Origin: a virus
Lineage: Duplodnaviria > Caudoviricetes
Length of the DNA: 64,000 nucleotides
Virus record (IMG/VR): IMGVR_UViG_2895778652_000001
Location: 28,986 to 92,985 of that record
Reading direction: 5' to 3' (one strand)
In this document: positions 1 through 64,000 of the stretch, piece by piece
Layout of the letters: the number at the start of each line of letters is the position of its first letter
Position numbering within the stretch: position 1 is the stretch's first letter
The notes under the pieces: model-generated
The model's input: the letters and a program-made list of their open reading frames with translations, nothing else
Database searches by the model: none
Told to the model about the DNA's origin: nothing
Program-made: the position numbers and the translations under genes

Positions 1-16
1 GAAGGCAGCGCGGCTG

Positions 17-421
17 ATGGACGTGGACGTGAAGACCATCATGGCGGCCATCGACGGCCACGCTCTGGAAGCCACTGGGCCAGATCGGCGCTCGCTGAAG
101 ATCGCGCACGCGGCGCTGGACACCTGGGACCGCAACGGGCGGCCCATGTGGGTGCGCCAGCCGGAGCCAGTGGCTTACGGCGTGCGTCTGCTGGTAGGCG
201 GTCTGGTGGCTGACAACGAGTTGTCCGCGAAGGCTGTGGCCGACGCCGCTGAACGGATGGGCCTGCCCCGCACGATCACCCACAGCATGATCCGGGGCGA
301 TCTGGCCCACGCCAGCGTGACCGCCCTGACCTGTCTGGCAGGCGTGCTGGATCAGATGCTCGGACGGACTCTGGGCCTGGAGGAACTGATCGAGGTCTGG
401 AGACCGGAGGGAAGGCCGTGA
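17..421 (+). CDS. Putative Cro/C1-type HTH protein (may begin before the window)
   Basis: C-terminus (ERMGLPRTITHSMIRG...LGLEELIEV) resembles the HTH protein at 57065-57292. Confidence 0.45.
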   Translation: MDVDVKTIMAAIDGHALEATGPDRRSLKIAHAALDTWDRNGRPMWVRQPEPVAYGVRLLVGGLVADNELSAKAVADAAERMGLPRTITHSMIRGDLAHASVTALTCLAGVLDQMLGRTLGLEELIEVWRPEGRP

Positions 422-705
422 CCCGCACTCTAGCCGATGATCTACGCCAGCTTGAGCGCCTGAACGTCATCATCCACCATCAGGCTGCCGACACGGGCCA
501 TCTTCAGGAGCTGCTGGAACTGCCTCAACTTAAGAAAGACAAGCCTGTCCATCTGCCAGGAGACCGCGCTCGTTGGCACTCTGCCCGCCGACGCCTGCGC
601 TGGATGATCGCCAAGCGAGACCGATTCGAGATCGTTGTCCGGCAAGCTCTGGAAGAAACGCGCAGCCCTTACGTTACTGACGAGGAGGAACCCGGTGGAT
701 TTTAA
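418..705 (+). CDS. Hypothetical phage protein
   Basis: GTGA overlap with upstream ORF; operon-like chain. Confidence 0.55.
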   Translation: MTRTLADDLRQLERLNVIIHHQAADTGHLQELLELPQLKKDKPVHLPGDRARWHSARRRLRWMIAKRDRFEIVVRQALEETRSPYVTDEEEPGGF

Positions 706-1075
706 TGACAAACGCGCTCAGGAGCTGCAAATCTACTTCGCCTTGATGGTCCCGCAGTGCATTCTTGACTTCCAGCGGCGTGGCATCACCGACGCCCAGG
801 CCGCAGCGAAGGAGCTATACGCGCAGGAGGGCTTTCAAGACCGCCTCACCTATTGCGAGGACATGCTGCATGGCCCGTTCGATCAGGACCGCCGCCAGAG
901 CAAACTCGCCTATGCCCAGGTGATCGCCGCTGCCAGCCTGACGCCGGGCGGAGTGGAGGCGTGGGGCCTACACTTTGAAGCGGCGCGCGGGCCGTTCTAT
1001 TCGAGTCGCACGCCAGAGGCCAGCGCCACCGTCATGCTGAACTTTGGGCCGCTGTTTGCTGGGATGGGCGCATGA
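695..1075 (+). CDS. Hypothetical phage protein
   Basis: GTG at 695 after GAGGAGG SD; ATGA overlap with next gene. Confidence 0.5.
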   Translation: MDFNDKRAQELQIYFALMVPQCILDFQRRGITDAQAAAKELYAQEGFQDRLTYCEDMLHGPFDQDRRQSKLAYAQVIAAASLTPGGVEAWGLHFEAARGPFYSSRTPEASATVMLNFGPLFAGMGA

Positions 1076-1311
1076 ACAGCTTCAAGATTGGCGATCAGGT
1101 GGAAGTGCTGAACGGTGGCAAGAACATCCTGACAGGTACAAGGGGGCACATCACCGAACTCAGCAGGCCAGGTGAGGGCATCTATCAGTCGGATGGCGTA
1201 GACATTCCCGCCTGCCGCGTGGACTGGCCGGAATGCACCCACGTCTACGGCGGGAAACGCGGCATATGGGTGGACGGACCGAGTCTGCGCCGCCTGGACG
1301 CAGAGTCATGA
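1072..1311 (+). CDS. Hypothetical protein, SH3/KOW-like (FKIGDQVEV)
   Basis: Coupled overlaps at both ends. Confidence 0.55.
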   Translation: MNSFKIGDQVEVLNGGKNILTGTRGHITELSRPGEGIYQSDGVDIPACRVDWPECTHVYGGKRGIWVDGPSLRRLDAES

Positions 1312-1835
1312 CCACCATGCAGATCAAGGGCATCACCCTGACCCATCCCTGGGCCTGGGTCATCGCGGAAGGCGGCAAGAACATCGAGAACCGGACCTGG
1401 CGGCCAGAGAAGCAGGGCGGACGGATCGGCATGTATCTGGCAATTCACGGCGGACGGCTGCACGGCCCGAACACGGCGGGGCGTGCGGAAGCGCGGGTAT
1501 CCCTGGCTTCGGTCATCACCACGATGGGCTGGGAAGGCGAGCAAGATCCAAAGACCATGCTCAGACTGCGGTGCGGTCTGGAAGTCGCCAATGAAACGGA
1601 TTACATGCCCACTGGCATCATTGCCGTGGCACGGCTGGCCGATGTGCGGGAGGACCACGACAACCCCTGGAGCGTGTTCGGTCAGTACCACTGGCACCTG
1701 GCCGACGTGACCCCGCTCTCTGAATCTGTCCCCCACAAAGGGGCGCAGGGGTTGTGGAGCCTGGAACGGGACGCGCTGGCGCAGGTGCGGACGCTGTATC
1801 GGGAGGCACTTAAAGCCAAAACGGCGGCGGCGTGA
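1308..1835 (+). CDS. ASCH/PUA-domain protein
   Basis: ITLTHPWAWVIAEGGKNIENRTW ... LAIHGG ... KGAQGLW motifs typical of ASCH. Confidence 0.8.
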   Translation: MTTMQIKGITLTHPWAWVIAEGGKNIENRTWRPEKQGGRIGMYLAIHGGRLHGPNTAGRAEARVSLASVITTMGWEGEQDPKTMLRLRCGLEVANETDYMPTGIIAVARLADVREDHDNPWSVFGQYHWHLADVTPLSESVPHKGAQGLWSLERDALAQVRTLYREALKAKTAAA

Positions 1836-2104
1836 AGGCCGATGTCAGGGCGCAACTGGAGGCGCTGGCCACCCGCCGCCGCGAGGCCGTCGAACTGCTG
1901 GGCGCGGGCGCTCACAACGATTTCGAGTTGCTGGCCGTCATGGCGGCGTTGTCGGGCTGGATCACGCGCGGGCGGGCAGCAGAGATGATCGGGGTGGACC
2001 TTGCGCACTACCGCCGGGAAGTGGAGCCGTATTTCGTGGTGGTGATTCAGAAGGAATGGCCGGAGAAGTGGGCGCAGGTTCAAGCAAGGGGAGAAGCGAT
2101 ATGA
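1832..2104 (+). CDS. Hypothetical protein with HTH-like segment (ITRGRAAEMIGV)
   Basis: Coupled ORF. Confidence 0.5.
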   Translation: MKADVRAQLEALATRRREAVELLGAGAHNDFELLAVMAALSGWITRGRAAEMIGVDLAHYRREVEPYFVVVIQKEWPEKWAQVQARGEAI

Positions 2105-2388
2105 AAGACGCAAAAGCATCAGAGAAGGCGCGGCGGCTGGCGAATCAGGCCCACGATCACGCTGATTTTGTGGCGGCCATCGCCCATCACGTCACCCATG
2201 AGGCAAGCAACAACATGCTCCGGCATGCAGCTACGCACCTGCGGCAGATGGCGGGGTTTTTGGAGAGCGAATACGCCCTGGAAGCGCCGCTCTCTGAACA
2301 GGCGGCAAGAGAATTGAGCGAGAACGTGTCACACATGCGCGGCGCAGCCCTCAAGGCCAAGCCAGAGGAGGAAGTAGATGGGGATTAA
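2101..2388 (+). CDS. Hypothetical phage protein
   Basis: ATGA overlap; helical ORF. Confidence 0.5.
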   Translation: MKDAKASEKARRLANQAHDHADFVAAIAHHVTHEASNNMLRHAATHLRQMAGFLESEYALEAPLSEQAARELSENVSHMRGAALKAKPEEEVDGD

Positions 2389-2626
2389 GAGCAAGCGCGT
2401 GGCCTTTACGTTCGATGACACCAGCCTTCGAACGCTGGAGCAGATGACGGACGAGGGCAGGTATAACAGCCTGGCCGACTGCGTGCGGGAGTCGCTGCAA
2501 ATCACCCGCGCACTTTCGCTTCAGGCACGGCGCGGCTATACCGAGCTGGTTGTCCGCAGTCCAGGCACGAACGCTGAGCGGGTGATCGTAATTCCGCGCC
2601 TACTGATCTTTGCAGGAGAGAAATGA
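2378..2626 (+). CDS. Ribbon-helix-helix (CopG-like) DNA-binding protein
   Basis: KRVAFTFDD-SLRTLEQM-NSLADCVRESL beta-alpha-alpha pattern; GAGGAGG SD. Confidence 0.6.
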   Translation: MGIKSKRVAFTFDDTSLRTLEQMTDEGRYNSLADCVRESLQITRALSLQARRGYTELVVRSPGTNAERVIVIPRLLIFAGEK

Positions 2627-2785
2627 GCGGCATCAGCCCCAGGCACAGGCGGAACAAGAAGGGCACGCCGATCCTCTAGCGTCGCCCCTGCCATCCCCCT
2701 CTCAATGTCCTCATGGAAACGCCAGCAACACCCTTTTCCGGAAACCCTATACACGCGTCGCCTGTCGTCAGGGCGGCGCGGTTCT

Positions 2786-3688
2786 TCATTCCTGTCCCAG
2801 CGCCTTCTTGACCGAGTCCGGCATCTTCCCCATCCACTTGTTTAGCTCGCTCTGCTCCTTGTCATTCAGCCGCCTCAGCCACGTCACGCTGCCCAGCGTG
2901 CGCCCCAGCCGGGCCACCTCGCGCTCGTTCAGGGCCGTGCGGGTGGGCCGGTCCCGCAGTGCGGCCAGTCGGTCCCTCAGTTCCCGGTGCGTGGCTCCAC
3001 TCAGGGCCAGGGCCAGCAGCTCCGCCTGATGCTCTGAGGGCGCAGCCGCCACCACGCCGCCCAGCGTGTACGGCAGTCCGGCGTCCAGCGCGTCCAGCAC
3101 CGGCTGAGGCCAGCTCAGGATGCGGAGCTTATTGGTCACGAAGCTCGTCCATTCCCCCAGGGCCAGCCGGGCGAATAGGGCCTCCAGCGCCGCGACATCC
3201 TCGCCGCCGTGGCTCCTGGCCCGGTACAGCCGCCCGCGTGCGCCGTCCGCATCGGTGCCCAGGGCCAGGGCGGCGAGGCGCACGGTGGCCGTGACCTCCT
3301 CGTACATGCTCAAACCCTCGCGTTGCAGGTTCTCGATCAGCGCGGCGGCCAGGGCGGCAGTGTCATCCAGATCCCGCACGATCACCGGCACCTCGCTCAA
3401 CCCGGCCAGTTCAGCGGCCCGCCAGCGCCGTTCACCCGCGATGATCTCAAATCCGTCCTCGGCGGGCCGGACCAGCAGGGGTTGCAGGACGCCCTGCTCC
3501 CGGATGCTGCGGGCCAGTTCGTCTAGGGCGGCCTGGGCAAACATCCGGCGTGGCTGGAAGGAGCCGGGGCGCAGACTCTGAAGGGGCACGCTGCGGGCGT
3601 CCAGACCGGGACGGGCCAGGGCGGAGGCGTCGCCCAACAGGGCTTCGAGGCCCAGACGGGGTTTGGGTTTCTTCGGTCTCGCGGTCAT
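2786..3688 (-). CDS. parB: ParB/Spo0J partition protein
   Basis: [37 protein letters not shown] motifs; directly downstream of parA. Confidence 0.95.
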
Positions 3689-4440
3689 ATCACCACTCCC
3701 AGGGCCTGCGCGACTTCGCGCGTCAGGCGTTTGATGTCCTCGTGAACGGGGCTGCCCGGTGCATACACGCCCACTGGCTCCCCGGCCATCGTGCTGTCCA
3801 GCCACACGGCCTCCCTCTGCGGCATGGGTTCCGAGAGCGGGGACAGGTAGGCGCGCAGCTCGTCCAATACCGTGCGGTCATGCGTGCGGCGGGCGTCGTA
3901 TAGGGTGGGCACGTACAGGGCCACCGTCAGTTCCGGGCGCAGGCGGCGATACAGGGCGGTGGCCCGCTGAAGGCCGGGCAGGGCGTCGAGGCCCTTTTGC
4001 CGCGTCGGCACTGGCACGATCAGGCGATCAGCCGCAAGCGCGCCGAGGATGGCGAGCTGGCCGAGGCTGGGCGGGCTGTCGATCAGGCACACGTCGTACT
4101 GATCCGACACTGTCTGAAGCGCCTGCCGGAGGAACAGGTGTGCGCCGGGCATGCTGGCGATACCAATCTCGGCCTGAGCGAGATCCACCTGGGCGGGGAT
4201 GACGGAGAGGCCGTGGGCCTGCCGGGGAGTGGGGAGGGGCGCGCCCTCGGTGGCAACGGGATAGACTGTTTCCGCAAGATCAACATCCGTTAAACCCATC
4301 CAGGACGTAGAATTTCCCTGTGGGTCGAGATCGGCCAGCAACACCCGCAGGCCCATCCGAGACAGCTCATGCCCCACGTTCAGGGTGATTGAAGTCTTCC
4401 CTGCCCCTCCGGCGTGGTTGAACACTGTGGCTGTAACCAT
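3685..4440 (-). CDS. parA: ParA/Soj partition ATPase
   Basis: [10 protein letters not shown] Walker [16 protein letters not shown]; leaderless-type TAGCAT-N7-ATG start. Confidence 0.95.
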
Positions 4441-4623
4441 GTGCAGGATGCTAGCGCGGAATGTGCGCGGGGCCACATCGGGCGGCGGGCGGATTGATGG
4501 GGGGCTGTGGGACAACGCCTCAAAGTTAGCGTGTGTGGGACGGGGCTTTCAGAGTGCAGTTTGTGGGGAATGGGGAGGCATTCCAGCAAAGACCCCACCA
4601 CAACAAAGCGTCGGAGCGGGGTC

Positions 4624-4641
4624 AACTTAACGTAAAGCTAG
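4624..4641. promoter_or_regulatory. Palindromic site AACTTAACGTAAAGCTAG (copy 1 of 4; candidate parS or operator)
   Basis: Near-identical copies at 41631, 43105 and 43798. Confidence 0.55.
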
Positions 4642-5006
4642 AACAGCGGTACCTGTCCCCGCATCTCGCATCCCTCGAAATCCGTGGCCCAAACGTGGCC
4701 CTCTCCGTCGCAGAGTGCGCAGGCCCCTTCCTCGCCCACGCCGCTGCCATCGCAAGCCGGGCAGCGTTCGCGGGCCGGGCCGTCGGTCAGGGGTGGCCCG
4801 CCAGAGCCACGCAGGTAGACCGTCACCTCGTAGACCAGACCGCACGCCTCACAGCCGATCTCGTAATCCGTGCGGGGCATCTCGGCGTCCGACTGGAAGG
4901 CCAGAACGGTCTGGCGGTTGCGGGCGTCATCTTTGCAGGCGGGGCACTTGAACGGGCGGTGTTCAAATCGGCGGTCAATGTGCTGGGTGGGATACTCACA
5001 GCTCAT
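4638..5006 (-). CDS. Multi-CxxC zinc-finger protein
   Basis: CPAC, CEAC, CPACDGSG, CALCDGEG (DnaJ-type CxxCxGxG). Confidence 0.65.
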   Translation of the reverse strand: MSCEYPTQHIDRRFEHRPFKCPACKDDARNRQTVLAFQSDAEMPRTDYEIGCEACGLVYEVTVYLRGSGGPPLTDGPARERCPACDGSGVGEEGACALCDGEGHVWATDFEGCEMRGQVPLF

Positions 5007-5413
5007 GAGTCGGCGCTCGCCTTCAGCGCGTCCAGCACCACAGCCGCCAGCGCCTCTGCGGGAGAGGGTTCCTCGGATTCAACGTCATCCACGTCCTCGA
5101 CTTCCGTGGAGTCCTGGCCAGGGTTGCGGTACAGCGCGGCTCGGTAGGTCTTGCCGGAGCGGTAGATGGCCCACTCCCAGCCGCGCTCGTCGCATTCCTC
5201 GCGCAGTGCGCCCTCCAGGGCTACTCGCTGCTGCCAGCTTTCCCCAGGCTGGTCTAGGGTGTTCATGGTGGACGTGCAACCCAGGTACTCCCGGTTGCCA
5301 TCCACCCGTCCATGGAAGCTGGTGACGTGATAGGTCCGTACAGGGATGCTGCGGACGCTGAACCGCTCAGGCAGCAGCTCGGCCAGCTCCATCAGTAGAT
5401 CGGGCAGGCTCAC
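5003..5413 (-). CDS. Hypothetical phage protein
   Basis: Member of a translationally coupled leftward operon. Confidence 0.55.
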   Translation of the reverse strand: MSLPDLLMELAELLPERFSVRSIPVRTYHVTSFHGRVDGNREYLGCTSTMNTLDQPGESWQQRVALEGALREECDERGWEWAIYRSGKTYRAALYRNPGQDSTEVEDVDDVESEEPSPAEALAAVVLDALKASADS

Positions 5414-5748
5414 GCTCCTGCCTCCGGGTCCAGGATCCCCAGCCCCACGCCTGCCAGCCTTGCTGCCGCCACGTCGATGCCAAGATCACGGGCTATCTCG
5501 GCACTTCTGGCAGATTGCCCCACCCGCCGCCCCTCCATGACCACCGTGCCCATCGCCAGCTCTGTGGCCCAGCGCCGCACATCCTGACCCCCCAGCTTCT
5601 CCAGCTCACTGAACGTCCGTAGCACCCGCAGGGCCGCATCGCTCAGCTCAGGTTCCGGTGCGTCAAAGCGCAGGGCGCTCAGGCGCTGATAATCCTGTCG
5701 GGCCTCCAGCCAGTCGGCGAGGGCAGTCAGGGCATAGGAGCCGCTCAC
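5410..5748 (-). CDS. Hypothetical phage protein
   Basis: Coupled overlaps. Confidence 0.55.
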   Translation of the reverse strand: MSGSYALTALADWLEARQDYQRLSALRFDAPEPELSDAALRVLRTFSELEKLGGQDVRRWATELAMGTVVMEGRRVGQSARSAEIARDLGIDVAAARLAGVGLGILDPEAGA

Positions 5749-6422
5749 AGCCCCTGCCCCGGCACGCAGCCCGCTTCCTGGCAGCCCACGAGGGGTGAGA
5801 TGGTTGCACAGCTCTCCGATACGGCAGAGGGATTGGCCTGAGACAGATGCGCCAGACGAACCGCCATGCCGAACTGGTTGCCACTTAGCCCCAGCTCGTC
5901 CAGCAGAGGCACCCGCTTGATCTGCTCCTCATAGGTCAGCTCGCGGAACGCCTGAACGCCCTCCCCCACTGCATCGGCAATCGCCACGGCAGCCTGACAG
6001 GTGGCCAGCTCATAACCCTGATGCGCCCAGGCGGTGTCCGGGGCGTTCTTGAGGAAGCGGGCGAGGCGGGCCTGGAAGGGCGTGGGCAGCAGGGCGATGG
6101 CGGCCTCCTGGGCGGCGCGCCCTTCCAGATATTCGTCGCGGTCTTTCTCGCGGCGTTCGTCGATGTCCCGCTGCCACTCGGCCATGTGCTGGGCCTCGGT
6201 CTGATACAGGAACACCTGCCCGTCAATCACGATGCCTCGCACGGGATAGCCGGTGCCCTTGCCATACAGGCGGATGGACTGGCCGGGCTGTGGGATGAAT
6301 GGGCCAGCGGAAATGCCGAGAGACCAGCCGGTGTCCATTGTGACGGTGCGGCCCTCTTCCCCAACGCTGGCGATGATGGCGTCTTCAAACTGCGTATCGG
6401 CGGAGAGATCAGGATGCGTCAT
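5745..6422 (-). CDS. Hypothetical phage protein
   Basis: 225-aa ORF with coupled overlaps. Confidence 0.65.
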   Translation of the reverse strand: MTHPDLSADTQFEDAIIASVGEEGRTVTMDTGWSLGISAGPFIPQPGQSIRLYGKGTGYPVRGIVIDGQVFLYQTEAQHMAEWQRDIDERREKDRDEYLEGRAAQEAAIALLPTPFQARLARFLKNAPDTAWAHQGYELATCQAAVAIADAVGEGVQAFRELTYEEQIKRVPLLDELGLSGNQFGMAVRLAHLSQANPSAVSESCATISPLVGCQEAGCVPGQGL

Positions 6423-6682
6423 GGGTGTACCTCGATTTGGATGACTTCAAAGCATGTGTCTGCGCCGTTGTACTGGGCGGGGCCGAAGATCGCCATGAAC
6501 TGCCAGAGCGGCCAGCTCATCTGCCCGTCCAGGTCCGGTTGCTGGAACACGTAGTCGGTTTTCATGGACTGCGGCAACAGATCTCGCTGGGCGGCCTCGT
6601 GCTTCCGCAGGACCACCACGCCGCGCCGGGTCAGGCGGACGTAGACGAATTGATTGATGCCAGTGGGCACGCGGTCTTTCAT
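6419..6682 (-). CDS. Hypothetical phage protein (VYVRLT...WQFMAIFG)
   Basis: GGAGG SD before ATG 6682; coupled overlaps. Confidence 0.6.
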   Translation of the reverse strand: MKDRVPTGINQFVYVRLTRRGVVVLRKHEAAQRDLLPQSMKTDYVFQQPDLDGQMSWPLWQFMAIFGPAQYNGADTCFEVIQIEVHP

Positions 6683-7098
6683 GGATGGACCTCCGGCGTC
6701 TGGGCCAGTCGCCAGTACGCCATCTTTCGTTTCTGCTTTGGGGTCCGCTCGGCCCAGCCGTCGTCCACCGCGCGGCGCAGGGCGGCCTGAAAAATCCCCC
6801 ACGTCACCTGTCCCTGAACCGCCTGCCACAGTTCGGTGGTACTCCGCCACTCCGCGTCCAGCAGTGGCAGCAGCACCACATGCGCCGCCTGGACCCGGAG
6901 CGAGGGCAACGGCGGCAGCGTGACCGTCTCTGCGTCCGCATCTGCTGCCAGGGCGCGCAACTCCCGTGCGCAGGTCAGCAGCGTCTCGGCCTCCCCACGC
7001 GGTTCGGTGGTCTTCCAGCCGAATTCGTCGCGGTGAAGCTGGCGGAGGAACGCGGCCCGGTCCTCCCAGGTCTGGGCAAGGGTGTCGGCTGGGGTCAT
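6679..7098 (-). CDS. Hypothetical protein with C-terminal winged-helix-like region
   Basis: Coupled ORF. Confidence 0.55.
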   Translation of the reverse strand: MTPADTLAQTWEDRAAFLRQLHRDEFGWKTTEPRGEAETLLTCARELRALAADADAETVTLPPLPSLRVQAAHVVLLPLLDAEWRSTTELWQAVQGQVTWGIFQAALRRAVDDGWAERTPKQKRKMAYWRLAQTPEVHP

Positions 7099-7499
7099 GG
7101 GGCCGCCTGAGCGTTAAGAGCGGCGATATACCGTTCAAGAAACATGCGGTCACCATCTTCATAGCCCATGTTCAAAAGAGCGGTTGCCATCCGCTCCGGG
7201 GCGTCAAGTAGATGTCCAATCCTCTTGATCGCCTCTTCAAACCATATTTTTGAGCCAGCCAGTTCGTCAGACATCTGGTGACACGCAATTTCAAATGCTT
7301 TGGCCGGGTTCTGGGCATGGGCTGGCTCAGAAAGGGCGGCGGCAAGTGGCAGAAAGGGGCCATGCCCAGCACGGTCCATCGGGGCGTCCTTGAGTATGCG
7401 CGTTCCCCCGCAGCGACAGCAGGTTTGCGGGCATTGGGGTGGCATAGAGAGCAGGGCAGGGCCAGTGGTGTGCCAGCAGTGGGTGCATGGTTCATTCAT
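7095..7499 (-). CDS. Cys-rich hypothetical protein
   Basis: CTHCWH...CCRCG N-terminus; coupled ORF. Confidence 0.5.
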   Translation of the reverse strand: MNEPCTHCWHTTGPALLSMPPQCPQTCCRCGGTRILKDAPMDRAGHGPFLPLAAALSEPAHAQNPAKAFEIACHQMSDELAGSKIWFEEAIKRIGHLLDAPERMATALLNMGYEDGDRMFLERYIAALNAQAAP

Positions 7500-7572
7500 G
7501 GGCAACCTCGGGCATAGAGGCGGCGCTTGAGCAGCGTGTGGGGGCCGCCCCGCTTGTGGCGAAAGCGCTCGC

Positions 7573-7779
7573 TCACCTGCTGGCCCCGTCGGGCAAGTCG
7601 TCGCCCATCCGCTCGAACAGCGCTTGACCCTCAACGGCAAGCCCGCGCTGCTGCGCCCAGCCACCGATCAGCTCGAACATGCTGTCGTCCATCTCCCGCT
7701 GCTGCCTGGCAGTCAGGGGGTGGCCATCAGTCCGAGTAAATCGGTACTCGGCCAGCATTGCCTTCCACTGGTCAGGCAT
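7573..7779 (-). CDS. Hypothetical phage protein
   Basis: 68-aa ORF in operon. Confidence 0.45.
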   Translation of the reverse strand: MPDQWKAMLAEYRFTRTDGHPLTARQQREMDDSMFELIGGWAQQRGLAVEGQALFERMGDDLPDGASR

Positions 7780-8314
7780 GATCTTCCCCTTCTGAGAATG
7801 CGGCCAGCGCCTCCTGGTTCACTTTGATGACCCGTCCGCAGCCGGGGCAGTACTGGATGATCACCCCGTTCTCGCTGTCCGGGCCGATATGGAAGTAGTG
7901 GACGGTGCGGAGGGTGCCCGTGGCCGTGTTCAGCACCTGGTGGCTGGCGTGCTTGATCACCCCGAGCTTTACGCACTCGTCGAAGCCCTCGCAGGCACAG
8001 AAGCCGGAGTCCACCGGGGCCTTCAGGGCGGTCAACATGGCATGACGGGCAGCCAGGAAGGCGGCATGGTCCCCTTCCGTATCCGTGCCTGCCACCTTCT
8101 TGTCCCAGAGCGCGCCAAGTTCCACCGTGAACGTGTTGAGTGTTGCCTCGGAGTGGCCCGGCTCCGGCGCTGGCAAGAGCAAGCCGTCCAGCGCGGCGTC
8201 CAGTTCGTCGATCAGCTTAGGGTCTGTGATCGTGTCGAACTCCGCGATGCTGGCGGACACGGCGCGACAGGCCCGGTCCAGGCGCTCCAGCTCGGACATG
8301 GGGCTACTGGTCAT
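7772..8314 (-). CDS. Hypothetical protein with Zn-ribbon C-terminus
   Basis: CACEGFDEC ... YCPGCG. Confidence 0.55.
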   Translation of the reverse strand: MTSSPMSELERLDRACRAVSASIAEFDTITDPKLIDELDAALDGLLLPAPEPGHSEATLNTFTVELGALWDKKVAGTDTEGDHAAFLAARHAMLTALKAPVDSGFCACEGFDECVKLGVIKHASHQVLNTATGTLRTVHYFHIGPDSENGVIIQYCPGCGRVIKVNQEALAAFSEGEDHA

Positions 8315-8915
8315 CGGGGAGCTCCTGTACCGTGCTGGCGGCGCGGCGCTCCTGCATTTCCTTGAGCTCGGCAGAGGCAACCTCACGCCACTTCATGCCG
8401 TGCTGGCGGGCCATCCCAAGAAAATGACGATTCATGTATCCCAGCTCAGCCTCCATCTTGGGGGCGATGTCATGGCCGCCTGCGCGCCAGAGATGTGCGA
8501 ACCGGGCCATGTCCATAGGATTCCAGCAAAGGATCTCCTGTTCTGCCTCCTGATATTCGGCCAGCGGGACACCGAGGGAGAGGTAGGTGGGCTGATCGGC
8601 GCTGAGGGCAGGTATAGGCGGCAGCGTGGTCTCCCGCACGCCCATCTCCTCCGGCGTTAGGTCTGGCCAGCGTGCCAGAATGCGGGCAGTCTGGGCAGCA
8701 TCAGCTTGCGCCCCTTCATCGTCCCCCTCGAACAACGCATAATTCACGCCGTCCAACAACTCTTGAAGACGCATGATGGCCGCCCGGCGCGGTGTCCCCG
8801 GCCACTCGTCCAGCTCCTGACCGTACTTCTCGCGGCCTTCCTCCATGCGGGCCTGCACGACGGCGTGGAGAGCAGCGGGCAGCAACGCTTTGGCCCGCTC
8901 GACGATGCGCGTCAT
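8304..8915 (-). CDS. Hypothetical phage protein (GREKYG...QELLDGVNY motif)
   Basis: GGAGAGG SD; motif pattern recurrent in phage MazG-like small proteins. Confidence 0.55.
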   Translation of the reverse strand: MTRIVERAKALLPAALHAVVQARMEEGREKYGQELDEWPGTPRRAAIMRLQELLDGVNYALFEGDDEGAQADAAQTARILARWPDLTPEEMGVRETTLPPIPALSADQPTYLSLGVPLAEYQEAEQEILCWNPMDMARFAHLWRAGGHDIAPKMEAELGYMNRHFLGMARQHGMKWREVASAELKEMQERRAASTVQELPDDQ

Positions 8916-9124
8916 GCCTTCACCTCTCCGCCGTAGGGCGCTGCCACTTCCTGGCCGTCCTGGCTCAACACGCACAGCGCGTACCCATCGGCCCCGACAC
9001 TAAATGCGTTGATCTTCGCGGCGCAGGTCTGGCAATAGAACGCCCGCGTGCTGGAGTTCCACCACACCGCGCCCGGCTGCTGGCAGGCCGTCCGGTTGCA
9101 GTTGCCGCCCCACTTGCCCTTCAC
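8912..9124 (-). CDS. Small Cys-rich phage protein
   Basis: CNRTACQ...YCQTCA. Confidence 0.6.
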   Translation of the reverse strand: MKGKWGGNCNRTACQQPGAVWWNSSTRAFYCQTCAAKINAFSVGADGYALCVLSQDGQEVAAPYGGEVKA

Positions 9125-9405
9125 GCCCGCACTTCCTTCCGTGCCTTGCGGCAGGTGTCGCAGGTGCAGGTCTGCTTCTGGAGGTATTCCGCCGTCCGGG
9201 CCAGTCGAGCGAGCAGATGCACGGCGTCACCCAGCAGCCATGTCGGCACCTGTTCCCCTTTAGGCGCATTCAGGGCCAGCACAACGTCAAAACCAGCGGC
9301 GTGCAGCTCCTCGGTCAACTGTTCGGCCCGCGCCTTCAGTTCTGGCGTCAGGCGGGGCGTGACGATCCCTGCTGGAATGACCTCCCCATGCGCGAAGGTC
9401 TTCAC
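9121..9405 (-). CDS. Hypothetical phage protein
   Basis: Coupled overlaps; CTCDTC. Confidence 0.5.
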   Translation of the reverse strand: MKTFAHGEVIPAGIVTPRLTPELKARAEQLTEELHAAGFDVVLALNAPKGEQVPTWLLGDAVHLLARLARTAEYLQKQTCTCDTCRKARKEVRA

Positions 9406-10376
9406 GCGGCCACCCGCCCCAGCATCGGCAACACCACAGCCCGCAGTTGGGCCAGCATGGCTTCAGGGGTGGGATAGGCGGCTCGCCATTCAAGGACAAA
9501 TGGATGGGATTCCGGTAGCAGCATGAGACGCTGGTTCTCCTTCCAGGTCAGCCCTGGCGCGTTCTGCTTCTTCCGCAGGAACAGGCACAGACTCGCGCTC
9601 TCCAGGGCATTCTTGGGCTGATCACTGGGCATAGGCACTTCCTCCACAGCGATAGGCGCGGCCACCTGGGCTTCCAGGCGTTCGCATTCGGCGTTGAGAC
9701 TGGCGATCACGGTGCGGCTGGAGGCAAGGTCCTGCCGCAGTTGGTGGGCTTCATTGCGGGCGTCGCGTTCCCGGTTGTTGTTGGCGCTGCGTTCGGAGTC
9801 CAGCAGGCGGGTCAGGCGGGCAATCTCCCGCGCTGACGCCTCGCGCTCGCGGGTCAACTGGGCGGAGGCGGCATCCAGCGCCCGCCGCGCCTCTGTCGCC
9901 TCACGGGCAGCCGCATCGGCCCCGGCAGTCATCTGCTCGCGCTCGGCAGCCAGGGTGGCCTGACTCTGCCCCTCGATCTCGGTGCGGTACACCTCGATGC
10001 CCTCCGAGATGCTGGCCTTGATGCCGTCCCAGATCACCGCCAGCGCCTCATCCGTCCGGTCCCGGATGCGGCGGCGCGGATCGGCAGAGGCCCCGGCAAA
10101 CTCGGTCAGGGCAAACGAGGTCAGGTCCAGCGTGCGGTCCAGCAGGTACGCGGCGATCTCGCTCCCGTCCTCCCGTTTGCGCGCCGCCGTGGTGTGGACC
10201 GTCAGCACGTCCATCGCGCTGATCCAGGCCCTGCGCCACTCCCGGTCCGTCAGGCGGGCAGCGCGGGCAAAGGACAGGGCGCAGTCCTCTGGGGGAACAA
10301 GGTCTGCCGTGGGGGCGCGGCGCGGCTGGGCTTTGATGGCGGCGATGTCGGCAGGATTGATCATTGAGGCGGTCAC
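9402..10376 (-). CDS. Coiled-coil phage protein
   Basis: AAGGAG SD before GTG 10376; long A/E/R heptad region. Confidence 0.65.
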   Translation of the reverse strand: MTASMINPADIAAIKAQPRRAPTADLVPPEDCALSFARAARLTDREWRRAWISAMDVLTVHTTAARKREDGSEIAAYLLDRTLDLTSFALTEFAGASADPRRRIRDRTDEALAVIWDGIKASISEGIEVYRTEIEGQSQATLAAEREQMTAGADAAAREATEARRALDAASAQLTREREASAREIARLTRLLDSERSANNNRERDARNEAHQLRQDLASSRTVIASLNAECERLEAQVAAPIAVEEVPMPSDQPKNALESASLCLFLRKKQNAPGLTWKENQRLMLLPESHPFVLEWRAAYPTPEAMLAQLRAVVLPMLGRVAA

Positions 10377-10910
10377 GGTTGGCTCCTTGCGCCGAACAGG
10401 CTCGGCATTTTGGGTTGGGTGGGTTTGGGAACTGACAGGGGTGCAGATGGGGGTGTGATGACACTCAGTTCCCAGGTCTTCTCGATGACATGGATCTCCT
10501 CGCCGGTGGTGGTCTGGATGGCCCAGCAGGTGCCGATGCCTGGCACGTACCAGCAATGACGCAGGACGGTGCCGAATCGTTCTCCAGCGGCGTAGTACTC
10601 GTTCAGGTGGGGGTTTGCAAAGATCGGCACGACAAACCGGACCTGCACTCCTTCGTCAATGGACTGGGACACCAGAGGTCCTCCAGGAACGTCTCGCCCC
10701 TGGCGGTGAGCGCGTAGCTGCCCTCGTCCCGCCGGGCGTACCCGAGAACGCACAGCTCGCTCAGGCGGTGGCCCAGGCGGGTGATCTCCTGACTGCGCCG
10801 CGCCAGCCGCGCGAGAATCTCCTCACGGGCACACGGCTCAGCGCTCAGGACCGACAGCACCGCGTGACGGTCCCCCATCTGGCAGGGAGAGACGCGGTGG
10901 GCGGGCCAGG

Positions 10911-11585
10911 TCATGCCTCCACCCGCTTGAATGTGATGGCCCAGACCCAGACCCACGGCTCAGCCTCGAAACTGCCTGCCCCGTGGATCTGATTCCAGAG
11001 ACTCCTGAAGCCATTGCGGTGGGTGGACTCGGGGAGCGCCTGCCCCTGCACAAAACTGGCAGCGTCCATCAGGAATTCAGCGGGTGCACCCTCGGCCCGT
11101 GCGTCGGCCTCGGTGATCGCCTGCACGGGCTGGGCGCTGACTGCCGTGACTTCCAGGGTGATGCGGCTGGCCCAGTGGGGCATGAAGATCGGAGACTTCC
11201 ACTGCCACTCCGGCTCCTGCTGATCGGCGGCATACAGCACGTTCTCCCGGATACGCAGCGCCTGCGGCAGATCGGCGGTTCGGCGTTCACCCCCGTCCCA
11301 CTCAAAAAAGCTCAGCCGGGCGTCGTCGTCGAACCAGGCATCGTCATCTGCGCTGGGGTCAAGCAGAAACCGTTCGCGCACCCATAAGCGGTCCCCCTCG
11401 GCGTACTTCCACTTGACCTGCCGCCCGTGGCCGTCCTCCAGACCGCTGGGGACGAACGGAGAGGCGCGCAGGCCCGCGTGGGGCTGGGGCTTGATGATTC
11501 GGCGGGTTTGCGTCTTGCTGCCGTCCAGCAGGCCGGGAATCATAGGGGCGCTGAAGATGATGGGCTTCTCTCTGTGGTTAGGCAT
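10911..11585 (-). CDS. ASCH/PUA-like phage protein
   Basis: PIIFSAPMI..LLDGSKTQTRR, GDRLWVRE, SPIFMPHWASRITLEV, PWVW motifs. Confidence 0.8.
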   Translation of the reverse strand: MPNHREKPIIFSAPMIPGLLDGSKTQTRRIIKPQPHAGLRASPFVPSGLEDGHGRQVKWKYAEGDRLWVRERFLLDPSADDDAWFDDDARLSFFEWDGGERRTADLPQALRIRENVLYAADQQEPEWQWKSPIFMPHWASRITLEVTAVSAQPVQAITEADARAEGAPAEFLMDAASFVQGQALPESTHRNGFRSLWNQIHGAGSFEAEPWVWVWAITFKRVEA

Positions 11586-11910
11586 CGGTGACCCTCCCGG
11601 ACTTCAGGTCTACAACGGTGTGCCGGTGGCCGCCCAGGTCTATAGCCAGGGCGACGGCCACGCCCAGCAGCAGGCCCTGAACCTCCTCACTGCTGGGAAC
11701 GCGCCCGTGTTGCCCGTTGGCCTCCACCAACTGGAAGCGGTCCGTGAACGTGACGCGCAGGTTGGTGGGCGCGTCGATGGCATGCCCGAACGCCACCGCT
11801 AGGGCCGCGCCGAAGACCGGGCCGACACGCTCACGGTGGACAGTGAACAGGGGGATGTAGCTCTGGGGGGCCTCGATCATGAACTGAGCAGTGACGTCAT
11901 GGTCTGGCAT
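11578..11910 (-). CDS. Hypothetical phage protein
   Basis: ORF between MTase and ASCH gene. Confidence 0.5.
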   Translation of the reverse strand: MPDHDVTAQFMIEAPQSYIPLFTVHRERVGPVFGAALAVAFGHAIDAPTNLRVTFTDRFQLVEANGQHGRVPSSEEVQGLLLGVAVALAIDLGGHRHTVVDLKSGRVTDA

Positions 11911-11911
11911 T

Positions 11912-13981
11912 TCAGTCCGCCGCCTCGGCCACCACGGCGCTGAGCTGGGCATGGGTCAGCACCTGCGCCAGTTGTGGGCAGACGCTGTTGCCGATGCCAC
12001 GCACCTGGCGGGCCTTGCTGATCGACTTGCCCTCAGCATCCCGCTCCAGCACGAACGAGTCTGGGAACCCCTGGCAGCGCGCCAGCTCACGCGGGCTGAG
12101 CATCCGCATCCCGATGTCCGCCAGCACGTACCACTCGCCCCGGATGTTCAGGACCACCAGGCCGTCGCGGCTGTAAGGGGCCAGCGCGCCTTCTCCGAGA
12201 TACGCCAGCAGGAAGGCATGGACCTCGCGCGCCCGATCCAGCTCCGCGCTGGTCAGGGCAGGCCAGCAGGTGACGGTGATCACACCCGTTTTCCCCCCGC
12301 TGCCCTGGGTCATCACCGTGGGGGCAGGGGCCGTGATGTCCGCGCCGTTGCTGGTGCCGAGCTGGCGCATGAGGGTGGCTGCCGAGACGCCGAAACGGTC
12401 ACGGGTGGGGATGGTCCGCAGCGGCACGTCCGCTTCCTGGCCTGGATCGCCCTCGCCGTTGCTGCCGTAGTACGCGGTCAGGCAGGCGGTGGTCAGGCCG
12501 TAGCTGTTCTTGCTGACCACGGTGGGGAGCTGGGCCGTGACGGGGTAAACGCACTGGCTCCAACTGCGCTGGTTATCCGTCTTGAGCAGCGCGCCGGTCA
12601 CCAGTGCCTGCGGACCACCCTGGGCCAGCACGGTGCGCGCCGGGCGGTCAGCGGAATAGCTGGCGTCTTCGGGCGGGAGGCTGCCGCCGTTGTGCTGGAC
12701 AAAGTGGGCGGTGGAGATCCCGAGTGGGGCCGCTGCGCCCGTGCCGCCGGTGGTCACGGTATACATCGGCTTGTCGGCACTCTGGCCCACGCTGCCCGTG
12801 TTGAACTTCAGCACCTGGCCCACCACCAGCCGCGCCCCGTTCGCCGTGGTGGTCACGGTGGCGGCTGGCATGTTCACGTCCACCGCGCGGGCCTGCTGAC
12901 CGGGCGCTTCACCGTTGCGAGGGACAAAGTACGCGCCCAGCAGTTCGTTCTTGTTGTGGTTGGTGGTCACGGTGGAGAGCGGCGCATCCGGCGAGCGCGC
13001 AGGATTGCTGTGCTGTTTGTTGACCACATACGGGGCCAGCAGCGGGCGCGTCAGGCCGTGCGCTTCGTGGGCGGCGGTGATGGTGTTGAACGGCTGATCC
13101 AGGCCCTGACCTCTGAACCCTGCCCCACTGTGGTTGCAGGTCACGATGAACGGCTGGGCAGCCTCCAGAACGAAGCGACGCAGGCCCTGGGCCACGCGGT
13201 TCATGGTGTTCGTCACCAGCGGCTTCTTCCGGTCAAAGATGGAGGGGCAGGGGATGTCCCAGTCGATGCAGGACGCGGCGGATTTGTAGGATTCCAGCAG
13301 GCCAGCTTTCACGCAGGGGTCTGTCGGGGCGGCGTGCGTGGGCGCGGGCCAGACGATGGGCAGGCCATCCCGGCGGGCGATCAGGAACAGGCGCTTCCTG
13401 ATGGTGGGTGTGCCGTAATCGCAAGCCCGCAGCTCGCGGTGTTCCACCTGGTAGCCCTGATAGCGTAGTGCGTTCACGAAGCTGTTGAAGGTGCGGCCCT
13501 TCTGCGCGGGGTCCGGTCTGCCGTCGGGCAACAACGGGCACCAGTCGCGGAACTCCTCGACGTTCTCCAAGATGATCACGCGGGGTTTAACCAGCGCCGC
13601 CCAGCGGACCGCCACCCAGGCCAGGCCACGAATGCCCCGATCCAGCAGCGCCGCACCTTTGGCTTTGCTGAAGTGCGTGCATGTGGGAGAGAACCAGCAC
13701 AGCGCCACCGGCTGACCGCGCGTGACCTCCAGTGGGTCCACATGCCACACGTCTTCCACGCTGTGGTGGCTGTGAGGGTGGTTGACGCGGTGCAGGCTGA
13801 CGGCCACCGGATCGTGGTTGATGGCATGGTCCACTGGACGGCCCAATGCGGCCTCTATCCCAGAGCTGGCCCCGCCGATGCCAGCAAAGTTGTCGATTAC
13901 GAGTTCACCCTCGGCCAGCAGCCCAGCGTTCAGGCGGACAGCGAGGTACGGGAACAGTGGGGCGTAGGTGGGTGACTTCAC
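11912..13981 (-). CDS. dcm: DNA (cytosine-5) methyltransferase with expanded variable region
   Basis: Motif I DNFAGIGG, IV SPTC, VI ENV, VIII RKRLF, IX RMLSPRELARCQGFP, X GNSV. Confidence 0.92.
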   Translation of the reverse strand: MKSPTYAPLFPYLAVRLNAGLLAEGELVIDNFAGIGGASSGIEAALGRPVDHAINHDPVAVSLHRVNHPHSHHSVEDVWHVDPLEVTRGQPVALCWFSPTCTHFSKAKGAALLDRGIRGLAWVAVRWAALVKPRVIILENVEEFRDWCPLLPDGRPDPAQKGRTFNSFVNALRYQGYQVEHRELRACDYGTPTIRKRLFLIARRDGLPIVWPAPTHAAPTDPCVKAGLLESYKSAASCIDWDIPCPSIFDRKKPLVTNTMNRVAQGLRRFVLEAAQPFIVTCNHSGAGFRGQGLDQPFNTITAAHEAHGLTRPLLAPYVVNKQHSNPARSPDAPLSTVTTNHNKNELLGAYFVPRNGEAPGQQARAVDVNMPAATVTTTANGARLVVGQVLKFNTGSVGQSADKPMYTVTTGGTGAAAPLGISTAHFVQHNGGSLPPEDASYSADRPARTVLAQGGPQALVTGALLKTDNQRSWSQCVYPVTAQLPTVVSKNSYGLTTACLTAYYGSNGEGDPGQEADVPLRTIPTRDRFGVSAATLMRQLGTSNGADITAPAPTVMTQGSGGKTGVITVTCWPALTSAELDRAREVHAFLLAYLGEGALAPYSRDGLVVLNIRGEWYVLADIGMRMLSPRELARCQGFPDSFVLERDAEGKSISKARQVRGIGNSVCPQLAQVLTHAQLSAVVAEAAD

Positions 13982-14802
13982 AGGGGGCCTCCAAACAGCG
14001 GACCAAACTCCGGCTGCGGGTGAGTGGGTGGAGGCGAGTTGAGGAAACCGCGCATGGCGTCCACCACGCGGGCGAACTGGGCGTCCTCTTCGGGGAGGGG
14101 TGCATTGAGGTTGTGATACGGCATCGCCAGATCCCAGAAGCGGTTGCGCCACGTCCAGCGGTTCTCCAGGGCCAGCGTGTTGCCGCAGACCACCTGCGCG
14201 GGCAGGCCCCAGAGGGTCAGGTTCAGGAAGGTGGCCCAGCAGGAGCGGGCGCTCAGGTCCTGGGCGGTCCAGCAGACGTTGAGCGGGTGGCCGCCGCGCT
14301 CGATCAGCACCTCAGTGAAGGCCAGGATCATGCCGCCCGTGCCGCAGGCGGGTTCGTTGCAGTGCAGCACCTCACCGGGGGTCAGATCGGCGCTCAGGGT
14401 CATCTGGGCCATCAGGCGGCAGATGCTGCGCGGGGTGTAAAACTCCGCCCCAGCAGCACGGTCCAGCCGATGCCCAATCTCCATGTAGACCGGACCCAGC
14501 AGATCGGTATAGGGCCGGTCATCCATGTCGGTGATCAACTGGTGGAACGCCCGCACGATTACGCCGAGGTCATGCTCGTCCAGACCCCGCACGGCGTCCA
14601 GATACGTCTCTTCCTGCTGGCTCAGCGTCAGGGCAGCGGCCCCGGCCTGGACAAGACGGCGGTAAGCCTCGGACACACGGACGCGCCGGACCTCCTCCAG
14701 AATGCGGAAGAACGGCAGGCGCAGCGGATCACCGATGAAGCCCTTCTCGCGGTCCGCCTCGGCAGACTGGCGCTGATAGGCGCGGGCCATCTTAGACGTC
14801 AT
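13978..14802 (-). CDS. N-6 DNA methylase family (HsdM-like) protein, lacks an obvious NPPY/F motif
   Basis: AEFYTPRSICRLMA and EPACGTGGMIL SAM-binding motifs. Confidence 0.8.
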   Translation of the reverse strand: MTSKMARAYQRQSAEADREKGFIGDPLRLPFFRILEEVRRVRVSEAYRRLVQAGAAALTLSQQEETYLDAVRGLDEHDLGVIVRAFHQLITDMDDRPYTDLLGPVYMEIGHRLDRAAGAEFYTPRSICRLMAQMTLSADLTPGEVLHCNEPACGTGGMILAFTEVLIERGGHPLNVCWTAQDLSARSCWATFLNLTLWGLPAQVVCGNTLALENRWTWRNRFWDLAMPYHNLNAPLPEEDAQFARVVDAMRGFLNSPPPTHPQPEFGPLFGGPL

Positions 14803-15652
14803 TTAAGCCGCCGTCCTGGCCCAACCAATCCAAGCTGCCGTGCGTGCCACGCAGCCGTCTCCAGCCCACCGGATTGATCCACAGGCATTCCTGACGGTGC
14901 CCGTTGCTCTGGGCGCGTGCGGTGGTGCTGACCAGGTGCCAGCCCGCGAGCTGCTCGGAGTACTGCGCGCTCGGGTAGCCGCTCATGACCACTGGGCCGA
15001 CGTGCCCGAGTACCGCATCGATCAGCGCCTGATGTTCAGCAGGCGTCTTCAATTCATGGTCATACAGCCGCCCAGCCTTGTGGGTTTCTCCGAGGTAGGG
15101 CGGATCGATGTACAGCAGCGTCTCTGAGTTGTTGACCCGTTGGATCAGCGCCAGAGCGTCCAGGTTGCTGATCTGGGCATTCATCAGGCGGTCAGCCGCG
15201 AAGGCGATCCGCTCAGGCAGGTTGCGCCAGGCTGTGAGGGGCGTCTGCTGATCGACACCCCGGAAGCGCCAGCCGGTCTTGCGCTGCATGGCCCGTTTGC
15301 CGTACTGCTGCCAGGTGATCGTGATCATGCAGCGGGCGCGTTCCAGATCCGGCAATTCGTCCGGGGCCAGCAGGGCCGCGCAACATGCCTCGTACTCGTC
15401 CAGCGCCCAGGGCGTCAGGGAAACCTGCTCCGCCAGTGCCTGTGGCTGGGTTCGCAGCACCCGGAAGACCGCCACCACGTTGCCGTCCAGATCGTTGATG
15501 ATCTCGGTGGCGGCCTCGGGCTTGAGGAAGAACACGCCGCCAGAACCGAAGAACGGCTCGCAATACACCTTGTGGGGCGGCAGGTGCCCGATGACCCACT
15601 CGGCAATGCGCCACTTGCTGCCAGGCCAGCGCAGGACCGGGGCAGCCGTCAC
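14792..15652 (-). CDS. dam: DNA adenine methyltransferase (Dam/D12 class)
   Basis: RWPGSKW, EPFFGSG, INDLD, YIDPPY. Confidence 0.92.
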   Translation of the reverse strand: MTAAPVLRWPGSKWRIAEWVIGHLPPHKVYCEPFFGSGGVFFLKPEAATEIINDLDGNVVAVFRVLRTQPQALAEQVSLTPWALDEYEACCAALLAPDELPDLERARCMITITWQQYGKRAMQRKTGWRFRGVDQQTPLTAWRNLPERIAFAADRLMNAQISNLDALALIQRVNNSETLLYIDPPYLGETHKAGRLYDHELKTPAEHQALIDAVLGHVGPVVMSGYPSAQYSEQLAGWHLVSTTARAQSNGHRQECLWINPVGWRRLRGTHGSLDWLGQDGGLNDV

Positions 15653-15876
15653 AGCAGCTCCCCCACCCAGTGTTCCAGCGTCTGGCCATTGCGCTGATCA
15701 CTGGGGCGAGACTGGGCCAGCCCGCGCTTCCGCAGGGTCCACATGTAGCCGCTGCACTGCTTGAGCGGTAGGCCAGTCTCGTCCACCAGCTCGCGCGTGG
15801 TCATCGGCACGCCAAGGAACTCGCTCAGCGCCACGAGGACCTTGTGGATGTCGCTCCCAGGGACGACGACACTCAC
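15649..15876 (-). CDS. Winged-helix DNA-binding protein
   Basis: PMTTRELVDETGLPLKQCSGYMWTLRKRGL. Confidence 0.6.
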   Translation of the reverse strand: MSVVVPGSDIHKVLVALSEFLGVPMTTRELVDETGLPLKQCSGYMWTLRKRGLAQSRPSDQRNGQTLEHWVGELL

Positions 15877-16232
15877 GCCGCCCCCGCCTTCGCCGTGGCC
15901 TGCCGGGCGAGCAGCACCAGGGCCTCGAAACACACCGGATCGTTGTGCATGGGCCGCACCGTCCAACGCGGCATCAGGGCCAGCACCTCACCCTCGCTGA
16001 CCGACTCCGGCAACCCCTCCAGAATCTGCTGCACCAGACTCCGCAACACGCCGATCCGCACCGGGTCCGCGCCCGCGCAGTAATTGACGGCATACACGCC
16101 ACCGCCCACGCGGTTCGCCACCACGCGAACGCCAAACAGCACGCGGTGACAGCCGAACTCCCACTGGGCCGTCTCAGAAGTCAGGCGCAGCACGTCATAG
16201 GACTCGGTGGTGGGAGCGAGAGAGAAGATCAC
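15873..16232 (-). CDS. Hypothetical phage protein
   Basis: Coupled overlaps. Confidence 0.55.
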   Translation of the reverse strand: MIFSLAPTTESYDVLRLTSETAQWEFGCHRVLFGVRVVANRVGGGVYAVNYCAGADPVRIGVLRSLVQQILEGLPESVSEGEVLALMPRWTVRPMHNDPVCFEALVLLARQATAKAGAA

Positions 16233-16858
16233 AGCCAGCCCCGCGCGCCCAGTCTTTCCATGAGGACCGTCTGCTGCATCGCTGCCGCATCCCGCAGGAA
16301 ATCCAGTGTCACCAGAAAGCGGCGCTCAATGGTGAACGTCGCGTGGTAGCCGTACAGGATGTTGCGCGCCCGCTGACTCAGGGCTTCCGTTTCGTCCTCT
16401 CCGGCCCAGCCGTATATCGGCCCACCCAGGAGGTGCGCGTGCGCTTCCAGGCGGCAGGCGTGCCAGTCCATCGCCTTGACGGCGGGGTCCAGCTCCACGG
16501 GCACGCCGTAGTGGGCCGCGCACGCTGCCCAGACGCGCGCCTCGACTTTCTGGTAGTCCGGCAACAGGCGCTTGAGCGGGGCCGACACGTCCCCCACGTA
16601 ACATTCTGCGGCGTCGTGGACCAGGCCCTGGAGCAGCAGCCCGGCGTCCCGGTGGCCACGCTCGGCCAGCAGTTCCACCACCAGTAGGCTGTGCTGCGCC
16701 ACCGAGAAGGCGCGATTGAGATGGCCGGTGAAGCGGTTGATGTGGGCCAGCGCGTGCGCCACATCAGCGTCCTTGATGTGGGCGGGCGTGGGGCTGAGGA
16801 AATCGAAGGCAACGTGCCCATGGGTCTGATTCCAGGCAGGATGGGTGGGGGCAGTCAC
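16229..16858 (-). CDS. HD-domain phosphohydrolase (YfdR/YfbR-like 5'-deoxynucleotidase)
   Basis: AHALAHINRFTGH, SVAQHS, LVHDAAECYVGD. Confidence 0.88.
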   Translation of the reverse strand: MTAPTHPAWNQTHGHVAFDFLSPTPAHIKDADVAHALAHINRFTGHLNRAFSVAQHSLLVVELLAERGHRDAGLLLQGLVHDAAECYVGDVSAPLKRLLPDYQKVEARVWAACAAHYGVPVELDPAVKAMDWHACRLEAHAHLLGGPIYGWAGEDETEALSQRARNILYGYHATFTIERRFLVTLDFLRDAAAMQQTVLMERLGARGWL

Positions 16859-17039
16859 GACAGCACCTCGCTCCAGACGAACTTGACTTCCACGGTCAGC
16901 TCCTGGCGGCAGTTTGGGCAGGCGAGATACAGCACGCCGTCACTCAGGTGGCCGAAGGCGTTCTCCAGAATGTCCTCGGGAAACAGGTGCTGGCACCTGG
17001 GGCAACCCCCACGCGCTTCGTGGTCCTGAACGACAGCCA

Positions 17040-17288
17040 CTAAAACCACTCCAGTGGTCCGACATCCACCCATGCGCTGATCGGCTGCCCGCTCCAGCGC
17101 ACGCCCAGGCAAGCCAGAGCCGCGCCCAGCAGAAACGCGGGGAGCGAGAAAGACTGGACCGCCAGCAGGCAAATCAGCAAGGCCAGCGCCATCACTGGCC
17201 CACTCAAACGGCGGCGCAGGTTCGCGCGGCGCAGCCGGGCACGCAGGGCAGTCGGGGCAGGAGCGGTGGAATAGATCGGGTAATTCAT
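17040..17288 (-). CDS. Small two-TM membrane protein
   Basis: Two hydrophobic segments after a basic N-terminus. Confidence 0.5.
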   Translation of the reverse strand: MNYPIYSTAPAPTALRARLRRANLRRRLSGPVMALALLICLLAVQSFSLPAFLLGAALACLGVRWSGQPISAWVDVGPLEWF

Positions 17289-17710
17289 CGGCAGTCCTCC
17301 AGGAGCTGATCGAAAGGGCTGAGCTGGGATGGCGGCGTGGGCTGGGCGTATTGCTCGATCAAAGCGCGGCGTTCCTCCCGGCGGCGGCGCACGTCGGCCA
17401 GCAACACGTCACGGGCAGGCACGTCCGGGTGGATGGAGTCCTGCACCTGACGCAGCTCGGCAGTCACCGGGCAGGCCGCAGCGGTCAGGCGGTAGCCCAG
17501 AACGGGCATGCCCTCCTCGAACTGGCGGCGGGATTCCACGCGCTTCCGGCGTTTCAGACACAGCAGCAATGAACTCACGCCTGCCGGGTCCAGTGGGGCG
17601 CGGATGGGGCGGGGCAATTCCTCGGCGATCACGCGCACAGAGGCCCACGGGTGGGAGGCTAGATACGTTTCGATGCGGGCCAGCAGGCCGGGCCGGGTGG
17701 AGTCCATCAT
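17285..17710 (-). CDS. Winged-helix-like protein
   Basis: IETYLASHPWASVRVIAEEL...GYRL. Confidence 0.5.
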   Translation of the reverse strand: MMDSTRPGLLARIETYLASHPWASVRVIAEELPRPIRAPLDPAGVSSLLLCLKRRKRVESRRQFEEGMPVLGYRLTAAACPVTAELRQVQDSIHPDVPARDVLLADVRRRREERRALIEQYAQPTPPSQLSPFDQLLEDCR

Positions 17711-17964
17711 GCCCGCGCCGCCAGTTCCTGCCAGTTGTCGAGGGCCAGTTCAACCACCTGCGCGTTGCTGTATTCCTGCGCTGAGGCGTAGGCGTTCCGC
17801 ATGGCCTGAGCCGGGGTTGCGCCGTCCACCTCGATGGTGTCGCCCTCCGGGGAGAACAGACGCACGCTGCCGCCCTGCGTCCACCAAACCCGCCAGCCAC
17901 GCGCCTTCAGGTCCGCTTCCAGGCGCTTGGTGCTGCTGGTGGTGGGGAGCCAGGGGAGGTTCAC
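17707..17964 (-). CDS. Hypothetical phage protein
   Basis: Coupled overlaps. Confidence 0.5.
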   Translation of the reverse strand: MNLPWLPTTSSTKRLEADLKARGWRVWWTQGGSVRLFSPEGDTIEVDGATPAQAMRNAYASAQEYSNAQVVELALDNWQELAARA

Positions 17965-18359
17965 TGCTGATCCTTGCGGGCCACGCGGGTGAGCTGCCCG
18001 GCCCGGCACTCGTAAGGGCGGTTCTCGCCCTGCAAGAACACCTTGAAATCTGGCCCGCCTTTCTCCGGGTAATCGTCCACGATCAGGCCCGGCTCATCCT
18101 CCAGGGTGTCCACGTCCATGCTGACGGCCTGTTCGCAGGTGCCGTTCACGCGCACCCAGTCGCCTATCTGGAGATCGCCATTGCAGCGGATCAGCTCGGT
18201 ACGCTTCATATGGAGAATCAACCCAGCCGCGCTACCGCCCTCGGCAGCCAGTGTGTAGGTTCCGTATTCGTCCATCGAAACGACGCATGCCTGCTGGGCA
18301 CTCCAGCTGTCGCGGGTGATCACCACTTCGTCACCAGCGTCCAGAATCTGCTTGCTCAT
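17961..18359 (-). CDS. Hypothetical protein with tandem SH3/KOW-like repeats
   Basis: GDEVVI / LQIGDWVRV repeats. Confidence 0.55.
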   Translation of the reverse strand: MSKQILDAGDEVVITRDSWSAQQACVVSMDEYGTYTLAAEGGSAAGLILHMKRTELIRCNGDLQIGDWVRVNGTCEQAVSMDVDTLEDEPGLIVDDYPEKGGPDFKVFLQGENRPYECRAGQLTRVARKDQQ

Positions 18360-18528
18360 GCCGCCGCCATGCGGTTCAGTTCCATCCGGCAGGCCCGCGC
18401 GATCCGGTCACTGCGGCGGGCGCGGGTGCGGCGCTCAGGGGTGCAGGGATCGGCAGACAGCTCGGAGAACAGCGCCAGCGCATGCAGGCGGCGCAGGCGG
18501 GCGAGGCGAGAGCGGGCGGGACGGCGGA

Positions 18529-18939
18529 TCACGCCGCCACCTGTCCTTCCAGCCCGCTGGCCGCCTTCAGATCCCGCTCGAACTCAGCGCGCACTTTCTT
18601 CCAGCTCTTGACCACGTCGTTCAGGCGGCGGGTGCGGCGCGCGACGTGGAATGTGCCGCCGTCGGTGCTGACCTCAAAACCAAGCACGCGTAGGCCGGTG
18701 ATGACGCGGCTGGCGCTGAAGTTGAACTCGCGGCTGGCGGTGGTGGTGATCGCGCGTCCCTCAATGAACTTCAGTACTTCAGCGAACGCGACGAACTTCA
18801 GGACGCACTTGGGGCCGACAACACCGATGAAGGGCACGTCGTAGCCGCCCTTGCTCAGCGCCAGGCCGCAGCACGCGCACTGGGCGGCGTCCGCGTGGGG
18901 GAAGGTGTGGGGCTTGCTTTCGGGGGCGGTGTGCGTCAT
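18529..18939 (-). CDS. First gene of leftward early operon; CxxC...GPxC zinc-binding protein
   Basis: GGAGA SD; CACCG...VGPKC. Confidence 0.6.
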   Translation of the reverse strand: MTHTAPESKPHTFPHADAAQCACCGLALSKGGYDVPFIGVVGPKCVLKFVAFAEVLKFIEGRAITTTASREFNFSASRVITGLRVLGFEVSTDGGTFHVARRTRRLNDVVKSWKKVRAEFERDLKAASGLEGQVAA

Positions 18940-19013
18940 GCTTTCTCCGTTACTCCCTCGCCTGGATTTGCTTAGCGGCATTCGGCGGGGGAGTGCCTTT
19001 TTGGCTTGAAACA

Positions 19014-19063
19014 ATCTTACCATCTACTGGGGATATTATGCAACAATATCTCCAGTAGATAGG
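19014..19063 (-). promoter_or_regulatory. Leftward early promoter (TTGCAT-N18-TAAGAT) overlapped by a double operator
   Basis: 16-bp inverted repeat ATCTACTGGGGATATT (19022-37) / AATATCTCCAGTAGAT (19045-60), one mismatch. Confidence 0.7.
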
Positions 19064-19124
19064 AAGGTCGGCAACGCCCACCTGAACTTGATTTGTCTGC
19101 TACCGTAATTCACACAGGAGACAT

Positions 19125-20501
19125 ATGCCCGGAACATCCAATTGGGGGCCAGAAGAGGTTGACGCCGCTTTGAAGAAACGAGGCGCTGACGCCATTCTTG
19201 CCGTGCCACCGGGGCCAGGGCTGAAGCAAACCGCCGTCTGGGCGCGTGCGGCGCTAACTGCAAACCATCTACGCAAAATGCAGGAGGCCTGCCAGCGACT
19301 GGCTGTTTTCCAGACCCCCCTCGCCATGGGCCTGTCCGTTGCCATTACCAGCCAGGTGGGTGAACACGATGAGGCTCTGGACATGCCCATGCCCCGCGCC
19401 AGTTCTGCGCGCACCGATCAGGACGGGCTGGCATGGTTCTACTTGGGGCGCAGCTCCTCTCTGGCCGCTCTGGGCCGTCCTGGGGAAGCGCTGGTGGAAC
19501 TTGGGCGCGGCATTGCCGCCGCAGAGGCCGCAGGGCTGCCAGAGCGCGCCCAGCTCCTGCGGTTCCACGCGCGGGTGATTGAGGTGCGGCTCGGAATCGC
19601 GGTCCCTGAGATCATCCACCAGGACCTTGCTGAACCGATGGCCGAAGGCCGCAGGAGCTGGCACAGCGGAAATTACGCGGCTGCACTGTTGCAGCGGGGG
19701 GAGTACCGCCGCGCCTCACTGGCCTCAGAGGCTGGGAACATGTACCACACTGCCGCGCTGGCCTTGCAGGGCATCGACGGCGGCGATCATCTCCGCAGCG
19801 CTTCCCAGATCGCCGCCCGAACCTGGGCCAAAGCCTGGGCCGGGCAGACCGTCCCCCGCGTCTCTGATCTGGGCCACTCGCTGGTCGGCAGTTACGCCGT
19901 CCTGGCGCTGGCTCTTGATTACTCGCGCACGGTGACAGGGGCCAGGCTGGTGGGCGATCTGATCGGGGCGACACCTCCCCGGCAGGCGGACATGGCCGCG
20001 CTCTGGGCTGGAATCGGTCTTCAGGCCCTTGCGCGCGGCGGCACTGTCGCAGACCCCCTCAACACTGTCGCCACACTGTCTGACGCGCTGAGGCGACTGG
20101 GCAGCACAGATGACGTGCTGAGCATCATGACGCGGCTGATGCCAGAGGCGGTGGTGATTGCCAGCGTGGGACCAGGGGCACACCGGGAGATCGCGCTGGC
20201 TGCGAACACGCTGATGACGCGTTCAGGCTCCCCCACCACGGCGCAGGTGCTGGCTGCTTATGCCCAGCAGAACGTCCAGACGCGGCCAGGACGCGCACCC
20301 AACTTTGGGGCCATCCTGGTGGCCCTGGAACACCTGATTGAGACCGCCGCAGATCAGGAGCGGGTGGGCCTGGAACACCAGTGGAGAATGGCGCGGGAGG
20401 CCGTCCTGTTTGAGCATGGGGGCCGGTGGGCGCTGCCAGGGGCAATCACAGGAACTTACCATTGCGGACAGCCCTCCAGTGGCCGCACACTGGAGGCATG
20501 A
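19125..20501 (+). CDS. TPR-like all-helical protein, candidate peptide receptor
   Basis: AGGAG SD; TPR-like helices (AWFYLGRSSSLAALGRPGEALVEL; YAAALLQRGEYRRA); stop overlaps the start of a secreted peptide gene. Confidence 0.7.
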   Translation: MPGTSNWGPEEVDAALKKRGADAILAVPPGPGLKQTAVWARAALTANHLRKMQEACQRLAVFQTPLAMGLSVAITSQVGEHDEALDMPMPRASSARTDQDGLAWFYLGRSSSLAALGRPGEALVELGRGIAAAEAAGLPERAQLLRFHARVIEVRLGIAVPEIIHQDLAEPMAEGRRSWHSGNYAAALLQRGEYRRASLASEAGNMYHTAALALQGIDGGDHLRSASQIAARTWAKAWAGQTVPRVSDLGHSLVGSYAVLALALDYSRTVTGARLVGDLIGATPPRQADMAALWAGIGLQALARGGTVADPLNTVATLSDALRRLGSTDDVLSIMTRLMPEAVVIASVGPGAHREIALAANTLMTRSGSPTTAQVLAAYAQQNVQTRPGRAPNFGAILVALEHLIETAADQERVGLEHQWRMAREAVLFEHGGRWALPGAITGTYHCGQPSSGRTLEA

Positions 20502-20632
20502 AAAAATTACTGCTAACGGTCCTCTGTCTGATCCTGGCGACTGCTCCTGCTGGTGCAATCAAACTGAAGGGCAGTGATGGGTCACAGGGCAGCCCTTCCA
20601 GGATCGGCAACGATCCCTGCCACGGCTGCTGA
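20498..20632 (+). CDS. 44-aa secreted propeptide MKKLLLTVLCLILATAPAGA|IKLKGSDGSQGSPSRIGNDPCHGC
   Basis: KK + hydrophobic core + A-G-A signal peptidase I site; ATGA overlap; CACACT-N6-ATG leaderless-type start; terminal CxxC. Confidence 0.75.
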   Translation: MKKLLLTVLCLILATAPAGAIKLKGSDGSQGSPSRIGNDPCHGC

Positions 20633-20635
20633 GTC

Positions 20636-21199
20636 TTACTTTTCTTTGAACGCGGCCAGCGCGCCGACCAACTGACCCATAACCCGGCCCCGGCCAGCAG
20701 CAAGCTGCGCGGGCAGTGCGAACAATCTGCCGTCGTCCAGTTCGGTGATGACGATTCCTTCCAGAGTGCTGTCTGGGTCAATTTGGACAATATGCCCGGC
20801 AGGAACTGTCCACTCTCCGTGGAGAGGACTTTTTAATTCCAACTCGATGAGGTTACGAGAATCCTCACCGTGCCCCCAGGGCTTTGGCCGGAACGTCCTG
20901 AAAGACCGCTGCTGCGGCAGAGGGATGTGGAACAACTTCCACGCCTCTTTGTCGGTAATTCCGAGCGTGCCTATGAAACGCTCAGCGGTGGCCTGCCGCA
21001 TGCGGGCAATGTCCAGCTCCCCGGTGATGTACATGCCGAGGGTGCTGAGCGCGATATTGGATTTCTTTGCGAAGTCCTCTAGGAAAATCTCTCTGGAATC
21101 CAGAATGTGCTGAAACACTTGCCCGCGATGCTGAGCCGTCTCAACACTCTCTGGGAGTGGAGTTGCGCGGCGTCGCGTGTAGCGTTTTGTGTCAGTCAT
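20636..21199 (-). CDS. CI-like phage repressor (XRE HTH + degenerate S24-like C-terminal domain)
   Basis: LEDFAKKSNIALSTLGMYITG HTH; divergent from cro-like gene across operator-bearing promoters. Confidence 0.75.
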   Translation of the reverse strand: MTDTKRYTRRRATPLPESVETAQHRGQVFQHILDSREIFLEDFAKKSNIALSTLGMYITGELDIARMRQATAERFIGTLGITDKEAWKLFHIPLPQQRSFRTFRPKPWGHGEDSRNLIELELKSPLHGEWTVPAGHIVQIDPDSTLEGIVITELDDGRLFALPAQLAAGRGRVMGQLVGALAAFKEK

Positions 21200-21216
21200 A
21201 GCACTTCCTATCTGCA

Positions 21217-21246
21217 AGTTTACCAGTAGCTGGGAGAATTATACAA
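21217..21246 (-). promoter_or_regulatory. cI promoter TTGTAT-N18-TAAACT with operator CCAGTAGCTGG in the spacer
   Basis: Same promoter/operator architecture as 19014-19043. Confidence 0.6.
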
Positions 21247-21354
21247 GGGTCCATGTGAAGTAAACCCCGTTGCCAGCGCAAAAATACGCGGCAAGCTAAG
21301 TGTTCTGATCGGTATTAGCCACAAGCTGATTAAGTGGTGGCGCGTTTCACCGTC

Positions 21355-21406
21355 TTCCAAAAATCCCCAGTTAGTGGTATTTTGTTGTCATGATTTCAGT
21401 AGCTGG
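21355..21406 (+). promoter_or_regulatory. cro promoter TTCCAA-N17-TATTTT (leaderless) with operators CCAGTTAGTGG and TCAGTAGCTGG
   Basis: One operator in the spacer, a second in the first cro codons. Confidence 0.6.
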
Positions 21407-21710
21407 TGAAAAGGTACGCGCTGCCCGCTTGGCGGCGGGTATCCGATCTGTCCAGGCAGCAGCCCGCGCAGCGCACTTGAACTACAAGACGATTGAGGCA
21501 TTTGAGGGGCGTGGCGACGCCAAGGTACCCACCAATCCAAAAATGGAAACCCTGCTCGCGCTGGCTGCTGCCTACGGCTGTAGCCCACGCGATTTTACCG
21601 AGAACCCCGAGGAGTGGGATCGTGCAGCCCAAGCACTGGGGCTGCCAGCCACTCTTGGCGCAGTCGTAGGAGGTCAGTACATAGAACCCGCCCTCAACCC
21701 CACGTCCTAA
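21390..21710 (+). CDS. Cro-like XRE HTH regulator
   Basis: GEKVRAARLAAG..SVQAAARAAHLNYKTIEAFEG..NPKMETLLALAAAYG. Confidence 0.85.
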   Translation: MISVAGEKVRAARLAAGIRSVQAAARAAHLNYKTIEAFEGRGDAKVPTNPKMETLLALAAAYGCSPRDFTENPEEWDRAAQALGLPATLGAVVGGQYIEPALNPTS

Positions 21711-21762
21711 AAAAGAAGTTGCCCCAGGGGTCAGATCCCAGGGGCGTTTTGGAGGTTCTCGT

Positions 21763-22470
21763 ATGACCAGCATTGTAGCAGTTCAAGAATTCCAGGGCGA
21801 GGCACGGGCGGACAGCCGCCATCTCGCTGCCCGCATGGAAAACAAGCACAAAAGCCTGATGAGTCTCATTGATGATTATGCCGAGGATTTTAGTCGCCTT
21901 GGACACCTGCGATTTGAAATGGAGACTGTTAAAAACAGCGTTGGAGCCGCAAATAAATCCCGTCATGCCCTCCTGAACGAAGACCAGTGCTACTTCCTCC
22001 TGACTCTGGTTCGCAACAGCGACGCCACCGTCCCCATGAAGCGCGAGCTGGTCCAGGCGTTCGGGGAGTACCGCCGCCGCGTCGCCCTGGCCCCTGCGCC
22101 GATCCTGCCCACCGATCCTCTGGAACTGCTGGAGCTGAGCCTGCGCGGCATGAAGCAGACCCGTGAGGAGGTCCGGGTGTTGCAGGCCACCACCGCCGCG
22201 CTGGAGGTCCGACTGGACAATACGCCCATTGCCATGCACCCCGAGATGGAGGCCACCATCTACGCGCTGTGTCAGGAGCTGGCCCGCGTCATCCCCGGCG
22301 GGTACAGCGCCGCGTACCGGGCGTTCAAGAGCAAATTCGGGGAAGCGGGCCTGCCTCTGGCGAAATACACCAGTCTGCCCGCCCGCCGCTTCCCAGAGGG
22401 CTGTGGCTATCTGCGTGGCCTGATCGCGCAGCACAGCCAGGATGGCCGCTTGATTGAGGCGAGGGCATGA
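21763..22470 (+). CDS. Rha-family phage regulatory protein/antirepressor
   Basis: ADSRHLAARMENKHK, ALLNEDQCYFLLTL, KRELVQAF; C-terminal YRAFKSKFG...Y...LP. Confidence 0.85.
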   Translation: MTSIVAVQEFQGEARADSRHLAARMENKHKSLMSLIDDYAEDFSRLGHLRFEMETVKNSVGAANKSRHALLNEDQCYFLLTLVRNSDATVPMKRELVQAFGEYRRRVALAPAPILPTDPLELLELSLRGMKQTREEVRVLQATTAALEVRLDNTPIAMHPEMEATIYALCQELARVIPGGYSAAYRAFKSKFGEAGLPLAKYTSLPARRFPEGCGYLRGLIAQHSQDGRLIEARA

Positions 22471-22814
22471 GCCGCAACATTCCGGCTCCACATGGCCTGT
22501 TCCCAGACGCCGATCCCAGTCGCACCTACCCGCCTGAGCTGCTCGCCGCTGCCCAGCGCCCCATGTCGCCCCGCCCCTATCAGCCGCCCACGCTGGAAGA
22601 AGTGCAGGACGACGCGCAGCTCGAAGAACTGCGCCAGCTCCTGACCAAACTCCTGGCCTGCCGCGAACGGGTGGACCCGGCGGTGTTTGAGGCCGGATTT
22701 ATGGGCCTGGCCGTCAAGAACCTCGCGTATCACGCCCATGAACTGCTGGCCAAGTGGCTGGCCAGCAGCGCGCAGGCGGATGACCCGATGACGTTGGACG
22801 CGGCCAGCGCATGA
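22467..22814 (+). CDS. Hypothetical phage protein
   Basis: ATGA-coupled to Rha. Confidence 0.55.
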   Translation: MSRNIPAPHGLFPDADPSRTYPPELLAAAQRPMSPRPYQPPTLEEVQDDAQLEELRQLLTKLLACRERVDPAVFEAGFMGLAVKNLAYHAHELLAKWLASSAQADDPMTLDAASA

Positions 22815-22815
22815 G

Positions 22816-23331
22816 CTACATCCCTTTGATCAGCAGCTCGGCCAGCATGCCGCCAGTTTCCGTGCAGGTCATGCCCGCCTTGGCACCGCCTTCCTGCGCC
22901 GTGGCGAGCTGCCGCATCACGTCGGGTAGCGGCATATCGCGGCCTGATTCCCTGCGCACCATCTGCTGCAAGTTGACCACCAGGTCCGCGACGCTGACGT
23001 TCGCGGGTGGACACAGCGTCTGGAGGCGGGCGTACTGGCGGGTCAACTCGGGATCGTTCTCGCTGACGCCCGCCACGATGGCGAGGTTCTGGATATCCGT
23101 GCGCGCAGGTGGGGCAGCTCGCCACGGCGCAGGCGCTGCGGTGCGCCGGTCTGCCCCACTGGGCAACACCCCCAGGATGCCCAATCCCACAACAAACACG
23201 AGTGCGCCCACCACCACGCTCCTGAAGGTGCTGGCCATCGGTGGACGTGGCGTGCTGCGGCGGGCATGGACGGCGGCATACACCAGGGCCGCGCCCACGA
23301 TCAGGAACACGGCAGCCAAAAGAGTGGACAT
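22816..23331 (-). CDS. Two-TM membrane protein (moron-like, opposite strand)
   Basis: Two hydrophobic helices then a soluble domain with two Cys. Confidence 0.6.
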   Translation of the reverse strand: MSTLLAAVFLIVGAALVYAAVHARRSTPRPPMASTFRSVVVGALVFVVGLGILGVLPSGADRRTAAPAPWRAAPPARTDIQNLAIVAGVSENDPELTRQYARLQTLCPPANVSVADLVVNLQQMVRRESGRDMPLPDVMRQLATAQEGGAKAGMTCTETGGMLAELLIKGM

Positions 23332-23415
23332 GGGCCATTACACCACAGCCCCGCGCACTCGCTTTACGTAAACGACAGGCATCACTTCCCTCACCCACTC
23401 CCGGAGGTTCCGCCG

Positions 23416-23703
23416 ATGCAAGAGCTGATGAAAGGCCAGAAGTACACCATCACCGCCAACTCCGCCTGCGGAGACCGCAGTTACACCTGCGGCGTCCATA
23501 TCGTCACGGCGTTCAACGGCACCCACGTCCAGACCACCTACCACGACGACAATTTCGCGCCGCGCACGGTGATCCTCAACCGCCGTGAACACGTCTTCAG
23601 CCCCGCCGACGACTTTGCCCTGCCCACTGGCACGTTCAACCTCAAGGGCCTGGGCGATCTGCCCCTGCTTGATCCCGACACCACCACCGACGCCCTCAAC
23701 TGA
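23416..23703 (+). CDS. Hypothetical phage protein
   Basis: GGAGG SD. Confidence 0.55.
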   Translation: MQELMKGQKYTITANSACGDRSYTCGVHIVTAFNGTHVQTTYHDDNFAPRTVILNRREHVFSPADDFALPTGTFNLKGLGDLPLLDPDTTTDALN

Positions 23704-23721
23704 CCCCAGGAGGTCCAAGCC

Positions 23722-24009
23722 ATGCGCACCCGAACTGAACGCCGAGCCACCGCCAACGCCCGCCACATCGCCCCCGCTGGAGCCATGAGCATGGCCACCG
23801 AACGCCTGATCGAGCGCACGCCCGCCAAGCACCTCGCCGTGTACGCCAACCCCGGCACCAAACGCCCGCAGAACTTCCTGAACCACAGCGGCGCATTCAG
23901 CGTGGCGGGCCGCTCCGAGCAGATCGCGGCCTACGCAGGCGGGGCCATCATCGCCCACCTGCCCAGAAGCCAAGCCCACCGCCACCTTCCGCACATGAAG
24001 CGCCGCTGA
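23722..24009 (+). CDS. Hypothetical phage protein
   Basis: AGGAGG SD. Confidence 0.5.
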   Translation: MRTRTERRATANARHIAPAGAMSMATERLIERTPAKHLAVYANPGTKRPQNFLNHSGAFSVAGRSEQIAAYAGGAIIAHLPRSQAHRHLPHMKRR

Positions 24010-24200
24010 TGGACGCCCGCCTGCGCATGGGCGAACACGCCCGAGGGGATGACCTGCTTTTCCCGGCCCGCCAGACCACCGACACCGCCGATGTGCGCCC
24101 CACCTTCACCGCCCAGCGGGCCAGCACTGCCCAGGTCAAGGCCCAGGCCAAAACCCGCCGCAAGGCCAAGAAGGAAGCCCGCAAGAAGCAGCGCCGCTAA
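24009..24200 (+). CDS. Small basic protein
   Basis: TGATG overlap; K/R-rich tail. Confidence 0.45.
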   Translation: MDARLRMGEHARGDDLLFPARQTTDTADVRPTFTAQRASTAQVKAQAKTRRKAKKEARKKQRR

Positions 24201-24250
24201 ACACCCTCTCCACCTCCCCTCACGCCGCAGCCCGGCCCACTGGAGTCCTT

Positions 24251-24613
24251 ATGTCCGAGAAAGCCCCGCCCCTCACGCACGACACCATCGGAGAGCTGGA
24301 AGCTGGCGGTATCGGCTACGCGATCAACGCCGCCATTGAGGAAATGATGGCCGACTGCTCGCGCCGCCCCGGCCTGGAAAAGGCCCGCACGGTCACCATC
24401 ACCCTGAAGTTCAAACCCCGCGCCAGCACCCTGGATCAGGGCCGCGCCGGGCTGAACAGCGTGGGCGTCCTGGCCGACGTCAAGACCAGCTCGCCGCCAC
24501 GCGCCAGCAGCGGTGAATTCCTGAACGTCGCCGAGAGCATTGGCGCAGACGGCAAGCCCGTGATTCAGGCCACCTTCGCCCAGATGCCGCTGCTGCGTGC
24601 CGGGAGCAACTGA
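24251..24613 (+). CDS. YfdP-like phage protein
   Basis: KARTVTITLKFKP motif; paired with a DUF2303-like gene. Confidence 0.65.
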   Translation: MSEKAPPLTHDTIGELEAGGIGYAINAAIEEMMADCSRRPGLEKARTVTITLKFKPRASTLDQGRAGLNSVGVLADVKTSSPPRASSGEFLNVAESIGADGKPVIQATFAQMPLLRAGSN

Positions 24614-25398
24614 TGAGCCACCTCGACAGCACCGCCATTCAAGACGTTGAACGCCTGACCAAGGAAGCCAACGGCATCCTGATCGAAGATGCCCGCCCCG
24701 GCAGCACCCACCTGATCCGCAATCAAGAAGGGGAGCCTTACCTGTTCGTGGTGGAACTGGACCACCACAACACCACCGTGTTTGACCTGCCCAGCCTGAA
24801 AATCACTGCCGAGGCCAGCCACGAGGCCGGGGTGCTGGAGGCGATTTACGTCTCGGACGGCCAGATCGTGGCGCTATGCGAGGACGACGACATCGATCAG
24901 CGCTTTACCGCCGTGCTGAACCTGCCCCTGCACCCGGCCTTCGTGCGGGTGGCCTCGTGGAAGCAGCTCACCGCACTGACCCAGAAGGAACTGACCCGCC
25001 TGCTGCGCACCGAGTTGCGGGACCACGTGGATCCCACGGTGATCGACACATTCAGCGCCCTGAAGTTCACGAACAACCGGGAGCAGACCAGCGAGGTGCG
25101 CCCGGCCAGCAACGCCCTGGACAGCAGCATCCGCCAGAGCGTGGCAGACCGCAACGGGGGCAGCGCCCCGGAGGTCATCAAGCTCAACGTGCCCGTCTAC
25201 GACATCCCTGACGCGCGCGGTGACCTGTACGAGGTCAACGTCTACGTCGAATTCGATCACGACGCGGGCAAGTTCCTGCTGCTGACCGTCCACGGTGACC
25301 TGCGTGCGGCCCAGGAAGAGGCCGTCTCGGCCCTGATCGCGGATCTGAAGGACCACGCCCAGGCCCGCTGGCCCGTGTTGTACGGCAAGCCTTCCTAA
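24613..25398 (+). CDS. YfdQ/DUF2303-like phage protein
   Basis: HPAF..W...TQKEL, PEVIKLNVPVY, C-terminal PVLYGKP. Confidence 0.65.
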   Translation: MSHLDSTAIQDVERLTKEANGILIEDARPGSTHLIRNQEGEPYLFVVELDHHNTTVFDLPSLKITAEASHEAGVLEAIYVSDGQIVALCEDDDIDQRFTAVLNLPLHPAFVRVASWKQLTALTQKELTRLLRTELRDHVDPTVIDTFSALKFTNNREQTSEVRPASNALDSSIRQSVADRNGGSAPEVIKLNVPVYDIPDARGDLYEVNVYVEFDHDAGKFLLLTVHGDLRAAQEEAVSALIADLKDHAQARWPVLYGKPS

Positions 25399-25824
25399 CA
25401 CCTTCCCCGTGGATGGCCGTCCCACGTTAATCCCGGCCACCAAAGGTCCCACCGAGGACCGGGCAGCATGACAACATGAGCTTCAAGGCGTCCCAGCAGG
25501 ATAGGGACGCTGTGCAGGCCCCACCGGCTCAGCCGGAGCGGCGCGTGAAGACGGAAACCACTGCCCCGTGGCAGCAGGTCCGGCGAGACACGGCCAAAGG
25601 TCCCTGCACCCCTGAGAACCCGCGAACTCCCAGCCTCTTCCTCGGCGCTGGCCCGCGCGGGGCGTTTCCCTTGACGCGAGACAAGGAGGCCGCCAATCCC
25701 AGCCAGGGCGGTCGTCGCGGACTCTGCCGAGTTGACGGCATAGGCAGGCCCGCCGCACGGCCCACATGCCCGATTCCACGAAGACGCAATACCCACGCCT
25801 CAGCCTTTGCGCTGGGGCGGTGTC

Positions 25825-25900
25825 GGGAGCGAAACCCCAATGGATGGGGATAGGTCCGAGTGAAGACCGAAAACAGCGGGTTCGACTCCCGCCGCTCCCG
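25825..25900 (+). tRNA. tRNA-like cloverleaf (non-canonical, 8-nt anticodon loop)
   Basis: Acceptor GGGAGCG/CGCTCCC, D-stem CCCC/GGGG, GGTC/GACC arm, T-arm GCGGG-TTCGACT-CCCGC; no encoded CCA. Confidence 0.55.
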
Positions 25901-26611
25901 AATTCCAGCGCTGCGGAATTGACCGCAGGGCACCCGCCTCTGACAGAGTGACTGCTGAGGCACCACGCCCCTTACGGGGGGCGCACGCGCGTAGCAGGTC
26001 CGGCAGGCATTCCCGATCAGGAGGGCTTGAACCACCGGACTGGACGACAGGGAATTTCACGCCCTACCCCGTGACTGTGAGGCGCGTCATCCGGCGTTCG
26101 TGGAGGGCCACCGTCCGCCATTGGCTGCCCTGTTCCAAGTAGCGTCAGGGCGCTTCTTTCCGCTGCGCTGGATGTCCCTGGGCGTCCACTGCGGCTTTTC
26201 CCCACCCTCGGCCAGAACATCCGGCCATCAACCGCCAGCGTCAATTAAGACACTGGCTTAAAGGCGCAATGCGCCGCGCGTCCCGCGCTCGCCACACACC
26301 GCGACAGGGAGGCCCACCCGGCCAGCAGGGTGACGTTCGGCTCCGTTTGAGAGAAAACGGGCGACAGTCGGCATTCTCTGCCAGAGGCCAGGGCCGCGCG
26401 CCCCATGCGCGCACAGACCCTGCATTGCGTAGCAGCAAGCCCGGACAGGACAACACAGGTGGCCCTCTGCGCTGGACCTGTCCGGGCCTTACCGGCAGTC
26501 CCTGGTTGAGCCAGGAGCCGCCGAACCTCAGCCTCACCGGGAGGTCAAGCCCGGCCCGCCGCCGCAGTCTTTTGCACGGCGAAAGGAGATCCCATGAAGT
26601 AGTCCAGCGCT

Positions 26612-26697
26612 TGCGGGTGTGCCAGCAGAACGGCTAGCTGCTGGCCAATCACGGCGGACCCAGGTCCTTGCTGGTTCGAGTCCAGCGCCCGCCGCCA
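26612..26697 (+). tRNA. Degenerate class-II tRNA-like element ending in CCA
   Basis: GCGGGT/GCCCGC acceptor pairing, GGACC/GGTCC variable-like arm, T-arm GCTGG-TTCGAGT-CCAGC, 3' GCCA. Confidence 0.45.
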
Positions 26698-26711
26698 ACA
26701 AAGGAGTGTTC

Positions 26712-27014
26712 ATGCCAACAACCCCCCAAACTGTCCGCAACGCCAGAGACGCCGCCGCCATCACCCACGCGGCGCTGCGGGCTGAACCCGTCGCGGACGA
26801 ACTCACCCACGTCCTCCACGCCATCACCGTCCAGGCCGCTGACAAGAAGACGTGCCTGACCGATTACCTCATTCCGGCCCGCGTGCGCGTCCGGCTGGTG
26901 GAGGAGCTGCACGCGCTGCGGTTCGAGGCGTGGGCCAGCCTGCCCTTCCCCGAGGCCACCAAGGCGCGGCTGAACGTCAACTGGCCGGAAAACCCGGAGG
27001 CCCTGGATGTCTGA
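26712..27014 (+). CDS. Hypothetical phage protein
   Basis: AAGGAG SD. Confidence 0.6.
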   Translation: MPTTPQTVRNARDAAAITHAALRAEPVADELTHVLHAITVQAADKKTCLTDYLIPARVRVRLVEELHALRFEAWASLPFPEATKARLNVNWPENPEALDV

Positions 27015-27432
27015 CCATCAGGAACGCGGCACGATCACGGGTCAGGATCTGGCCCGCCGTGCCTTCGCGGCCCGCAGGCTGCGCAAAGAGGAGCTGGCCG
27101 CAGATGCGCTGGTTCATCAACTTGGATTCGTGGCGTTTCCGGTAGCGTGCCTCGGCCAGACGAGCTGCGACATTCACGTGCCGCCCGCCCTGGCCATAAA
27201 GGTGGCGAGTCAAGCCAACAGTCTCGGCTGCGAGGTCATTTACTGGCACCGAGGCTTTGCCGAAACGCCCACCGGACGCCTGACCCTGAGCTGGCCGGAT
27301 GAACCGTACGACGGCGGCCCCCGGAACCGCCCACCCCCACCCGCCGGGCCGTTCTATGGCCAGTCCGAGGGCGGCAGAGCATTCTGGGACGCCCTACGGG
27401 ACACCTTTGGTTTGAGGAAGCGCCCCGTATAA
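27007..27432 (+). CDS. Hypothetical phage protein (paralog-like to the upstream ORF)
   Basis: GGAGG SD; similar ending (RLNVNWPE vs RLTLSWPD). Confidence 0.55.
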   Translation: MSDHQERGTITGQDLARRAFAARRLRKEELAADALVHQLGFVAFPVACLGQTSCDIHVPPALAIKVASQANSLGCEVIYWHRGFAETPTGRLTLSWPDEPYDGGPRNRPPPPAGPFYGQSEGGRAFWDALRDTFGLRKRPV

Positions 27433-27489
27433 CTTTCTGCCGGAATTGCACCGTTCGGTATAACCGTGCAAAAGCCGTTTTCCTCGGTT

Positions 27490-28458
27490 TCACCAGTCCA
27501 GATTCACAGCCCGGTCCTGCTGCCTCGCATGATTGACGTACAGCGAACTCGTCTCCACCGAGGCGTGGCGCAGGTGGTCACGCACCTCCAGCAGATCGCG
27601 TGTCTGGCGATAGACCTCGGTGCCTGCTGTGTGGCGCAGGCCGTGAACCTCGCGCCCCACATACCGCACGCCAGTCACCTTGCACAGCTCGCGCAGGCTG
27701 TCGCTGATGCCTTTTCGGGTCTCCCAATTCAGGACGCGCGGCCCGAGCTTCGGCGTCATCTCTACCCAGCGCGAGAGTGCCACGCCGCACCTCCGCGACA
27801 CCGGCACCTCCTGACGCTTCTGCCGCTTGCCGGTCACGGTCAGGTAAGGCCGCTCCGCCGTCAGGTGTAGGTCTGCCCGCATCAAACCCGCCATCTCCCC
27901 CACCCTCAGCCCACAGTGCGCACCCAGCAACACCATGACCTTCTGTTGTGGATCCGCCTGTCTCAGTAGCAACTCAATGTCCGCCTTGCTGTAGGGCTGG
28001 CGCTTCTGCCACGCCGGAACCGGATCGGGGGCGGCCCGCACGTCCGTCAGCGGGGCCGCGTCGCTCGCTCCTGACCACCGGAGCGCTGCGAAGAGCGCCC
28101 GCGCTGCCGCCAGTCGCACCCGCACGCTGCCTGGGGCCAGCCCGGAGGCTTCCAGATGGCGGGCGTACCCGTACCCGTCATTCGGACGGGGCCGCAGCAG
28201 GCTCATTCCGCCAGGGCCAGCCCAGTTCAGGAAGGCGGACAGTCCGGCGCGGTAGCTCATCAGGGTGTTCTGGCTGACCCGCGCGCCTGCACTTCCCCTG
28301 GTGACCAGAAATGCCTCGGTCAGATCCCACAGGCCCGCCTCGTCCCGCTCGGCAGCCCAGCGCAGGGCCTCTCGCCTCAGCGCGTCGGGTTCCAGCCGGG
28401 CAAGCCGTTCCGAGCGGGCGGCAAGGTCCAGTCGGGCGGCCATCAGATCAAGAGACAT
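27490..28458 (-). CDS. Tyrosine recombinase (XerC/D-like resolvase)
   Basis: GLRVGE, GKRQK, HGLRH, LRH-ASVETSSLY catalytic residues; leaderless TAAGCT-N5-ATG. Confidence 0.93.
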   Translation of the reverse strand: MSLDLMAARLDLAARSERLARLEPDALRREALRWAAERDEAGLWDLTEAFLVTRGSAGARVSQNTLMSYRAGLSAFLNWAGPGGMSLLRPRPNDGYGYARHLEASGLAPGSVRVRLAAARALFAALRWSGASDAAPLTDVRAAPDPVPAWQKRQPYSKADIELLLRQADPQQKVMVLLGAHCGLRVGEMAGLMRADLHLTAERPYLTVTGKRQKRQEVPVSRRCGVALSRWVEMTPKLGPRVLNWETRKGISDSLRELCKVTGVRYVGREVHGLRHTAGTEVYRQTRDLLEVRDHLRHASVETSSLYVNHARQQDRAVNLDW

Positions 28459-28504
28459 GACCCAGCTTAAGCCGTGGCGGATGCTGGGTCAGAAGAGTCA
28501 CAAG

Positions 28505-28532
28505 GCAGCCGATTACATCAGTTATGTAACCC
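28505..28532. other. dif/lox-like 11-6-11 recombination site
   Basis: GCAGCCGATTA-CATCAG-TTATGTAACCC, right arm resembles the XerD arm; directly upstream of the recombinase. Confidence 0.6.
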
Positions 28533-28557
28533 CAACTAACTCAACGAGGTTTTACCC

Positions 28558-29058
28558 ATGACTGAACCCACTCCACCCGACAACCGCCTCTGGTGCTGGA
28601 GCCGTCACCCCAGCGGCCCCTTCCATGGACCAGACCCCGATCAAGGCACTTCAGCACTGGACTCGCTCAGCGATCCCACCACCCCAGCCATCCCAGAGAG
28701 CGATCAGCCATGGGTATACATCGGGCGCTGTGCTCCAGGACTCGCCAGCAGCTTCCTGCCGGATCTGGACGGACTGATCGGCGACGCCCGCATCACGGCC
28801 TACGACATGCACCGGGACAGGCCGCTCAGCGCCCGCCGCCCGTCGGACTGGCTGGGCAACCTCAGTCCCGCCGAACACCAGGACCTGCTGGACCGCGTGG
28901 GCCGGGCCTTCGACGATTGGGCCTCGCAGCACCACCGGCAGCCGGAGTTCTTCCAGGTGCAGGACGTGCAGGCGCTGACCTGGGCTGAAGCAGACGCGGT
29001 GGCCCGGGACTATGCGAAAGAGCTGCTCGCGGTCATGGCCAGCGGGGCAAGCCAGTAA
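28558..29058 (+). CDS. Hypothetical phage protein
   Basis: GAGG SD; 166 aa. Confidence 0.6.
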   Translation: MTEPTPPDNRLWCWSRHPSGPFHGPDPDQGTSALDSLSDPTTPAIPESDQPWVYIGRCAPGLASSFLPDLDGLIGDARITAYDMHRDRPLSARRPSDWLGNLSPAEHQDLLDRVGRAFDDWASQHHRQPEFFQVQDVQALTWAEADAVARDYAKELLAVMASGASQ

Positions 29059-29141
29059 GGACGGCGGAGGCCAACAAGCCACCGCAATAGAAAAGGCCCC
29101 AGGGGTGAGATCCCAGGGGCCGCCTACTTGGAGGACTTTCA

Positions 29142-29951
29142 ATGCAAAGCATACAGGAACGGATCACCCAGATTAAAAGCCAGATCGAGGGCGAACGGCA
29201 GTTTGACGAGAATGGTCAGGAGTTCTGGAGCGCACGCGGCCTCGCCCCCATCCTCGGGTACCGGAACTGGGAGCAGATTCCGGGCTTGATCGAACGCGCG
29301 AGCGCAGCCGCAGAAAACGCGGGTGCAAGCGCCCAGAACCATTTTCGACCCGCCTCGAAAATGGTCGCCATCGGCTCCAAGAGCGCCCGCGATCTGCTCG
29401 ACTTCCGAATGAGCCGGTATGGCTGTTACCTCTTCGCCATGAACGGCGATCCGCGCAAGCCGGAGATCAGTTGCGCCCAGTCTTACTTCGTCGTCAAGAC
29501 CCACCAGATGGAGACGGTGGAACGCCAGGCCCTGGAGGATCAGCAGGCCCGCGCGCTTCCCGCCGCCGCCCCCACTCTACCCGCGCCTGTCGGCATGGAT
29601 TTTCTGCAACAGTTCGCCGGGAACGTGCTGGTGGCCATTCAGCAACAAGCCCACACCACCAAAGAGGAGGTCAAGGCGGAGATCCGCACTGAGATCACTC
29701 AGACGCTGGGCGAGTGGCCCATCAGTGGCAGTCAGCCCCGCGAGATTCATAGCCGCGTCGGCAAGCTCGCCAAGCTCATGGGTGGGCAACGCGCCCACTT
29801 CAGTGATGCCTGGAGGCGTCTGAAGGACCGCTATGAAGTCATCGGGTACCGGGACCTGACTGTAGGCCAGTTCGATGACGCCGTGAAGTTCCTGGATCTT
29901 CAAATCGCCTCCTATCAGACGGACGGCGGACTCTTCAGGGGTGAGTTGTGA
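29142..29951 (+). CDS. DinD/BRO-N-like antirepressor protein
   Basis: EFWSARGLAPILGY..W, SRYGCYLFAMNGDPRKPEI..AQSYF; C-terminal WRRLKDRY..YRDL domain. Confidence 0.85.
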   Translation: MQSIQERITQIKSQIEGERQFDENGQEFWSARGLAPILGYRNWEQIPGLIERASAAAENAGASAQNHFRPASKMVAIGSKSARDLLDFRMSRYGCYLFAMNGDPRKPEISCAQSYFVVKTHQMETVERQALEDQQARALPAAAPTLPAPVGMDFLQQFAGNVLVAIQQQAHTTKEEVKAEIRTEITQTLGEWPISGSQPREIHSRVGKLAKLMGGQRAHFSDAWRRLKDRYEVIGYRDLTVGQFDDAVKFLDLQIASYQTDGGLFRGEL

Positions 29952-30589
29952 ATCCGAAGGAGCGTCTGCGCCGCTTAGGCAGCTTGCTCAAAGCTGGGCG
30001 GGCACAACAGGCCCTGCCACCCTACGAGAAGCTTTACGACGTCATGGTGCGAGACATCCTCGCCAGAGCGCTGGAGTACGGTTATCCACTGGAAATCCCA
30101 GGAGAGGACTATCTGGACCTCTACCTCGGCCACTCAGAACATCTGGGGGCATACAAGATCGGGATCGGTAAGGATGCTCTGAACCGAGCCAAGTCAATCA
30201 AAAGCGTGAATGCCGCACACGGTCATGGCGACGACTTCAGATTGATCAGGTTTGTACGCGGCCCAAATCGACTGGTCAGGGCCGCCGAAAAGCGGATCAA
30301 GGTGCGCTTTGCTCACTTGGTGGTTATGGGACGCGAATGGTTCTCGGATATCGAGAGCGATTTTCTAACTGTCTGCGCTGAAGAACAGCGTCAGCTTGCT
30401 GAGGACCGACAAACCTATCTGCTGAATCACGGTCCTATGGAGGACTTGAACCGCACGCGCAGGCTCTTTGAGATTTTCGGCCCGATGGATGCGGCAGCCC
30501 GCGTGACCCATCTGGGGGCGCGAGTCAAGCAATGGGACGACGTCTTCGCCGAGATGGACGAGTGTTGCAGACAGCAGGTGTCAGCGTGA
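29948..30589 (+). CDS. T5orf172/GIY-YIG-like domain protein
   Basis: YKIGIG..NRAKSI...AEKRIK..F....GREWF. Confidence 0.7.
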   Translation: MNPKERLRRLGSLLKAGRAQQALPPYEKLYDVMVRDILARALEYGYPLEIPGEDYLDLYLGHSEHLGAYKIGIGKDALNRAKSIKSVNAAHGHGDDFRLIRFVRGPNRLVRAAEKRIKVRFAHLVVMGREWFSDIESDFLTVCAEEQRQLAEDRQTYLLNHGPMEDLNRTRRLFEIFGPMDAAARVTHLGARVKQWDDVFAEMDECCRQQVSA

Positions 30590-30951
30590 ATGCCCACCTC
30601 CCCACCCTCCTGGCCGCCGTCAGCCTGGGCCTCAGCGGACTGAACGGCGGGCCTCCCCTGCCGCCCCCACTGGACCGTCCCAATCTGCTGCGCCTGCGCG
30701 ACGTGCTGGAGACGGCCAGCATCCTCCCGGAAACGCCCCTGATCCTGACGCCCAGCGATCACGAGGCCCTGCTGGTCTGCGTGCTGACCACCGACGCCTA
30801 CCTGGACAGTGGGCGCACCATTGACGGCCCACCGGACCTCCTGCGCGCCCTGGAGGAAGAGCAGCGGCAGGGGGCACGCGAGGCCCTGATGAATGAACTG
30901 GATGTCTGGAAGACCCTGAAATGCTACGGGACCGCCCATGCCCAGCTCTGA
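30586..30951 (+). CDS. Hypothetical phage protein
   Basis: Coupled ORF. Confidence 0.5.
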   Translation: MNAHLPTLLAAVSLGLSGLNGGPPLPPPLDRPNLLRLRDVLETASILPETPLILTPSDHEALLVCVLTTDAYLDSGRTIDGPPDLLRALEEEQRQGAREALMNELDVWKTLKCYGTAHAQL

Positions 30952-31474
30952 CCCCGGCCAGCTCGCCCTGACCCTCTCCTCCCTCTTCACCGCCAGCCGT
31001 ACGGACGGACGCCAGCGGGCGCACACGCTGGGGCATGGCTTACAGCTCACCGTCGGGACAGCAGACGGCGATTTCGTGGCTTTGAGCCGCAAGGCAGGCG
31101 AGCCGGACATGCTGGAGGCCGCAGTGGTGGCCGAGAAGGCAGGCTGGATCAGCTACTCCACAGACTGGCAGGACATCGCCGGATCGCGCTACCTGGTGAT
31201 CCGCCCCGACTCGCCCACCGAAGACCCACCGGATGAAGGCGACACCGATCCACCCTCCCCCGAGATCGTCGCCCTGCTGACGGACCCACAAGCCCCCTGG
31301 CGACACCGCACCTTCACTGCCCAGGCCCATGAGGCCAGGGACGACGCGGTGCGCCGGATGTCGCGGGCGGAGCTGCACGAGGAGATGGCGTGGCTCCGCA
31401 CGAAATGGGGGCCGCAGCTCCGGGCATGGCAGCAGGGGCGGCTGCGGGAGGTCTTGGCAGGACCAGCACCGTGA
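30938..31474 (+). CDS. Hypothetical phage protein
   Basis: Coupled ORF, 178 aa. Confidence 0.55.
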   Translation: MPSSDPGQLALTLSSLFTASRTDGRQRAHTLGHGLQLTVGTADGDFVALSRKAGEPDMLEAAVVAEKAGWISYSTDWQDIAGSRYLVIRPDSPTEDPPDEGDTDPPSPEIVALLTDPQAPWRHRTFTAQAHEARDDAVRRMSRAELHEEMAWLRTKWGPQLRAWQQGRLREVLAGPAP

Positions 31475-31590
31475 ACGGCAGTGGGTTTCAGGCCACCATT
31501 GCCAGCCATTCGCGCTATGTTGTAAGCACCCCGGCGGTCACCGAGCAACAGACCAAAAGGGAAAAACCCCAGTGGGAGCCGGCCAGCTCG

Positions 31591-31612
31591 TAATCCACAG
31601 AGGTTATCCACA
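31591..31612 (+). promoter_or_regulatory. Two tandem DnaA boxes upstream of rep
   Basis: TAATCCACA (31591-99, one mismatch) and perfect TTATCCACA (31604-12). Confidence 0.7.
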
Positions 31613-31670
31613 CCGTTTTAGTTGCCGCCTTTACGCGGTGGCTTTCGCCTACCCATAGGATACGCGCCCT

Positions 31671-33200
31671 ATGGGGTTCGGTCAACCGAGACCGAATGGC
31701 CCCGAGAGAAGGGCCAGGAGCGTTAGGAGTTCCACCTTGAATTCAGCCGAGTTTTTACGCTGGGAAAGAGACAGCCGCGACACCCTCGATTTCAAAAAAG
31801 TTTACGTCGATATGACAGGCGATCTCGCCGCTGGCCTGCTGTTGAGTCAGATCGTGTACTGGCATCTCCCGAACAGGGAAGGGAACGTCAAGCTGCGCGT
31901 CCAGAAGGACGGCCACCTGTGGATCGCCAAGCAATGGACGCAGTGGTGGGCCGAGGTGCGCCTGACCGAGAAGCAGGCCATCCGTGCAGGCGAGATTCTG
32001 GCCAGCAAGGGCATCGTCATCAAACAGGTCTACAAATTCGCCGGGGACCGCACCACGCACCTGCGTCTGGACTGGGACGTGTTCCTGACTCTCTGGAACG
32101 AGACCTCAAAGAAGTCTGAGGAGGAGCGCAATGCCGAGCCGGGTACCCGGACCAAACGCCCCGATCTGACCCGTCGCCCAAAGGCTAAGGACGGAGAAGC
32201 CAAACCTCGGTCAAAGGCGAAAGCGGAAGCGGGTGAGGGGGATTTGCAAAACGCCGAAAGGGAGTTTTCCAAAACGCCGAATGGGAGTTTTGCAAAACAC
32301 CCAAAGGGGGCGACCGAAAACGCCGAAACGGGGTTACCTATAACAGAGAACACCACAAAGACTTTTCCAGAGACTTTACAGAGAGGTGGTGAATACAACG
32401 TTACTGGTAACGCACCCGCGCCCGAGGGTCCAGAGGCGCAGGTAAGCCAGATCAACAACGCACCGATCACCACCACAATCGCTTCGCGCCCAGAAGATGA
32501 AGGCGAGGCAGACAGCCCATCCGCAAGCGTGGCCGTGCTGCCGCCTGACGGCGGGGACGCTGACGCGTCCATCACAGACGACGAACTGAGCTTCCTATTT
32601 GGAGATCAGGGTCAGGCGAACGAAAAATCGGCAACGATGACTGCTCCTGAAAATGTTCCGCCCGCCGCGCCGCCTGTCGTGGTTGCGCCTGTCCCGGCCT
32701 CTGACGAGCCGCATGACCCGGAGGAAACCCGCGCCCTGCTGGTCCCAGCTCTGGGTGGCCAGAAGAAGCTCAACGACCTGATGGACGAAACCCCGCCGGG
32801 CCTGCGCTATGGGCAGCGGCGGGGCTGGATCACCCAGATCAACCCCGAGCGGGCCGTCGAGGTGATCGCCGAGGCCCGCAAGACCGCCGGTTCGGACAAC
32901 CCCTGGACGTACATCATCCGGGCGCTGGACAAGGAAGTCGGGGGTCAGATCAAGGGTGGGAAAGGTGGCACCATGACTGCCGTGACCCCGATGCCCGGGG
33001 CGTACCTGACCCCGGAGGAACAGGCCACCCGCGAAGCCGCCCTGCCTCCGGTGGCCGAGGGAGAAACCTGGTACGGCAGACGCTCTGGCAAGGCTTACCA
33101 GATTGCGGAAGTCAGCAGCCGCAGCGCCTTCGTCGAGGGCCTGGGCGAATACCAGTTCCAGAAATTCCACAGCGAATTCACCAACGAGAAGCGCGGATGA
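31671..33200 (+). CDS. Phage/plasmid replication initiator (wHTH N-terminus)
   Basis: YVDMTGDLAAGLLLSQIVYW, WIAK..WWAEVRL..LASKGIV; internal iterons followed by PITENTT. Confidence 0.85.
   Translation: MGFGQPRPNGPERRARSVRSSTLNSAEFLRWERDSRDTLDFKKVYVDMTGDLAAGLLLSQIVYWHLPNREGNVKLRVQKDGHLWIAKQWTQWWAEVRLTEKQAIRAGEILASKGIVIKQVYKFAGDRTTHLRLDWDVFLTLWNETSKKSEEERNAEPGTRTKRPDLTRRPKAKDGEAKPRSKAKAEAGEGDLQNAEREFSKTPNGSFAKHPKGATENAETGLPITENTTKTFPETLQRGGEYNVTGNAPAPEGPEAQVSQINNAPITTTIASRPEDEGEADSPSASVAVLPPDGGDADASITDDELSFLFGDQGQANEKSATMTAPENVPPAAPPVVVAPVPASDEPHDPEETRALLVPALGGQKKLNDLMDETPPGLRYGQRRGWITQINPERAVEVIAEARKTAGSDNPWTYIIRALDKEVGGQIKGGKGGTMTAVTPMPGAYLTPEEQATREAALPPVAEGETWYGRRSGKAYQIAEVSSRSAFVEGLGEYQFQKFHSEFTNEKRG
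32243..32334 (+). repeat. Four 23-bp-period iterons (core AAAACGCCGAA): probable origin
   Basis: Cores at 32248, 32271, 32294 (AAAACACCCAA) and 32317. Confidence 0.8.
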
Positions 33201-33304
33201 ACCGCCAGGAATTTGACGCCCAACTGCGGGCCTCCCCCGACGCGGCTTCCACTGACCTGCTGGTGGCTGGCCTGTTGACCCCGCCCAAAAGGAGCCTCTG
33301 GTGA
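33197..33304 (+). CDS. 35-aa small ORF coupled at both ends
   Basis: ATGA overlap with rep stop, GTGA overlap with next start. Confidence 0.45.
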   Translation: MNRQEFDAQLRASPDAASTDLLVAGLLTPPKRSLW

Positions 33305-33729
33305 CCGTCCCCACCCGCCCCAGTCCCCACCCGTACACCCGCATGCTCTCCGGCCCGGACCTGGATCACGCCTGGACGGTTACCAATGGCATGATTGCCA
33401 TCCTCGGCGAACACGAGACCCTGACCTTCCCCGTGGGGGCCACCTGGCCGGGCCTGGACGCCCTGCCGTCCGACTGGCTCGACGAACTGCGCCCCGCTGA
33501 GACTGTGTCCGTCTCGGGCAGCCTGACGCGCAAAGCACTGCCCAGCGAACTGGAGTCCGGGCTGGCGCTGGTGCATGCCCAGATGCTGCGCACCGGGTCG
33601 CTGGCGCTGCGGCTGACCCGGCTGGACCGCTTGACCTCGGGCACGCTGAACCAGTCCACCCAGGCGGCGCTGGTGGGCGCGCGGCGCGAGTCGGTCACGA
33701 AAGTCCGCACGGAGATGGGGCAGGCGTGA
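33301..33729 (+). CDS. Crp/Fnr-like HTH protein
   Basis: C-terminal QAALVGARRESVTKV Crp-type recognition helix. Confidence 0.6.
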   Translation: MTVPTRPSPHPYTRMLSGPDLDHAWTVTNGMIAILGEHETLTFPVGATWPGLDALPSDWLDELRPAETVSVSGSLTRKALPSELESGLALVHAQMLRTGSLALRLTRLDRLTSGTLNQSTQAALVGARRESVTKVRTEMGQA

Positions 33730-34670
33730 CCCTTCCCGTCCACCGCGAGATCCCGGACGGCCTGAACCACAAGACCGGTCTGAAGCGGCTGGGCCTGTCC
33801 CCCACGGGGGACGTTTTGGCCCTGTACGAGTACCGCACCCGGAAAGGGTACGAGCGCTGCAACCTGTACGCCGTGGCGGCAGCAGCCCCGATAGACCGCG
33901 CGGGCGAGGCCCAGGCCAGGAAGACCCGCAAGCTGGCCCGCGACGCCCGCCGCCTGGAACTCCAGGCCCACTTCGCCGAGGAGGTGGCCACCCTGGAAGC
34001 CGAAGCCCTGTCAGCAGCACAGGCCCATTGGCGCAAGGGGCTGAAGAAACTCCAGCGCTGGGCCGCCGCGCCGAACATGCTGATCCTCGACACGGAAACC
34101 ACTGGCCTGGCCGGGCAGATCATCGAGATCGCGGTGGTCCGGCTGGACGGCACGCCGCTGGTGAACACCCTCGTGCGCCCCACGGTGGCCATCGAGGAGG
34201 GCGCGCACCGCGTTCACGGGTTGACCGAGGCGGACCTGCGTGACGCGCCGTCATGGCCGGAGGTGCTGGCGCTGCTCAGCCCGGTCATGCAGGGCCATTG
34301 GTGCGTCGCATTCAGTGCCGACTTTGACCGGCGCGCCTGCGCCACCAGCAATGCCGCACACGGCCTGAGCAATCCCCTGACCGACGCGCAGTTCTGGCGC
34401 TGCGCCATGAACGCCTACGCCCCGATCGGCTGGCACTGGAGCGACTACCACGGCGAGTGGCGCTGGACCTCCCTTCGCAACGCCTGTCTCCAGCAGGATG
34501 TCCCTCCCGAGGCCGAGACCCACCGCGCCCTCGGCGGCGCACAGGCCCTGGCCGCGTTGATGACCCGGCTGAGCAGCGCGCCGCCTGAACTGCCCACGAC
34601 ACTGCCGGACGGCATGACCGTGACCGAGGAGGATGTGGGCTGGTCCCCGGAAGAACACCCGGACTGGTAA
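33726..34670 (+). CDS. DEDDh 3'-5' exonuclease (DnaQ-like)
   Basis: LDTETTG, VHGLT, ADFD, HRALG(G)A. Confidence 0.85.
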   Translation: MTLPVHREIPDGLNHKTGLKRLGLSPTGDVLALYEYRTRKGYERCNLYAVAAAAPIDRAGEAQARKTRKLARDARRLELQAHFAEEVATLEAEALSAAQAHWRKGLKKLQRWAAAPNMLILDTETTGLAGQIIEIAVVRLDGTPLVNTLVRPTVAIEEGAHRVHGLTEADLRDAPSWPEVLALLSPVMQGHWCVAFSADFDRRACATSNAAHGLSNPLTDAQFWRCAMNAYAPIGWHWSDYHGEWRWTSLRNACLQQDVPPEAETHRALGGAQALAALMTRLSSAPPELPTTLPDGMTVTEEDVGWSPEEHPDW

Positions 34671-34927
34671 ACGGCCATCTGGCGGAATTCTTCGTGCCCG
34701 TTACCAGGCGTTCAATCCACGGCATGGCAACCCACCAGACCGCCCCCGTCCTCCGCCTCCCCACCGCCCTGCCCGTCGGCTCCTGGGTGTTCCACGCGGG
34801 CCGTGACCGCCGCGTCCTGAGCGTGCGGTACTCGCCCAGCCGGGATGACTACCAGCACGTCCTGAGCTAGTCCGTCCCTCTCCCCCGCCCTGGCCTCCCG
34901 GCTGGGGCGCGTCCTTTGGAGGCCCAC

Positions 34928-35254
34928 ATGTTCACCCGCATCATCAACCGCTTCCGACTCCGGCGAATCCCGGCAGAGACCCGCGTGCTGCATGCCCTGC
35001 TCACCGGCCACCAGTACGCCCTCCCCCTCTCCCAGGAATACGCAGTCAACATCGGCAGCCTGTACGCTCACCTGATCCGTCTGGAACGTGCGGGCCTGAT
35101 CTGGAGCGAGTTCGAGACCGGCCCTGCGCCCCGCCGCCGCCGATACGTCCTGACCGCCGAGGGCCGCGCATGGGTGGAGCAGGATGAGAACCGCCCCCGC
35201 CTGAATGATCTGCTGGTGTCCGTACAGATCAGCACTGAGCCGCGCGGCACATGA
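34928..35254 (+). CDS. PadR-like winged-helix regulator
   Basis: GSLYAHLIRLERAGLI...RRRYVLTAEG. Confidence 0.8.
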   Translation: MFTRIINRFRLRRIPAETRVLHALLTGHQYALPLSQEYAVNIGSLYAHLIRLERAGLIWSEFETGPAPRRRRYVLTAEGRAWVEQDENRPRLNDLLVSVQISTEPRGT

Positions 35255-35643
35255 CCCTCGCCCAGCGGCTGCGCGAGCTGCGGCAGGCGCGTGGCCTGCG
35301 TCTACGGGATGTCGGAGACGTTACCGGACACACCGTGCCGTACCTGAGCGATCTCGAACGGGGCCGCACGCCGCGCGGCCTGGACAGCCTGCGCGCCCTT
35401 GCCCACGTCTACGGCCTGAGCGTCTCCGAGCTGCTCACGGGCGTGGACTGGGCCGGACAGCTCACCGGCGCGGGCCGCCCGCTGGGGCTGCAAGCCCTGC
35501 TGGATGACCCGGTGTTCGGCCCGCAGGTCACGCCCGAGTGGACCGAACTGCTGGCCCGCATTGAGTACCGGGGACGGCGTCCGCGCGGTGTCGCCGAGTA
35601 CCTGATCATCTTCCTGCACCTGCGCCGGGTGCTGGGCGTGTAA
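35251..35643 (+). CDS. ddrO: DdrO-like XRE repressor (phage-borne paralog)
   Basis: RLRELRQARGLRLRDV...VPYLSDLERGRT and C-terminal GLQALLDDP.FGPQVTPEW..LLARIEYRGRRPR..IFLHLRRVL match Deinococcus DdrO over the full length (from memory). Confidence 0.85.
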   Translation: MTLAQRLRELRQARGLRLRDVGDVTGHTVPYLSDLERGRTPRGLDSLRALAHVYGLSVSELLTGVDWAGQLTGAGRPLGLQALLDDPVFGPQVTPEWTELLARIEYRGRRPRGVAEYLIIFLHLRRVLGV

Positions 35644-35662
35644 ACCACGCAAAGGTGTCGCT

Positions 35663-35947
35663 ATGGACCACCGCCCGCCCTACCGCGATGTCCTCTCAGC
35701 CTGTGACGATGCCGAGCAGGCCCGCAGCATCGCCCTCATCACCCTGTACACCGATCTGGATCTGGAGCGCGTCCTGCGAGGCCCCCGCAAAGGCCAGGAC
35801 TTCGGAGACGCCCTGGACGCGGAGCTGCGCGGCATGGCCGAGTGTTATGGCCAGGTCTCTGTGCGCTGCTCGGTGGTCCACCCGTGGTGGAACCTGTTCC
35901 GCCCCGTGCAGCGGCTGATGCTGATTCCGCCCGACGTGACCCTGTGA
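35663..35947 (+). CDS. Hypothetical protein
   Basis: ORF coupled to the next gene. Confidence 0.45.
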   Translation: MDHRPPYRDVLSACDDAEQARSIALITLYTDLDLERVLRGPRKGQDFGDALDAELRGMAECYGQVSVRCSVVHPWWNLFRPVQRLMLIPPDVTL

Positions 35948-36588
35948 CCGTCCAGGCCCCGCCCCCCACTGGAGTCCGCCTCATCGATCACGCGGACCGT
36001 CTCAAAGCCCACCTGCGTGCCCGCCATGCCAGCAACGCCCCCGCCGAGGAGATCAAGCTGCTGCTCGGCCTCTGGGAGACCCTGATGGACCTGCTCAGCA
36101 ACAGCCTGCACGAGGAGGTGCCCGGAAAGTTCCGCATGTCCTACCCCCGCAAGCGCGCCGAGCCTGCGCCGCAGCGGCCCGTGTCGTTCAGAAGCACGCT
36201 GCATGACGTCCTGCTGGTCTGCCTGGACCAACCACTCGGGGTCCGGCAGATCGCCTTCCGGTATGAGCAGCACTGGGACCGGCACATCGCAGACGATCAA
36301 CTGCGGACATCGCTGCACCGCCTTTGTAAACACGGCTTTCTGGAACGGGCTGCGGTGGGCGAGTACTGCCTCACTGGCCTCGGCAGGCACCGACTCGACG
36401 AACTCGAAGTGCCGCCTGTCCCCTCGGCGGCTGGCCCGGCGGCTGACCTGCTGCGCGCCCTGCTGGACAAGACCTATCAGCCGCAGTTGGGTGAGCATCA
36501 CGCCACCTTCTCCGCTGAAGCCCTGGAGCGTGCCCTGGACATCCTGGAAGGGACGCTCCCGCCCATTCCCGACTGGAGAAGCCCATGA
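35944..36588 (+). CDS. Winged-helix-containing protein
   Basis: LRTSLHRLCKHGFLER...YCLTGLG. Confidence 0.55.
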   Translation: MTVQAPPPTGVRLIDHADRLKAHLRARHASNAPAEEIKLLLGLWETLMDLLSNSLHEEVPGKFRMSYPRKRAEPAPQRPVSFRSTLHDVLLVCLDQPLGVRQIAFRYEQHWDRHIADDQLRTSLHRLCKHGFLERAAVGEYCLTGLGRHRLDELEVPPVPSAAGPAADLLRALLDKTYQPQLGEHHATFSAEALERALDILEGTLPPIPDWRSP

Positions 36589-37160
36589 AGAAGACCCCCA
36601 GCCTGTTTCAGCGCAACTATCACGGCCAGCGTGAACTCACCAATGACGTCGTTCCCGGCAGCGAATGGGTGCTGGCCGGGGAAGGCGTGGCCACCCGGAA
36701 ATACGACGGGACGTGCTGCATGGTCCAGGCAGGCAAACTGTTTAAGCGCTACGACGCCAAACACGGCAGAACCCCGCCCGCCGACTTCATTCCCGCCCAG
36801 CCTGCGGCAGACGAGACCACCGGTCACTGGCCCGGCTGGGTGCCCGTGCTGGACACCGATCCGGCCAGCCGATGGCACCGCGAGGCGTGGCGCACCTGCC
36901 CCGGCCTATTGGACGGCACCTACGAGCTGATCGGGCCGAAGGTGCAGGGTGGCAAAGAGACTGATCTTCACGGCGACCAGCATGTCCTGATCCAGCACGG
37001 CGCTCATCCCCTGCCGGACGCGCCACGCGACTTTGAGGGCCTGCGGGCCTACCTTGCCGCGCATCCCGACTGGGAGGGCCTGGTCTGGCATCACCCGGAT
37101 GGGCGCAGGGTCAAGGTGACGCGTAAGGGGTTTGTGGATGCGGGCGGTCCAGTGCCATGA
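36585..37160 (+). CDS. RNA ligase-like nucleotidyltransferase (DUF5565-type)
   Basis: ATRKYDGTCC (KxDG), GHWPGWVP, GTYELIGPKVQG, EGLVWH. Confidence 0.75.
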   Translation: MKKTPSLFQRNYHGQRELTNDVVPGSEWVLAGEGVATRKYDGTCCMVQAGKLFKRYDAKHGRTPPADFIPAQPAADETTGHWPGWVPVLDTDPASRWHREAWRTCPGLLDGTYELIGPKVQGGKETDLHGDQHVLIQHGAHPLPDAPRDFEGLRAYLAAHPDWEGLVWHHPDGRRVKVTRKGFVDAGGPVP

Positions 37161-37930
37161 CGCCCAGGCCATCTCGCAGACCCCTGACGAACCCGGCCAT
37201 CATCCTTCGCCTGCGCCGGGGCATGACGGGCCGTGAGATCGCGCGAGCGATGGACGTCAACAGCCGGACTATCGAGTACCGCATTGCCAAGCGTGGCCTG
37301 GCCCCCGAGAAATCCGGGCTGATCCGCCTGAGCCTGCTGGCCATCGAGGTGGGCGTGACCCGGCAGGCGCTGCGGTACCGGGCCAGCAAGGGTGACTTCA
37401 AGGTGACGCCCTGGGGCCACTGCCCCTGCGTGAAACCCGCCGAGGCCCGCAAGGTCCGGGCCATGTATGCCCATCCAAAGCAGGCGGATTACGCGGGGTG
37501 GCTGCCTTCCCAGGCGGCAGCGGACGCCATCGGAGCGTCGCAGGCCCGGCTGTTCCGGCTCACCACGAAACACCCGGACAAACTGGCGGGCATCCGCTGG
37601 GTGCGGGCGCAGGGACAGGGCGGATTCGCCTTGCTGTTCTGCCCCGCCGATCTGCCTGAACTCAACCGCCGCTTTGGCCGCCGCGCCCTGCCCCGCCGCT
37701 ACGCCGGACTGCACACTGCGCCGCAGTTCACGGACCTGATCGGGGTGTCGGACAGCCGGGTGTTCAAGTGGGTCAAGGCCGGCGCGCCCCACCGAGAGGA
37801 CCTGTACGGGCGCTACTGGTTTGACTTGTATGCCGTCCGGGTGTGGCTGGCCTCCGGCGTGATTCGCCCCCGTGACCTGATGGCCGTGCTGGCCCGGATG
37901 GACGCCGCCCTGCCTGCGAGGGCCGCGTGA
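37157..37930 (+). CDS. Multi-HTH DNA-binding protein (possible late regulator)
   Basis: Several tandem HTH-like segments (GMTGREIARAMDVNSRTIEYRI etc.). Confidence 0.6.
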   Translation: MTPRPSRRPLTNPAIILRLRRGMTGREIARAMDVNSRTIEYRIAKRGLAPEKSGLIRLSLLAIEVGVTRQALRYRASKGDFKVTPWGHCPCVKPAEARKVRAMYAHPKQADYAGWLPSQAAADAIGASQARLFRLTTKHPDKLAGIRWVRAQGQGGFALLFCPADLPELNRRFGRRALPRRYAGLHTAPQFTDLIGVSDSRVFKWVKAGAPHREDLYGRYWFDLYAVRVWLASGVIRPRDLMAVLARMDAALPARAA

Positions 37931-38103
37931 CGCTTGACACCCGCCCCATCTGTCCGCATTGCCAGTGCCGCATTCCCTGGCGTCAGGTCTGTGGCTGTGC
38001 TGCTGCCCGCGCTGCCCGCCTGAAGAAGAAAGCCGAGCGCGAACGGCTGGCCGAGCTGCGCCGCATTGCCCCGAATCAAGTGCCCTGAACCGGAGGAACA
38101 CCC

Positions 38104-38775
38104 ATGAAACTTCACGACTTGCTTAGCCGCCCGCCCCAGCCTGGGACGGTCCGGGTCACCGACAGCCACGGAACCACCACGTTCCATGATCCCCGTACTG
38201 AGGGTGGTTTTTTCAGCGGCCCTGCGCCGAAGTATCAGGGCGCGGAGTTCTACCAGCTCGTGGGCACGAAACGCACCTACCGCGCCCATTTCCGTACCTG
38301 GTTGCGCCAGAACTGGGACGCTCCGGCACAGCGGGAGCGCACCGCAAGGGACATGAAGAACGTCAGCCGCCATAGCCTGCGCCGTATCGGCCCTGCCGTG
38401 CTGTACCTGGACCGCTATGGGTACGACAAGCGGACTGGTCAATTCAGTTCCTTTGAATACGCCCTGCATCTGCCCCTGGTCAGCCTGCATGTCAACCTGT
38501 CGCGGCCACGCCTTGCCCCCGGCGTGTTGTCGCTGAGCGCACCCCAGTTTCGACTCCGCACGAGTACGCCGTCGCGGCCCAGCGTGGGCCTGATGCTGGG
38601 CACGGTCCACGTCTGGAACTACCCGTATGGCAGCTCGCGCGAGTGGGGCTTCAGCGTGGGCCAGATCAGCCAGAAGCGCTTCCTGTTCATGGTGGCCAAT
38701 GCCGGGGAAAGTGCCCCGGATCAGCCCCGGTGGTCATTGGGCTGGCTGTTGTGGAACCGCAAGGCGGCTTGGTGA
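38104..38775 (+). CDS. Hypothetical phage protein
   Basis: GGAGGA SD. Confidence 0.6.
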   Translation: MKLHDLLSRPPQPGTVRVTDSHGTTTFHDPRTEGGFFSGPAPKYQGAEFYQLVGTKRTYRAHFRTWLRQNWDAPAQRERTARDMKNVSRHSLRRIGPAVLYLDRYGYDKRTGQFSSFEYALHLPLVSLHVNLSRPRLAPGVLSLSAPQFRLRTSTPSRPSVGLMLGTVHVWNYPYGSSREWGFSVGQISQKRFLFMVANAGESAPDQPRWSLGWLLWNRKAAW

Positions 38776-38776
38776 G

Positions 38777-39082
38777 GTGATCCCCGCCATCCCCCGCGCC
38801 GTGGCCCTGCTGGCCTGCACCTGCGACGCCGAACTCCTGCGCGCCGTCGGTCAGGGGGCCGTGCCGCTGCATGTCGTCTATCTGGAGTCCCGCCGCCCCA
38901 TCTGCCTGCCCCGGCGGGTGGTGATCGGCGCGTGGCTGCGCCCGCTGGTCTGCATGCCCTTCCTGGACGGCGTCAGCGTGCGCGTGGTGGGAGAACCCCC
39001 GCCGCAGATGATGCAGATCAACACTGGCCGTGAGCATCCGGGCCTCGAATTCTGGCCACCCCGCCCCCAAGGAGCCGCATGA
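38777..39082 (+). CDS. Hypothetical phage protein
   Basis: Coupled ORF. Confidence 0.45.
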   Translation: MIPAIPRAVALLACTCDAELLRAVGQGAVPLHVVYLESRRPICLPRRVVIGAWLRPLVCMPFLDGVSVRVVGEPPPQMMQINTGREHPGLEFWPPRPQGAA

Positions 39083-40245
39083 CCCACACCCAAAGCCTGT
39101 CCGCCCGCATCGCCTTTCTTGAAACGCAGGCCGCGCCGCTGACCGCCCTGAACGCTGAACTGAAAGAGCGCCTCCAGAACATCGAACGCCTGACCATCCG
39201 CATTCAGGACGCGGTGCGCGCGCAACACCTGCTGGCGGGCCTGGAAGCCCACGCCGCCCAACTGTTCGGCGACGCTGCACCTGAAGCGCTGTCGCCTGAC
39301 CCAGTGTTGTCCCCCACGGGGGACGCTGAGGCCCCAGCAGAGGTGCCTGAGCTGACGGAGGTGATCACACCTGAGAACGTCCCACCTGAAGTCGCCTTGC
39401 CCGTGGAGGCCGGGTTGGAGTTGGAGCAGCCGGGCAACAAGATGTTCATCGTCGATTACCCCGATGCCGTTTTTGATCCTGAGCGCGGCAAGGAAGTCAG
39501 TTTCAGGGTCCCCAGGAAGCCCAGTCGCGACGAGACGCCCACCGCGCAGGCTGCTGAGCCTGAACCGCAAAAAATCGCCTGCCCCGGATCTGACGAGCGC
39601 TCAGGGGACAGTCACGATCTGCCGCCCATATCCACCAACCACGATCAGGTTCTCGCCTTCATCGAGGCCCACCCGCACAGTTTGATGCGTGAGATTGCTC
39701 AGGGTCTACCCAGAATCAATCCCGGCACGGTGAACAGCCAGATCAGCGGCATGTTCGCGCGTGGTGACGTGGTTGCCGACGGCTCTCCGCGCCGTTACCG
39801 CCTGCCGGGCGTGCCTGCACCCGAGTTGCCCGCCGACACCGCCGCCCCCGAACAGGCCACTGAGATCCCCGCTGCCACCGTGACCGCTCCTCCGCCCCAG
39901 ACCGTAATCCGAGACCACCCGCCAAAGCCTCAGACGGCCACGCCCCATGCCCCAGAACCCCGCAAGGCAGCGCCGCCGCCCCGCGAGGTCAACCTGCCCC
40001 GTGACCTGCCGCCAGTCCCCCAGGCCGCTGTAAAGGCCACGAGCGAGGAAGTGGAGATCGTGCGCGGCGCACTCAAGAACCACGGCAGACCCATGAGCAA
40101 GACCATGTTGCTCAACCGCGTGATCAAGAGTGGTATCAAATCAGGCGCGCTCGACGACGCCCTGGTCCAACTGGTGACGGCGGATCAGGTGGAATGCACG
40201 GGGAGCGGTCAGTACGTGTTCGCCGCCCGCAAGGCTGCCGTTTGA
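39079..40245 (+). CDS. Coiled-coil + two winged-helix domain protein
   Basis: QVLAFIEAHP..LMREIAQGL..; Pro-rich linkers. Confidence 0.6.
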   Translation: MTHTQSLSARIAFLETQAAPLTALNAELKERLQNIERLTIRIQDAVRAQHLLAGLEAHAAQLFGDAAPEALSPDPVLSPTGDAEAPAEVPELTEVITPENVPPEVALPVEAGLELEQPGNKMFIVDYPDAVFDPERGKEVSFRVPRKPSRDETPTAQAAEPEPQKIACPGSDERSGDSHDLPPISTNHDQVLAFIEAHPHSLMREIAQGLPRINPGTVNSQISGMFARGDVVADGSPRRYRLPGVPAPELPADTAAPEQATEIPAATVTAPPPQTVIRDHPPKPQTATPHAPEPRKAAPPPREVNLPRDLPPVPQAAVKATSEEVEIVRGALKNHGRPMSKTMLLNRVIKSGIKSGALDDALVQLVTADQVECTGSGQYVFAARKAAV

Positions 40246-40535
40246 ACGCGGGCATTCCGCCCCGCCTGCGTCTGGAAGCGGCCCTGCTGGCTGCCCTGGA
40301 CGCAGGCCCAGCCGGGCTGACAGGCGTGACCGGCAAGGCGCGCTTGCAGGTGCCTGGCTACCTGCAATTGCTGGACCACGAGACCGCCGTGCGCTCGGTC
40401 CTGCGCCGCCTGGACACCGAGGGCTGGCTGGCAGTGGAGCAGCCCGGCGCAAACCCCCGGTACTCGCTGACCCTGGCCGGGCATGACCGCCACCTCTGGC
40501 ATGTTCAACAGGGCACGCTGTGTACCCAGCCGTGA
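40242..40535 (+). CDS. Winged-helix protein
   Basis: VRSVLRRLDTEGWL...RYSLT. Confidence 0.5.
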   Translation: MNAGIPPRLRLEAALLAALDAGPAGLTGVTGKARLQVPGYLQLLDHETAVRSVLRRLDTEGWLAVEQPGANPRYSLTLAGHDRHLWHVQQGTLCTQP

Positions 40536-40990
40536 GTGGGTTGCGGCGCATCCACCTGCACCTGCCCCGGCAAAGGCTGATGAGCGTCAACGAGATGCTC
40601 CGGACGTCTGAACACAGGCGGGCGCAGGCCCGGGATCTGCTCTGCGCCCGCGTGGCCCTGGAACTGAAGCGGACTGGTCAGATGCCAGAACTGCCCCTGC
40701 GGTGTGTGGAGATCGATGTGGTGATCGCCACGCCTGCGCCGCTTGATGTGGACTCGAAATACGTGGCCCCCAAGCATCTGCTGGATTCCCTGGTGCGCCC
40801 AAAGTCCAATCTCGCCCTCTTCCGCCAGCACCGCCGTCAGAAGCGCGGCCTGTTCATCCCACTGGGCGTCATCTGGGACGACTCCGACGGTGAAGCGGGC
40901 ATGGACGGCTGCGTGCGCCGTTTCACCGTCATTCAGCAGCTCAGCATGCTGCACGCCGTCACGATCACCATCCAGGAGGTTTTGCCTTGA
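40532..40990 (+). CDS. RusA-like Holliday junction resolvase
   Basis: SVN, DVDS..PKHLLDSL, GVIWDDS acidic motifs. Confidence 0.7.
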   Translation: MSGLRRIHLHLPRQRLMSVNEMLRTSEHRRAQARDLLCARVALELKRTGQMPELPLRCVEIDVVIATPAPLDVDSKYVAPKHLLDSLVRPKSNLALFRQHRRQKRGLFIPLGVIWDDSDGEAGMDGCVRRFTVIQQLSMLHAVTITIQEVLP

Positions 40991-41637
40991 ATACGCTTCC
41001 CATCGTCATTGGCGACATTCATGGACGCCTGGATCTGCTGCGCCTGGCCCTGGACCGCTTCCCGCACCGCCCGGTGGTCTTCATCGGGGATCTGGTGGAC
41101 CGTGGCTTTGAGAGTCGAGGCGTCGTGGGGCTGGTCCGCGCACTTGCCGCAGCCGGGCGCGCTCAACTCTGCCTGGGCAACCACGAGGAGATGCTGATCA
41201 CTGCCGTCCTGAAAGGCCGGGCGCGTGATCACTGGCTGGACAATGGCGGTCAGGCCACCCTTGACAGTTACGGCGGCGACTCTGCGGACCTAGAAGATGA
41301 CGCTCAGTGGCTGCTGGAACACGCCCGGCCCTGGATTCAGCGCGGGCATGTCCTGTTCGCCCATGCCATGCGCCCTGACCCCAGTGACCAGGACGAGGAC
41401 ATTCACCTGTGGGGCCGTCCCGGAGAGGCCCCGCTCCACCGCCTGCGCCCTGGCGTCTCCCATTCCGTGCATGGGCATACCCCGATGGAACGGCCCGTCA
41501 GCCTTCAGGCCCCGGACGGCACCGTGGCATGGTTCATCGATACTGGAGCCTTCCATACAGGCGTGCTGTGTGCGCTGGACACGGCGGACTGGACCCCGCA
41601 CCTGATTCGCCTTGAGGAGCAAGATGGCTCAACTTAA
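40987..41637 (+). CDS. Calcineurin-like metallophosphoesterase (lambda NinI-type)
   Basis: GDIHG, GDLVDRG, GNHE, HGHTP, IDTG. Confidence 0.92.
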   Translation: MNTLPIVIGDIHGRLDLLRLALDRFPHRPVVFIGDLVDRGFESRGVVGLVRALAAAGRAQLCLGNHEEMLITAVLKGRARDHWLDNGGQATLDSYGGDSADLEDDAQWLLEHARPWIQRGHVLFAHAMRPDPSDQDEDIHLWGRPGEAPLHRLRPGVSHSVHGHTPMERPVSLQAPDGTVAWFIDTGAFHTGVLCALDTADWTPHLIRLEEQDGST

Positions 41638-41654
41638 CGTTAAGCTAGGACCGA

Positions 41655-42746
41655 ATGACCGCACCTGAAGCCCTCCACTCCGACACCCTGGCCCTGCTGG
41701 TGAATGAACAGCGCACCCGCAGCGCCTACCGGGGTCTGCTCCAGTACGCTGATGTGGAGCGCGAGCGGTCTGCCGCTGCCCAGGAAGCCCGCGAGGAAGC
41801 CGAGGACTGGCACAACACCCCTGAACACCTGACCTATATCGCCCGCCTGGACGCCGCCCAGCTCGCCCTCTCCGAAGCCCAGCTCGACACCCTGACCGCC
41901 GCCCGCCGCATGGCCGGAAGTGCCCCGAAGGAACACCGCGCCGAGCTGACCGAGGCCCTAGCCGCCCACGCCCTTCAGGAAGTGCAACAGCGCCCCCTCC
42001 GCGCCGCCCAGCGCTTTCAGGCCCGCCGTGAGCGCCTCTCCCCCACGCTGCCCGCCCTGGAAATCTCGCCTGCCGTGGTCACGCACCATCAGCGGCAGGA
42101 ACACAACCTGATCGCCAGGGCGCTGGTGTTCCCCATGCCCGCCCCGGCCCATGCCAGATCCAATCCGGGAGAGAACCCGGACCCCCTGACCCAGACGCTG
42201 ATCGAGTCCCACAGTCAGATGCTCAGCTCCCTGCGCCTGTGCGCCCGCTACACCAGTGCCGGACAGTGGACCCTTGCCCAGCACTACGCCGCCCAGGCAG
42301 AGGCTGGGGAGCGCGAGTACCTGCTGGCCCACGCCCGCATCACCCGCGAGCGCCGCAGCACCCTGAGAGGCCGCCACTACCAGGACGGCGACACCTTCAC
42401 ACTGGAGTTGCCCGACGGTGGGGGAGACCACGTCTTCCACCTGGACCTGTACTGGGATGACCGGGGCCTGGGCCTGACCGTGGACGCCAGCGAAGCTGGG
42501 GCCACCGAGCGGCGCACCGGCATCCGTGTGGGCGGCGGCTGGGCGAGTTTGGCTGCCTGGGTGCTGGACACCCACACCCGCATCGTGGACGAGCAGGGGG
42601 CCGGGCGCAGGCCGGATGGGGACGACGATCTGGTGTGGCGCTGGACGGATGACACGCATCTGCGTCTTAAGGACGGCATTCAGGACCGCTACCCCGGATT
42701 GATCGCCGCTCTGGAAGCTTTGCGCTGCTCGCTGACTCCGATTTAG
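41655..42746 (+). CDS. Hypothetical phage protein (last early/middle gene before the late promoter)
   Basis: 363-aa ORF with GC3-biased codons. Confidence 0.65.
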   Translation: MTAPEALHSDTLALLVNEQRTRSAYRGLLQYADVERERSAAAQEAREEAEDWHNTPEHLTYIARLDAAQLALSEAQLDTLTAARRMAGSAPKEHRAELTEALAAHALQEVQQRPLRAAQRFQARRERLSPTLPALEISPAVVTHHQRQEHNLIARALVFPMPAPAHARSNPGENPDPLTQTLIESHSQMLSSLRLCARYTSAGQWTLAQHYAAQAEAGEREYLLAHARITRERRSTLRGRHYQDGDTFTLELPDGGGDHVFHLDLYWDDRGLGLTVDASEAGATERRTGIRVGGGWASLAAWVLDTHTRIVDEQGAGRRPDGDDDLVWRWTDDTHLRLKDGIQDRYPGLIAALEALRCSLTPI

Positions 42747-42765
42747 CGCTTTGGCAGAGCGTGCG

Positions 42766-42794
42766 TTGACAATTCTGGCGGAATGCCGTACTTT
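42766..42794 (+). promoter_or_regulatory. Late promoter TTGACA-N17-TACTTT
   Basis: Consensus -35 and optimal spacing upstream of the morphogenesis operon. Confidence 0.7.
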
Positions 42795-42835
42795 GAACTT
42801 ATCGTCTCGCTTTGACTCTGAATCTCGCCCAGCCG

Positions 42836-42859
42836 CCGCCCTTCACTGGGCGGTTTTTT
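42836..42859 (+). terminator. Intrinsic terminator just downstream of the late promoter
   Basis: CCGCCC-TTCACT-GGGCGG-TTTTTT. Confidence 0.75.
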
Positions 42860-42880
42860 CATGCCTTCCCAGGGGGTGTC

Positions 42881-43105
42881 ATGCCCAGACCAGACCGCCC
42901 GTCCATCGACTTCTGGGCCAGTGTGCCGCACCTGTTCAGCCTGTCCGCCTGGCGCATGCACCTGCGGACGCGGCCCTGGGGCTGGTTGAGCCATGTCAAC
43001 GAGTGGTGTGCTGGTCAGGTGGCTGATCTGCCGCCCGAATACGAGCTGGCCTTCGCCGAGGAATACGCATTCAAGAAGACGCGGCCCTGGCTGCAAAAGC
43101 CCTGA
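42881..43105 (+). CDS. Small Trp-rich hypothetical protein
   Basis: GGGGGTG SD-like sequence; first late ORF. Confidence 0.45.
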   Translation: MPRPDRPSIDFWASVPHLFSLSAWRMHLRTRPWGWLSHVNEWCAGQVADLPPEYELAFAEEYAFKKTRPWLQKP

Positions 43106-43131
43106 ACTTAACGTCAAGCTAGGAGCCACCT

Positions 43132-43464
43132 TTGAAAACCCACGCTGTCCAGTACGCCGACGGGCGAGAGGGCCTGTCCTTCCGCTGTGAGGGTTGCGGC
43201 GGCTACCACACGGTCATCGTCAAAGGTCCGGGAGCGTGGACCTGGAACGGAGACACCGAGAGGCCGGTCTTCTCGCCCTCCGTACTCGTTGTCGGTGGCA
43301 ACGCAGAAGGGGAGACCCGTTGCCACTCGTTCGTGGGCTGCAACGGTGCCCAGCCGGGGGAGATCATCTTCCTGTCCGATTGCACGCACGCCCTCGCAAG
43401 CCAGGTCAGGCCGCTTCCTGAATGGACGTGGCCTCCTGACCTGGAGTCACAAGGAGAACCATGA
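43132..43464 (+). CDS. DUF6527-like Zn-binding protein
   Basis: CEGCGGYH, WTWNG..RPVFSPSV, CHSFV, FLSDCTH. Confidence 0.7.
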   Translation: MKTHAVQYADGREGLSFRCEGCGGYHTVIVKGPGAWTWNGDTERPVFSPSVLVVGGNAEGETRCHSFVGCNGAQPGEIIFLSDCTHALASQVRPLPEWTWPPDLESQGEP

Positions 43465-43799
43465 ATCAAGCCCCCTCTATCGGCAGAATCGTTCATTACG
43501 TCCTTGCTAACGGCGATCACCGTGCCGCAACAGTGGTGAATTGCTGGCCTAGCCCTGATCCCGTACAGGCAGGCATCGCCAACCTCACGGTGCATCTGGA
43601 CGGCTGCAATGATCTCCAGAACGCCCGCTCCAGTGACGCTGCTTTCGGGGGTGAACCGGTGTTTCCTGGCTTCTGCAAGCCGGACCTCGTACCGTCCAGC
43701 GCCTCGGCTTCGTACCCCGGCGTCCTCACGGTGGGCAGCGCCAAGCAGGACGAGGACACGAAGGCTGTCGGCACCTGGCATTGGCCTGAACGGGCCTAA
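43461..43799 (+). CDS. Conserved phage protein (PSIGRIVHY...WHWPER)
   Basis: AAGGAG SD; recognisable phage motif. Confidence 0.65.
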   Translation: MNQAPSIGRIVHYVLANGDHRAATVVNCWPSPDPVQAGIANLTVHLDGCNDLQNARSSDAAFGGEPVFPGFCKPDLVPSSASASYPGVLTVGSAKQDEDTKAVGTWHWPERA

Positions 43800-43836
43800 C
43801 TTAACGTTAAGCCACACCTGTAGGAGGTGATCCCGG

Positions 43837-44328
43837 TTGCCCGAATCCAAGAAGAAGACCGCCGGGAAGCCGGTGCCCAAGCGGAAGGTCAAGCCTCCCC
43901 GCAGGAGTTATACGGACGAGGAACGCGCCGTCATCCTCGCCCTGCTGGCGGCCAACGGGCACAACCTCAGCCGCACCGAACGCGAGACAGGTGTAGCGAG
44001 ATCGACACTGATGCGGTGGGCAGAAAACCCACCCGACGCTACAGGTGGCGCATCAACAATCGCCGCCCTTAAAACCGAGATCCAGGAATCCTACCTGGCC
44101 AAGGCCAAGCGCGCCCGAGAGGTGCTGCTCGACCGGATGATCAAGGTGGCTGCTGATGAGCGGGACCTGTTCAAGATTTCCGGCGCATTCAAGATCGTGT
44201 CTGACGCCACGGGCGAGGAGGAGGTCAACCATGCTCTCGCCACTCGAATTGGCCAGACTCAAACCCAGGCAGCGCCGAGCATGGAAACTGCTCGAACTGC
44301 TGGAAGCCCAGACCCCGCCCTCAATTGA
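43837..44328 (+). CDS. Terminase small subunit (HTH)
   Basis: YTDEER..NLSRTERETGVARSTLMRW; directly upstream of terL. Confidence 0.75.
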   Translation: MPESKKKTAGKPVPKRKVKPPRRSYTDEERAVILALLAANGHNLSRTERETGVARSTLMRWAENPPDATGGASTIAALKTEIQESYLAKAKRAREVLLDRMIKVAADERDLFKISGAFKIVSDATGEEEVNHALATRIGQTQTQAAPSMETARTAGSPDPALN

Positions 44329-45880
44329 GCGGCCCCTGGGTGACGGCCTGCCCGCCCCTGGAGAGCCGCTGCCCTGGCTTCAAGCGCTGTTCCCCCGCAC
44401 GTACACCCAGCCGCTGGCCGAGTACCATACCGAGTTCTGGGAGCGCGTCTGGCGGATGAAGCCCAACCAGAGCGCCACCGAGTTCTACGTGTGGCCGCGC
44501 GGCTTCTCCAAGACCACCAACGCCGAACGCGCCGTGATCCGGCTGGCGGCGGCAGGCTTCCGCTACATCCTCTATGTCAAGGAAACGCAGGACCAGGCCG
44601 ATGACGCCGTGCAGAACATCGGCGCAGTCCTCGAATCGCCAGAAGTCGAGCGCTACTATCCCTTGCTCTCCCAGCGCAGCGTCAACCGCTTCGGCAACAG
44701 CAAGGGCTGGCGGCGTGACCGTATGCGGACTGCTTCCGGGGTGGTGGTGGACGCCGCCGGACTGGACGTCAGCGTGCGCGGCCTGCTGCTGGAAGGCGCG
44801 CGGCCCGACGTGATCATCCTCGACGATCTGGACGCCAAAGAAGACACCATGCGGACCACCGAGAAGAAGATCCGCACGATCACCTCCAGCATCATTCCAG
44901 CCGGTGCGCCCAACCGCGTGATCCTCGGCCTCCAGAACATCATCAACCCGCACGGCGTCTTCACCCGCCTCGCGGACCTCTGCCCGGACCACCCCGCCGA
45001 CTTCCTGATGGACCGCTTCGTGTCCGGCCCCTGGCCCGCCGTGCGCGGTCTGGAATTTGCGCAGGCAGGCTCGAACGAACACGGCAGACCGATCTACCGG
45101 ATCACGGCAGGGGAGAGCACCTGGCCCCAGGCGCGGCCTCTGGCCATGCTGGAAGCGGAACTCAACCAGATGGGGCCGACGCAGTTCATCGAGGAAAAGC
45201 AGAACGAGGTGGGCGCGCTGGAGGGCAGCCTCTACGCCAACTTCAGCCTGCAAAGCCTGCTGATCGACGAGCCGCCTCTGGAAGACTTCGAGGACATCAT
45301 CGTGGTCTGTGATCCCGCCGTGACCGCCACGGACAAGAGCGACAGCAACGGCATCCGCGTGGGAGGCCGCCTGCCCAATCGGCTGATCGTGGGCCTGTAC
45401 TCCTGGGAAGGGCGCGACACCGTGGACGGCATGCTCACCCGCGCGCTGGTCAAGGCCGTGGAATACGGAGCCAGCCGCGTGGCCCTGGAAAGCAACCAGG
45501 GCGGCGACATCTGGATCACGGCCTACGACGCCACCTGGAACCATCTGGTCCAGTCCGACGATTACCCCAGCATCACGCTGCAAACCCGCAAGCCCCGGCT
45601 GGAGCAGGTCAAGGCCAGCACGGCCACCGGGGGCAAGCGGGAGCGCTGGCAGGTCACCCTCGGCGCACGCGAGCGCGGGGAGTTCAAGGAAGTGCGCGGC
45701 ACCCACGGGGTGCTGTTCTCCGCCCTGGAACGCCTGCCCGAATTCAAACCCTTCGACATCGCGGACGCGGACAGTTGGCTTGAACGCATCCTGTCCCAGC
45801 CAGCCGCTGCCTCTCAGGGCACCGTCGTCAACGCCGTGACCACCCTCAACACCCTCAGCCGCCTGGCACGAAGGAGGTGA
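44231..45880 (+). CDS. Terminase large subunit
   Basis: PRGFSKT Walker A, RPDVIILDD Walker B, CDPA nuclease motif, D-x-x-D near the C-terminus. Confidence 0.9.
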   Translation: MLSPLELARLKPRQRRAWKLLELLEAQTPPSIERPLGDGLPAPGEPLPWLQALFPRTYTQPLAEYHTEFWERVWRMKPNQSATEFYVWPRGFSKTTNAERAVIRLAAAGFRYILYVKETQDQADDAVQNIGAVLESPEVERYYPLLSQRSVNRFGNSKGWRRDRMRTASGVVVDAAGLDVSVRGLLLEGARPDVIILDDLDAKEDTMRTTEKKIRTITSSIIPAGAPNRVILGLQNIINPHGVFTRLADLCPDHPADFLMDRFVSGPWPAVRGLEFAQAGSNEHGRPIYRITAGESTWPQARPLAMLEAELNQMGPTQFIEEKQNEVGALEGSLYANFSLQSLLIDEPPLEDFEDIIVVCDPAVTATDKSDSNGIRVGGRLPNRLIVGLYSWEGRDTVDGMLTRALVKAVEYGASRVALESNQGGDIWITAYDATWNHLVQSDDYPSITLQTRKPRLEQVKASTATGGKRERWQVTLGARERGEFKEVRGTHGVLFSALERLPEFKPFDIADADSWLERILSQPAAASQGTVVNAVTTLNTLSRLARRR

Positions 45881-45895
45881 TCCACCATCGGACGC

Positions 45896-47383
45896 ATGAA
45901 TGACCTCTGGGCGGCCCTGAACACGCCGCTCACCCTCGGCCCCCGCGCCTCGCCCCCACCGCCCACCCAGGGACCCAACGCCGCTGCCGCTGCCCTCCGG
46001 GGCGCACGCAACAGCGGGCTGGGCCGCCACTCCTCCCCCGGACTGGAAGCGGGCTTCGGCTCCACCCTGGTCCGCCTGGAAGGCACCTTCCCCGGCTACC
46101 CGGCAGACTCCCGCCGCCGCGTGATCCGCCTGATGCGCTGGCTCACCCAGCGCGACGAGGATATGAACGGCAGCCTCAGAGACCAGATCGCCATCGCCAA
46201 TCCCGGCCACTCCCTTGAGTTTGTGGGCGGGAAGCGGGCCGTGCAGGCCGCCCAGCAGGAAATCCAGGCGTTCGCCGAACGGGTCTTTCCCGAGGGCGGC
46301 GGGCTGGACGGCCTGAACAACAACCAGGTGGGGGAGATCGTCCGCACCGGGGCCACCAGCCTGGAGTGGTACGCGCTGGCCTCCCGCCGGGGCGTGGAGA
46401 ACGTCGCCGTGGTTCCGGCAGAAGACATCTTCATCCGCCGCACCGAGTCCGGCCTGCTCTACGAGCAGCAGGCCCTGAGCGCGGAACCGGTGGAACTGCC
46501 GGGCCTCACCTACCGCTACCTGCCGATCCTGACCGACGGCGCGGACCCGTACGGCATCCCGCTGTTTATCGCGGCGCTGGAGAGTGCCGAGCGCAAGGTG
46601 CGGCTGACCGAGAGCGTGGACCGGGTGGTGGACATGATGCGCGTCCTCGCGTTCGTCTCCGCCACCTTCCCGGAGCCGACGCCCGAGCAGTTGGGGCTGA
46701 ACTCCCGGATGGATCCGGCCTTCGAGACCCTGACCGCCGCGTACTACGAGCAGGCCGCCGCGCTGGTGTACGACAACGCGCCGCGTGGCCTGTTCGTGGG
46801 GCCGACGGGCAGCGAGGTCAAGGTCACCAACCTGACCCAGTCGCTGGCCGGTCTCCCAGACCTGATGCTGGAGAACAACCGCCGCCTGTGGACGAGCACC
46901 CGCACCCTGCCCTTCCTGCGCGGTCACCTCGACGGCGCAACCGAAGCGCTGGCGAGGGTGGCCTACCCGATGGTGGAAGCCGAGGCCGCCAACATCCAGA
47001 TGGTCCTGGCCCGGCAGCTCGAACACGGCCTGAACCTGCACCTGCGCCTCAAGGGCATTCCCGCCCAGGTGTGGGTGCGCTTCGGTTCGGCAGAGAGCGC
47101 ATTCGCCCTGTCCCAGGCCCAGACCGAGTACACCCGCATGCAGACCGATCAACTCGGCAAGCAGGTGTTCGGCGACGGCTGGTGGAGCAAGGCCGCCCAG
47201 CGCTGGGACATCGCCGAGGGGGATGCCAAGCAGGCCCCGGAATGGTGGCAGGGCACGGTGCCCGCCCCCCCGAACCTGCCCCTGCTGAACGGCGACACCG
47301 CCGCCCGAAGCGCCCTGACCTATGACCGGCAGGCGCGGCGCTACCGCGTCAGCCTGCCCATCACCGACATCCGCACCGCCTAG
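45896..47383 (+). CDS. Portal protein
   Basis: Position after terL, about 495 aa, DPYGIP motif. Confidence 0.8.
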   Translation: MNDLWAALNTPLTLGPRASPPPPTQGPNAAAAALRGARNSGLGRHSSPGLEAGFGSTLVRLEGTFPGYPADSRRRVIRLMRWLTQRDEDMNGSLRDQIAIANPGHSLEFVGGKRAVQAAQQEIQAFAERVFPEGGGLDGLNNNQVGEIVRTGATSLEWYALASRRGVENVAVVPAEDIFIRRTESGLLYEQQALSAEPVELPGLTYRYLPILTDGADPYGIPLFIAALESAERKVRLTESVDRVVDMMRVLAFVSATFPEPTPEQLGLNSRMDPAFETLTAAYYEQAAALVYDNAPRGLFVGPTGSEVKVTNLTQSLAGLPDLMLENNRRLWTSTRTLPFLRGHLDGATEALARVAYPMVEAEAANIQMVLARQLEHGLNLHLRLKGIPAQVWVRFGSAESAFALSQAQTEYTRMQTDQLGKQVFGDGWWSKAAQRWDIAEGDAKQAPEWWQGTVPAPPNLPLLNGDTAARSALTYDRQARRYRVSLPITDIRTA

Positions 47384-47391
47384 GAGGCTAC

Positions 47392-49098
47392 ATGGACCCC
47401 CAGAACCCCACCCGTTCCCCCACCCGCCTCTCCGGCCTGACCTCCCTGCTCGGCAGTGGCGCGTGGGCCATCCGCGAGGCCAGCCACCGCCAGCTCGTGT
47501 CCGATTACAACACCTACCTCAAGGCTGGTCCCGCCGGTCACGAACAGATCGAGAAACTGCGCGCGGCCCGCGACACCCGCGCCGAGGTGCTGGACAGCGC
47601 CCAGGCCCAGGCCCCTGGCGTGGCGGTGCTGGCCCTGTACGGCACGATCCTGCCGCGCGGGAACATGATGGTGGAACTGTGCGGCGCGGCCAGCCCGCAT
47701 TCGTTCGCTGAGGATGTCCAGCGGGCCGCCAATGACCCGAACGTGACGTCCATCATCCTGGACATCGATTCCGGGGGCGGCGCGGTCAGCGGCATCGACG
47801 TGGCGGCGGAAGCGGTGCGCCGGGCCTCGCAGATCAAGCCCACCACCGCCGTCTGCAACACCACGGCCTGTTCTGCCGCCTACTGGATTGCCGCGCAGGC
47901 CCGTGAAGTGGTCATCACCCCGGCAGGGGAGATGGGCAGCATCGGCGTGATCGGCACCCATGTGGACGAGAGCAAGCTGATGGACGAGGCCGGGCTGGTG
48001 GTCACCTACGTCCGCAGCACCCCCGGCAAGGCGCTGGGGCAGCCCACCGAGGCCATGAGCGGCGACATCCTGACCGACTGGCAATCGCAGGTGGACCGCA
48101 TCCACGCCCTGTTCATCGCGGACGTGGCGCTGGGCCGCAAGCGCTCTGAGGCAGAAGTGGCTGAGCGCTGGGCCACCGGCGCGGTCTGGTTTGGTCAGGA
48201 GGCCGTGACGGCTGGACTGGCGGACCGCGTGGGCACCCTGAGCAGCGTGGTGGCCGAACACCTCCAGCAGGCCAGTGATCAGCAGGCCCGGCAGGCGAGA
48301 AGCCAGCGCCGGGCGGCGGACCCCACGTATGGCCGGCTGAGTGCCGAGGCAGACCGCCTGGACACCCTGCTGGCCGCGCCCCTGCTGCTGCCGAAGGACG
48401 CGCAGACGGAGGTGGTGGCCGCCAGTCAACGCCTCTGGGAAGCGGTGGGCACCGTCCACGCCTCCCACGACTACCTCGATCCCGACTACGCCGCCCTGTG
48501 CGTCCGTGCCACGGCCTTGCAGGAAGCGGCCCACGCCCTCGCCACCCCCACGCCCCCGGAGGCTCCTGATATGAAGACTGTCACCCTGACCGCGCACGAC
48601 GGCACGGTCCACGAGATCGACGCCACCCCTGAAGCCCTTCAGGCATTCCTGAGTGGGCAGCTCACCGCTCAAACCGCTCTGGCGCAGACCGCGCAGGCTG
48701 GCGCTGTTGACGCTGCATTGGCAGAAGCCAACGCACAAGTCGCCACGGTGATGACTGATCTGGGTGCGGCCTTCGGCCTCACTGCCGAACAGGCCATCAA
48801 CGGCACGGGCGACGCCTGGATCGCTGCCGCCGCCCGCGCTGGAGCCGTGACCGATTACCGCGCGGCTCTGCTCTCCGAACTCGAAACGCTGGCCGTGACG
48901 GTGGACGGGAACACGGGCGCGGCGGCGCAGATCGTCAAGCTGGCCGGTCAGGCCAGTCTCACCGACTTGCAAACCACCGTGACCGCCTACCGTGACCGCC
49001 GCGACACCCTGGTCCCCACCGGACGCCAGAGCGCCGTGCCCGAAACCAGCACGCCGGAGGTGAACAAACCCAAGCGCAGCGCCTTCAACCGCAACTGA
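47392..49098 (+). CDS. S49 (SppA-like) prohead protease fused to scaffold
   Basis: LDIDSGGG, ACSAAYWIA, GSIGV, GLADRVG; Ala-rich helical C-terminus. Confidence 0.9.
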   Translation: MDPQNPTRSPTRLSGLTSLLGSGAWAIREASHRQLVSDYNTYLKAGPAGHEQIEKLRAARDTRAEVLDSAQAQAPGVAVLALYGTILPRGNMMVELCGAASPHSFAEDVQRAANDPNVTSIILDIDSGGGAVSGIDVAAEAVRRASQIKPTTAVCNTTACSAAYWIAAQAREVVITPAGEMGSIGVIGTHVDESKLMDEAGLVVTYVRSTPGKALGQPTEAMSGDILTDWQSQVDRIHALFIADVALGRKRSEAEVAERWATGAVWFGQEAVTAGLADRVGTLSSVVAEHLQQASDQQARQARSQRRAADPTYGRLSAEADRLDTLLAAPLLLPKDAQTEVVAASQRLWEAVGTVHASHDYLDPDYAALCVRATALQEAAHALATPTPPEAPDMKTVTLTAHDGTVHEIDATPEALQAFLSGQLTAQTALAQTAQAGAVDAALAEANAQVATVMTDLGAAFGLTAEQAINGTGDAWIAAAARAGAVTDYRAALLSELETLAVTVDGNTGAAAQIVKLAGQASLTDLQTTVTAYRDRRDTLVPTGRQSAVPETSTPEVNKPKRSAFNRN

Positions 49099-49152
49099 GC
49101 CTGCCGTCGCCCTTCCCTCCCCGCCCTTTCGTTCCTATAGGAGGAACTTTTT

Positions 49153-49500
49153 ATGCGCGTGAACGAACTCGTGTTCAATCAGCAGGAAAGCATCGTCACC
49201 ATGAACATCGCGCCCGGCACCGTTGTCGGTGACGCCGTGGCCTTCACCGCCCCCGCCACCGTGGGGCGCGGCGCAGACGGCGACAAGCTCGCAGGCAAGG
49301 TGCTGAAGATCGAATCTGACGGCCTGGGCACCGTGTCCCTGCCCGGATCGGGCTTCACCGACATTCCTGCCGTGGGCACCCTGGCCACCGGCTTCCAGCT
49401 TCTCGTGGTGGACGGCGCAGGCAAGGCCAAAGTCGCGGCTGGCGGCAAGGAATACCTGGTCAATGCCGTGGTGGCTGGAACCGCCAACATTCAGCTCTAA
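49153..49500 (+). CDS. Head decoration/cement protein
   Basis: Small beta-rich ORF between protease and capsid genes. Confidence 0.65.
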   Translation: MRVNELVFNQQESIVTMNIAPGTVVGDAVAFTAPATVGRGADGDKLAGKVLKIESDGLGTVSLPGSGFTDIPAVGTLATGFQLLVVDGAGKAKVAAGGKEYLVNAVVAGTANIQL

Positions 49501-49571
49501 GTTCAGCCCTTCAACCCACCGCCCCGCGCCCCCTGACCGGGGCGCATTTTTGGCCCCCAGGAGGGACACCC

Positions 49572-50684
49572 ATGAGCAAATACGTCACCAAAATCAGCGA
49601 CATCAATCTGGACCTCAAGGGCCAGGCCAAGGCCGAGGGCCTGAGCTTTGAAGACAAGCTGACCCGCATGGCCGAGGCCGGACACCTGGAACTCGGTGGC
49701 CGCGAGATCAGCGGTCAGGAAAAGGACGCCCAAGGCCACGCCGTCCCCGTGTGGAAAGAGATTCTGAGCGCCCAGGGCATCGAGACCCGTGGCCGCCACC
49801 AGGCCGCCACGGTCAACGACGTGTTCTTCACGGACCCCGACAACAAGATCCTGTTCCCCCTGTACATCGAGGGCCGCTTCCGCGAGATCAACAACTACCG
49901 CCCCAACCAGCTCCGCATCACCGATCTGGTGGCCGACATGGTGCCCGTGACCACCGGCGCGATGGGCATGGACACCCTGACCGACAGTGACGACGCCGAG
50001 ACCGATCCCGCCCGGATCGCCGAGGGCGCGGAGTTCCCCGTGCTGGTGATCAAGAGCGCGGGCAAGACCATCATCCTGCTCAAGCGCGGCGGACGGCTGG
50101 AGGCCACCTACGAGGCCATTGCTGGAGCATCGGTGTCCACCTTCAACCGCTGGCTCACCCGCCTGGCGCGGCGCACCGAGACCACCAAGATCCGTGCGGC
50201 GCTGGCCATGCTCAAGAACGGCGACGGCGGCAACGCGGCCCCCAACGTGGCGAGCGCGGGCGCGGCTTACACCATCGGCGACATCGTGAAGCTGATCCAG
50301 CGGGCGGGCGACTTCGGGGCCGAACCGATGATCCTGACCGGCGACACCACCGAGATGGGCGCGCTGTTCGCCCTGGACTTCCTGTCCAGCCCGGCGAACA
50401 ACGGCATGCAGTCCGAGAACCTGCGCGAGAACGGTACGCTCCCGCGCCTGCTGGGGATGATGCCCAAATTCGCGCCCACCCGCAGCGTGATGGACGGCAG
50501 CAAGCAGCTCATGGCGATTGATCCCGCCCTGGGCCTGACCATGGCGTACAACCCCGCGATGGACCTGGTGGAATACGACGCGGTGATCGAGCGTCAGATC
50601 AAGGCTGTGCAGATCAGCGAGCAGTACGGTTTCGGCAAGCCGGACATCGCTGCCGCCGTGACCCTGACCCGCACCGGGGCCTGA
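49572..50684 (+). CDS. Major capsid protein
   Basis: Position, size, RIAEGAEFP / KRGGRLEATYEA / NGDG motifs. Confidence 0.85.
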   Translation: MSKYVTKISDINLDLKGQAKAEGLSFEDKLTRMAEAGHLELGGREISGQEKDAQGHAVPVWKEILSAQGIETRGRHQAATVNDVFFTDPDNKILFPLYIEGRFREINNYRPNQLRITDLVADMVPVTTGAMGMDTLTDSDDAETDPARIAEGAEFPVLVIKSAGKTIILLKRGGRLEATYEAIAGASVSTFNRWLTRLARRTETTKIRAALAMLKNGDGGNAAPNVASAGAAYTIGDIVKLIQRAGDFGAEPMILTGDTTEMGALFALDFLSSPANNGMQSENLRENGTLPRLLGMMPKFAPTRSVMDGSKQLMAIDPALGLTMAYNPAMDLVEYDAVIERQIKAVQISEQYGFGKPDIAAAVTLTRTGA

Positions 50685-50747
50685 AGCCCACTCTCCTGAT
50701 GGGCCAGCCTGAGCGCTGGCCCTGACGCTGTTTCAACGGAGGCCCAC

Positions 50748-51212
50748 ATGGCAACCAGACAGGACAATGCCGACGCGCTGAACGCGCTGCTCGGTGTGCA
50801 GATCGACGCCACGCAACGGGAGCCACTGGCCCCCGTGCTGGAGGAGTGGGCCAAACGCGCGGAGACTGAACCCGACGCCGTGAAGCTCGAAATCCTCACC
50901 TCGCAGCTTGAGGACCGCCTGGGCATCGAGATCCCGGAAGGTCAGACCGCCGATCAACTGGCGGAGTGGCTGGCCAACGAGGATGACGATGCCGTGGTGG
51001 CCGCCATCACCGGGGAAGAACCCGAACCGGATGATGAGCTGCTGACCCTGATTGTGCAGGTGTCGGAGAAGGTGGCGGCTTACGGCGGCACGTACACCGA
51101 TCCCGATCAGCCCGAAGGCCACCGCGTGATTGGTGGGGGGCCGGTGCGGGTGGCTCCCACGGCCCTGATCAATGCCGGGCTGAAGAACGGCACGCTGACC
51201 GAGAGCGAGTAG
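50748..51212 (+). CDS. Acidic virion-associated protein
   Basis: GGAGG SD, after MCP. Confidence 0.6.
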   Translation: MATRQDNADALNALLGVQIDATQREPLAPVLEEWAKRAETEPDAVKLEILTSQLEDRLGIEIPEGQTADQLAEWLANEDDDAVVAAITGEEPEPDDELLTLIVQVSEKVAAYGGTYTDPDQPEGHRVIGGGPVRVAPTALINAGLKNGTLTESE

Positions 51213-51215
51213 GTC

Positions 51216-51623
51216 ATGCCCCCGGTCACCCCGGCGGATATGGCAGAACGCTTCCCGGAGGCGGTCACGGTCAGTGTGGATGACGTTCAGGAGGCGAGTG
51301 ACTGGGCGGAAACGAACCTGATTGGCCCAGTCCCGGAGGCGGGCACCATCAAGGCCCGCGCCCTGCTCCGGGCCATCCAGGCGTATGCCGTCGCGCTGGC
51401 CCTCGGGTTGGACGTGCAGGTGATCCGTCAGGCCGCCACGGCAGCCGCCACGAAGCGCATCAAGGTGGGCAAGATCGAGATCGAGAAGGCCCAGGTGGAT
51501 GGGTCTACCGCTCAGGTCAACCTGCTGGCGAGCGCTGAGTACTGGCTGGAGCGGGCCGAGCTGGCCTTGCAACAGGCTGGGACGTATCCACAGCGCCGTC
51601 TGTTCCCTGGAACGAGTCGGTGA
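51216..51623 (+). CDS. Head-tail adaptor
   Basis: Position; KRIKVGKIEIE motif. Confidence 0.6.
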   Translation: MPPVTPADMAERFPEAVTVSVDDVQEASDWAETNLIGPVPEAGTIKARALLRAIQAYAVALALGLDVQVIRQAATAAATKRIKVGKIEIEKAQVDGSTAQVNLLASAEYWLERAELALQQAGTYPQRRLFPGTSR

Positions 51624-52108
51624 GCGGGTCACTGACCGCCGAACTTCAGGCCCTGGCCCGCCCGGAGCTGGACATCCTCTATGCGGAACTCGGTCAGCTC
51701 GTGACCATCTACGCGCAGCAGGACGCTGTGAGTGCCGGGGGGGCGGGAGAGTTGCCGCCGGAGGACTACGACGAGAACGGCAACCCGGTCAATCCACTGC
51801 CGGATGACCCGACACCAGATACGCCGGGCGCAGGGGTTCCCCTGGGCACCTTCGGCTGCATTGCCATGCAACTGGACGCCACGGAACGCGCCCGTGCTGG
51901 CATTGGGGCGGACATCCCGGTGCCGGTGTGGGAGGTCTATATCCACCATTCCGCGCCGCTGGCCACGCCGGGGGTGTTGCTGGTGGTGACAGGCGGAGAA
52001 CTGCCTGCACCGCTTCGGCTGCGGCCTCTGGCGGACGCAGAGGACATAGGGACTCAGCGGTGCGCGTGGGCTGTTTTGGGCAAAGCGCAGAACGCGCTGA
52101 GGGGGTGA
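51620..52108 (+). CDS. Head closure protein (putative)
   Basis: Synteny. Confidence 0.5.
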   Translation: MSGSLTAELQALARPELDILYAELGQLVTIYAQQDAVSAGGAGELPPEDYDENGNPVNPLPDDPTPDTPGAGVPLGTFGCIAMQLDATERARAGIGADIPVPVWEVYIHHSAPLATPGVLLVVTGGELPAPLRLRPLADAEDIGTQRCAWAVLGKAQNALRG

Positions 52109-52342
52109 ATGAAAATGGCGAAAATCGAAATCTACCGCTGGCGAGGCCAGGCTGGCCTGGCACAGAGAGACGAGTTGGAAGTCAGGGTGGATGGTCACCC
52201 CATCCCCCTTCTGCGAGGCTACGTCCTGGAAGAGCAATACGGCAGCTTCAGCACCATCAAGCTCACCGTGTTGGCAAGTGATGTGACCATGATTGACGGC
52301 CCACCGCCGCCACTGGAGACCCATGAACCGCCTGGTGATTGA
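52109..52342 (+). CDS. Small hypothetical protein
   Basis: GAGGGG SD. Confidence 0.45.
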   Translation: MKMAKIEIYRWRGQAGLAQRDELEVRVDGHPIPLLRGYVLEEQYGSFSTIKLTVLASDVTMIDGPPPPLETHEPPGD

Positions 52343-52766
52343 CCAGAGCCGCCTGCAAGCCGCCCTTGCTGCCCAACTCGGTCCAGTCAGCGTGGCGATG
52401 GGGGAGACGGTGGCGGGCTTCCTCAAGGAGAAGATGTCCGGTTCTGGCAGTGGGGTTCAGCATCCCGGCCTGCCCCGCCCGAGTTCTGCACCCGGGGAAT
52501 ATCCCGCGATGCAGGGCGGTGCGCTCGTTCGCTCTCTCGGCCATGAAGCGGTGGACGCCTTCCACCAGCGGGCGGGCGCGCTGAACAGCGTGGCCCCAGT
52601 GCCACCTGAAGCCTGGGCGCTTGAATTTCCAGCGCCTGCTGGCTCGCCGATCAAGCGGACTGGGCCGAAAGGTGCGCGCCCGTGGGTCTCGAAAGCCCTC
52701 AGCGACGCCGAACTGCGCCAGCGTCTCGTGGAAGCCGTGAAGAAGCGCGGCGCGAGGCTCAGGTGA
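52323..52766 (+). CDS. Neck/tail completion protein (HK97 gp10-like)
   Basis: SAPGEYPA..G.L..S, ALEF, ARPW motifs. Confidence 0.7.
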   Translation: MNRLVIDQSRLQAALAAQLGPVSVAMGETVAGFLKEKMSGSGSGVQHPGLPRPSSAPGEYPAMQGGALVRSLGHEAVDAFHQRAGALNSVAPVPPEAWALEFPAPAGSPIKRTGPKGARPWVSKALSDAELRQRLVEAVKKRGARLR

Positions 52767-53179
52767 CGCTAGACCAGCTCCTGATTTCTCTGGGTGTCGC
52801 CCTGGCCCGTGACGAGTCGGGTAGCATCGCCAGCTATCTCAATCCCACCCCGCAGCCCGCTGGCATCTACGCCGTGGTCACCGAACAGGGGGAGAGCGAG
52901 ACGGGCACTGGTTACGGCTACCAGGAGCGGACCCGCCTGGTGCTGGTGATGCTCTACGGGGCCAGCGGCAACGCGAGTGGCAAGCGCCAGCTCGACAACC
53001 TCATGGCGTGGTTCCGGCGTCAGGCGAGTTCGGTGGACCGCTGGCCGGGCTTACGCATTCAGCGGGTGGAACTGGCCGATGCCACGCCCGTGATGTATGA
53101 CGCCGAGACCTCCAGCCATTACGCCGGACAACGTCTGAGTGTGACGTTCATTCAGAACACGGAACCTCCGCCTGTCTGA
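52763..53179 (+). CDS. Tail terminator protein (putative)
   Basis: Synteny before the major tail gene. Confidence 0.55.
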   Translation: MTLDQLLISLGVALARDESGSIASYLNPTPQPAGIYAVVTEQGESETGTGYGYQERTRLVLVMLYGASGNASGKRQLDNLMAWFRRQASSVDRWPGLRIQRVELADATPVMYDAETSSHYAGQRLSVTFIQNTEPPPV

Positions 53180-53233
53180 AACCCATAAGCCTCTTGCCCC
53201 CGCTCCAGCGGGGTTCTTCATTGGGAGACCACC

Positions 53234-53959
53234 ATGACCCTGATCAGCAAACTTCCGACTTCGATTCCTGCCGATTCCACTCCCCAGACCTGGAGCGGCA
53301 CCGATCTGCGGACCTTCCTGGTCCCCCTGGACGCCACCGTCTTCATCCCGGAAGTCGCCGTGACGAACACTGCCGCCGTGGCTGCTGCTGCCACCACCAT
53401 GCAGCTCAGCAGCGCCAGCGCGGTCACCATCCCCGCGAATACGGTGCTGAGGTTCGGCACGTCCAGTGTGACCGTGACGGCGGCGGCGGACCTGACCAGC
53501 GCGGCCAGTGCCGTGACCATCGCGCCCGCCGCGACGGCCATCGCTATCAACGCGGTCAGCACCTACACCAATCTGGTGGAAATCCCGCTGGCCGAGGAAA
53601 GCAGCCCCACCCTGGCCGACGACGAGGAAACCATCAAGGTCCACGGGCGCAGCACGCCCATCCGCAGCGTGAACGGCAAAGACCTGACCAGCATGATCAA
53701 GACCCTGGCGGGCCTGGATGACCCCACGGTCCTGCGCCTGACCATCAAGGGCACCCAGAAGTCTCCGAACAACCGTGAGCGGCTGCTGTGGCTGTACCCG
53801 GACGGGTTTGCCCTGCTGGGCATGGTCAACATCGGTGCCCCGGTGCGGACGGCGGCGGCGGGCAGCACCCAGCGTGTTCAGTTCAGCAGCAACCTGAGCG
53901 GCAACGCGTACTGGGCCAACCTGAATGACGCGACGCCCACCTGGATTCCCATCAACTAG
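53234..53959 (+). CDS. Major tail (tube) protein
   Basis: Position, T/A-rich beta protein, YPDG motif. Confidence 0.7.
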   Translation: MTLISKLPTSIPADSTPQTWSGTDLRTFLVPLDATVFIPEVAVTNTAAVAAAATTMQLSSASAVTIPANTVLRFGTSSVTVTAAADLTSAASAVTIAPAATAIAINAVSTYTNLVEIPLAEESSPTLADDEETIKVHGRSTPIRSVNGKDLTSMIKTLAGLDDPTVLRLTIKGTQKSPNNRERLLWLYPDGFALLGMVNIGAPVRTAAAGSTQRVQFSSNLSGNAYWANLNDATPTWIPIN

Positions 53960-53977
53960 AGCTTCTCTCCCCCCAGA

Positions 53978-54007
53978 GGGCCAGTCACAGTGGCTGGCCC
54001 TTTTTTT
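53978..54007 (+). terminator. Intrinsic terminator after the major tail gene
   Basis: GGGCCAGTCAC-A-GTGGCTGGCCC-TTTTTTT. Confidence 0.75.
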
Positions 54008-54091
54008 GCAGGCCCCAGACGGCCATGCCGGTGCAACTCCGGCAGCCTGCGCCAATGCATCACCAATCCAATTCCCGGAGGTGTCCCCGAC

Positions 54092-54367
54092 TTGAGCCAC
54101 AAACTGATCGTGCTGGGCGAGCGGGGCCGCACGCCACACCTGCTGCTGCTGGGCTGCACCGTCCACGCGGACCGCATCGAGGCCCGCGCCTATATCGCCC
54201 ATGCCCCGCTGCGCCGCGCCCGAACCCTGGACGGCATGCAGAAGGGTGAGGGCGGCTGGACCGTGCCGCGCGGTGGCCTGCGGGCCAGGGTGCCCAGACT
54301 GGCTGAAGAGGGCATCTTTCTGCACACGCCGATCACGGTCATGCTGGTCAGAAGAGGGAAGCTGTAA
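54092..54367 (+). CDS. Hypothetical protein
   Basis: GGAGG SD before TTG. Confidence 0.45.
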   Translation: MSHKLIVLGERGRTPHLLLLGCTVHADRIEARAYIAHAPLRRARTLDGMQKGEGGWTVPRGGLRARVPRLAEEGIFLHTPITVMLVRRGKL

Positions 54368-54377
54368 TGGAGGAACC

Positions 54378-54572
54378 ATGTTGACCCCTGAATCCCTCTC
54401 GGAAATGGCGCAGGAGCTTGAAAAGCGCGGCGGACAGGCCAGAGAAGCGGCCATGTCCACCGATGATTTTCTGAACGCCATGTGCGTGCTGGTTCCGGGC
54501 CAGTCAAGAGAAGAGCATCTTCAGGAACTGCGCTGGCAACTCGGCTTTCTGGCGAGGCCGCTGCGTTCATGA
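54378..54572 (+). CDS. Hypothetical protein
   Basis: GGAGGA SD; coupled to the chaperone gene. Confidence 0.5.
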   Translation: MLTPESLSEMAQELEKRGGQAREAAMSTDDFLNAMCVLVPGQSREEHLQELRWQLGFLARPLRS

Positions 54573-54961
54573 CTACCCAGGAGCAGCATGTCGCCCGTTC
54601 AAGTTCCATTGAGGCGTCCCTCGGGATTCCGAACACCGAGTTCTGTGACCCTTACGGCCCGCTCCTGATCCCGTACCTTGCGCCTTCCTGGCGGGAAATC
54701 CGCATCGTGCAGGCGCTGAGACAGATGGATGTGGAGGAGCAGACGGGCGCGATTTATCTGCTGGTCCACCGCCGTCTGCCCGGCCTGACCTATGACGAGT
54801 TCGAGGACCTGACCGGGCCGGACCACTTCCCCGCGTGGTGGACGGCCACGCAGCCGCCGCGCTCAGGTGAGGGTGGTGACCCGGATTTTTCGACTGGCCG
54901 AGTGCCCTCGCGGCCCTCGGCCTTCTCCAGCCTGCTGTCCAGTGGTTCGACGCCCCGCTAG
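54569..54961 (+). CDS. Tail assembly chaperone (gpG-like)
   Basis: Acidic ORF (PGLTYDEFEDL) with a slippery site near the 3' end. Confidence 0.65.
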   Translation: MTTQEQHVARSSSIEASLGIPNTEFCDPYGPLLIPYLAPSWREIRIVQALRQMDVEEQTGAIYLLVHRRLPGLTYDEFEDLTGPDHFPAWWTATQPPRSGEGGDPDFSTGRVPSRPSAFSSLLSSGSTPR

Positions 54962-55293
54962 ACCAGATCAAGTACGCCCTGCACGCGCACGCCGAGAGTG
55001 AGGGGCGGCAGTGGCAGCGGCAGGTCTGGGGCGCGGCCCTGTCCTGGGGCGCAGAGGCCCCGAAAGACCTGAACAGCCGCATCCTGCCCGACTTCCGGCG
55101 CAGGGGAGAGGGTGGGCCGGTCAGTCGGTCCACGCCGTACCCCGTGCATGCCGAGGTGGCGCAGGGACTGGGTGAGGCCATGCGGCTGGGCCTGCTGAAT
55201 GGGCCAGTCTGGACGCGCTGGCCTGCGGGGCGGGATGGACGGCCCCTCATTCAAATCTGGGATGGGGTGGCTTTGACGGGAGGGCTGAAGTGA
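54883..55293 (+). CDS. -1 frameshift extension of the tail chaperone (gpT-like)
   Basis: G-GAT-TTT-T at 54883-90; the -1 frame is open (FDWPSALAALG...GGLK*) to TGA 55291-93 with no start codon near its 5' end. Confidence 0.7.
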   Translation, partial: GFFDWPSALAALGLLQPAVQWFDAPLDQIKYALHAHAESEGRQWQRQVWGAALSWGAEAPKDLNSRILPDFRRRGEGGPVSRSTPYPVHAEVAQGLGEAMRLGLLNGPVWTRWPAGRDGRPLIQIWDGVALTGGLK

Positions 55294-55373
55294 CTGGGAA
55301 CCGCCTATTGCAAAAGCGGGGGAACAGCCTCCCGGCTCTCTGGAAGATGGGAACGCTATCCTTTTTCCCATCA

Positions 55374-55835
55374 ATGGCACAAGACAAGGCGCGTAAGGCC
55401 GATGAGGCCAAAGACTTCAAGCGGCAGCTCCAGCGGCTCTCCCCGGGCTTTTACGTGATTCGTATCACGAATGACAAATCAGTCATCCTGAACACGCAGC
55501 CCCTTCATGTTGCCTGGCGCTTCATGACCAGTTCATGGCTGATGGCCCTGCTGATCGACACCGCCCAGGCTTTTATTGCGGCGGTCAGCATCACCATCGG
55601 ATCGCTTGCCACCACATTTGTGATTGAGTTGGTCTCCAATTTCTTCCGCACTGCTGATCCGCCCATTTTCTTAATCTCGGCCATAGGTTGGGTTGGTGAT
55701 AGAGCTGCGGTGATCACTTTTGTATGGTTCATCCTAGGCGGACTTGCTTTGAGGGTGAGAGAGTGGTATAGGTCAAAATGGAAGACCGGAGACCCAGAAG
55801 ACGCCTCGCCTTTCAAGGACGGTGATACCTCATGA
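55374..55835 (+). CDS. Membrane protein (moron)
   Basis: Two to three hydrophobic helices; visibly lower GC. Confidence 0.6.
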   Translation: MAQDKARKADEAKDFKRQLQRLSPGFYVIRITNDKSVILNTQPLHVAWRFMTSSWLMALLIDTAQAFIAAVSITIGSLATTFVIELVSNFFRTADPPIFLISAIGWVGDRAAVITFVWFILGGLALRVREWYRSKWKTGDPEDASPFKDGDTS

Positions 55836-56413
55836 TCCAGCACACCAAGAATTCGCATCGGCGGACGGGATTGGTAGGACGCATTTCGGCAAACCACCCT
55901 GGTGTCGATCTGCTCAGGATGCTGGTGTTCTTTGTCGCACTGGGGGTGTATCTCGCGGTTCTGGCGGCGCTGACACTGCTGATCCTGAATGGACGTATTC
56001 AATCGGAGAGTGAGGCGGTGGCTGTTTCGGCCCTCGTCTGCGCACCTGCGCTGCTTGTGTTCCTGATCTTCTATTCCACGAGTCCCATTCTCTGGACGCT
56101 GGATCACGAGTGGCGATACAAGGAATTTGGCGCAGCTTACGCGCTTGCCACGGTGGTCACCGCGCTGTTGACCGCCTCATTGATTGAGCGCCCGGAGGTC
56201 TTCTCCTTAGTTGTGGCGGTTCTGGCGCTGGCGGCCACAGCCTTACCGAGTCTGCGCAGATTCCTGGTGCGGATTGCCCGGTCTTTCAAGGTTGTGGTTG
56301 CGGCAGGTCTCTTGTTTCTGGGACCTGGAACACAGGGTTTTGCGCAGACTCTGCGTCAATCCACTGGCCTGCCGTTTTCGCTTGTGAGGCTTGAGACCCA
56401 CAAGGACCACTGA
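55832..56413 (+). CDS. Multi-pass membrane protein (moron)
   Basis: Four to five hydrophobic helices; ATGA-coupled. Confidence 0.6.
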   Translation: MIQHTKNSHRRTGLVGRISANHPGVDLLRMLVFFVALGVYLAVLAALTLLILNGRIQSESEAVAVSALVCAPALLVFLIFYSTSPILWTLDHEWRYKEFGAAYALATVVTALLTASLIERPEVFSLVVAVLALAATALPSLRRFLVRIARSFKVVVAAGLLFLGPGTQGFAQTLRQSTGLPFSLVRLETHKDH

Positions 56414-56559
56414 ACGCCACTCGCTTCAATCGGCTCTCTCCGCGCATATTCGTCTATCAACGCCCCGGCATTCGCTGGGGCTTTTACTTGGCCCTGATCG
56501 GGGCAGGAGGTTTGAAGTGAATGCAGAAAGAAGCCCGCCGAAGCGGGAGCGGGAGGGGA

Positions 56560-56778
56560 TCAGGCTGAGAGTGCGAGCTTCCATACGCGCTCAGGCACAT
56601 CCACGCCCAGCACGCCAGCAGACTTCTTGGACAGGTGCAGAACCTCGATGCCAATGACCTTTCCAGCACGGCTGAAGTCAAGCATATAGCCCTCTCCGAG
56701 TTCCTCGGTGCGGTGGACTTTGCCCTTGCGAAGGCGGATGTAAGCGGCGTCGGCTTCAGTGTCGATACGGATTTCCAT
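56560..56778 (-). CDS. DUF2283-family putative antitoxin
   Basis: DTEADAAYIRL...LDFS..GKVIGIEVL. Confidence 0.85.
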   Translation of the reverse strand: MEIRIDTEADAAYIRLRKGKVHRTEELGEGYMLDFSRAGKVIGIEVLHLSKKSAGVLGVDVPERVWKLALSA

Positions 56779-57068
56779 TAGCGGTTCCTCCTTCCCTTGG
56801 GTTTCTTAGGCGCGTCCGGGCGTTCCCGGCGGAGCGTGATGATGAGAACAGTTTGCACCACCGGCCCACCCTCCAACTGGCGATACCACACTTTAAGCAC
56901 CGTCCCCGGCGAAGTCTCACGGCTCGCAATAAAAACATCCGGGTCTTCACCATCCAGCTTGATCATCTCAGGCTGAGTCAACGTGCGCTCCACCGCCTGT
57001 TTCGTGATGTTGCGGTTGAACAACTGGTACTCAGCGTGGGCGGTGTACTTGAAGACTGGCGGGGTCAC
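56778..57068 (-). CDS. DUF4258-family putative RNase toxin
   Basis: YTAHAEYQLFNRNITKQAVERTL..P...LKV...VLIIT. Confidence 0.8.
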   Translation of the reverse strand: MTPPVFKYTAHAEYQLFNRNITKQAVERTLTQPEMIKLDGEDPDVFIASRETSPGTVLKVWYRQLEGGPVVQTVLIITLRRERPDAPKKPKGRRNR

Positions 57069-57292
57069 TCGTCTGTGAATTCCAGAAGATCGGCAAGCCC
57101 TACAGGCGCACCAGTCATCTCGCGGAGCGTCTTAATCAGCGTGTCCAGCGTGTCAAATTTCACCTGTTTCGTGTCGGCTCGGGAGATTTCATAGATCGCA
57201 TTCCGGCTGATCTTCCCCTGGGTCTTCTCCGATAAGCGGTAGGGCGTGATGCCGTGCTGCTCTAGAAATTCGCCTACGCGCCACCGAACCAT
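57065..57292 (-). CDS. Cro/C1-type HTH repressor heading the TA operon
   Basis: FLEQHGITPYRLSE..ISRNAIY...FDTL; leaderless TACACT-N6-ATG. Confidence 0.85.
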   Translation of the reverse strand: MVRWRVGEFLEQHGITPYRLSEKTQGKISRNAIYEISRADTKQVKFDTLDTLIKTLREMTGAPVGLADLLEFTDE

Positions 57293-57345
57293 CCCGCCAG
57301 TGTACGGGCGGTCTCCATATATGTCTAAGGCTTCCATGCATGCAT

Positions 57346-57389
57346 GTTACACCTATAGGTTGACACTATGCAACCTATAGGTGTAACCT
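57346..57389. promoter_or_regulatory. Perfect 17-bp inverted-repeat operator overlapping a TTGACA-N18-TAACCT promoter
   Basis: GTTACACCTATAGGTTG-N8-CAACCTATAGGTGTAAC; each arm contains the palindrome ACCTATAGGT. Confidence 0.8.
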
Positions 57390-57459
57390 TTGGGCAGCAG
57401 AAAAGGGCCCTACTTCTCACGGCATGGCCCCCCTTTCTGCGAACCCCAAGGAGGTTCGT

Positions 57460-57738
57460 ATGCCAGTTTACGCTGAAGCCCCCGCAAAAGTTCCCGCCAT
57501 CTCCCGCACCTGGGACGCCCACACCATTGACCGCGAGTGCGGCGTGGTGGTCAGCGTCAGGACCTACCGCGTCACCCTGAGCCGCCAGACGGGCGAGATG
57601 ATCGCCACGGTGGACGGCAAGCAGGTGCCTGTGCTGGAAGCAGACCGCATTCTGAAAGGCGCGGCCCTGACCCTGGTCAGTGAGATCATCCCCACCCCCA
57701 GCTACCTGCTGGAACTGGCGCAGGGGGTGGCGGCGTGA
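57460..57738 (+). CDS. Hypothetical protein
   Basis: AAGGAGG SD. Confidence 0.6.
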   Translation: MPVYAEAPAKVPAISRTWDAHTIDRECGVVVSVRTYRVTLSRQTGEMIATVDGKQVPVLEADRILKGAALTLVSEIIPTPSYLLELAQGVAA

Positions 57739-58076
57739 CCGGGAAGGAGGCGACTCCCAGCGCAGAGCGGATCACCTGCGAGATGTGCGGCGCTCCGCAT
57801 GCCACGGTGATCACCCTTCGGGATCATGACTGGCTGCTTTGCTCAGCCTGCCTTCAGGACGAGGTGATCTGGGAGGCAAGTGCCCAGCACCTCAAGGCGA
57901 TGGTGCGTGAGGTCTTCGACGCGTGGCTGGATGCCTGGGCGGACAATCCCACGTACCGCCTCCAGTGGAGCGGACTTCACAGCGCTCTTTCTGAGCCGTT
58001 CGATCTGCCCGTGCTGGCCGCCGAGGTGCTGACGGCCCGTGGCATCGTGCCTCGCCACACCAAGGGCCGCAAATGA
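57735..58076 (+). CDS. Zn-finger hypothetical protein
   Basis: CEMCG...LCSAC. Confidence 0.55.
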   Translation: MTGKEATPSAERITCEMCGAPHATVITLRDHDWLLCSACLQDEVIWEASAQHLKAMVREVFDAWLDAWADNPTYRLQWSGLHSALSEPFDLPVLAAEVLTARGIVPRHTKGRK

Positions 58077-58189
58077 CCATCTCCAAGGTCCGCACCGGGG
58101 CGCACGCCCACCTGAACGCCGCCTGACACCCGCCCTTCCCAGCCCGCCCCAGTGGCGGGCGGGCGTCATTGCACATCTTCGGAGGCACC

Positions 58190-58867
58190 ATGAGCCGCAA
58201 ACCCAGAAACAAGAAGCAGATCAAGAAGCCCCAGCAGCAGGCCATGTTCGATCATCACCCCCTGGAAATCCCTTACAAGCGTGGCAAGGTTCCGCAGGTG
58301 GTGGTCCGCTCCGTTTTCCGTGAGCCAGGCGCAGTGATGGGCGCGTTTGCCGTGAATTGGATGAGCGTCCAGCAGCTTTCCACCATGCTCTACGGCGTGT
58401 TTTACGGCAAGGAAGAACACTTCGTGCAGGCGCGGCTGCTGTTGAGAAAGACCGGGGTCAATCTGCGGCCCAACCGCACTTACTTTGAGGGGCTGGCACT
58501 GATCGAGAAGGCGCTGCCCAACCTGCTCAGCCGCGAAGACCTGGCCGTCGCCCTGGATGTGGAGCTGAAGGACGTGGATACCATGATCCGCTACCTGCGC
58601 GGCTTCGTGATGACCATGTGCGGCCTGAGCATCCTGAAGAACTCGCACGGTGAAGTCAGCATCGCCACCATCGATATGTGGATGGACTGGCAGAACCACC
58701 TGACCCGCACGCAGAACGGCATTCAGAGAAGCAAGGAAAAGCAGGGCTACAAGGAAGACAACCTCAAGCCCAACGGCCTGCGCGTGGCCGAAAGGCTGCC
58801 CAGCATTCAGCCGATGATGCTCGAAATCATTCCCCCCAGAGGACGTGTCAAGAATGCCGGAGACTGA
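58190..58867 (+). CDS. Hypothetical protein, possibly DNA-binding
   Basis: GGAGG SD; basic N-terminus; SREDLAVALDV HTH-like segment. Confidence 0.6.
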   Translation: MSRKPRNKKQIKKPQQQAMFDHHPLEIPYKRGKVPQVVVRSVFREPGAVMGAFAVNWMSVQQLSTMLYGVFYGKEEHFVQARLLLRKTGVNLRPNRTYFEGLALIEKALPNLLSREDLAVALDVELKDVDTMIRYLRGFVMTMCGLSILKNSHGEVSIATIDMWMDWQNHLTRTQNGIQRSKEKQGYKEDNLKPNGLRVAERLPSIQPMMLEIIPPRGRVKNAGD

Positions 58868-59792
58868 TCTGCAACCCCTGTTCGATTACGACGATCTGAC
58901 GCCCCAGGTGCGCGAGATGGTGCAGGAACACACTGGGGAGATTCGCACCCTGGCCCGCCGCGCCGCACAGGACATTGTGGAGATCGGCCAGCGGCTGATC
59001 CAAGTCAGGGATGCCCTGGGCTACGGCGAATTCGATAGCTGGCTAAAAGCTGAATTCGACTGGAGTCGCCGCGCCGCATATAACTTCATCAAGGTTGCCG
59101 AGGTTTTCGGAAGTGCAAATTTTGCACAACTGGATATTGCCCCCTCTGCCCTCTACGCCCTTGCCAGTGGCACGATGCCCGCGCCGCTGCGTGAGGAGAT
59201 CGTTGAACGCGCCCAGGCCGGGGAGCCGATCACCCGGAAACTGGTGGTGGAACGCCTGGAGCAGCACCATCAGCAGTTCGTCCCGGATGCCGCGCCGCCG
59301 CCCGTAGAGCCACCCAGTCCGCCACCCGTCGCTGAGGTTGCCGCACCTCCAGCGCCGCCCGTGCTAGCAAGGGCCGTGACTCCTCCCTTGACTAAGCGCC
59401 CCTTTACGCCCTTGCCCCGCGAGATTGAGGATCTGGAACTGGAGGACGGCACAGTGATTCAGGTGCCCTCGCTGCCCTTGCTTCCCCGGGAGCAGGAACT
59501 CAAGCAGCGTGACTACGCCAAAGCTGCGGCCCGTTTCGACAGCGCCGCCTCGAAAGTCCTGGCTGCCCTGACGGCCCTGGATGTGTACAGCATGGATGAA
59601 GTGGCGCAGATTGCCCAGAGTCCAGAGGGGAGACAGCTCTACGGCCCGGTGCGCGTGACCCGGATCAAAGAAATGTTGGAGCAGCTTCATCAGAAGTGGG
59701 TGGGCGCTCCTGACCAGACCCGCACCATTGATGCCGCGCCGTTGCTGGACGTGAAAGCAAAAAAGGATGAACGGGTGCTGGAGCTGAACTGA
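58854..59792 (+). CDS. DUF3102-domain protein
   Basis: IVEIGQRLIQVRDALGYGEFDSWLKAEFDWSRRAAYNFIKV. Confidence 0.8.
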   Translation: MPETDLQPLFDYDDLTPQVREMVQEHTGEIRTLARRAAQDIVEIGQRLIQVRDALGYGEFDSWLKAEFDWSRRAAYNFIKVAEVFGSANFAQLDIAPSALYALASGTMPAPLREEIVERAQAGEPITRKLVVERLEQHHQQFVPDAAPPPVEPPSPPPVAEVAAPPAPPVLARAVTPPLTKRPFTPLPREIEDLELEDGTVIQVPSLPLLPREQELKQRDYAKAAARFDSAASKVLAALTALDVYSMDEVAQIAQSPEGRQLYGPVRVTRIKEMLEQLHQKWVGAPDQTRTIDAAPLLDVKAKKDERVLELN

Positions 59793-59848
59793 CGCGCCCA
59801 CATCCGCACCCGCGCCCTGGCACTCGCTGGGGCGTTTATCTTGGGGGC

Positions 59849-60253
59849 ATGACCCTGGACCCTGAGACAAACGCCCGCATTGAAGCCGAGGAAGCCTACC
59901 GGGCGCAGGTGCGACGCACGGGCCAGCGTAAGGGCTTCTGGGAATGGGCGGCGGTACTGATCGGGGTTCCAATCGCCGTCCTGGCCGCGCTGGCGATCTG
60001 GGGTTCTCTTGCTCCCTCCACGCCTGACTACCAAACCAGTTTTCTGGTGGCCTGCCAGCGCGGCGTGCGCGAAAAGCTCAAGGCCCCATCTACCGCAAAG
60101 TTTGGGAATGAGATAGGCCGTGACGTGCTGACGGTGACGAGTGGTTACCGTCTGAATGGGACAATAGAGGCGCAAAACAGTTTCGGTGCGTTGATTCAAT
60201 CCACCTATCAATGCACGGGCAGCAGCACAAATCTAGAAATAGACATTGAATAG
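59849..60253 (+). CDS. Single-TM protein with LKAPSTAKF / AQNSFGA domain
   Basis: Leaderless TATCTT-N6-ATG; one TM helix. Confidence 0.7.
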   Translation: MTLDPETNARIEAEEAYRAQVRRTGQRKGFWEWAAVLIGVPIAVLAALAIWGSLAPSTPDYQTSFLVACQRGVREKLKAPSTAKFGNEIGRDVLTVTSGYRLNGTIEAQNSFGALIQSTYQCTGSSTNLEIDIE

Positions 60254-60283
60254 ATCGCCTCTCAGGTTCATAACCATTCACGC

Positions 60284-60303
60284 CGCCCTTCCGGGCGGTT
60301 TTT
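60284..60303 (+). terminator. Intrinsic terminator before the TMP gene
   Basis: CCGCCC-TTCC-GGGCGG-TTTTT. Confidence 0.65.
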
Positions 60304-60327
60304 CGTTGCCCTGGAGGTGACTAAACC

Positions 60328-63300
60328 ATGACCAAAGGTCAATCTGTGGGCGGCCTCTTTATCGATACGGGCCTAGATTTGACAGGCATCGAGCGTGATC
60401 TTCAGAAGGCCCGTCAGTTTGTTGAGCGTACCAACGGTGTGAAGCTGAACATCGACAACCGCGCGGCAAAGACTGCGATTGAGCAGGTTAAGGCTGATCT
60501 GGCTGCCCTCAAGGGAATGTCAGAGCGGGACGCTCAGGCCCGCGCGCAAGCTGCCCGACTGCTGGGGACGGCTTACAAAGAGCAGGCTGGGGCCATCCGG
60601 GGCGTGACGGCAGAACTCAAAACCCTGTCAGCCCAGTCGGTCCTGACCGCGCGGCTAGGCGCACAGGCAGACCGCGAGGCGGCGGCGGCAGTCCGGGCAC
60701 TCGTGACGGCCCGCAAGGAAGCGGCAACACTGGCGGGACGGGCAGGCAACGCCGCAGACCTCGCACGGGCACAGACGGCTTTACAGGGCATCATGCAAAC
60801 GCTGGGCAAACTCCAGAACACTGGAACGGTGCGCCTGAAGTTTGATTTGACCAGCGTCAATGCTGAGCTGGCCCGCCTCCAGGGCCGCTCGGTGTTGCTG
60901 AAAGTCAGCTTCTCGAATTTCGACGCGATCAAGAATGACCTGACCACCCTCAAGGGCATGTTGAACGGCCTCGGCGCGAACATGCAATACCGCGTGACCG
61001 TGAACACCACGGCGCTGAATGCGGTGTACACGCAAATCAACACCCAGATCACGGCCCTTCAGAGCCTGATCAGCCAGCTCCGCGCTCTCGGTGGTGGTGG
61101 GGGCGGCGGTGGCGGCGGCGGACGCGGTGGGCCGGGCATCTCAGCAGCTAATCGGGCACTCCTGGCCGAGCTGGAAGCCCTGAACAACCAGTGGAAGCGC
61201 GGGGACGTAAACGCCGCGCAGTTCGGTTCCCAGCTCACTGCCCTGCAAGGCCGTCTCCGCACGGCGTCTGCCGGGGCCACAGCCGGGACAGCCGACTTCA
61301 AGGCGCTGGACGCTGGATTGACCCGCCTGACGGGCAGCCTGCGCTCCATTAACACCGACGCCTTCCAGCGGATCAGGACCGAGGCTGGAGCCATGCGGGC
61401 GGCGTTCGACACGGCCACGGCGGGCGTGCGGCGCAATTCCACCGAGTTCCGGGCCGCATCTGCCGTCTATGCCGCCGAAAGTGCGCGGATCACCGCCAGT
61501 TTGCAGACGATGGCCCGCAGTGGCAACCTGACCACCACGCAGCTTGGTCAGGTCAACCGCGAGATTCAGCGCCTCGCCCGTGAGCAGAACACCATCCGGG
61601 GCGGCATCAATGCGGGTGGCCTGTCCGGCAACATCGTCAACAGCTTCGGGATGCTGCCCGGTCAACTGGGCATGATGGCTTCCCAGGGCGGCGCGGCCAT
61701 CAATGCCTTCCAGGGCATCGCCTCTGCTGCTGGCCCTGCTGGGCTGGCTGTGGGTGGGCTTGCCCTGGTGGTGGGCGGCGCGGCGCTGGCGGCAACCAAA
61801 GCGGTCAACGAGTACGCCAAATTTGAGAAGGGGCTGGCGCAGATCGCTACGCTGACTGACAAGACCACCGCCCAGCTCGGGGACACTGGACGCGCGATCC
61901 TGAAGATGAGCGGCGACGTGGGGGCCACCTACACGGATCTCAACGCGGGTCTGTATGACGTGCTGGGTGCAGGGGTCAAGGGCACTGAGGACATGACGGC
62001 CAGCCTGGCGCTGCTCAAGCAGTCCGCTGAACTGGCGCGCGCTGGAGCCACGGAGACTGCCACTGCCACCGACGTGCTGACCAGCGTGTTGAACGCCTAC
62101 AAACTGGAAGCGTCTGACGCCACAATGGTCAGCGATAAACTCTTTAAGGCCGTCGACGACGGCAAGATGAGCTTCTCGCAACTCGCCCAGAGTCTCGGTA
62201 TGGTGCTGCCCACCGCCAAAATGGCCGGCCTGAGTCTGGACGAGGTGCTGGGCAGCGTGGCCGCACTGACCGCGCAGGGCATCAAGCCGTCCTCCGCCAT
62301 CGAATACCTGCGCTCGGCGCTGACGAACATCATCAAGCCCAGCATGCAGGCAAAAGAGACCGCCAAAGATCTCGGTATCCAGTTCAATGCCCAGGCGCTG
62401 GCAGCCAAGGGCCTCGTGCCATTCCTGCGCGACGTGATCGAGAAGACCGACGGCAACAGCGAGGCGATGGCCCGGCTGTTCGGCGACGTGGGCGGTCTGA
62501 CCGCCGTGACGGGTCTGGCTAACGGCAATTTCGAGCGCCTGACCGCCACCCTGGAAGGGCAGGCGAACGCGGCAGGTAAAACGGCGGAAGCCTACGGCAA
62601 GGTGGCCGCCACCATCAGCCAGAAATCTGATGAGGTTTCGGCCAAATGGAAGTCGCTGTGGGTGAATGTGGGCGAGCTGTTTGCGTCTACCAAAACCAGC
62701 GTGCTGGACGGTATCAACGACATGCTCACGGGCCTGAACGACGTGTTGAGCAAGTTCAATCAGGCGCGTGACCTGAAAAACGGCGTCGGCAAGTCGGATC
62801 TGCTCAAGCAGAAGGAGGCCAAGGAAGAGGAACTGGCCACGGCCAGAAGCCAATTGGCGTCTGCGCAGAGCGTGGCGGATGCGCAGCAACGCGCGACGGG
62901 CAAAGTGTCAGAGCAGTTCCAGCCCCGTCTGGACGCCCAGAAAGCCAAGGTGGCTGCGCTGGAAGCCGCAGTGGCAGACCTGAGCTTTCAGGTGCAGCAG
63001 GAGGCCCAGGCCAACGGCACCTTCACTGGCCCGCTTCAGACCGGTGGCCCAGCGGGTGTGGCCCTGACGGCGGCGGGAGCCGACGCCCTGGGCGCAAAGG
63101 TGGTCGAGGCCGGGGCGGGCAAGCTGGGACAGGTCAGCGCCGACAGCATCGTGAATTACTGCGCCCAGTGGGTGCGGCTCGTGCTTGGCAAGGCCACACC
63201 AGAAGTGGCAGGCAAGATCAATGCCCTGTTCCAGACCGACAGCAATGGGGACGGCAAAACCGAGGCCACCGATGCCGCCCGTAACCTGCTCAAGGCGGGT

Positions 63301-64000
63301 TTTGCTCAGCGGTATAGCGGCACGAAAGATCTTCAGAAGGGCGATGTGGTGTTCTACACGGAGAATGGCCAGAATCACACTGGTATCTACATCGGCGACG
63401 GCATGGTGCGTGGCAACAACCGCGTGACCTATGCGGCCAACGGTGGCAAATTCGACAAGTATGGCAACCCCACCAGCCCCGGCGTGAACCCCGTGGGCGA
63501 TGTGGCGATTGGTAAACTGGGCACGCCCAACTGGATCGTGCGTCCCGGTGACATGCTGCCCGTGCTGGGGGCCAAGGTGCCCGAGGTCCGGCCCGATGCA
63601 GGAGCAGGCGGAGCCGCGTCTGCTGCGCCGATCAAGGCGTTTGAGACCTACGTTAAGGAGGCCAGACGCATTCTGGATCAGGTGGAGAAGTACGCACCTG
63701 GCGGCACCGCGCCCAATTCGGCCAAATGGAACAAGGCCAAAGATGCCCTCAAATCCTTTGGCGATCAGAGCGACATCACGGCCCGAGCGCTGGAATATGC
63801 TGGACTGGCCACCAAAAAGGCAGATAAAGCCACCTCCCAGTACGGCCAGACCTTTGACCGTTTGAAGGGCCAGCTCGACATCACGCAGAGCCTGGGCGAT
63901 CTGGGCCGCCCCTCTGCCGAGATCAGCAAGAATCTCAAAGCCATCAGCACCGATGCCCTGGCTGCCGCCAGTGCCGAGAAGAAACGCAACGGCGAGACGG
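60328..64000 (+). CDS. Tail tape measure protein (truncated by window end) with embedded NlpC/P60-CHAP-like domain
   Basis: GGAGG SD, ATG 60328, frame open to the end of the window; TP901-type core (LTSVLNAYKL...VSDKLF...GKMSFSQLA); NYCAQWV...GDVVFY...HTGIYIGDG near 63150-63420. Confidence 0.9.
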   Translation, partial: MTKGQSVGGLFIDTGLDLTGIERDLQKARQFVERTNGVKLNIDNRAAKTAIEQVKADLAALKGMSERDAQARAQAARLLGTAYKEQAGAIRGVTAELKTLSAQSVLTARLGAQADREAAAAVRALVTARKEAATLAGRAGNAADLARAQTALQGIMQTLGKLQNTGTVRLKFDLTSVNAELARLQGRSVLLKVSFSNFDAIKNDLTTLKGMLNGLGANMQYRVTVNTTALNAVYTQINTQITALQSLISQLRALGGGGGGGGGGGRGGPGISAANRALLAELEALNNQWKRGDVNAAQFGSQLTALQGRLRTASAGATAGTADFKALDAGLTRLTGSLRSINTDAFQRIRTEAGAMRAAFDTATAGVRRNSTEFRAASAVYAAESARITASLQTMARSGNLTTTQLGQVNREIQRLAREQNTIRGGINAGGLSGNIVNSFGMLPGQLGMMASQGGAAINAFQGIASAAGPAGLAVGGLALVVGGAALAATKAVNEYAKFEKGLAQIATLTDKTTAQLGDTGRAILKMSGDVGATYTDLNAGLYDVLGAGVKGTEDMTASLALLKQSAELARAGATETATATDVLTSVLNAYKLEASDATMVSDKLFKAVDDGKMSFSQLAQSLGMVLPTAKMAGLSLDEVLGSVAALTAQGIKPSSAIEYLRSALTNIIKPSMQAKETAKDLGIQFNAQALAAKGLVPFLRDVIEKTDGNSEAMARLFGDVGGLTAVTGLANGNFERLTATLEGQANAAGKTAEAYGKVAATISQKSDEVSAKWKSLWVNVGELFASTKTSVLDGINDMLTGLNDVLSKFNQARDLKNGVGKSDLLKQKEAKEEELATARSQLASAQSVADAQQRATGKVSEQFQPRLDAQKAKVAALEAAVADLSFQVQQEAQANGTFTGPLQTGGPAGVALTAAGADALGAKVVEAGAGKLGQVSADSIVNYCAQWVRLVLGKATPEVAGKINALFQTDSNGDGKTEATDAARNLLKAGFAQRYSGTKDLQKGDVVFYTENGQNHTGIYIGDGMVRGNNRVTYAANGGKFDKYGNPTSPGVNPVGDVAIGKLGTPNWIVRPGDMLPVLGAKVPEVRPDAGAGGAASAAPIKAFETYVKEARRILDQVEKYAPGGTAPNSAKWNKAKDALKSFGDQSDITARALEYAGLATKKADKATSQYGQTFDRLKGQLDITQSLGDLGRPSAEISKNLKAISTDALAAASAEKKRNGET

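What the first reader, a model, noticed from the sequence alone, without database searches (positions are those of the whole stretch)
19125..20632. Candidate peptide-communication (arbitrium/Rap-Phr-like) cassette inside a Deinococcus phage lysis-lysogeny switch
Seen: a 458-aa helical protein with TPR-like repeats whose TGA overlaps (ATGA) a 44-codon ORF absent from the ORF track in this form. The peptide, MKKLLLTVLCLILATAPAGA|IKLKGSDGSQGSPSRIGNDPCHGC, has a Sec signal with an A-x-A site, a G/S linker and a C-terminal GNDPCHGC. The pair fills the gap between the leftward early promoter/operator and the cI stop, 3 bp away. Known: a TPR receptor plus an adjacent short secreted propeptide whose C-terminus is the mature signal defines AimR-AimP and Rap-Phr, described in Firmicutes. 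Inference: this is an analogous density-sensing system in a diderm Deinococcus phage. The terminal CxxC suggests a disulfide-cyclised or metal-binding signal. No clear HTH in the receptor suggests Rap-like action on a protein, possibly CI.
Basis: partly seen in the sequence, partly recalled or inferred. Interest (0 to 1): 0.92.

Follow-up and report, generated by a model that had tools for sequence, protein, structure and literature searches.

The report
Phage peptide-signal cassette in Deinococcus
A Deinococcus-type prophage carries, inside its lysis-lysogeny switch, a helical-repeat sensor protein and a tiny secreted peptide ending in Pro-Cys-x-x-Cys, and this pair is kept together in every related element read, making it a strong but untested candidate for virus-to-virus peptide signalling outside the Bacillus group.

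Summary
ORF 19125-20501 (458 aa) ends in an ATGA overlap with a 44-codon ORF (20498-20632). That ORF encodes a Sec-type signal peptide, a polar linker and the tail GNDPCHGC. Its stop lies 3 bp from the stop of a convergent cI-like repressor gene.

The pair is not chance:
- All 23 full-length relatives read (23-60% identity), one broken copy and 3 of 7 remote relatives have a downstream signal-peptide ORF.
- 26 of these 27 peptides end in CxxC, mostly preceded by Pro.

The receptor models confidently (pLDDT 90) as a TPR-like superhelix without an HTH. MalT domain III is the closest fold; Rap, NprR, PlcR and AimR follow. No known family matches by sequence.

The peptide gene has its own TANNNT -10 box 5-7 nt before the start codon in 20 of 27 loci, which fits a leaderless mRNA. 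The gene order, receptor > peptide > < repressor > cro-like, matches the 'extended arbitrium' module of Bacillus phages.

Best reading (about 0.6): an arbitrium/Rap-Phr-like communication system. The window holds a compact variant that lacks the third small gene and the tandem DNA repeats of most relatives. Peptide binding, signal processing and the output are all untested.

This scan noted the same kind of cassette earlier on other DNA. I found no paper describing it.

The parts
18529..19023 (-). First gene of the leftward early operon (164 aa, family 'f3'), divergent from the receptor gene
   Evidence: ORF. A homologous divergent neighbour occurs in 7 loci. No Pfam or PHROG hit.
19016..19066 (.). 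Imperfect 22-nt-arm palindrome (left operator candidate) between the divergent early gene and the receptor gene
   Evidence: I1: 86% complementary arms. Each arm holds one exact copy of ATCYCCAGTAG. Similar half-sites lie at 21223-21240 and 21360-21379 (I3 and I11; sequence). Which protein binds is inferred.
19125..20501 (+). Receptor candidate: 458-aa cytoplasmic all-helical TPR-like protein without HTH, led by AGGAG at 19116-19120
   Evidence: AF2 pLDDT 90.1, pTM 0.88, 26 helices. VIA matches: MalT domain III Z 16.0, RapI 13.1, NprR 12.9, PlcR 12.1, AimR 12.0. 25 representatives among 1.84 billion proteins. No signal peptide: 7 charged residues in the first 25, and at most 12 hydrophobic residues in any 19-residue window.
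20473..20496 (.). Perfect 9-bp inverted repeat CCTCCAGTG / CACTGGAGG that covers the peptide gene's -10-like hexamer
   Evidence: Read. Significance not tested; could be chance.
20486..20491 (+). -10-like hexamer CACACT, 6 nt before the peptide ATG, inside the receptor's last codons (R-T-L)
   Evidence: The strict form TANNNT sits in the same place (5-7 nt upstream) in 20 of 27 loci; the relaxed form is found in 24 of 27. Only 78 of 4,931 other start triplets have it.
20498..20632 (+). Propeptide gene (44 codons plus stop). Signal peptide about 20498-20557 (MKK, hydrophobic core, APAGA). Polar linker. Conserved tail GNDPCHGC at 20606-20629.
20636..21217 (-). cI-like repressor (193 aa): XRE-type HTH plus a lambda-cI-like C-terminal beta domain, with no conserved Ser/Lys dyad
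   Evidence: AF2 pLDDT 86.2. Foldseek best match is the lambda-186 hybrid repressor, E 1.7e-4. VIA: DdrO and C.BclI HTH Z about 8, lambda cI C-terminal domain Z 5.9 over 74 residues. Alignment A3 of 11 members has no invariant Ser or Lys. No Pfam hit.
21218..21389 (.). Repressor/cro intergenic region with operator-like half-sites (right operator candidate)
   Evidence: (I3, I11).
21390..21710 (+). Cro-like small HTH protein (106 aa), divergent from the repressor
   Evidence: Weak, sub-threshold Pfam HTH matches: HTH_31 E 1.6e-5 (25.6 bits, under the curated cut-off of 27); HTH_3 and HTH_26 also under their cut-offs. PHROG transcriptional repressor families, E 0.0025.
21763..22470 (+). Rha/anti-repressor-like regulator (235 aa)
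   Evidence: Pfam Phage_pRha E 2e-11. PHROG regulator and anti-repressor families.

Best explanation
This is a phage-encoded peptide communication module that works like arbitrium or Rap-Phr. It is built from a protein family that has no detectable sequence relation to those systems.

Proposed steps:
1. The 44-aa propeptide is made from its own promoter as a leaderless mRNA.
2. It is exported by Sec and cleaved after the A-x-A site.
3. It is trimmed outside the cell to a short C-terminal fragment that contains (D)PCxxC.
4. The fragment accumulates with the density of infected or lysogenic cells and is taken back up by one of the host's many Opp/Dpp-type peptide permeases.
5. It binds the concave face of the cytoplasmic TPR-like receptor.

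The receptor has no HTH. In this compact variant the peptide gene abuts the repressor gene. I therefore propose that the peptide-free receptor acts on a protein, as Rap does, most likely as an anti-repressor of the neighbouring non-cleavable cI-like repressor. Peptide binding would switch it off and tip the decision toward lysogeny or its maintenance.

Shown here: the two genes, their conserved pairing, the receptor fold, the repressor fold, the signal-peptide features, the conserved C-terminal motif, the conserved -10 box, and the switch context.

Inferred: export, processing, re-import, binding, the target, and the direction of the effect.

The confidence of 0.6 is for the general claim that this is a peptide signal and its receptor controlling the switch. 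The specific Rap-like action on the repressor I would put at about 0.3.
For: Conserved pairing: 23 of 23 full-length relatives, spread over receptor clades with branch lengths of 0.4-1.5 substitutions per site, keep a signal-peptide ORF directly downstream. A broken receptor copy keeps its peptide too.

The peptide is built like RRNPP propeptides:
- Length is 34-81 aa.
- 21 of 27 have an A-x-A site.
- The linker is P/T/S/A-rich, variable in sequence, and leaves mature parts of 6-56 aa.
- The last 6-11 residues are conserved within clades. NDPCAEC is identical in L009 and L017, and PCPKC in L007 and L016, although the receptors are far apart.
- Pro precedes the first Cys in 22 of 26 peptides.

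Receptor: confident TPR-like superhelix. RapI, NprR, PlcR, AimR (291 aligned residues), phi105 Rap and ComR are among the top 50 of 48,161 chains. Their alignments begin after their HTH domains. Up to 8 of 28 family members give weak Pfam TPR hits. The receptor is cytoplasmic and the peptide is exported, so any interaction needs re-import. The host has 27 SBP_bac_5 genes.

Own promoter: TANNNT lies 5-7 nt before the signal-peptide start in 20 of 27 loci, against 1.6% of other start triplets. This fits Deinococcus leaderless mRNAs (PMC4007540, abstract and passages read). phr genes likewise have promoters of their own (recalled).

Context: the window is a prophage with terminase, portal, head protease, integrase and replication genes. 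The cassette lies between operator-bearing regions, next to a cI-fold repressor without a cleavage dyad, a cro-like gene and a Rha-like gene.
- The same repressor family is the convergent neighbour in 12 of 16 contexts.
- An integrase family lies nearby in 9 of 16.
- The order receptor > peptide > < repressor > cro-like matches the extended arbitrium module, found in about 75% of arbitrium systems (preprint 10.1101/2025.11.23.689978, abstract and section 5 read).
Against:
- There is no sequence homology to any RRNPP family in Pfam, NCBIfam or a PDB profile search.
- Foldseek gives only weak generic TPR matches (E 0.013 or worse). VIA Z-scores of 12-13 are within the range helical repeats reach by architecture alone. 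The best match is MalT domain III, a sugar-sensing domain.
- No DNA-binding domain and no demonstrated output. The window lacks the third small gene and the tandem repeats that most relatives carry after the peptide gene. The output may therefore differ between clades, and in the relatives it looks transcriptional, which a receptor without an HTH does not explain.
- As far as I recall, paired-Cys signals are unknown among RRNPP pheromones.
- A peptide leaving and re-entering a Deinococcus envelope with an outer membrane is unproven.
Confidence: 0.6

Rival explanations
1. Same signalling idea, different output. The receptor is a transcription regulator, as AimR is, and uses a DNA-binding surface that is not a canonical HTH. 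In most relatives it would bind the 11-bp-spaced tandem repeat just after the peptide gene and control the small downstream gene X, an AimX-like anti-repressor of the convergent repressor. The window's clade would have lost X and act some other way, for example by convergent transcription into the repressor gene.
For: - 12 of 21 loci have an exact repeat of 6 nt or more at 11-bp spacing within 90 nt after the peptide stop, against 1.5% of shuffles.
- The repeat unit (consensus TTGTnACGC) differs between loci, and in most of the roughly 4-kb loci checked (6 of 10) it occurs nowhere else. Where the cI-cro region was compared (6 wider contexts), it does not recur there.
- At least 14 loci hold a small same-strand ORF X with a roughly 55-aa conserved core.
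- The layout mirrors aimR-aimP-aimX-aimC-aimL.
- In the window, 3 bp separate the peptide and repressor stops and no terminator-like site lies between them.
Against: - No HTH or other DNA-binding fold was recognised in the receptor.
- The window and L002 have neither X nor the repeat.
- The binder of the repeats is unknown and could be X, the cro-like protein or a host factor.
Confidence: 0.15
2. The small ORF encodes a secreted or periplasmic effector and not a signal for the TPR protein. It could be a metal-binding or redox-active CxxC peptide, a superinfection-exclusion factor or a bacteriocin-like product expressed by the lysogen. The TPR protein would be a separate regulator or accessory factor that happens to be co-inherited.
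For: - CxxC is a classic metal and redox motif (general knowledge).
- The slot between the repressor gene and the left operator is a known moron and exclusion slot in lambdoid phages, as with rexAB (recalled).
- The peptide has its own promoter.
- No binding evidence exists.
Against: - Strict co-occurrence with one receptor family across very divergent elements (23 of 23). In the host genome the only convincing peptide of this kind sits at the receptor.
- The variable-length disordered linker plus a short conserved tail looks like a propeptide, not a folded effector.
- Mature parts can be as short as 6-11 residues (L052, L053).
- There are no PADLOC hits.
Confidence: 0.15
3. The TPR protein is a cytoplasmic chaperone or maturation scaffold for the pre-peptide (RiPP-like or secretion-chaperone-like). 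Alternatively, the pair is an abortive-infection or toxin-type module in which the small hydrophobic peptide is a membrane effector.
For: TPR proteins serve as secretion chaperones and scaffolds (general knowledge). The N-terminal hydrophobic segment could act as a membrane anchor.
Against: - No enzyme domain is present in the cassette.
- The N-terminus is a textbook Sec signal with a small-residue cleavage site in all 27 peptides, and A-x-A in 21.
- The conserved part is the extreme C-terminus, not the hydrophobic segment.
- There are no defence-family hits.
Confidence: 0.07
4. The 44-codon frame is a chance ORF in GC-rich DNA.
For: It is short, it is absent from the stored gene calls in this form, and GC-rich DNA has many open frames.
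Against: - It is conserved in 27 loci with the same three-part build, the same end motif and a -10 box at a fixed distance.
- The genome-wide control gives 12 of 93,286 frames.
Confidence: 0.01

Closest known systems
Extended arbitrium module of Bacillus phages (aimR-aimP-aimX, convergent repressor aimC, cro-like aimL; preprint 10.1101/2025.11.23.689978, abstract and section 5 read)
   Same: - The gene order and orientations match: receptor, then a short secreted propeptide gene, then a convergent HTH repressor, then a divergent cro-like gene followed by early and replication genes.
- The repressor has no self-cleavage dyad.
- Most relatives of the window's cassette also have a small third gene between the peptide and repressor genes, and a DNA repeat just after the peptide gene, where AimR's operator lies.
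   Different: - No sequence homology.
- The receptor lacks the N-terminal HTH.
- The repressor is longer (about 190-220 aa, with a lambda-cI-like C-terminal domain).
- The signal ends in PCxxC, not the arbitrium hexapeptide pattern.
- The host phylum is Deinococcota.
- The window's own clade has no aimX-like gene and only 3 bp between the peptide and repressor genes.
Rap-Phr of Bacillus mobile elements, e.g. RapI-PhrI of ICEBs1 and phage Raps (phi105 Rap, PDB 8rte)
   Same: - A TPR receptor without an HTH that acts on a protein partner.
- The adjacent, partly overlapping phr-type gene encodes a Sec-exported propeptide whose C-terminal part is the signal.
- The peptide gene has its own promoter.
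- RapI controls an immunity repressor indirectly (recalled).
- Structural matches: RapI Z 13.1, phi105 Rap Z 11.9 over 243 residues.
   Different: - No sequence homology.
- No ImmA-like protease was seen next to the repressor.
- The receptor is larger (458 aa against about 380 aa).
- The signal is a Cys-pair peptide.
MalT domain III (PDB 1hz4), SUPR/TPR-like sensor domain
   Same: It is the best structural match: Z 16.0, 303 aligned residues, rmsd 4.7. It is a ligand-sensing helical-repeat superhelix.
   Different: In MalT the domain is part of a large STAND ATPase with a LuxR-type DNA-binding domain and senses maltotriose. Here there is no NTPase or DNA-binding domain, and the conserved partner is a peptide gene.

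Membership tests
RRNPP (Rap, Rgg, NprR, PlcR, PrgX, AimR) receptors | Cytoplasmic receptor with a TPR-type superhelical ligand-binding domain | tested here: met
   AF2 model pLDDT 90.1, all-helical. TPR proteins, including RapI, NprR, PlcR, AimR and ComR, appear among the matches at Z 9.6-13.1. No signal peptide or TM-like stretch.
RRNPP (Rap, Rgg, NprR, PlcR, PrgX, AimR) receptors | Detectable sequence homology to a described RRNPP family | tested here: not met
   0 Pfam and 0 PHROG hits for the window protein. The profile of 28 members has no PDB sequence hit below E 0.2. NCBIfam gives only scattered chance hits. Pfam gives only weak generic TPR repeats, in at most 8 of 28 members.
RRNPP (Rap, Rgg, NprR, PlcR, PrgX, AimR) receptors | N-terminal HTH DNA-binding domain (all members but Rap) | tested here: not met
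   No HTH family hit. Structural alignments to NprR, PlcR, ComR and AimR start at their residues 66, 71, 74 and 37-43, after or late in their HTH.
RRNPP (Rap, Rgg, NprR, PlcR, PrgX, AimR) receptors | Adjacent small gene for an exported propeptide whose C-terminal part is the signal | tested here: met
   The gene, signal peptide and conserved C-terminal tail are present in 27 loci. The identity of the mature signal is inferred from conservation, not measured.
RRNPP (Rap, Rgg, NprR, PlcR, PrgX, AimR) receptors | Peptide is re-imported by an oligopeptide permease and binds the receptor's concave face | not testable with these tools
   The host has 27 SBP_bac_5 genes, so import is possible.
Arbitrium (AimR-AimP-AimX) | Receptor binds an operator downstream of the peptide gene and drives a small output gene (aimX) | tested here: not met
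   In the window, only 3 bp separate the peptide stop from the repressor stop, with no repeat and no third ORF. In relatives, a tandem repeat (12 of 21 loci) and a small ORF X (at least 14 loci) occupy that place, but their binder and role are unknown.
Arbitrium (AimR-AimP-AimX) | Located in the lysis-lysogeny control region of a temperate phage, next to a convergent repressor and a cro-like gene (extended form) | tested here: met
   Prophage genes are present. The neighbour is a cI-fold repressor, followed by a cro-like HTH gene and a Rha-like gene. The synteny holds in 12 of 16 contexts.
Lambda cI / LexA-type self-cleaving repressors (for the neighbour gene) | Ser-Lys catalytic dyad in the C-terminal domain | tested here: not met
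   Alignment A3 of 11 family members has no invariant or nearly invariant Ser or Lys. The C-terminal fold resembles the lambda cI C-terminal domain only weakly (Z 5.9).

The most novel reading that the evidence does not exclude
This is the first viral peptide communication system outside Bacillota, evolved independently on a TPR scaffold in phages and plasmid-like elements of Deinococcota. Its signal is a Cys-x-x-Cys peptide whose activity depends on redox state or a bound metal.

The lysis-lysogeny decision would then combine population density with oxidative or radiation stress, the defining stress of Deinococcus. That could stand in for the RecA-dependent cleavage that the repressor cannot undergo.

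In the window's clade, the conserved His-Cys in the receptor's disordered tail (9 of 10 relatives) could complete a Cys3-His metal site or a mixed disulfide with the peptide.
Probability: 0.2. Interest if true: 0.95.

Novelty: new variant of a known kind. Interest (0 to 1): 0.85.

Why it matters
To my knowledge, and in the reviews and surveys I searched, genetically encoded peptide signalling through cytoplasmic TPR receptors has been described only in Bacillota and their mobile elements. Phage 'arbitrium' has been described only in Bacillus phages.

A functionally analogous system that is unrelated in sequence, in phages of a diderm-like and deeply separate phylum, would have three consequences:
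- Viral density sensing would be shown to have arisen more than once.
- Signature-based searches (TPR receptor plus secreted-peptide gene beside a repressor) could be extended to other phyla.
- A new signal chemistry, a C-terminal Pro-Cys-x-x-Cys, would be on the table.

It would also give a first handle on how Deinococcus prophages with non-cleavable repressors decide between lysogeny and lysis. The host is not a pathogen and can be handled in the laboratory, so the hypothesis can be tested directly with synthetic peptides and gene deletions.

Tried and rejected
- **Contexts of the closest relatives (P0002, P0003).** Their peptide genes are inferred only from the conserved terminal Ala (10 of 10).
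- **The search for related loci.** The single protein in genome contigs and alignment A2 in viral contigs found pattern matches but no relative. The related loci came from the genome search and the fetch from genomes instead.
- **Complex prediction.** Nothing was folded and I made no other attempt at a complex.
- **Foldseek against PDB for the receptor.** Only weak generic TPR rows, E 0.013 or worse.
- **Protein atlas.** Generic TPR, MalT-like and CHAT-TPR look-alikes, nothing specific.
- **PDB sequence profiles.** Nothing for the receptor or for X.
- **Rfam.** No match in 18000-23000 at E 0.1 or better.
- **PADLOC.** No hit for the receptor, peptide, repressor, f3 or two X proteins.
- **Pfam on X.** Nothing.
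- **Expression.** No RNA holder was listed for 18500-22500, and only small-share DNA holders. I did not lay reads.
- **Terminase search.** Only one other cassette-bearing genome (G058, contig C21) has the same terminase type on the cassette's contig. G109 also carries both, but on different contigs. Six genomes with that terminase lack the cassette. The cassette is therefore a mosaic module, not a marker of one phage lineage.
- **Tree.** The L013 row used the wrong (antisense) long ORF, and L058 has a very long branch. Ignore both rows. Peptide tails follow receptor clades, but kin share labels, so this alone is not evidence of co-evolution.
- **Remote partial matches.** L054-L057 showed no peptide ORF. 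They may be unrelated TPR proteins. Rows G321:C59 and G118:C1 were not fetched.
- **Operator motif.** The 10-mer with 2 mismatches is not enriched window-wide: 92 observed against 77 expected. Only the exact copies in the palindrome and the longer similar arms carry weight.
- **Literature searches that found no description of this system.** 'Deinococcus'+'RRNPP'; 'arbitrium'+'Deinococcus'; 'Deinococcus'+'prophage'+'quorum sensing'+'peptide'; 'arbitrium'+'Thermus'; 'arbitrium-like'/'tetratricopeptide'/'signal peptide'/'prophage'/'cysteine'. A term search inside PMC10075063 and PMC9765709 gave no 'Deinococc', 'diderm' or 'cysteine'. Supplements were closed and could list further taxa.
Full report
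**What is there**

The window is a prophage region of a genome whose relatives carry Deinococcus names. Family members are listed by their sources as 'hypothetical protein [Deinococcus sp.]' and '[Deinococcus grandis]'. It encodes a large terminase, portal, head protease, integrase, DNA methyltransferases and a DnaD/O-like replication protein.

At 19125-20501 lies a 458-aa ORF with an AGGAG ribosome-binding site. Its TGA overlaps the ATG of a 44-codon ORF (20498-20632) that encodes MKKLLLTVLCLILATAPAGA / IKLKGSDGSQGSPSRI / GNDPCHGC. Three bases later, on the other strand, the stop codon of a 193-aa ORF (20636-21217) begins.

The long start of the receptor is the right one. Relatives of 43-60% identity are 456-459 aa long and share the N-terminus, whereas the stored gene call is a 372-aa truncation.

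**Is the small ORF real?**

I collected relatives with a single-protein search and then a profile search over 363-364 genomes of the phylum. The family is narrow: 25 representatives among 1.84 billion proteins and 26 of 364 genomes, almost all in one family of the phylum.

- All 23 full-length relatives whose DNA I read have, directly downstream on the same strand, an ORF of 34-81 codons. Each has a basic N-terminus, a hydrophobic core and a small-residue cleavage site.
- A copy with a broken receptor gene keeps its peptide gene.
- Three of seven remote partial matches in other families of the order also have one. The other four do not and may be unrelated TPR proteins.
- 26 of the 27 peptides end in C-x-x-C followed by 0-4 residues. 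Pro precedes the first Cys in 22 of 26, and Asp or Glu stands two residues before it in 13.
- The part between signal peptide and tail is P/T/S/A-rich and varies in sequence; the mature parts run from 6 to 56 residues.
- As a control, only 12 of 93,286 frames in the host genome combine a signal-peptide-like start with such an end. The other eleven look like out-of-frame GC-rich noise.

**A promoter of its own**

In 20 of 27 loci a TANNNT hexamer lies 5-7 nt before the signal-peptide start codon. With the first base relaxed the count is 24 of 27, and this includes the window's CACACT at 20486-20491. Only 78 of 4,931 other ATG/GTG/TTG triplets on the same strands have it.

In Deinococcus deserti, 60% of mRNAs are leaderless and the -10 consensus is TAnnnT (PMC4007540, abstract and passages). 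The peptide gene is therefore most likely transcribed on its own as a leaderless mRNA.

In the window's clade the promoter and start are embedded in the receptor's last codons. This explains why 10 of 10 clade members end in Ala (GC[A/G]TGA).

**The receptor**

AlphaFold2 with a 28-sequence alignment gives a confident all-helical model (pLDDT 90.1, pTM 0.88, 26 helices).

- Foldseek finds only weak generic TPR matches.
- The exhaustive aligner ranks MalT domain III first (Z 16.0, 303 residues). It is followed by a D. radiodurans TPR protein, RapI (13.1), NprR (12.9), PlcR (12.1), SPbeta AimR (12.0, 291 residues), phi105 Rap (11.9), phAimR (11.8) and ComR (9.6).
- These values lie in the range where helical repeats can match by architecture alone. 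They show a TPR-like superhelix of the RRNPP kind of size and shape; they do not show homology.
- The alignments begin after, or late in, the HTH of the HTH-bearing receptors, and no HTH family matches. The architecture is Rap-like.
- By sequence the family matches nothing known, apart from weak TPR repeat hits in up to 8 of 28 members.

**The neighbours**

The convergent 193-aa protein has no Pfam hit. It folds (pLDDT 86) into an XRE-type HTH (DdrO, C.BclI and P22 c2 at Z 7-8) plus a beta domain that aligns with the lambda cI C-terminal domain (Z 5.9). Its best Foldseek hit is a lambda-186 hybrid repressor. An alignment of 11 family members has no conserved Ser or Lys, so RecA-type self-cleavage is unlikely.

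Beyond it lie a cro-like HTH gene and a Rha/anti-repressor-like gene.

A 22-nt-arm palindrome sits between the receptor gene and the divergent early operon. Similar half-sites lie in the repressor-cro intergenic region.

The same arrangement recurs. The same repressor family is the convergent neighbour in 12 of 16 contexts, an integrase family lies nearby in 9 of 16, and a divergent small early gene sits upstream. This is the gene order of the 'extended arbitrium' module recently described for about 75% of arbitrium systems (aimR, aimP, aimX, convergent aimC, aimL; preprint 10.1101/2025.11.23.689978).

**What the relatives add, and what the window lacks**

In most relatives, 180-490 bp separate the peptide gene from the repressor gene. 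That space holds two things.

- Within 90 nt of the peptide stop there is an exact direct repeat at 11-bp spacing, consensus TTGTnACGC. It occurs in 12 of 21 loci against 1.5% of shuffles. Its sequence varies from locus to locus, in most of the loci checked it occurs nowhere else, and it differs from the repressor-cro operators.
- There is a third small gene, X, with a roughly 55-aa conserved core and no known family.

This is where AimR's operator and aimX lie in arbitrium. The window and its nearest sequenced relative (L002) have neither. They are a compact form with overlapping receptor and peptide genes and a 3-4 bp gap to the repressor.

**Mechanism**

The best-supported reading is a peptide communication system. 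A Sec-exported propeptide is trimmed to a C-terminal (D)PCxxC fragment, re-imported (the host has 27 Opp/Dpp-type binding-protein genes), and bound by the cytoplasmic TPR receptor.

For the window's compact form I favour a Rap-like action of the receptor on a protein of the switch, most simply the non-cleavable repressor, with the peptide switching the receptor off. The tandem repeats and gene X of the relatives point instead to a transcriptional output, which a receptor without an HTH does not explain. This stays open.

None of export, processing, import, binding or output has been shown.

**Novelty**

Five literature searches and term searches inside two RRNPP surveys found no description of such a system in Deinococcus or Thermus. 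Supplements were closed.

Earlier notes of this same scan describe the same kind of cassette on other DNA. They agree with this report but are not independent evidence.

I file it as a new variant of a known kind. It works like arbitrium or Rap-Phr, but fails the membership tests of sequence homology, HTH and, in this window, the aimX-type output.

Noticed in passing
Related loci L006, L007, L008, L011, L013, L044, L046, L047, L048, L051, L062, L063 (first 90 nt after the peptide stop): There is an exact direct repeat of 6-11 nt at 11-bp spacing, consensus TTGTnACGC. It occurs in 12 of 21 loci against 1.5% of shuffles. The sequence differs between loci, in most loci it occurs nowhere else, and it is distinct from the repressor-cro operators. 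It is probably a protein-binding site at the place where AimR's operator lies in arbitrium. The window and L002 lack it.
   Followed up: partly
Related loci, e.g. L008:688-885(-), L009:744-941(-), L013:2935-3135(+), L063:1460-1660(-), L048:869-1093(-), L050:2322-2564(+): A third small same-strand gene X (66-115 aa, conserved core about 55 aa) lies between the peptide gene and the convergent repressor in at least 14 loci. It has no Pfam, PDB or PADLOC match. Its variable tail overlaps the 3' end of the repressor gene. It is a possible AimX-like output. The window's clade lacks it.
   Followed up: partly
window 20460-20465 (receptor residues H446 C447) and relatives P0002-P0011: Nine of 10 receptors of the window's clade carry a His-Cys pair about 11 residues from the C-terminus, in the low-confidence tail. 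All 10 end in Ala. The His-Cys could pair with the peptide's CxxC through a metal site or a disulfide. Other clades lack it.
   Followed up: no
window 20473-20496: A perfect 9-bp inverted repeat CCTCCAGTG/CACTGGAGG covers the peptide gene's -10-like hexamer. It shares CTCCAGT with the left operator arm. It could be a regulator site or chance.
   Followed up: no
window 20062-20080: ACACTGTC gcc ACACTGTC is an 8-mer direct repeat at 11-bp spacing inside the receptor ORF, with the same geometry as the post-peptide repeats of relatives. About 0.04 such repeats are expected by chance in the 2.9 kb scanned at that spacing.
   Followed up: no
window 20636-21217 and alignment A3: The cI-like repressor family (no Pfam model) has an XRE HTH, a conserved linker motif (W-R-T-x-R-P-x-P-L-G-H-G) and a small beta domain without a Ser/Lys dyad. 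Induction must therefore use something other than self-cleavage.
   Followed up: partly
G082:C8 (loci L008/L034 and L015/L059): Two identical copies of the cassette lie about 94.4 kb apart on a 188.8-kb contig. The contig may be a dimer assembly of a roughly 94-kb plasmid-like element.
   Followed up: no
G071:C7 (L014/L049): The receptor gene is broken into three frames with an in-frame TGA, while the peptide gene (...MDPCPWC) and its -10 box are intact.
   Followed up: partly
window 19024-19040 (minus strand): The leftward early gene's ATG (19023) is preceded by TAATAT 9 nt upstream, inside the palindrome. The left operator therefore overlaps that promoter's -10.
   Followed up: no

Follow-up and report, generated by a model that had tools for sequence, protein, structure and literature searches.

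A non-coding stretch with tRNA mimics in a Deinococcus phage genome and its possible role in RNA processing

Phage genomes are densely coding, and a conserved untranslated tract of 1–2 kb therefore needs an explanation. Here we describe such a tract at positions 25399–26711 of the window, that is, of the whole stretch of 64,000 nucleotides of phage DNA that was analysed. The tract is non-coding, it contains RNA structures with covarying helices, and it belongs to a family of loci in related phages whose tRNA-like elements all lie on one strand. One of its own two elements, e2, ends in CCA and abuts the ribosome-binding site of the next gene. We tentatively propose that the stretch is transcribed as a spacer and that the tRNA mimics which punctuate it serve as processing signals for RNase P and RNase Z, a proposal for which we would claim somewhat less than an even balance of probability. 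The first-pass annotation had read the interval as a large structured RNA, possibly excised at its tRNA-like elements. That interpretation as a whole is partly supported: the non-coding character, the conserved family and the covarying helices agree with it, but the stretch folds unremarkably as a unit and its modules have been gained and lost separately; excision at the tRNA-like elements is a putative step.

Results

A gene-free stretch with local RNA structure

The stretch lies between the stop codon of a phrog_210 gene (24613–25398) and the start of a 100-aa ORF (26712–27014), in the 88-kb genome of a Deinococcus phage that is circular or terminally redundant; this phage also encodes an RNA ligase. 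The interval had been called gene-free on first inspection, and this holds. The plot of codon-position GC is flat from about 25400 to 26700, both flanking genes having a GC3 of 0.85–0.95, and 0 of the 14 ORFs of at least 53 aa in 25399–26711 has a Pfam or PHROGs match (E <= 0.1 or 0.01). Single-base indels are scattered over 25593–25753 in a close relative from a public run, and the stretch as a whole shows none of the codon-position bias, family matches or frame-preserving indels of a protein-coding region or pseudogene. Prediction over 25000–27200 gave no sigma-70-like promoter and no intrinsic terminator; since the stretch contains no promoter or terminator consensus, its co-transcription with the neighbouring genes is assumed. 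No RNA run was among the public runs that hold the stretch. The features discussed below are as follows.

25399–26711, plus strand: the whole non-coding stretch (flat codon-position GC; internal ORFs with no family match)
25408–25439, plus strand: M1, hairpin CGTGG/CCACG directly after the stop codon of the upstream gene, conserved in G082 and G046
25461–25475, plus strand: motif GGGCAGC-ATGACAAC near the 5′ end of the stretch, recurrent in recombinase flanks
25710–25758, plus strand: block A, a conserved island that includes GGCATAGGCAGGCCCGCCGCAC (identity to G070:C2)
25823–25902, plus strand: e1, a tRNA-like cloverleaf (sub-threshold Rfam tRNA match, fold, homologues)
25911–25928, plus strand: hairpin CTGCGG/CCGCAG directly 3′ of e1 (alignment with G070)
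26283–26421, plus strand: block C, structured, three hairpins (identity to G070, RNAalifold consensus)
26439–26487, plus strand: 11-bp perfect hairpin (read directly; z = −2.25)
26523–26559, plus strand: block E, hairpin CCGGG (26537–26541)/CCCGG (26550–26554) with loop AGGUCAAG, in 8 loci
26582–26602, plus strand: Shine-Dalgarno AAAGGAG and mini-ORF ATG AAG TAG (26594–26602), recurrent
26612–26697, plus strand: e2, a tRNA mimic with no anticodon arm (sub-threshold tRNA-Sec match, class C architecture)
26700–26714, plus strand: Shine-Dalgarno and ATG of the downstream gene (read directly)
27490–28458, minus strand: tyrosine recombinase (Phage_integrase and SAM-like N-terminal domain), convergent with the stretch

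Direct reading of the sequence bears out the four stems listed in the first-pass annotation, namely GCGTCCC/GGGACGC (25488–25510), GTCCGG/CCGGAC (25998–26040), the 11-bp GCCCGGACAGG/CCTGTCCGGGC (26439–26487) and GCCAGCAG/CTGCTGGC (26621–26645). The two internal repeats that it singled out, CCAAAGGTCCC (25440, 25594) and AGCAGGTCCGGC (25573, 25993), are correctly placed, but carry little information: 10–12-nt direct repeats form 14 two-copy families in 1.5 kb, and short direct repeats in the stretch are no more frequent than expected by chance. Structure is local. When windows of 120 nt were folded, z fell below −2 in 5 of about 13 plus-strand windows from 25780 to 26500, with the lowest value (−5.0) at 25780, and in 2 of the other 84 plus-strand windows scanned in 23200–29000.

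Two tRNA mimics that cannot decode

The two tRNA-like elements noticed at first pass prove to be genuine tRNA-like structures on the plus strand, but they are not ordinary tRNAs and they fall below the model thresholds. ARAGORN finds 0 genes in the window, calling neither e1 nor e2, and a setting near tRNA genes is not supported, as no true tRNA gene lies nearby.

The Rfam tRNA model (RF00005, gathering score 29) reaches 24.1 bits on e1, at 25826–25899, and the minimum-energy fold of e1 is a cloverleaf (z = −3.5). Its acceptor stem has 9 bp (6 bp, extendable to 9), its D arm has 4 bp and GG in the D loop AAUGGAU, its T arm is canonical (GCGGG UUCGACU CCCGC), and there is no CCA. At the "anticodon" position stands a 4-bp stem with an 8-nt loop, CGAGUGAA. 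The canonical T arm and GG D loop of a tRNA gene are therefore present in e1, and the 7-nt anticodon loop with U33 and the 7-bp acceptor stem are absent; e1 is a tRNA mimic incapable of decoding. Covariance model R1 detects an e1 homologue with compensatory changes in G070, a prophage in another Deinococcus species that is present in two copies (39.8 bits, E 1.7e-6), and the alignment, read directly, places the CTGCGG/CCGCAG hairpin 3′ of this homologue too. In a five-locus alignment of the e1 class, 92.5% of cells are paired, as against 44–60% when the partners are slid, and 8 pairs show change on both sides.

The second element, e2, is likewise a tRNA mimic incapable of decoding. Its acceptor stem, TGCGGGT/GCCCGCC, is followed by G-CCA; its T arm is canonical (GCTGG TTCGAGT CCAGC), and between them lie an 8-bp hairpin with the D-loop-like loop AACGGCUAG and a short hairpin. 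Like e1 it has the T arm and GG loop of a tRNA gene, and it has no anticodon loop because the whole anticodon arm is missing. Its sole match in the tRNA clan is to the tRNA-Sec model (20.9 bits at 26613–26692, gathering score 47). The architecture of e2, which we call class C, recurs at 9 other places, and 6 of the 10 class C elements have N-CCA after the acceptor stem; by reading, none of the class A and class B tails has it. Host tRNA genes nearly all encode CCA. Among the 5 compact members of the e2 class, 96.7% of cells are paired (23–63% in slid controls), and 3 pairs are compensatory, where each slid control has 0. The Shine-Dalgarno of the downstream gene starts 3 nt after the CCA of e2, and of 8 other class C elements, 7 have a Shine-Dalgarno 1–11 nt, and a start codon 10–20 nt, past the acceptor stem. 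The lack of an anticodon arm, the CCA end, the position before a Shine-Dalgarno and an upstream GC hairpin recur in several species. The 3′ CCA and the position of e2 are as expected of a processing signal, which supports that role.

Other conserved modules

Upstream of e1, M1 is kept in G082 (2 copies) and G046 and also occurs in runs X1–X4. Its stem varies (CGACG/CGTCG, CGATG/CGTCG), its loop and 3′ tail being constant among only 3 distinct sequences, and its loop TGGCCG could pair with a downstream CGGCCA in a possible H-type pseudoknot. Of 39 recombinase-flank loci, 6 carry the ATGACAAC motif with a similar GC-rich prefix on the same strand, and none has it on the opposite one; it is also found in G070 and in runs X3 and X4, with no Shine-Dalgarno before it and no conserved reading frame after it. 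Block A is 77.6% identical to the collinear place in G070:C2, and similar sequence is present in L057 and X4.

Between e1 and e2, block C consists of a hairpin with loop CACACACC, a CCGTTT/AAACGG hairpin with loop GAGAGA and a GCGCGC hairpin. It is about 70% identical to G070:C2 and G070:C56, and 9 of the 37 pairs in its RNAalifold consensus show change on both sides. Of the 125 family genomes, model R2 and a pattern scan detect block C in two, G000 and G070; a weak R2 match in G040 is a false positive within a coding region read as a hydroxy-acid dehydrogenase. In one relative (X2 record 9), 26385–26485, a segment that takes in most of the 11-bp hairpin, is retained with 8 differences and 4 gaps. 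Block E is conserved at the collinear position in 8 loci; the pairs that flank its CCGG core vary (G-C, A-U, G-U), and an upstream CCUC is able to pair with GAGG in the loop. The Shine-Dalgarno with ATG AAG TAG that follows is identical in L056; L055 and L056 have ATG TAA, and G070 C56 and C2 have mini-ORFs of 3–4 codons, all at the equivalent relative place. What role the Shine-Dalgarno and mini-ORF at 26582–26602 may have we only infer.

A family of loci beside one recombinase

The tyrosine recombinase gene served as the marker of the family, homologues at E <= 1e-60 being present in 37 of 125 family genomes. A strict scan for mimics (GTTCRANYC, 5/5 T-stem pairs, at least 6/7 acceptor pairs) of 39 recombinase-homologue flanks, 178,749 bases in all, recovered 18 tRNA mimics in 10 of the 39 loci. 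All 18 lie on the strand convergent with the recombinase, the other strand having 0, and ARAGORN calls a tRNA for only 3 of them. The acceptor-stem control is permissive in GC-rich DNA (mean 6.4 vs 5.7 pairs of 7; full stems 15 vs 5 of 30). Given that similar stretches are found in related phages, the stretch looks like an undescribed non-coding RNA locus. Covariation in homologues had been proposed as a check at first pass, and helices of the e1 class, the e2 class and block C do covary. The window's own blocks have close homologues in only 2 of the 125 family genomes, so most of this covariation rests on 3–5 sequences; part of it may be due to an origin from different tRNAs and not to compensatory evolution.

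The stretch has no blastn match in phage and plasmid collections, its flanking proteins have no relatives in viral contigs, and pattern scans gave 0 matches in viral contigs (e1, M1, block C) and in metagenome contigs (e1, M1). The pattern of the 3′ half of e2 matched only one Deinococcaceae MAG among genome contigs (L004/L030). There a T arm and ACCA are followed by a terminator; this element has no Rfam family, no ARAGORN call and no significant fold. Homologues of the upstream phrog_210 protein occur in 8 other genomes, and a gene follows directly in 6 of the 9 loci. The 94-kb contig G076:C1 has few genes in common with the window's contig and is therefore uninformative on synteny.

One possibility is that most of the 1.3 kb forms one large, globally folded RNA similar to GOLLD or ROOL, with the tRNA-like parts as domains or end-processing signals. 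G070:C2 has a stretch of about 2.1 kb that lacks coding signal and whose elements are ordered as in the window: the ATGACAAC motif, block A, the e1 homologue, block C and an e2-like element. This collinearity of conserved islands over 1.3–2.1 kb would suit a single RNA, as would the clustering of windows with z < −2 in 25780–26500 and the frequency of long non-coding tracts beside the recombinase (16 of 35 recombinase loci of at least 3 kb have 900 nt or more that lack coding signal). However, the spacing between islands differs by hundreds of bases between the window and G070, and no supported long-range helix was found. MAFFT global alignments of whole stretches are unreliable outside the islands. 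Folding of whole segments is unremarkable (z = −0.5, −1.9 and −1.8), and no Rfam family matches the stretch. Some close relatives in public runs have 147 other bases in place of the 609 nt at 25776–26384, and others keep e1 alone in a different context. Relatives can thus do without e1 and the following 0.5 kb, which makes these modules dispensable, and such swaps are more in keeping with separable modules in an array than with one large, globally folded RNA. We regard a single large RNA as improbable.

A second possibility is that the elements act as DNA, either as attP or cassette-boundary sites of the tyrosine recombinase or as hot spots of homologous exchange between phages. They adjoin homologues of one recombinase family, and the genes that follow class C elements are different in every phage. 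Homology with relatives stops at the 3′ end of an element or close to it (e1, 25902; e2, 26691, where the break is the end of the short record X3 17), and attP would be intact on a contig that is circular or terminally redundant. An att core, however, would need neither the covariation of the 5′ and 3′ acceptor strands nor the conserved D-loop-like GG and T-loop motifs, and the placement of 18/18 elements on one strand points to a transcript. No host tRNA has the 3′ half of e1 or e2: the best host tRNA matches span 21–22 nt at 86–90%, in the T arm only, and we found neither 15 bp or more of identity to the 3′ portion of a host tRNA gene nor a duplicate at the opposite junction. In each of the 4 host genomes tested, the class C 3′ half occurs once. 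One 20-nt exact match to e2, the only such copy, lies on contig C50 inside a coding frame read as hisG and is attributed to chance. Finally, the recombinase is of Xer/Cre size, and candidate inverted repeats (28459–28557) adjoin the 5′ end of its own gene. A role as DNA sites appears to us quite unlikely.

It could also be argued that the stretch is decaying baggage, made up of former phage tRNA genes or imprecisely excised host tRNAs together with dead ORFs, and functionless. In L053 and L055 the counterpart of e1 is still recognized as a tRNA (46 bits, anticodon CGA; e1 itself, 24 bits), and the dispensability of modules in relatives would be expected of baggage. Yet these high-scoring counterparts, when their sequences are read, have C for U33 and lack the long arm of tRNA-Ser; U33 is near-universal in tRNAs, and tRNA-Ser has a long arm. 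Moreover, the helices are 92–97% paired with compensatory changes, and several species have the non-canonical designs in common. Run X2 carries e1 in a second context, in which both listed differences within e1 fall in the D loop, as against 7 listed differences in the 14-nt leader at 25800–25813. We think decay unlikely to account for the locus.

Discussion

A transcribed spacer with tRNA mimics as processing signals is the reading that we favor. The stretch would be an untranslated spacer, transcribed within the rightward operon and made of separable RNA modules. Host tRNA-maturation enzymes would recognize the mimics, with RNase P acting on the 5′ side and, on the 3′ side, either RNase Z or exonucleases together with the CCA-adding enzyme. 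Cutting of the long transcript at the mimics would set free small, stable tRNA-like RNAs, a middle RNA of about 0.7 kb (25903–26611) with the conserved hairpin blocks C and E, and the mRNA of the downstream accessory gene with a very short leader. With its 9-bp acceptor stem and no CCA, e1 is not an ideal substrate for RNase P or RNase Z. Both the transcription of the stretch and its cleavage are putative, as is any function of the RNAs set free, which may serve as regulators or as decoys for tRNA-directed enzymes.

More broadly, Deinococcus phage-plasmids may contain an undescribed class of long non-coding loci (0.9–2 kb), punctuated by non-decoding tRNA mimics, some of them CCA-ended, that stand before variable accessory genes and hijack host tRNA maturation to set RNA ends. 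In this general form the idea is possible but doubtful. The mimic-derived RNAs and the hairpin-rich middle RNA might then be regulators, or decoys against tRNA-directed host defences. Text searches for Deinococcus prophage tRNA-like elements and for Deinococcus phage-plasmids, the latter judged by title or abstract, found no description of these phages.

If the mimics are processing signals, they would represent a bacterial-virus counterpart of tRNA punctuation and a new family of anticodon-less, CCA-ended tRNA mimics, offering natural variants with which to study the specificity of RNase P and RNase Z. A decoy or regulatory function of the released RNAs, if it exists, would link the locus to the conflict between phage and host over tRNAs. 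The family also provides a practical marker for Deinococcus phage contigs with this recombinase, many of which are about 90–110 kb.

Comparison with known systems

Like GOLLD and ROOL, the stretch is a long non-coding region of a phage genome that is associated with tRNA-type sequences. The likeness suggested at first pass goes no further: modules are present or absent separately, there is no sign of a global fold, and the host phylum is different. The Rfam comparison then proposed gave 0 hits at gathering thresholds in the 64 kb, to GOLLD, ROOL or any other family, and no GOLLD, ROOL or large-RNA model is among the 7 hits at E <= 10 in 25200–26900.

The bar minigenes of lambda are reportedly two-codon ORFs in the att/int region. 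Here, too, a strong Shine-Dalgarno and a 2-codon ORF, kept in L056, lie in a non-coding region near a recombinase gene, but the codons are different and the similarity may be incidental.

Non-decoding tRNA-like modules are known from tmRNA, which has a tRNA-like domain, and from YrlA, in which a stem continues from the tRNA-like module. In the same way, e2 and the class B elements combine an acceptor stem with a T arm and a D-loop analogue and have no decoding anticodon arm; e2 shares the CCA end, and the extended acceptor stem of e1 resembles the continuing stem of YrlA. G3-U70 is the alanine determinant, and e2 differs from tmRNA in having C3-G70 and in lacking a tag reading frame. A two-piece or phage tmRNA was rejected because the stretch gives no ARAGORN call and has no tag frame, and because ARAGORN places the host's normal tmRNA elsewhere (contig C169). 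The YrlA model does not match the stretch, and we dropped the idea of a Y RNA because the stretch's own genome (100% complete) has no Rsr gene (TROVE/Rsr, PF05731), the D. radiodurans control being positive.

The closest parallels to the proposed processing are MALAT1/mascRNA and mitochondrial tRNA punctuation, in which tRNA-like structures act as processing signals within long transcripts. The known substrates of RNase P include the phage-derived c4 antisense RNA as well as intergenic non-coding RNAs and mRNAs (PMC11143913). The c4 RNA belongs to the phage-plasmids P1 and P7, and our phage is similar to P1 in being a phage-plasmid of about 90 kb with antirepressor genes. The stretch differs from c4 in having no C4 or c4-a1b1 match (only a chance-level 16.3 bits to c4-a1b1, cut-off 46.7, on the minus strand), and no complementarity of the e2 loops to the downstream leader near the ribosome-binding site was seen by eye. 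In our stretch cleavage is a prediction. What the stretch shares with c4, mascRNA and mitochondrial punctuation is a tRNA-shaped element that would lie in a longer transcript, directly upstream of the next functional unit, and that has features used by RNase P: the acceptor/T-arm minihelix in both e1 and e2, and the 3′ CCA in e2.

A Non-Coding Stretch with Local Structure

The pieces of the stretch at 25399-26711 (+) that are considered here, together with three genes of the same phage, are the following.

25408-25439: M1 hairpin, directly 3' of the stop codon of the upstream phrog_210 gene
25466-25475: motif GC-ATGACAAC, found in 6 of 39 recombinase-flank loci, on the same strand each time and never on the other
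25710-25758: block A, a conserved piece
25823-25902 (+): e1, tRNA-like element
26283-26421: block C, a conserved piece
26523-26559: block E hairpin, conserved at eight loci, where it precedes class C mimics (the e2 design) by about 100-200 nt
26582-26602: mini-ORF ATG AAG TAG with a strong ribosome-binding site
26612-26697 (+): e2, tRNA-like element
27490-28458 (-): tyrosine recombinase, SAM-like N-domain present, 0.8 kb to the right of the stretch
36585-37160 (+): RNA ligase (phrog_14301, E 1e-68; Pfam RLIG1, E 5e-10)
40987-41637 (+): NinI-like metallophosphatase

The first-pass annotation had described this stretch as gene-free and rich in stems and internal repeats, and every stem and repeat that it named lies where it was placed. 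The absence of genes is borne out as well: the strong third-position GC bias seen in both neighboring genes is missing, none of the 14 ORFs of at least 53 aa matches Pfam or PHROGs, and a close relative in a public sequencing run carries single-base indels scattered over 25593-25753. Therefore, 25399-26711 is non-coding. The short direct repeats to which attention had been drawn occur at chance level, with 14 such families within 1.5 kb. Neither a sigma-70-like promoter nor an intrinsic terminator was predicted in 25000-27200.

Local structure is enriched in the stretch. Plus-strand windows starting at 25780, 26140, 26200, 26320, and 26380 have folding z scores of -2.3 to -5.0, and in the rest of the range 23200-29000, outside 25780-26500, z falls below -2 in only 2 of the 84 plus-strand windows scanned. 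For three long segments, predicted folding is no better than that of shuffled sequence (z = -0.5, -1.9, and -1.8), and Rfam, named at first pass as a check on a large structured RNA, gives nothing in the window at gathering thresholds. A single large folded RNA is in our judgment quite improbable.

The M1 stem, CGTGG/CCACG in the window, becomes CGACG/CGTCG and CGATG/CGTCG in two family genomes (G082 and G046), which keep the loop and a complementary downstream hexamer; this conservation suggests a pseudoknot. Block C is present in only 2 of the 125 family genomes and is predicted to fold into conserved hairpins, in which 9 of 37 pairs are changed on both sides. A weak match to it in a third genome, G040, was rejected as a coding region. 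The mini-ORF is identical in locus L056, and ATG TAA or ORFs of 3-4 codons are found in L055, L056, and G070, another Deinococcus species.

Two tRNA-Like Elements

The two tRNA-like elements noticed at first pass are recovered as e1 and e2, both of which match the tRNA clan at relaxed Rfam thresholds; ARAGORN found no tRNA in the window. The minimum-energy fold of e1 is a clean cloverleaf (69% of the ensemble; z = -3.5) with a canonical T arm, a D loop containing GG, an acceptor stem that can be extended to 9 bp, and three bases separating the acceptor and D stems. The place of the anticodon loop is taken by the 8-nt loop CGAGUGAA, and CCA is absent. Element e2 combines an acceptor stem with a canonical T arm and lacks an anticodon arm; its interior is an 8-bp hairpin with a D-loop-like loop, followed by a short hairpin. 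G-CCA follows the acceptor 3' strand, and three bases on is AAAGGAG, with which the next gene binds the ribosome.

When e1 and e2 were compared with the 51 host tRNAs and the tmRNA, the sequence in common never extended beyond the T-loop region, and the sole 20-nt exact copy elsewhere in the genome is inside a coding frame. That the elements are decaying tRNA baggage we consider unlikely.

Within block C, at 26320-26342, GCCAGCAG...CGGCT repeats in direct orientation the 5' arm and the loop of the long hairpin of e2 (26621-26646) and, judged from sequence, could compete for the 3' arm of that hairpin. In G070 the corresponding two places have a different 7-mer in common, CAGCGTG, and the copies may reflect alternative pairing.

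Relatives and Modular Organization

The stretch occurs once in the genome that carries it and is absent from the phage and plasmid collections searched, and pattern scans of viral and metagenome contigs gave no match. Close relatives are present in public sequencing runs. Record 9 of run X2 keeps 24600-25775 at ~90% identity, has 147 other bases in place of 25776-26384, and then keeps 26385-26485, substitutes 112 for 105 bases, and keeps 26591-27014. Record 11 of the same run, a high-depth contig, contains 25411-25476, then 150 other bases, then 25770-25902; homology stops exactly at the end of the extended stem of e1, and a ribosome-binding site comes next. Both listed differences within e1 fall in the D loop (one of the nine differences in the whole record is not listed), and the 14-nt leader 25800-25813 has six substitutions and a deletion among the listed differences. 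Given these swaps, the stretch is a mosaic whose modules are separable.

Searching with a covariance model built from e1 recovered a homolog in G070 (contig C2; 39.8 bits, E = 1.7e-6). Four of its acceptor pairs and one "anticodon"-stem pair show compensatory changes, and its 8-nt loop is UGAGUCAU. The homolog lies in an intergenic tract of ~2.1 kb that has no coding signal and in which the order is that of the window: the ATGACAAC motif, block A (77.6% identity), the e1 homolog, block C (71%), and a second tRNA-like element, 3' of which is a terminator-like hairpin. Contig C56 of G070 carries a second, partial copy. Both G070 elements have gene order in common with the window phage, including a recombinase 59-60% identical, again convergent and downstream.

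tRNA Mimics beside Recombinase Homologs

Contig C161 (92,985 bases, from a Deinococcaceae genome), of which the window is the last 64 kb, has its first 4,621 bases repeated as its last 4,621 (window 59380-64000) at 99.98% identity. This repeat marks the contig as a complete genome of ~88.4 kb, circular or terminally redundant, and not a prophage with visible host junctions. Its genes include a ParB-N protein, two DNA methylases, Rha- and Bro/ORF6C-type antirepressors, a DnaD/O-like replication protein, and an exonuclease; the large ORFs beyond 44 kb have no Pfam match and are taken to be structural genes. Many contigs of other species with a homologous recombinase are 89-111 kb, a size that suggests phage-plasmids. 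A 189-kb contig (G082:C8) has a phage segment with the phrog_210 gene, M1, and recombinase twice, at ~88-94 kb and 182-189 kb, in identical sequence. The 100-nt gap upstream of the window recombinase gene (28459-28557) contains the inverted repeats ACCCAGC(N16)GCTGGGT and TTACAT(N5)ATGTAA, candidate recombinase or operator sites.

Recombinase homologs at E <= 1e-60 occur in 37 of the 125 genomes. We examined the 3' flanks of 39 homologs (178,749 bases; four pieces shorter than 700 bases), and a stretch of at least 900 nt without coding signal was found in 16 of the 35 loci of at least 3 kb. These flanks were scanned strictly, with GTTCRANYC, complete pairing of the T stem, and six or more of the seven acceptor pairs all required. 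Ten loci gave a total of 18 elements, every one of them on the strand convergent with the recombinase, and the opposite strand gave none; ARAGORN calls only three of the 18 as tRNAs. The elements sort into three designs.

Class A: cloverleaf (e1, G070, L053, L055, L084)
Class B: acceptor stem, 3-bp D-like hairpin, and T arm
Class C: the e2 design, with acceptor stem, short middle part, and T arm

The class A copies of L053 and L055 reach 46 bits as tRNAs (anticodon CGA), have C at the U33 position, and lack the long arm of tRNA-Ser. Near-identical class B copies differ in one acceptor pair, which is A-U, G-U, or G-C. Of 10 class C elements, six have N-CCA after the acceptor stem; with tails read directly, no class A or B element has it there. 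Past the acceptor stem, seven of eight class C elements other than e2 have a ribosome-binding site at 1-11 nt and a start codon at 10-20 nt, as in the window; the genes that follow are different in every phage. The class C 3' half is single-copy in all four host genomes tested.

Pairing is conserved in both alignments. For class A (five loci), 92.5% of cells are paired versus 44-60% with partners slid, and eight pairs are changed on both sides, a number reached in 2 of 500 shuffles. For class C (five compact members), 96.7% are paired versus 23-63% slid, and three pairs are changed on both sides, with none in any slide. Given the neighboring recombinase, a DNA recombination-site function also has to be weighed, and we regard it as rather improbable.

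Several further elements were observed. CCCGACCCTGGTAAGTC lies a few bases 3' of class B mimics in three species (L056, L066, L069), with a diverged form in L068. In a Deinococcaceae MAG (G097:C2, L004/L030, 5500-5553), a chromosomal intergenic element has a T arm and acceptor-like strand nearly identical to e2, with ACCA and a clear terminator at its end and no ARAGORN or Rfam recognition; it may be a further tRNA mimic or the scar of a tRNA fragment. L037 (G068:C4) and L038 (G012:C7) hold tight arrays of 4-5 short tRNA genes, including 73-74-nt "tRNA-Leu" genes too short for a long arm, beside which are further tRNA-like matches without an ARAGORN call.

A Putative Processed Spacer

We tentatively favor, at somewhat under even chances, a modular RNA-level element: a putative transcribed spacer in which non-decoding tRNA mimics are recognition sites for tRNA-maturation enzymes. 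The stretch would be transcribed as a spacer, the mimics would be recognized by these enzymes, and three RNAs would be separated at their sites: the upstream mRNA, a middle RNA rich in hairpins, and the mRNA of the downstream accessory gene. Known substrates of RNase P include the precursors of phage c4 RNA, as well as non-coding RNAs from intergenic regions and mRNAs (PMC11143913). A connection of RNA repair, through the phage ligase, with the tRNA mimics is possible; the G070:C2 ligase is 59% identical to that of the window phage. A Y RNA reading was rejected, as an Rsr gene is missing from the genome.

Rfam 15 contains no family that covers any part of the stretch, and literature text searches found no description of such loci. 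tRNA-like processing elements are of an already known kind; anticodon-less, CCA-ended mimics placed before phage genes, inside untranslated tracts of 1-2 kb, appear to be a new form of it.

Follow-up and report, generated by a model that had tools for sequence, protein, structure and literature searches.

A diverged DdrO homologue encoded on a phage-plasmid-like element of Deinococcus

In the window, the 64,000-nt stretch of contig C161 that was analysed, a ddrO paralogue is located at positions 35251..35643 on the plus strand. Its open reading frame starts with ATG, has a GC3 of 0.85, like the neighbouring genes, and codes for a protein of 130 amino acids, consisting of an XRE helix-turn-helix (HTH) domain (residues 1-66), a linker and a DdrO-type three-helix dimerisation domain (residues ~76-128). 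A gene for a PadR-family regulator (34916..35254, +) is placed immediately upstream, and its stop codon overlaps the ddrO start codon (ATGA), an arrangement suggestive of translational coupling. On the same strand, padR-ddrO is immediately preceded by a replication module (31671..34670, +) with a DnaD/O-like initiator (31671-33200, +), a 142-aa open reading frame and a DnaQ/RNase T-type exonuclease (33726-34670, +). The head of this rightward early gene block (28558..31474, +) consists of a 166-aa open reading frame and further open reading frames, among them an anti-repressor-like gene (29142-29951, +). The genes following ddrO on the same strand (35663..37930, +) are two open reading frames of unknown function, an RNA-ligase-like gene (36585-37160, +) and a gene for an HTH_23 protein (37157-37930, +). 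A scan for promoters and terminators from 27000 to 38500 gave counts no higher than those in shuffled controls.

The two ends of contig C161 overlap by 4,621 nt with one mismatch, and the molecule is therefore circular or terminally redundant, with a size of 88.4 kb (unique length 88,364 bp); no host flanks are present. The last 4,621 nt of the contig (59380..64000, +), which repeat its first 4,621 nt, contain the 5' part of the gene for a 2,407-aa tape measure protein. A virion module (44156..50684, +) codes for the large terminase, the portal, the head maturation protease and the major head protein, while ParB (2786-3805, -) and ParA (3685-4515, -) are the partition proteins of the element. 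These virion genes, the large terminase being TerL, occur together with ParA, ParB and a replication initiator, a combination that characterises phage-plasmids. With the overlapping ends and the lack of host flanks, this implies that C161 is a circular or terminally redundant phage-plasmid-like element and not an integrated prophage. The ddrO paralogue is correctly described as phage-encoded in an earlier note on this DNA, with the qualification that it lies on a phage-plasmid-like contig and is not a prophage gene.

In a search of the whole genome for M78 peptidases (PF06114), none was identified on C161, the only matches being located on contigs C2, which is the IrrE gene, and C96. Likewise, S24 peptidases (PF00717) were found only on contigs C148, C20 and C143 and not on C161, where a search for other modules for sensing damage gave nothing either. 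The host itself contains its essential canonical DdrO on contig C75 and a single IrrE with the HEIGH motif on contig C2; IrrE was present in all 41 genomes of the genus that were searched for it.

The protein was identified as a member of the DdrO family over its full length. By phmmer, residues 1-128 were aligned to D. deserti DdrOC (6rmq, E 6e-39; 6rnx, E 8e-39) and residues 1-129 to D. geothermalis DdrO (6jq1, E 1.4e-38). Its HTH domain, which includes VPYLSDLERGRT (residues 29-40), matched Pfam HTH_31 (E 6.3e-13) and HTH_3 (E 1.8e-10) and the structure 6rnz (E 2.5e-17), and residues 76-128 matched 6ro6, an entry that contains the C-terminal domain only, with an E value of 1.6e-14. In a search against NCBIfam, no family scored above the cut-off. 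An AlphaFold2 model (pLDDT 83.9) consists of eight helices, the C-terminal ones comprising residues 78-85, 95-103 and 114-128, and its best matches in Foldseek were DdrO chains: the N-terminal five-helix XRE HTH domain was superimposed on 6rnz with a TMt of 0.96 and an rmsd of 0.8, and the C-terminal domain on 6ro6 with a TMt of 0.80-0.86 and an rmsd of ~2. The phage protein is a full-length DdrO homologue with the HTH and the C-terminal domain found only in DdrO proteins. This confirmed the match in both domains that had been noted earlier, and a similarity confined to the generic XRE HTH is not what was found.

In an alignment and tree with its DdrO homologues, the phage copy has the longest terminal branch of the 130 rows (1.27, compared to a median of 0.039); it is the fastest-evolving DdrO of this tree. 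It is 52% identical to the host's own canonical DdrO, and its best match among 5.8 billion clustered proteins is 62% identical, the three closest relatives (P0003, P0004 and P0007) being 60-62% identical. Retention is selective in spite of this divergence: at the columns which are invariant in 120 other homologues, 24 of 26 residues are kept, and at those conserved to 90-99%, 27 of 37. Both of the lost invariant residues (S28T and P42R) are located in the HTH, where the conserved residues N41, S43 and T46 are also changed (N41P, S43G, T46S). A second group of changes is found in the C-terminal domain, since helix alpha8 is heavily altered (W117Y, Y118L, E119I, Y121F), and K114V, W117Y and E119I, next to the alpha7-alpha8 loop, are unique to the phage protein or nearly so. 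The DNA-binding residues tested in PMC6765133 (R11, R17, Y31, D34, E36) are kept, as are R103, E105, R107 and H123. Also kept are the basic N-terminal residues R8, R17, K19 (R in the phage protein), R37 and R39, which have been linked to the docking of IrrE by prediction and by mutation (PMC12828697).

The alpha7-alpha8 loop RIEYRGRRP (residues 103-111; 35557..35583, +) corresponds to the loop in which IrrE cuts DdrO. As stated in the earlier note, leucine is replaced by tyrosine at the P1 position: codon 106 is TAC (35566-35568, +), Tyr106 aligns with L106, after which DdrO is cut at the published site L106|R107, and the P1' residue Arg107 (35569-35571, +) follows. For DdrO, it was shown that alanine mutants at E105, L106, G108 and R110 are not cleaved by IrrE, the P1 mutant being L108A in D. 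radiodurans (equivalent to L106A), while the K-to-A and K-to-E mutants at the position of K109 are still cut (PMC4374696). Three of the four residues required for cutting (E105, G108, R110) are therefore kept in the phage protein, as are R107 and P111; the fourth, the P1 leucine, is not, and K109 is exchanged to arginine.

Among 121 close homologues, tyrosine at P1 was found in the phage copy alone. Leucine is present in all 41 other Deinococcus rows and in all 12 best matches from 301 genomes of the phylum, among which histidine at P1 had been sought after it was seen in seven metagenome clusters. In 80 metagenomic loci, the P1 residue is L in 70, W in four, V in two, F in two, M in one and Y in one; an IrrE-like gene lies directly downstream of eight of the ten genes with a P1 residue other than leucine, including the tyrosine case (L157). 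Cleavage after an aromatic P1 residue is also known from ImmA, which cuts ImmR after phenylalanine (F95|M96; PMC6868357). Since W, F, Y, M and V occur at P1 in metagenomic loci, mostly adjoining an IrrE-like gene, tyrosine at this position is weak evidence for resistance to IrrE.

Operators of the RDRM type were searched for with a position weight matrix (PWM) derived from 13 RDRM sites in the host. A simple consensus, TTMYGNNNNNNNCRKAA, had been discarded; it is not enriched in the window, where it never occurs exactly and gives seven matches with one mismatch, compared to 8.85 expected. On C161, two sites with a score of at least 16.7 were identified, 0.5 kb apart (L047:18256-18272 and 18752-18768); one covers the start codon of a Cro-like XRE gene, and the other falls within the beginning of the coding sequence of an HTH_17 gene. 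In 200 Markov simulations, a pair of sites with such scores never arose, and 0.43 would be expected at the rate of the rest of the genome, so that the enrichment of RDRM-like sites on C161 relative to the genome-wide rate is modest. In front of the phage ddrO gene itself, no match of at least 8 bits was found from 32351 to the start codon (2.9 kb). The nearest RDRM-shaped site is located 6.7 kb upstream of ddrO, where the block of genes on its strand begins, and is the perfect palindrome TTACATCAGTTATGTAA (TTACAT-N5-ATGTAA; 28513..28529), which has the 6-5-6 geometry of an RDRM with a symmetric change at G5/C13. It is unique in the genome and falls within the 99 bp that separate the early operon from the divergent gene for a tyrosine recombinase of XerC/D-like architecture (27490..28458, -), which is transcribed away from it. 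The palindrome is a candidate operator, the alternative being a recombinase site.

Comparison of the 6.3-kb region around ddrO to other genomes of the genus revealed gene-by-gene matches only, with 74% for the exonuclease and 65-70% for the RNA-ligase-like gene. A fragment of the replication-initiator (rep) gene has an 86% match in the host's own contig C3, and a relative of the exonuclease in genome G032 adjoins parAB, with no ddrO at that place. No related phage with ddrO in the same slot was found. A full-length DdrO carried by a phage was likewise not found in 50,697 phage records, in pattern scans of IMG/VR or in full-text searches of the literature, and the phage-borne DdrO thus appears to be without a described counterpart in the literature and phage collections searched.

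A phage-plasmid with a strongly diverged DdrO but without the matching protease probably listens in on the damage alarm of its host, or interferes with it. Which of the two applies had been left as a choice of opposite functions in the earlier note, either a damage sensor wired to IrrE or a cleavage-resistant mimic. Of these, the sensor fits better: E105, R107, G108, R110 and the basic docking residues are kept, a protease gene is missing from the element, RDRM-like sites are present at its regulator genes, and natural ddrO genes adjoining IrrE-like genes can have a bulky or aromatic residue at P1. Further points in its favour are the selective retention of invariant residues, the presence of IrrE in the host and the genome-unique palindrome heading the operon. 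It may well be, although the chance is judged to be somewhat short of even, that host IrrE inactivates the phage repressor and the element is thereby induced upon damage. The protein would then be a neofunctionalised DdrO-family repressor of the 88-kb phage-plasmid, which would dimerise through its C-terminal three-helix domain, as host DdrO does, and bind a 17-bp RDRM-type palindrome by its XRE HTH. Since this HTH is altered, the protein probably prefers the RDRM-like operators of the element itself. One candidate operator, TTACAT-N5-ATGTAA, precedes the anti-repressor/replication operon to which ddrO itself belongs; the others are the pair of RDRM-like sites at the genes for the Cro-like and HTH_17 regulators. 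After DNA damage or accumulation of ssDNA, host IrrE would cut the protein in the conserved alpha7-alpha8 loop, and cleavage would lead to derepression of the anti-repressor and replication genes. Family membership, fold, retained residues, gene context, the lack of M78 and S24 peptidases and the occurrence of RDRM-like sites were observed directly; the DNA targets, the cleavage by IrrE despite Tyr106 and the link to induction are inferred.

Several observations count against the sensor reading. The P1 leucine is needed by D. radiodurans IrrE and is shared by all 41 other Deinococcus rows and the 12 best matches of the phylum, and K114V, W117Y and E119I could disturb recognition. The simple RDRM consensus is not enriched, and the excess of PWM sites is modest. 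The phage ddrO gene has no RDRM of its own and sits inside the replication block, ~36 kb from the Cro-like regulatory region. Further, the palindrome TTACATCAGTTATGTAA could be a recombinase target.

The same residues can be read in the opposite sense, with Tyr106, K114V, W117Y and E119I rendering the protein uncleavable, so that it would be an IrrE-insensitive dominant repressor or a pseudo-substrate decoy. This is considered unlikely, and the same low probability is given to the decoy variant, in which a DdrO look-alike would dock on IrrE and/or on RDRM DNA, stay uncut after Tyr106 and blunt the damage response of the host. By shutting RDRM promoters or by occupying IrrE, it would keep the host response, and any death or defence programme linked to loss of DdrO, switched off during replication of the element and the accompanying production of ssDNA, an activator of IrrE (PMC12828697). 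It was shown that DdrO with the P1 exchange L108A is uncleavable, and that the uncleavable R109E DdrO remains on promoters and is dominant in vivo, wild-type ddrO in trans giving no rescue (PMC4374696). The tyrosine, which is single among the 121 close homologues and all Deinococcus copies examined, and the position of the gene among replication genes instead of at a regulatory switch would also be in agreement with such a role. However, bulky or aromatic P1 residues coexist with adjoining IrrE-like genes, and an uncleavable RDRM binder would radiosensitise the cell carrying it. Recognition would also no longer require a resistant variant to retain E105, G108, R110 and P111, but a structural role of these residues is possible. 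In a faithful RDRM mimic, an unchanged HTH would be expected, and such a mimic is argued against because both lost invariant residues (S28, P42) and three conserved ones (N41, S43, T46) are located there. This part of the earlier proposal is the weaker one.

Retention of the loop need not reflect recognition by a protease at all, because R103-E105 and D96-R107 form ion pairs at the DdrO dimer interface (PMC6868357). It is possible, with a probability that is again low, that the protein is an old, fast-evolving regulator specific for the element, without a working link to IrrE, which together with the co-translated PadR tunes replication or maintenance genes and has kept the loop only as part of its dimer interface. 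The very long branch without a close relative (62% at best), the coupling to padR and the location in the replication block of a ParAB element point in this direction. The invariant residues G108, R110 and P111 are kept, however, and belong to neither of the ion pairs named above; the RDRM-like sites at the regulators of the element and the lack of any other damage-sensing module on C161 also speak against it. As the C-terminal fold is common to both proteins and R103, E105, R107 and H123 are kept, the phage copy might instead be a poison subunit, forming heterodimers with host DdrO in which the HTH, changed at otherwise invariant positions, weakens RDRM binding. Host recA, ssb, gyrase and repair genes would then be turned on for the benefit of the element, and the RDR regulon of the host, judged from RDRM sites in front of recognisable genes, does include gyrA, gyrB and the cinA operon. 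The heavily changed alpha8 would more likely insulate the protein from its host counterpart, and such a role is quite improbable. Least probable of all is a decaying, non-functional passenger, as might be suggested by the longest branch in the family and the losses at 12 highly conserved positions; against this stand the intact frame of family length (130 aa), a GC3 like that of the neighbours, the 24 of 26 invariant residues, the confidently predicted fold and the operon-style overlap of start and stop codons.

Repressors of mobile elements which are inactivated through the host are known from the SOS system. The CI repressor of lambdoid phages mimics LexA to exploit RecA, the repressor thus copying the inactivation mechanism of the host, and in coliphage 186 (Tum) and the Gifsy phages a LexA operator in front of an anti-repressor gene couples induction to damage. 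In contrast to CI and LexA, where RecA stimulates self-cleavage, a trans-acting metalloprotease would be used here, and no S24 protein is encoded on C161. In ImmR/ImmA of ICEBs1, Rir/Crh of TP-J34 and CapH/CapP, an XRE repressor of a mobile element is inactivated by an M78 protease in response to damage, at the loop between its last two helices; however, the genes for repressor and protease adjoin each other in these systems, whereas the element on C161 has no protease and would rely on host IrrE, and its C-terminal domain is specific for DdrO.

In Deinococcus, resistance to radiation and desiccation is under the control of IrrE/DdrO as a master switch, which is also the model for pairs of M78 proteases and XRE repressors that control prophages, integrative elements and anti-phage operons. 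A virus-like element carrying the substrate only would be the IrrE/DdrO counterpart of a phage CI copying LexA. It would also provide a natural experiment on recognition by IrrE (with the P1 tyrosine and the altered alpha8), on the evolution of DdrO operator specificity, and on damage sensing by temperate elements in hosts whose main damage response is SOS-independent. A pseudo-substrate, in turn, would represent a viral counter-measure against a protease-repressor alarm.

Compared to the DdrOC/IrrE system of Deinococcus, the phage protein has the same length, the same two-domain architecture, a basic alpha7-alpha8 loop and the tested DNA-binding residues. It differs by its 52% identity, its P1 tyrosine, its unique changes at S28, N41-S43, T46, K114, W117 and E119, its location on a phage-plasmid without an RDRM in front, and by not being the essential gene of the cell. 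A second ddrO on an extrachromosomal replicon is also present on plasmid P3 of D. deserti (DdrOP3) and on plasmids of D. ficus, D. taeanensis and D. gobiensis. According to PMC5552922 and PMC6868357, DdrOP3 is 84% identical to DdrOC, has leucine at P1 and an RDRM in front of its gene, serves as a substrate of IrrE and can take the place of DdrO. In contrast to these plasmid paralogues, the phage copy is far more diverged, is part of a virus-like element and has no neighbours in common with them: in the D. ficus plasmid and ten further loci of DdrO paralogues, no gene shared with the element was found except for one recombinase-like match. The other Deinococcus paralogues examined all keep the P1 leucine and K114/W117, and at least two copies of ddrO are carried by 12 of the 106 genomes with a DdrO match among the 111 searched in the genus.

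The open reading frame at 35251-35643 (+) of the window starts with ATG and consists of 130 codons, as the earlier note had described it. Its GC3 of 0.85 is similar to that of the adjacent genes, and its start overlaps the stop of a PadR-family gene upstream (ATGA). In the product, Pfam identified the XRE helix-turn-helix (HTH) only. A sequence search of the PDB aligned residues 1-128 with D. deserti DdrOC (E 6e-39) and residues 1-129 with D. geothermalis DdrO, and the C-terminal domain of DdrO alone (6ro6) was matched by residues 76-128 (E 1.6e-14). Since these full-length and C-terminal matches were obtained, and the loop IEY/RGRRPRG of the phage copy is aligned with the published IEL/RGKRPRD, both the claimed likeness beyond the HTH and the replacement of Leu by Tyr at P1, the residue preceding the cut made by the metalloprotease IrrE, have been borne out. 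An AlphaFold2 model (15-row alignment as input, pLDDT 83.9) contained the eight helices of DdrO and had DdrO chains as its top structural matches, with a TMt of 0.96 for the N-terminal domain and 0.80-0.86 for the C-terminal domain; the whole-chain TM was about 0.52 because of the flexible linker. The phage protein is a genuine member of the DdrO family, remodelled at its DNA-reading and cleavage/dimerisation surfaces.

DdrO paralogues on plasmids are already known, and five Deinococcus plasmids carry them. For a phage-borne DdrO with a changed P1 residue, full-text literature searches gave no report, and neither 50,697 phage records nor pattern scans of IMG/VR yielded such a gene. The phage copy itself had no match in these phage records; a first IMG/VR scan gave HTH-only relatives alone (3 of 15 candidate stretches), and a second no relative (0 of 82). 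Among 5.8 billion clustered proteins it forms a cluster of one member, the next best match being 62% identical. A DdrO match was identified in 106 of the 111 genus genomes searched, with at least two copies in 12 of the 106, and none of these matches is more than 59% identical to the phage copy. In a tree of 130 rows, its terminal branch measures 1.27 substitutions per site versus a median of 0.039, and the clade in which it groups (14 rows, SH-aLRT 93) is dominated by metagenome sequences, without a resolved sister for the phage copy. Of the 26 columns in which the other 120 sequences never vary, the phage copy keeps 24; of the 37 columns with 90-99% conservation it keeps 27, and of the more variable ones just 11 of 37 and 7 of 30. 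Because conserved columns are kept and more variable ones mostly lost, the alignment indicates purifying selection on the core rather than decay. Where conserved residues have been replaced, the changes are concentrated on two surfaces: the HTH, with N41P, S43G, T46S and the two invariant columns that are not kept (S28T and P42R), and the cleavage loop with alpha8 (L106Y, K114V, W117Y, Y118L, E119I).

PMC6868357 places the cut between L106 and R107 in the loop IEL/RGKRPRD, gives D96-R107, R103-E105 and E119-H123 as dimer interface pairs, and describes Y121A as non-functional, DdrOP3 (84% identical) as able to replace DdrO, and ImmR as cut by ImmA after F95. DdrOP3 is preceded by an RDRM, the 17-bp DdrO operator, is induced by radiation and is cleaved (PMC5552922). 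For D. radiodurans DdrO, PMC4374696 reports that cleavage is abolished in E107A, L108A, G110A and R112A (D. deserti E105, L106, G108 and R110) and in R109E, and that it still occurs in R109A, K111A and K111E; a strain with R109E has the sensitivity of a pprI knockout, and supplying wild-type ddrO in trans does not rescue it. According to PMC12828697, the N-terminal domain helps to bind IrrE, the predicted interface includes R8, R17, K19, R37 and R39 of DdrO, and cleavage is stimulated by ssDNA. Binding of RDRM needs R17, K19, Y31, D34, R11 and E36 (PMC6765133); D. geothermalis numbering was shifted by 11 for this comparison, and the residue identities then agree at 6 of 6 positions. All these residues are kept in the phage copy except the P1 Leu, with K19R, D96E and E119I in the alignment. 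As judged from this comparison, the phage protein retains the residues needed to fold and to bind DNA, and all but one of those needed to be recognised by IrrE.

At P1, the 121 close sequences have Leu (112), His (7), Phe (1) and Tyr (1), the last being the phage copy; Leu is present in all 41 other Deinococcus rows and in the 12 best matches of a 301-genome phylum search. Metagenome contigs, when scanned, yielded 80 loci of the DdrO family with 37-57% identity, where P1 is Leu in 70, Trp in 4, Val in 2, Phe in 2, Met in 1 and Tyr in 1, and an IrrE-like gene is present in 50. For 8 of the 10 non-Leu genes, the IrrE-like gene starts at most about 200 nt downstream; in the Tyr case (L157, 3057-4317) it carries HEGTH. 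Since non-Leu genes mostly adjoin an IrrE-like gene, a bulky hydrophobic or aromatic P1 is part of the working repertoire of the family with cognate proteases. The Deinococcus IrrE, however, has a substrate of its own with Leu at P1, where the phage copy has Tyr. Natural variation at P1 is seemingly not discussed in the DdrO/IrrE literature examined. In the metagenomic loci L157, L142, L146, L147, L151, L149, L145 and L182, a DdrO-family gene whose P1 is Tyr, Trp, Met or Val lies directly upstream of an IrrE-like M78 gene.

The contig carrying the gene, C161, comprises 92,985 nt, the window being its final 64 kb. In the window, genes for the large terminase, portal, head protease, major head protein and tape measure, a DnaD/O-like replication initiator, an anti-repressor-like protein, Rha, a tyrosine recombinase, ParA, ParB, three DNA methyltransferases and an RNase T-type exonuclease were identified. 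The last 4,621 nt of C161 (window 59380-64000) equal its first 4,621 nt (L048:1-4621) with one mismatch; the molecule is therefore closed or terminally redundant with 88,364 bp, and the full length of the tape measure gene that the window end truncates is 2,407 codons. The first ORF of C161 encodes a tape measure of 2,407 aa and has the same PHROG matches as the truncated gene. C161 thus is a phage-plasmid-like element with phage and plasmid genes only. No close relative was found, and no phage record searched exceeds 26.5% identity to the terminase; the capsid protein shares 30-40% identity with genes of three Deinococcus plasmids, and the 6.3 kb around the ddrO paralogue has piecemeal matches only in other genus genomes.

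The same genome contains a canonical ddrO on contig C75 (RIELRGKRP, 52% identical to the phage copy) and one IrrE of 285 aa with a HEIGH motif on contig C2; IrrE is conserved in 41 of 41 genus genomes searched. On C161, neither an M78 nor an S24 peptidase was found, and the only two HTH_3 genes are the ddrO paralogue and a 71-aa Cro-like gene. A separate, classical ImmR/ImmA-like pair of adjacent XRE (19007-19213, -) and M78 (18355-18660, -) genes is located on C96, which is lower in GC (60.1%); this pair is unrelated to the DdrO C-terminal domain. An S24-peptidase gene, and an RDRM site with the 167-aa gene downstream of it, gave identical E-values and the same site at C20:739-3589 and C143:16434-19284, probably because a segment is repeated or was duplicated in the assembly.

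A simple RDRM consensus was not enriched within the window. With a PWM built from 13 sites of the same genome, several sites of which precede ddrB, ddrA, ddrC, gyrA, gyrB and cinA genes (recognised by eye in their translations), two C161 sites rank 21st and 26th genome-wide, training sites included. Both lie 0.2-0.7 kb left of the window: TTACGTTATGAGCATGA (L047:18256-18272, C161:28256; 17.9 bits) spans the start codon of the Cro-like XRE gene of 71 aa at C161:28263-28478, and TTACGATGTTTACGGAA (L047:18752-18768, C161:28752; 16.7 bits) lies in the 5' end of the HTH_17 gene C161:28696-29406. Two sites at that score were reached in 0 of 200 first-order Markov simulations of the contig, and 0.43 such sites are predicted from the rest of the genome versus the two on C161. 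This region looks like the regulatory switch of the element. A 135-aa ORF on the opposite strand reads away from the Cro-like gene. Within the window, a perfect 6-5-6 palindrome, TTACATCAGTTATGTAA (28513-28529), is located within the 99 bp that separate the recombinase gene from a rightward block containing the anti-repressor, replication, padR and ddrO genes. The genome has no other exact copy of this palindrome, which departs from RDRM symmetrically at G5/C13, the most conserved pair, as would be expected for an operator co-evolved with the altered HTH. Perfect palindromes of this type number about five per contig, and it could also be a recombinase site. The RDRM-like sites and the palindrome are candidate targets, as leads only.

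The explanation we prefer, at slightly less than even confidence, is that the phage copy would repress the element and be inactivated by host IrrE, which would couple induction or runaway replication of the element to the host radiation/desiccation alarm. It is favoured because the protein is a genuine DdrO with retained residues, because the element itself encodes neither a damage-sensing protease nor a self-cleaving repressor, and because RDRM-like sites lie at its regulators. An uncleavable dominant repressor or IrrE decoy is rather unlikely; the loss of cleavage with Ala at L106 speaks for it, and the aromatic P1 residues found beside IrrE-like genes speak against it. An element-specific regulator without a link to IrrE is doubtful to the same degree. 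That the protein acts as a poison subunit for host DdrO appears improbable. A decaying copy is the least probable of all, given the selection on the core indicated by the retained columns.

Four DNA methyltransferase genes are present on the element, namely consecutive C5, N6_Mtase and D12 class genes (window 11912-15652, -) and, elsewhere, an N6_N4 methylase fused to an Mrr-like nuclease domain (L047:11750-13444, +), which suggests that the element invests heavily in escaping restriction or in imposing it. An RNA-ligase-like gene (window 36585-37160; Pfam RLIG1, E 5e-10) lies three genes downstream of the ddrO paralogue; it has 65-70% DNA matches in about 10 other genus genomes and, on host contig C4, a protein match of 59%. 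A 478-aa ORF of the element (L047:15090-16526) appears transposase-like by eye. A related element without a ddrO copy is located on contig C3 of the same genome (9620-10480 and 11375-12190), where the C-terminal 287 aa of the replication initiator share 78% protein identity (86% DNA identity) and the recombinase is 55% identical to that at window 27490-28458.
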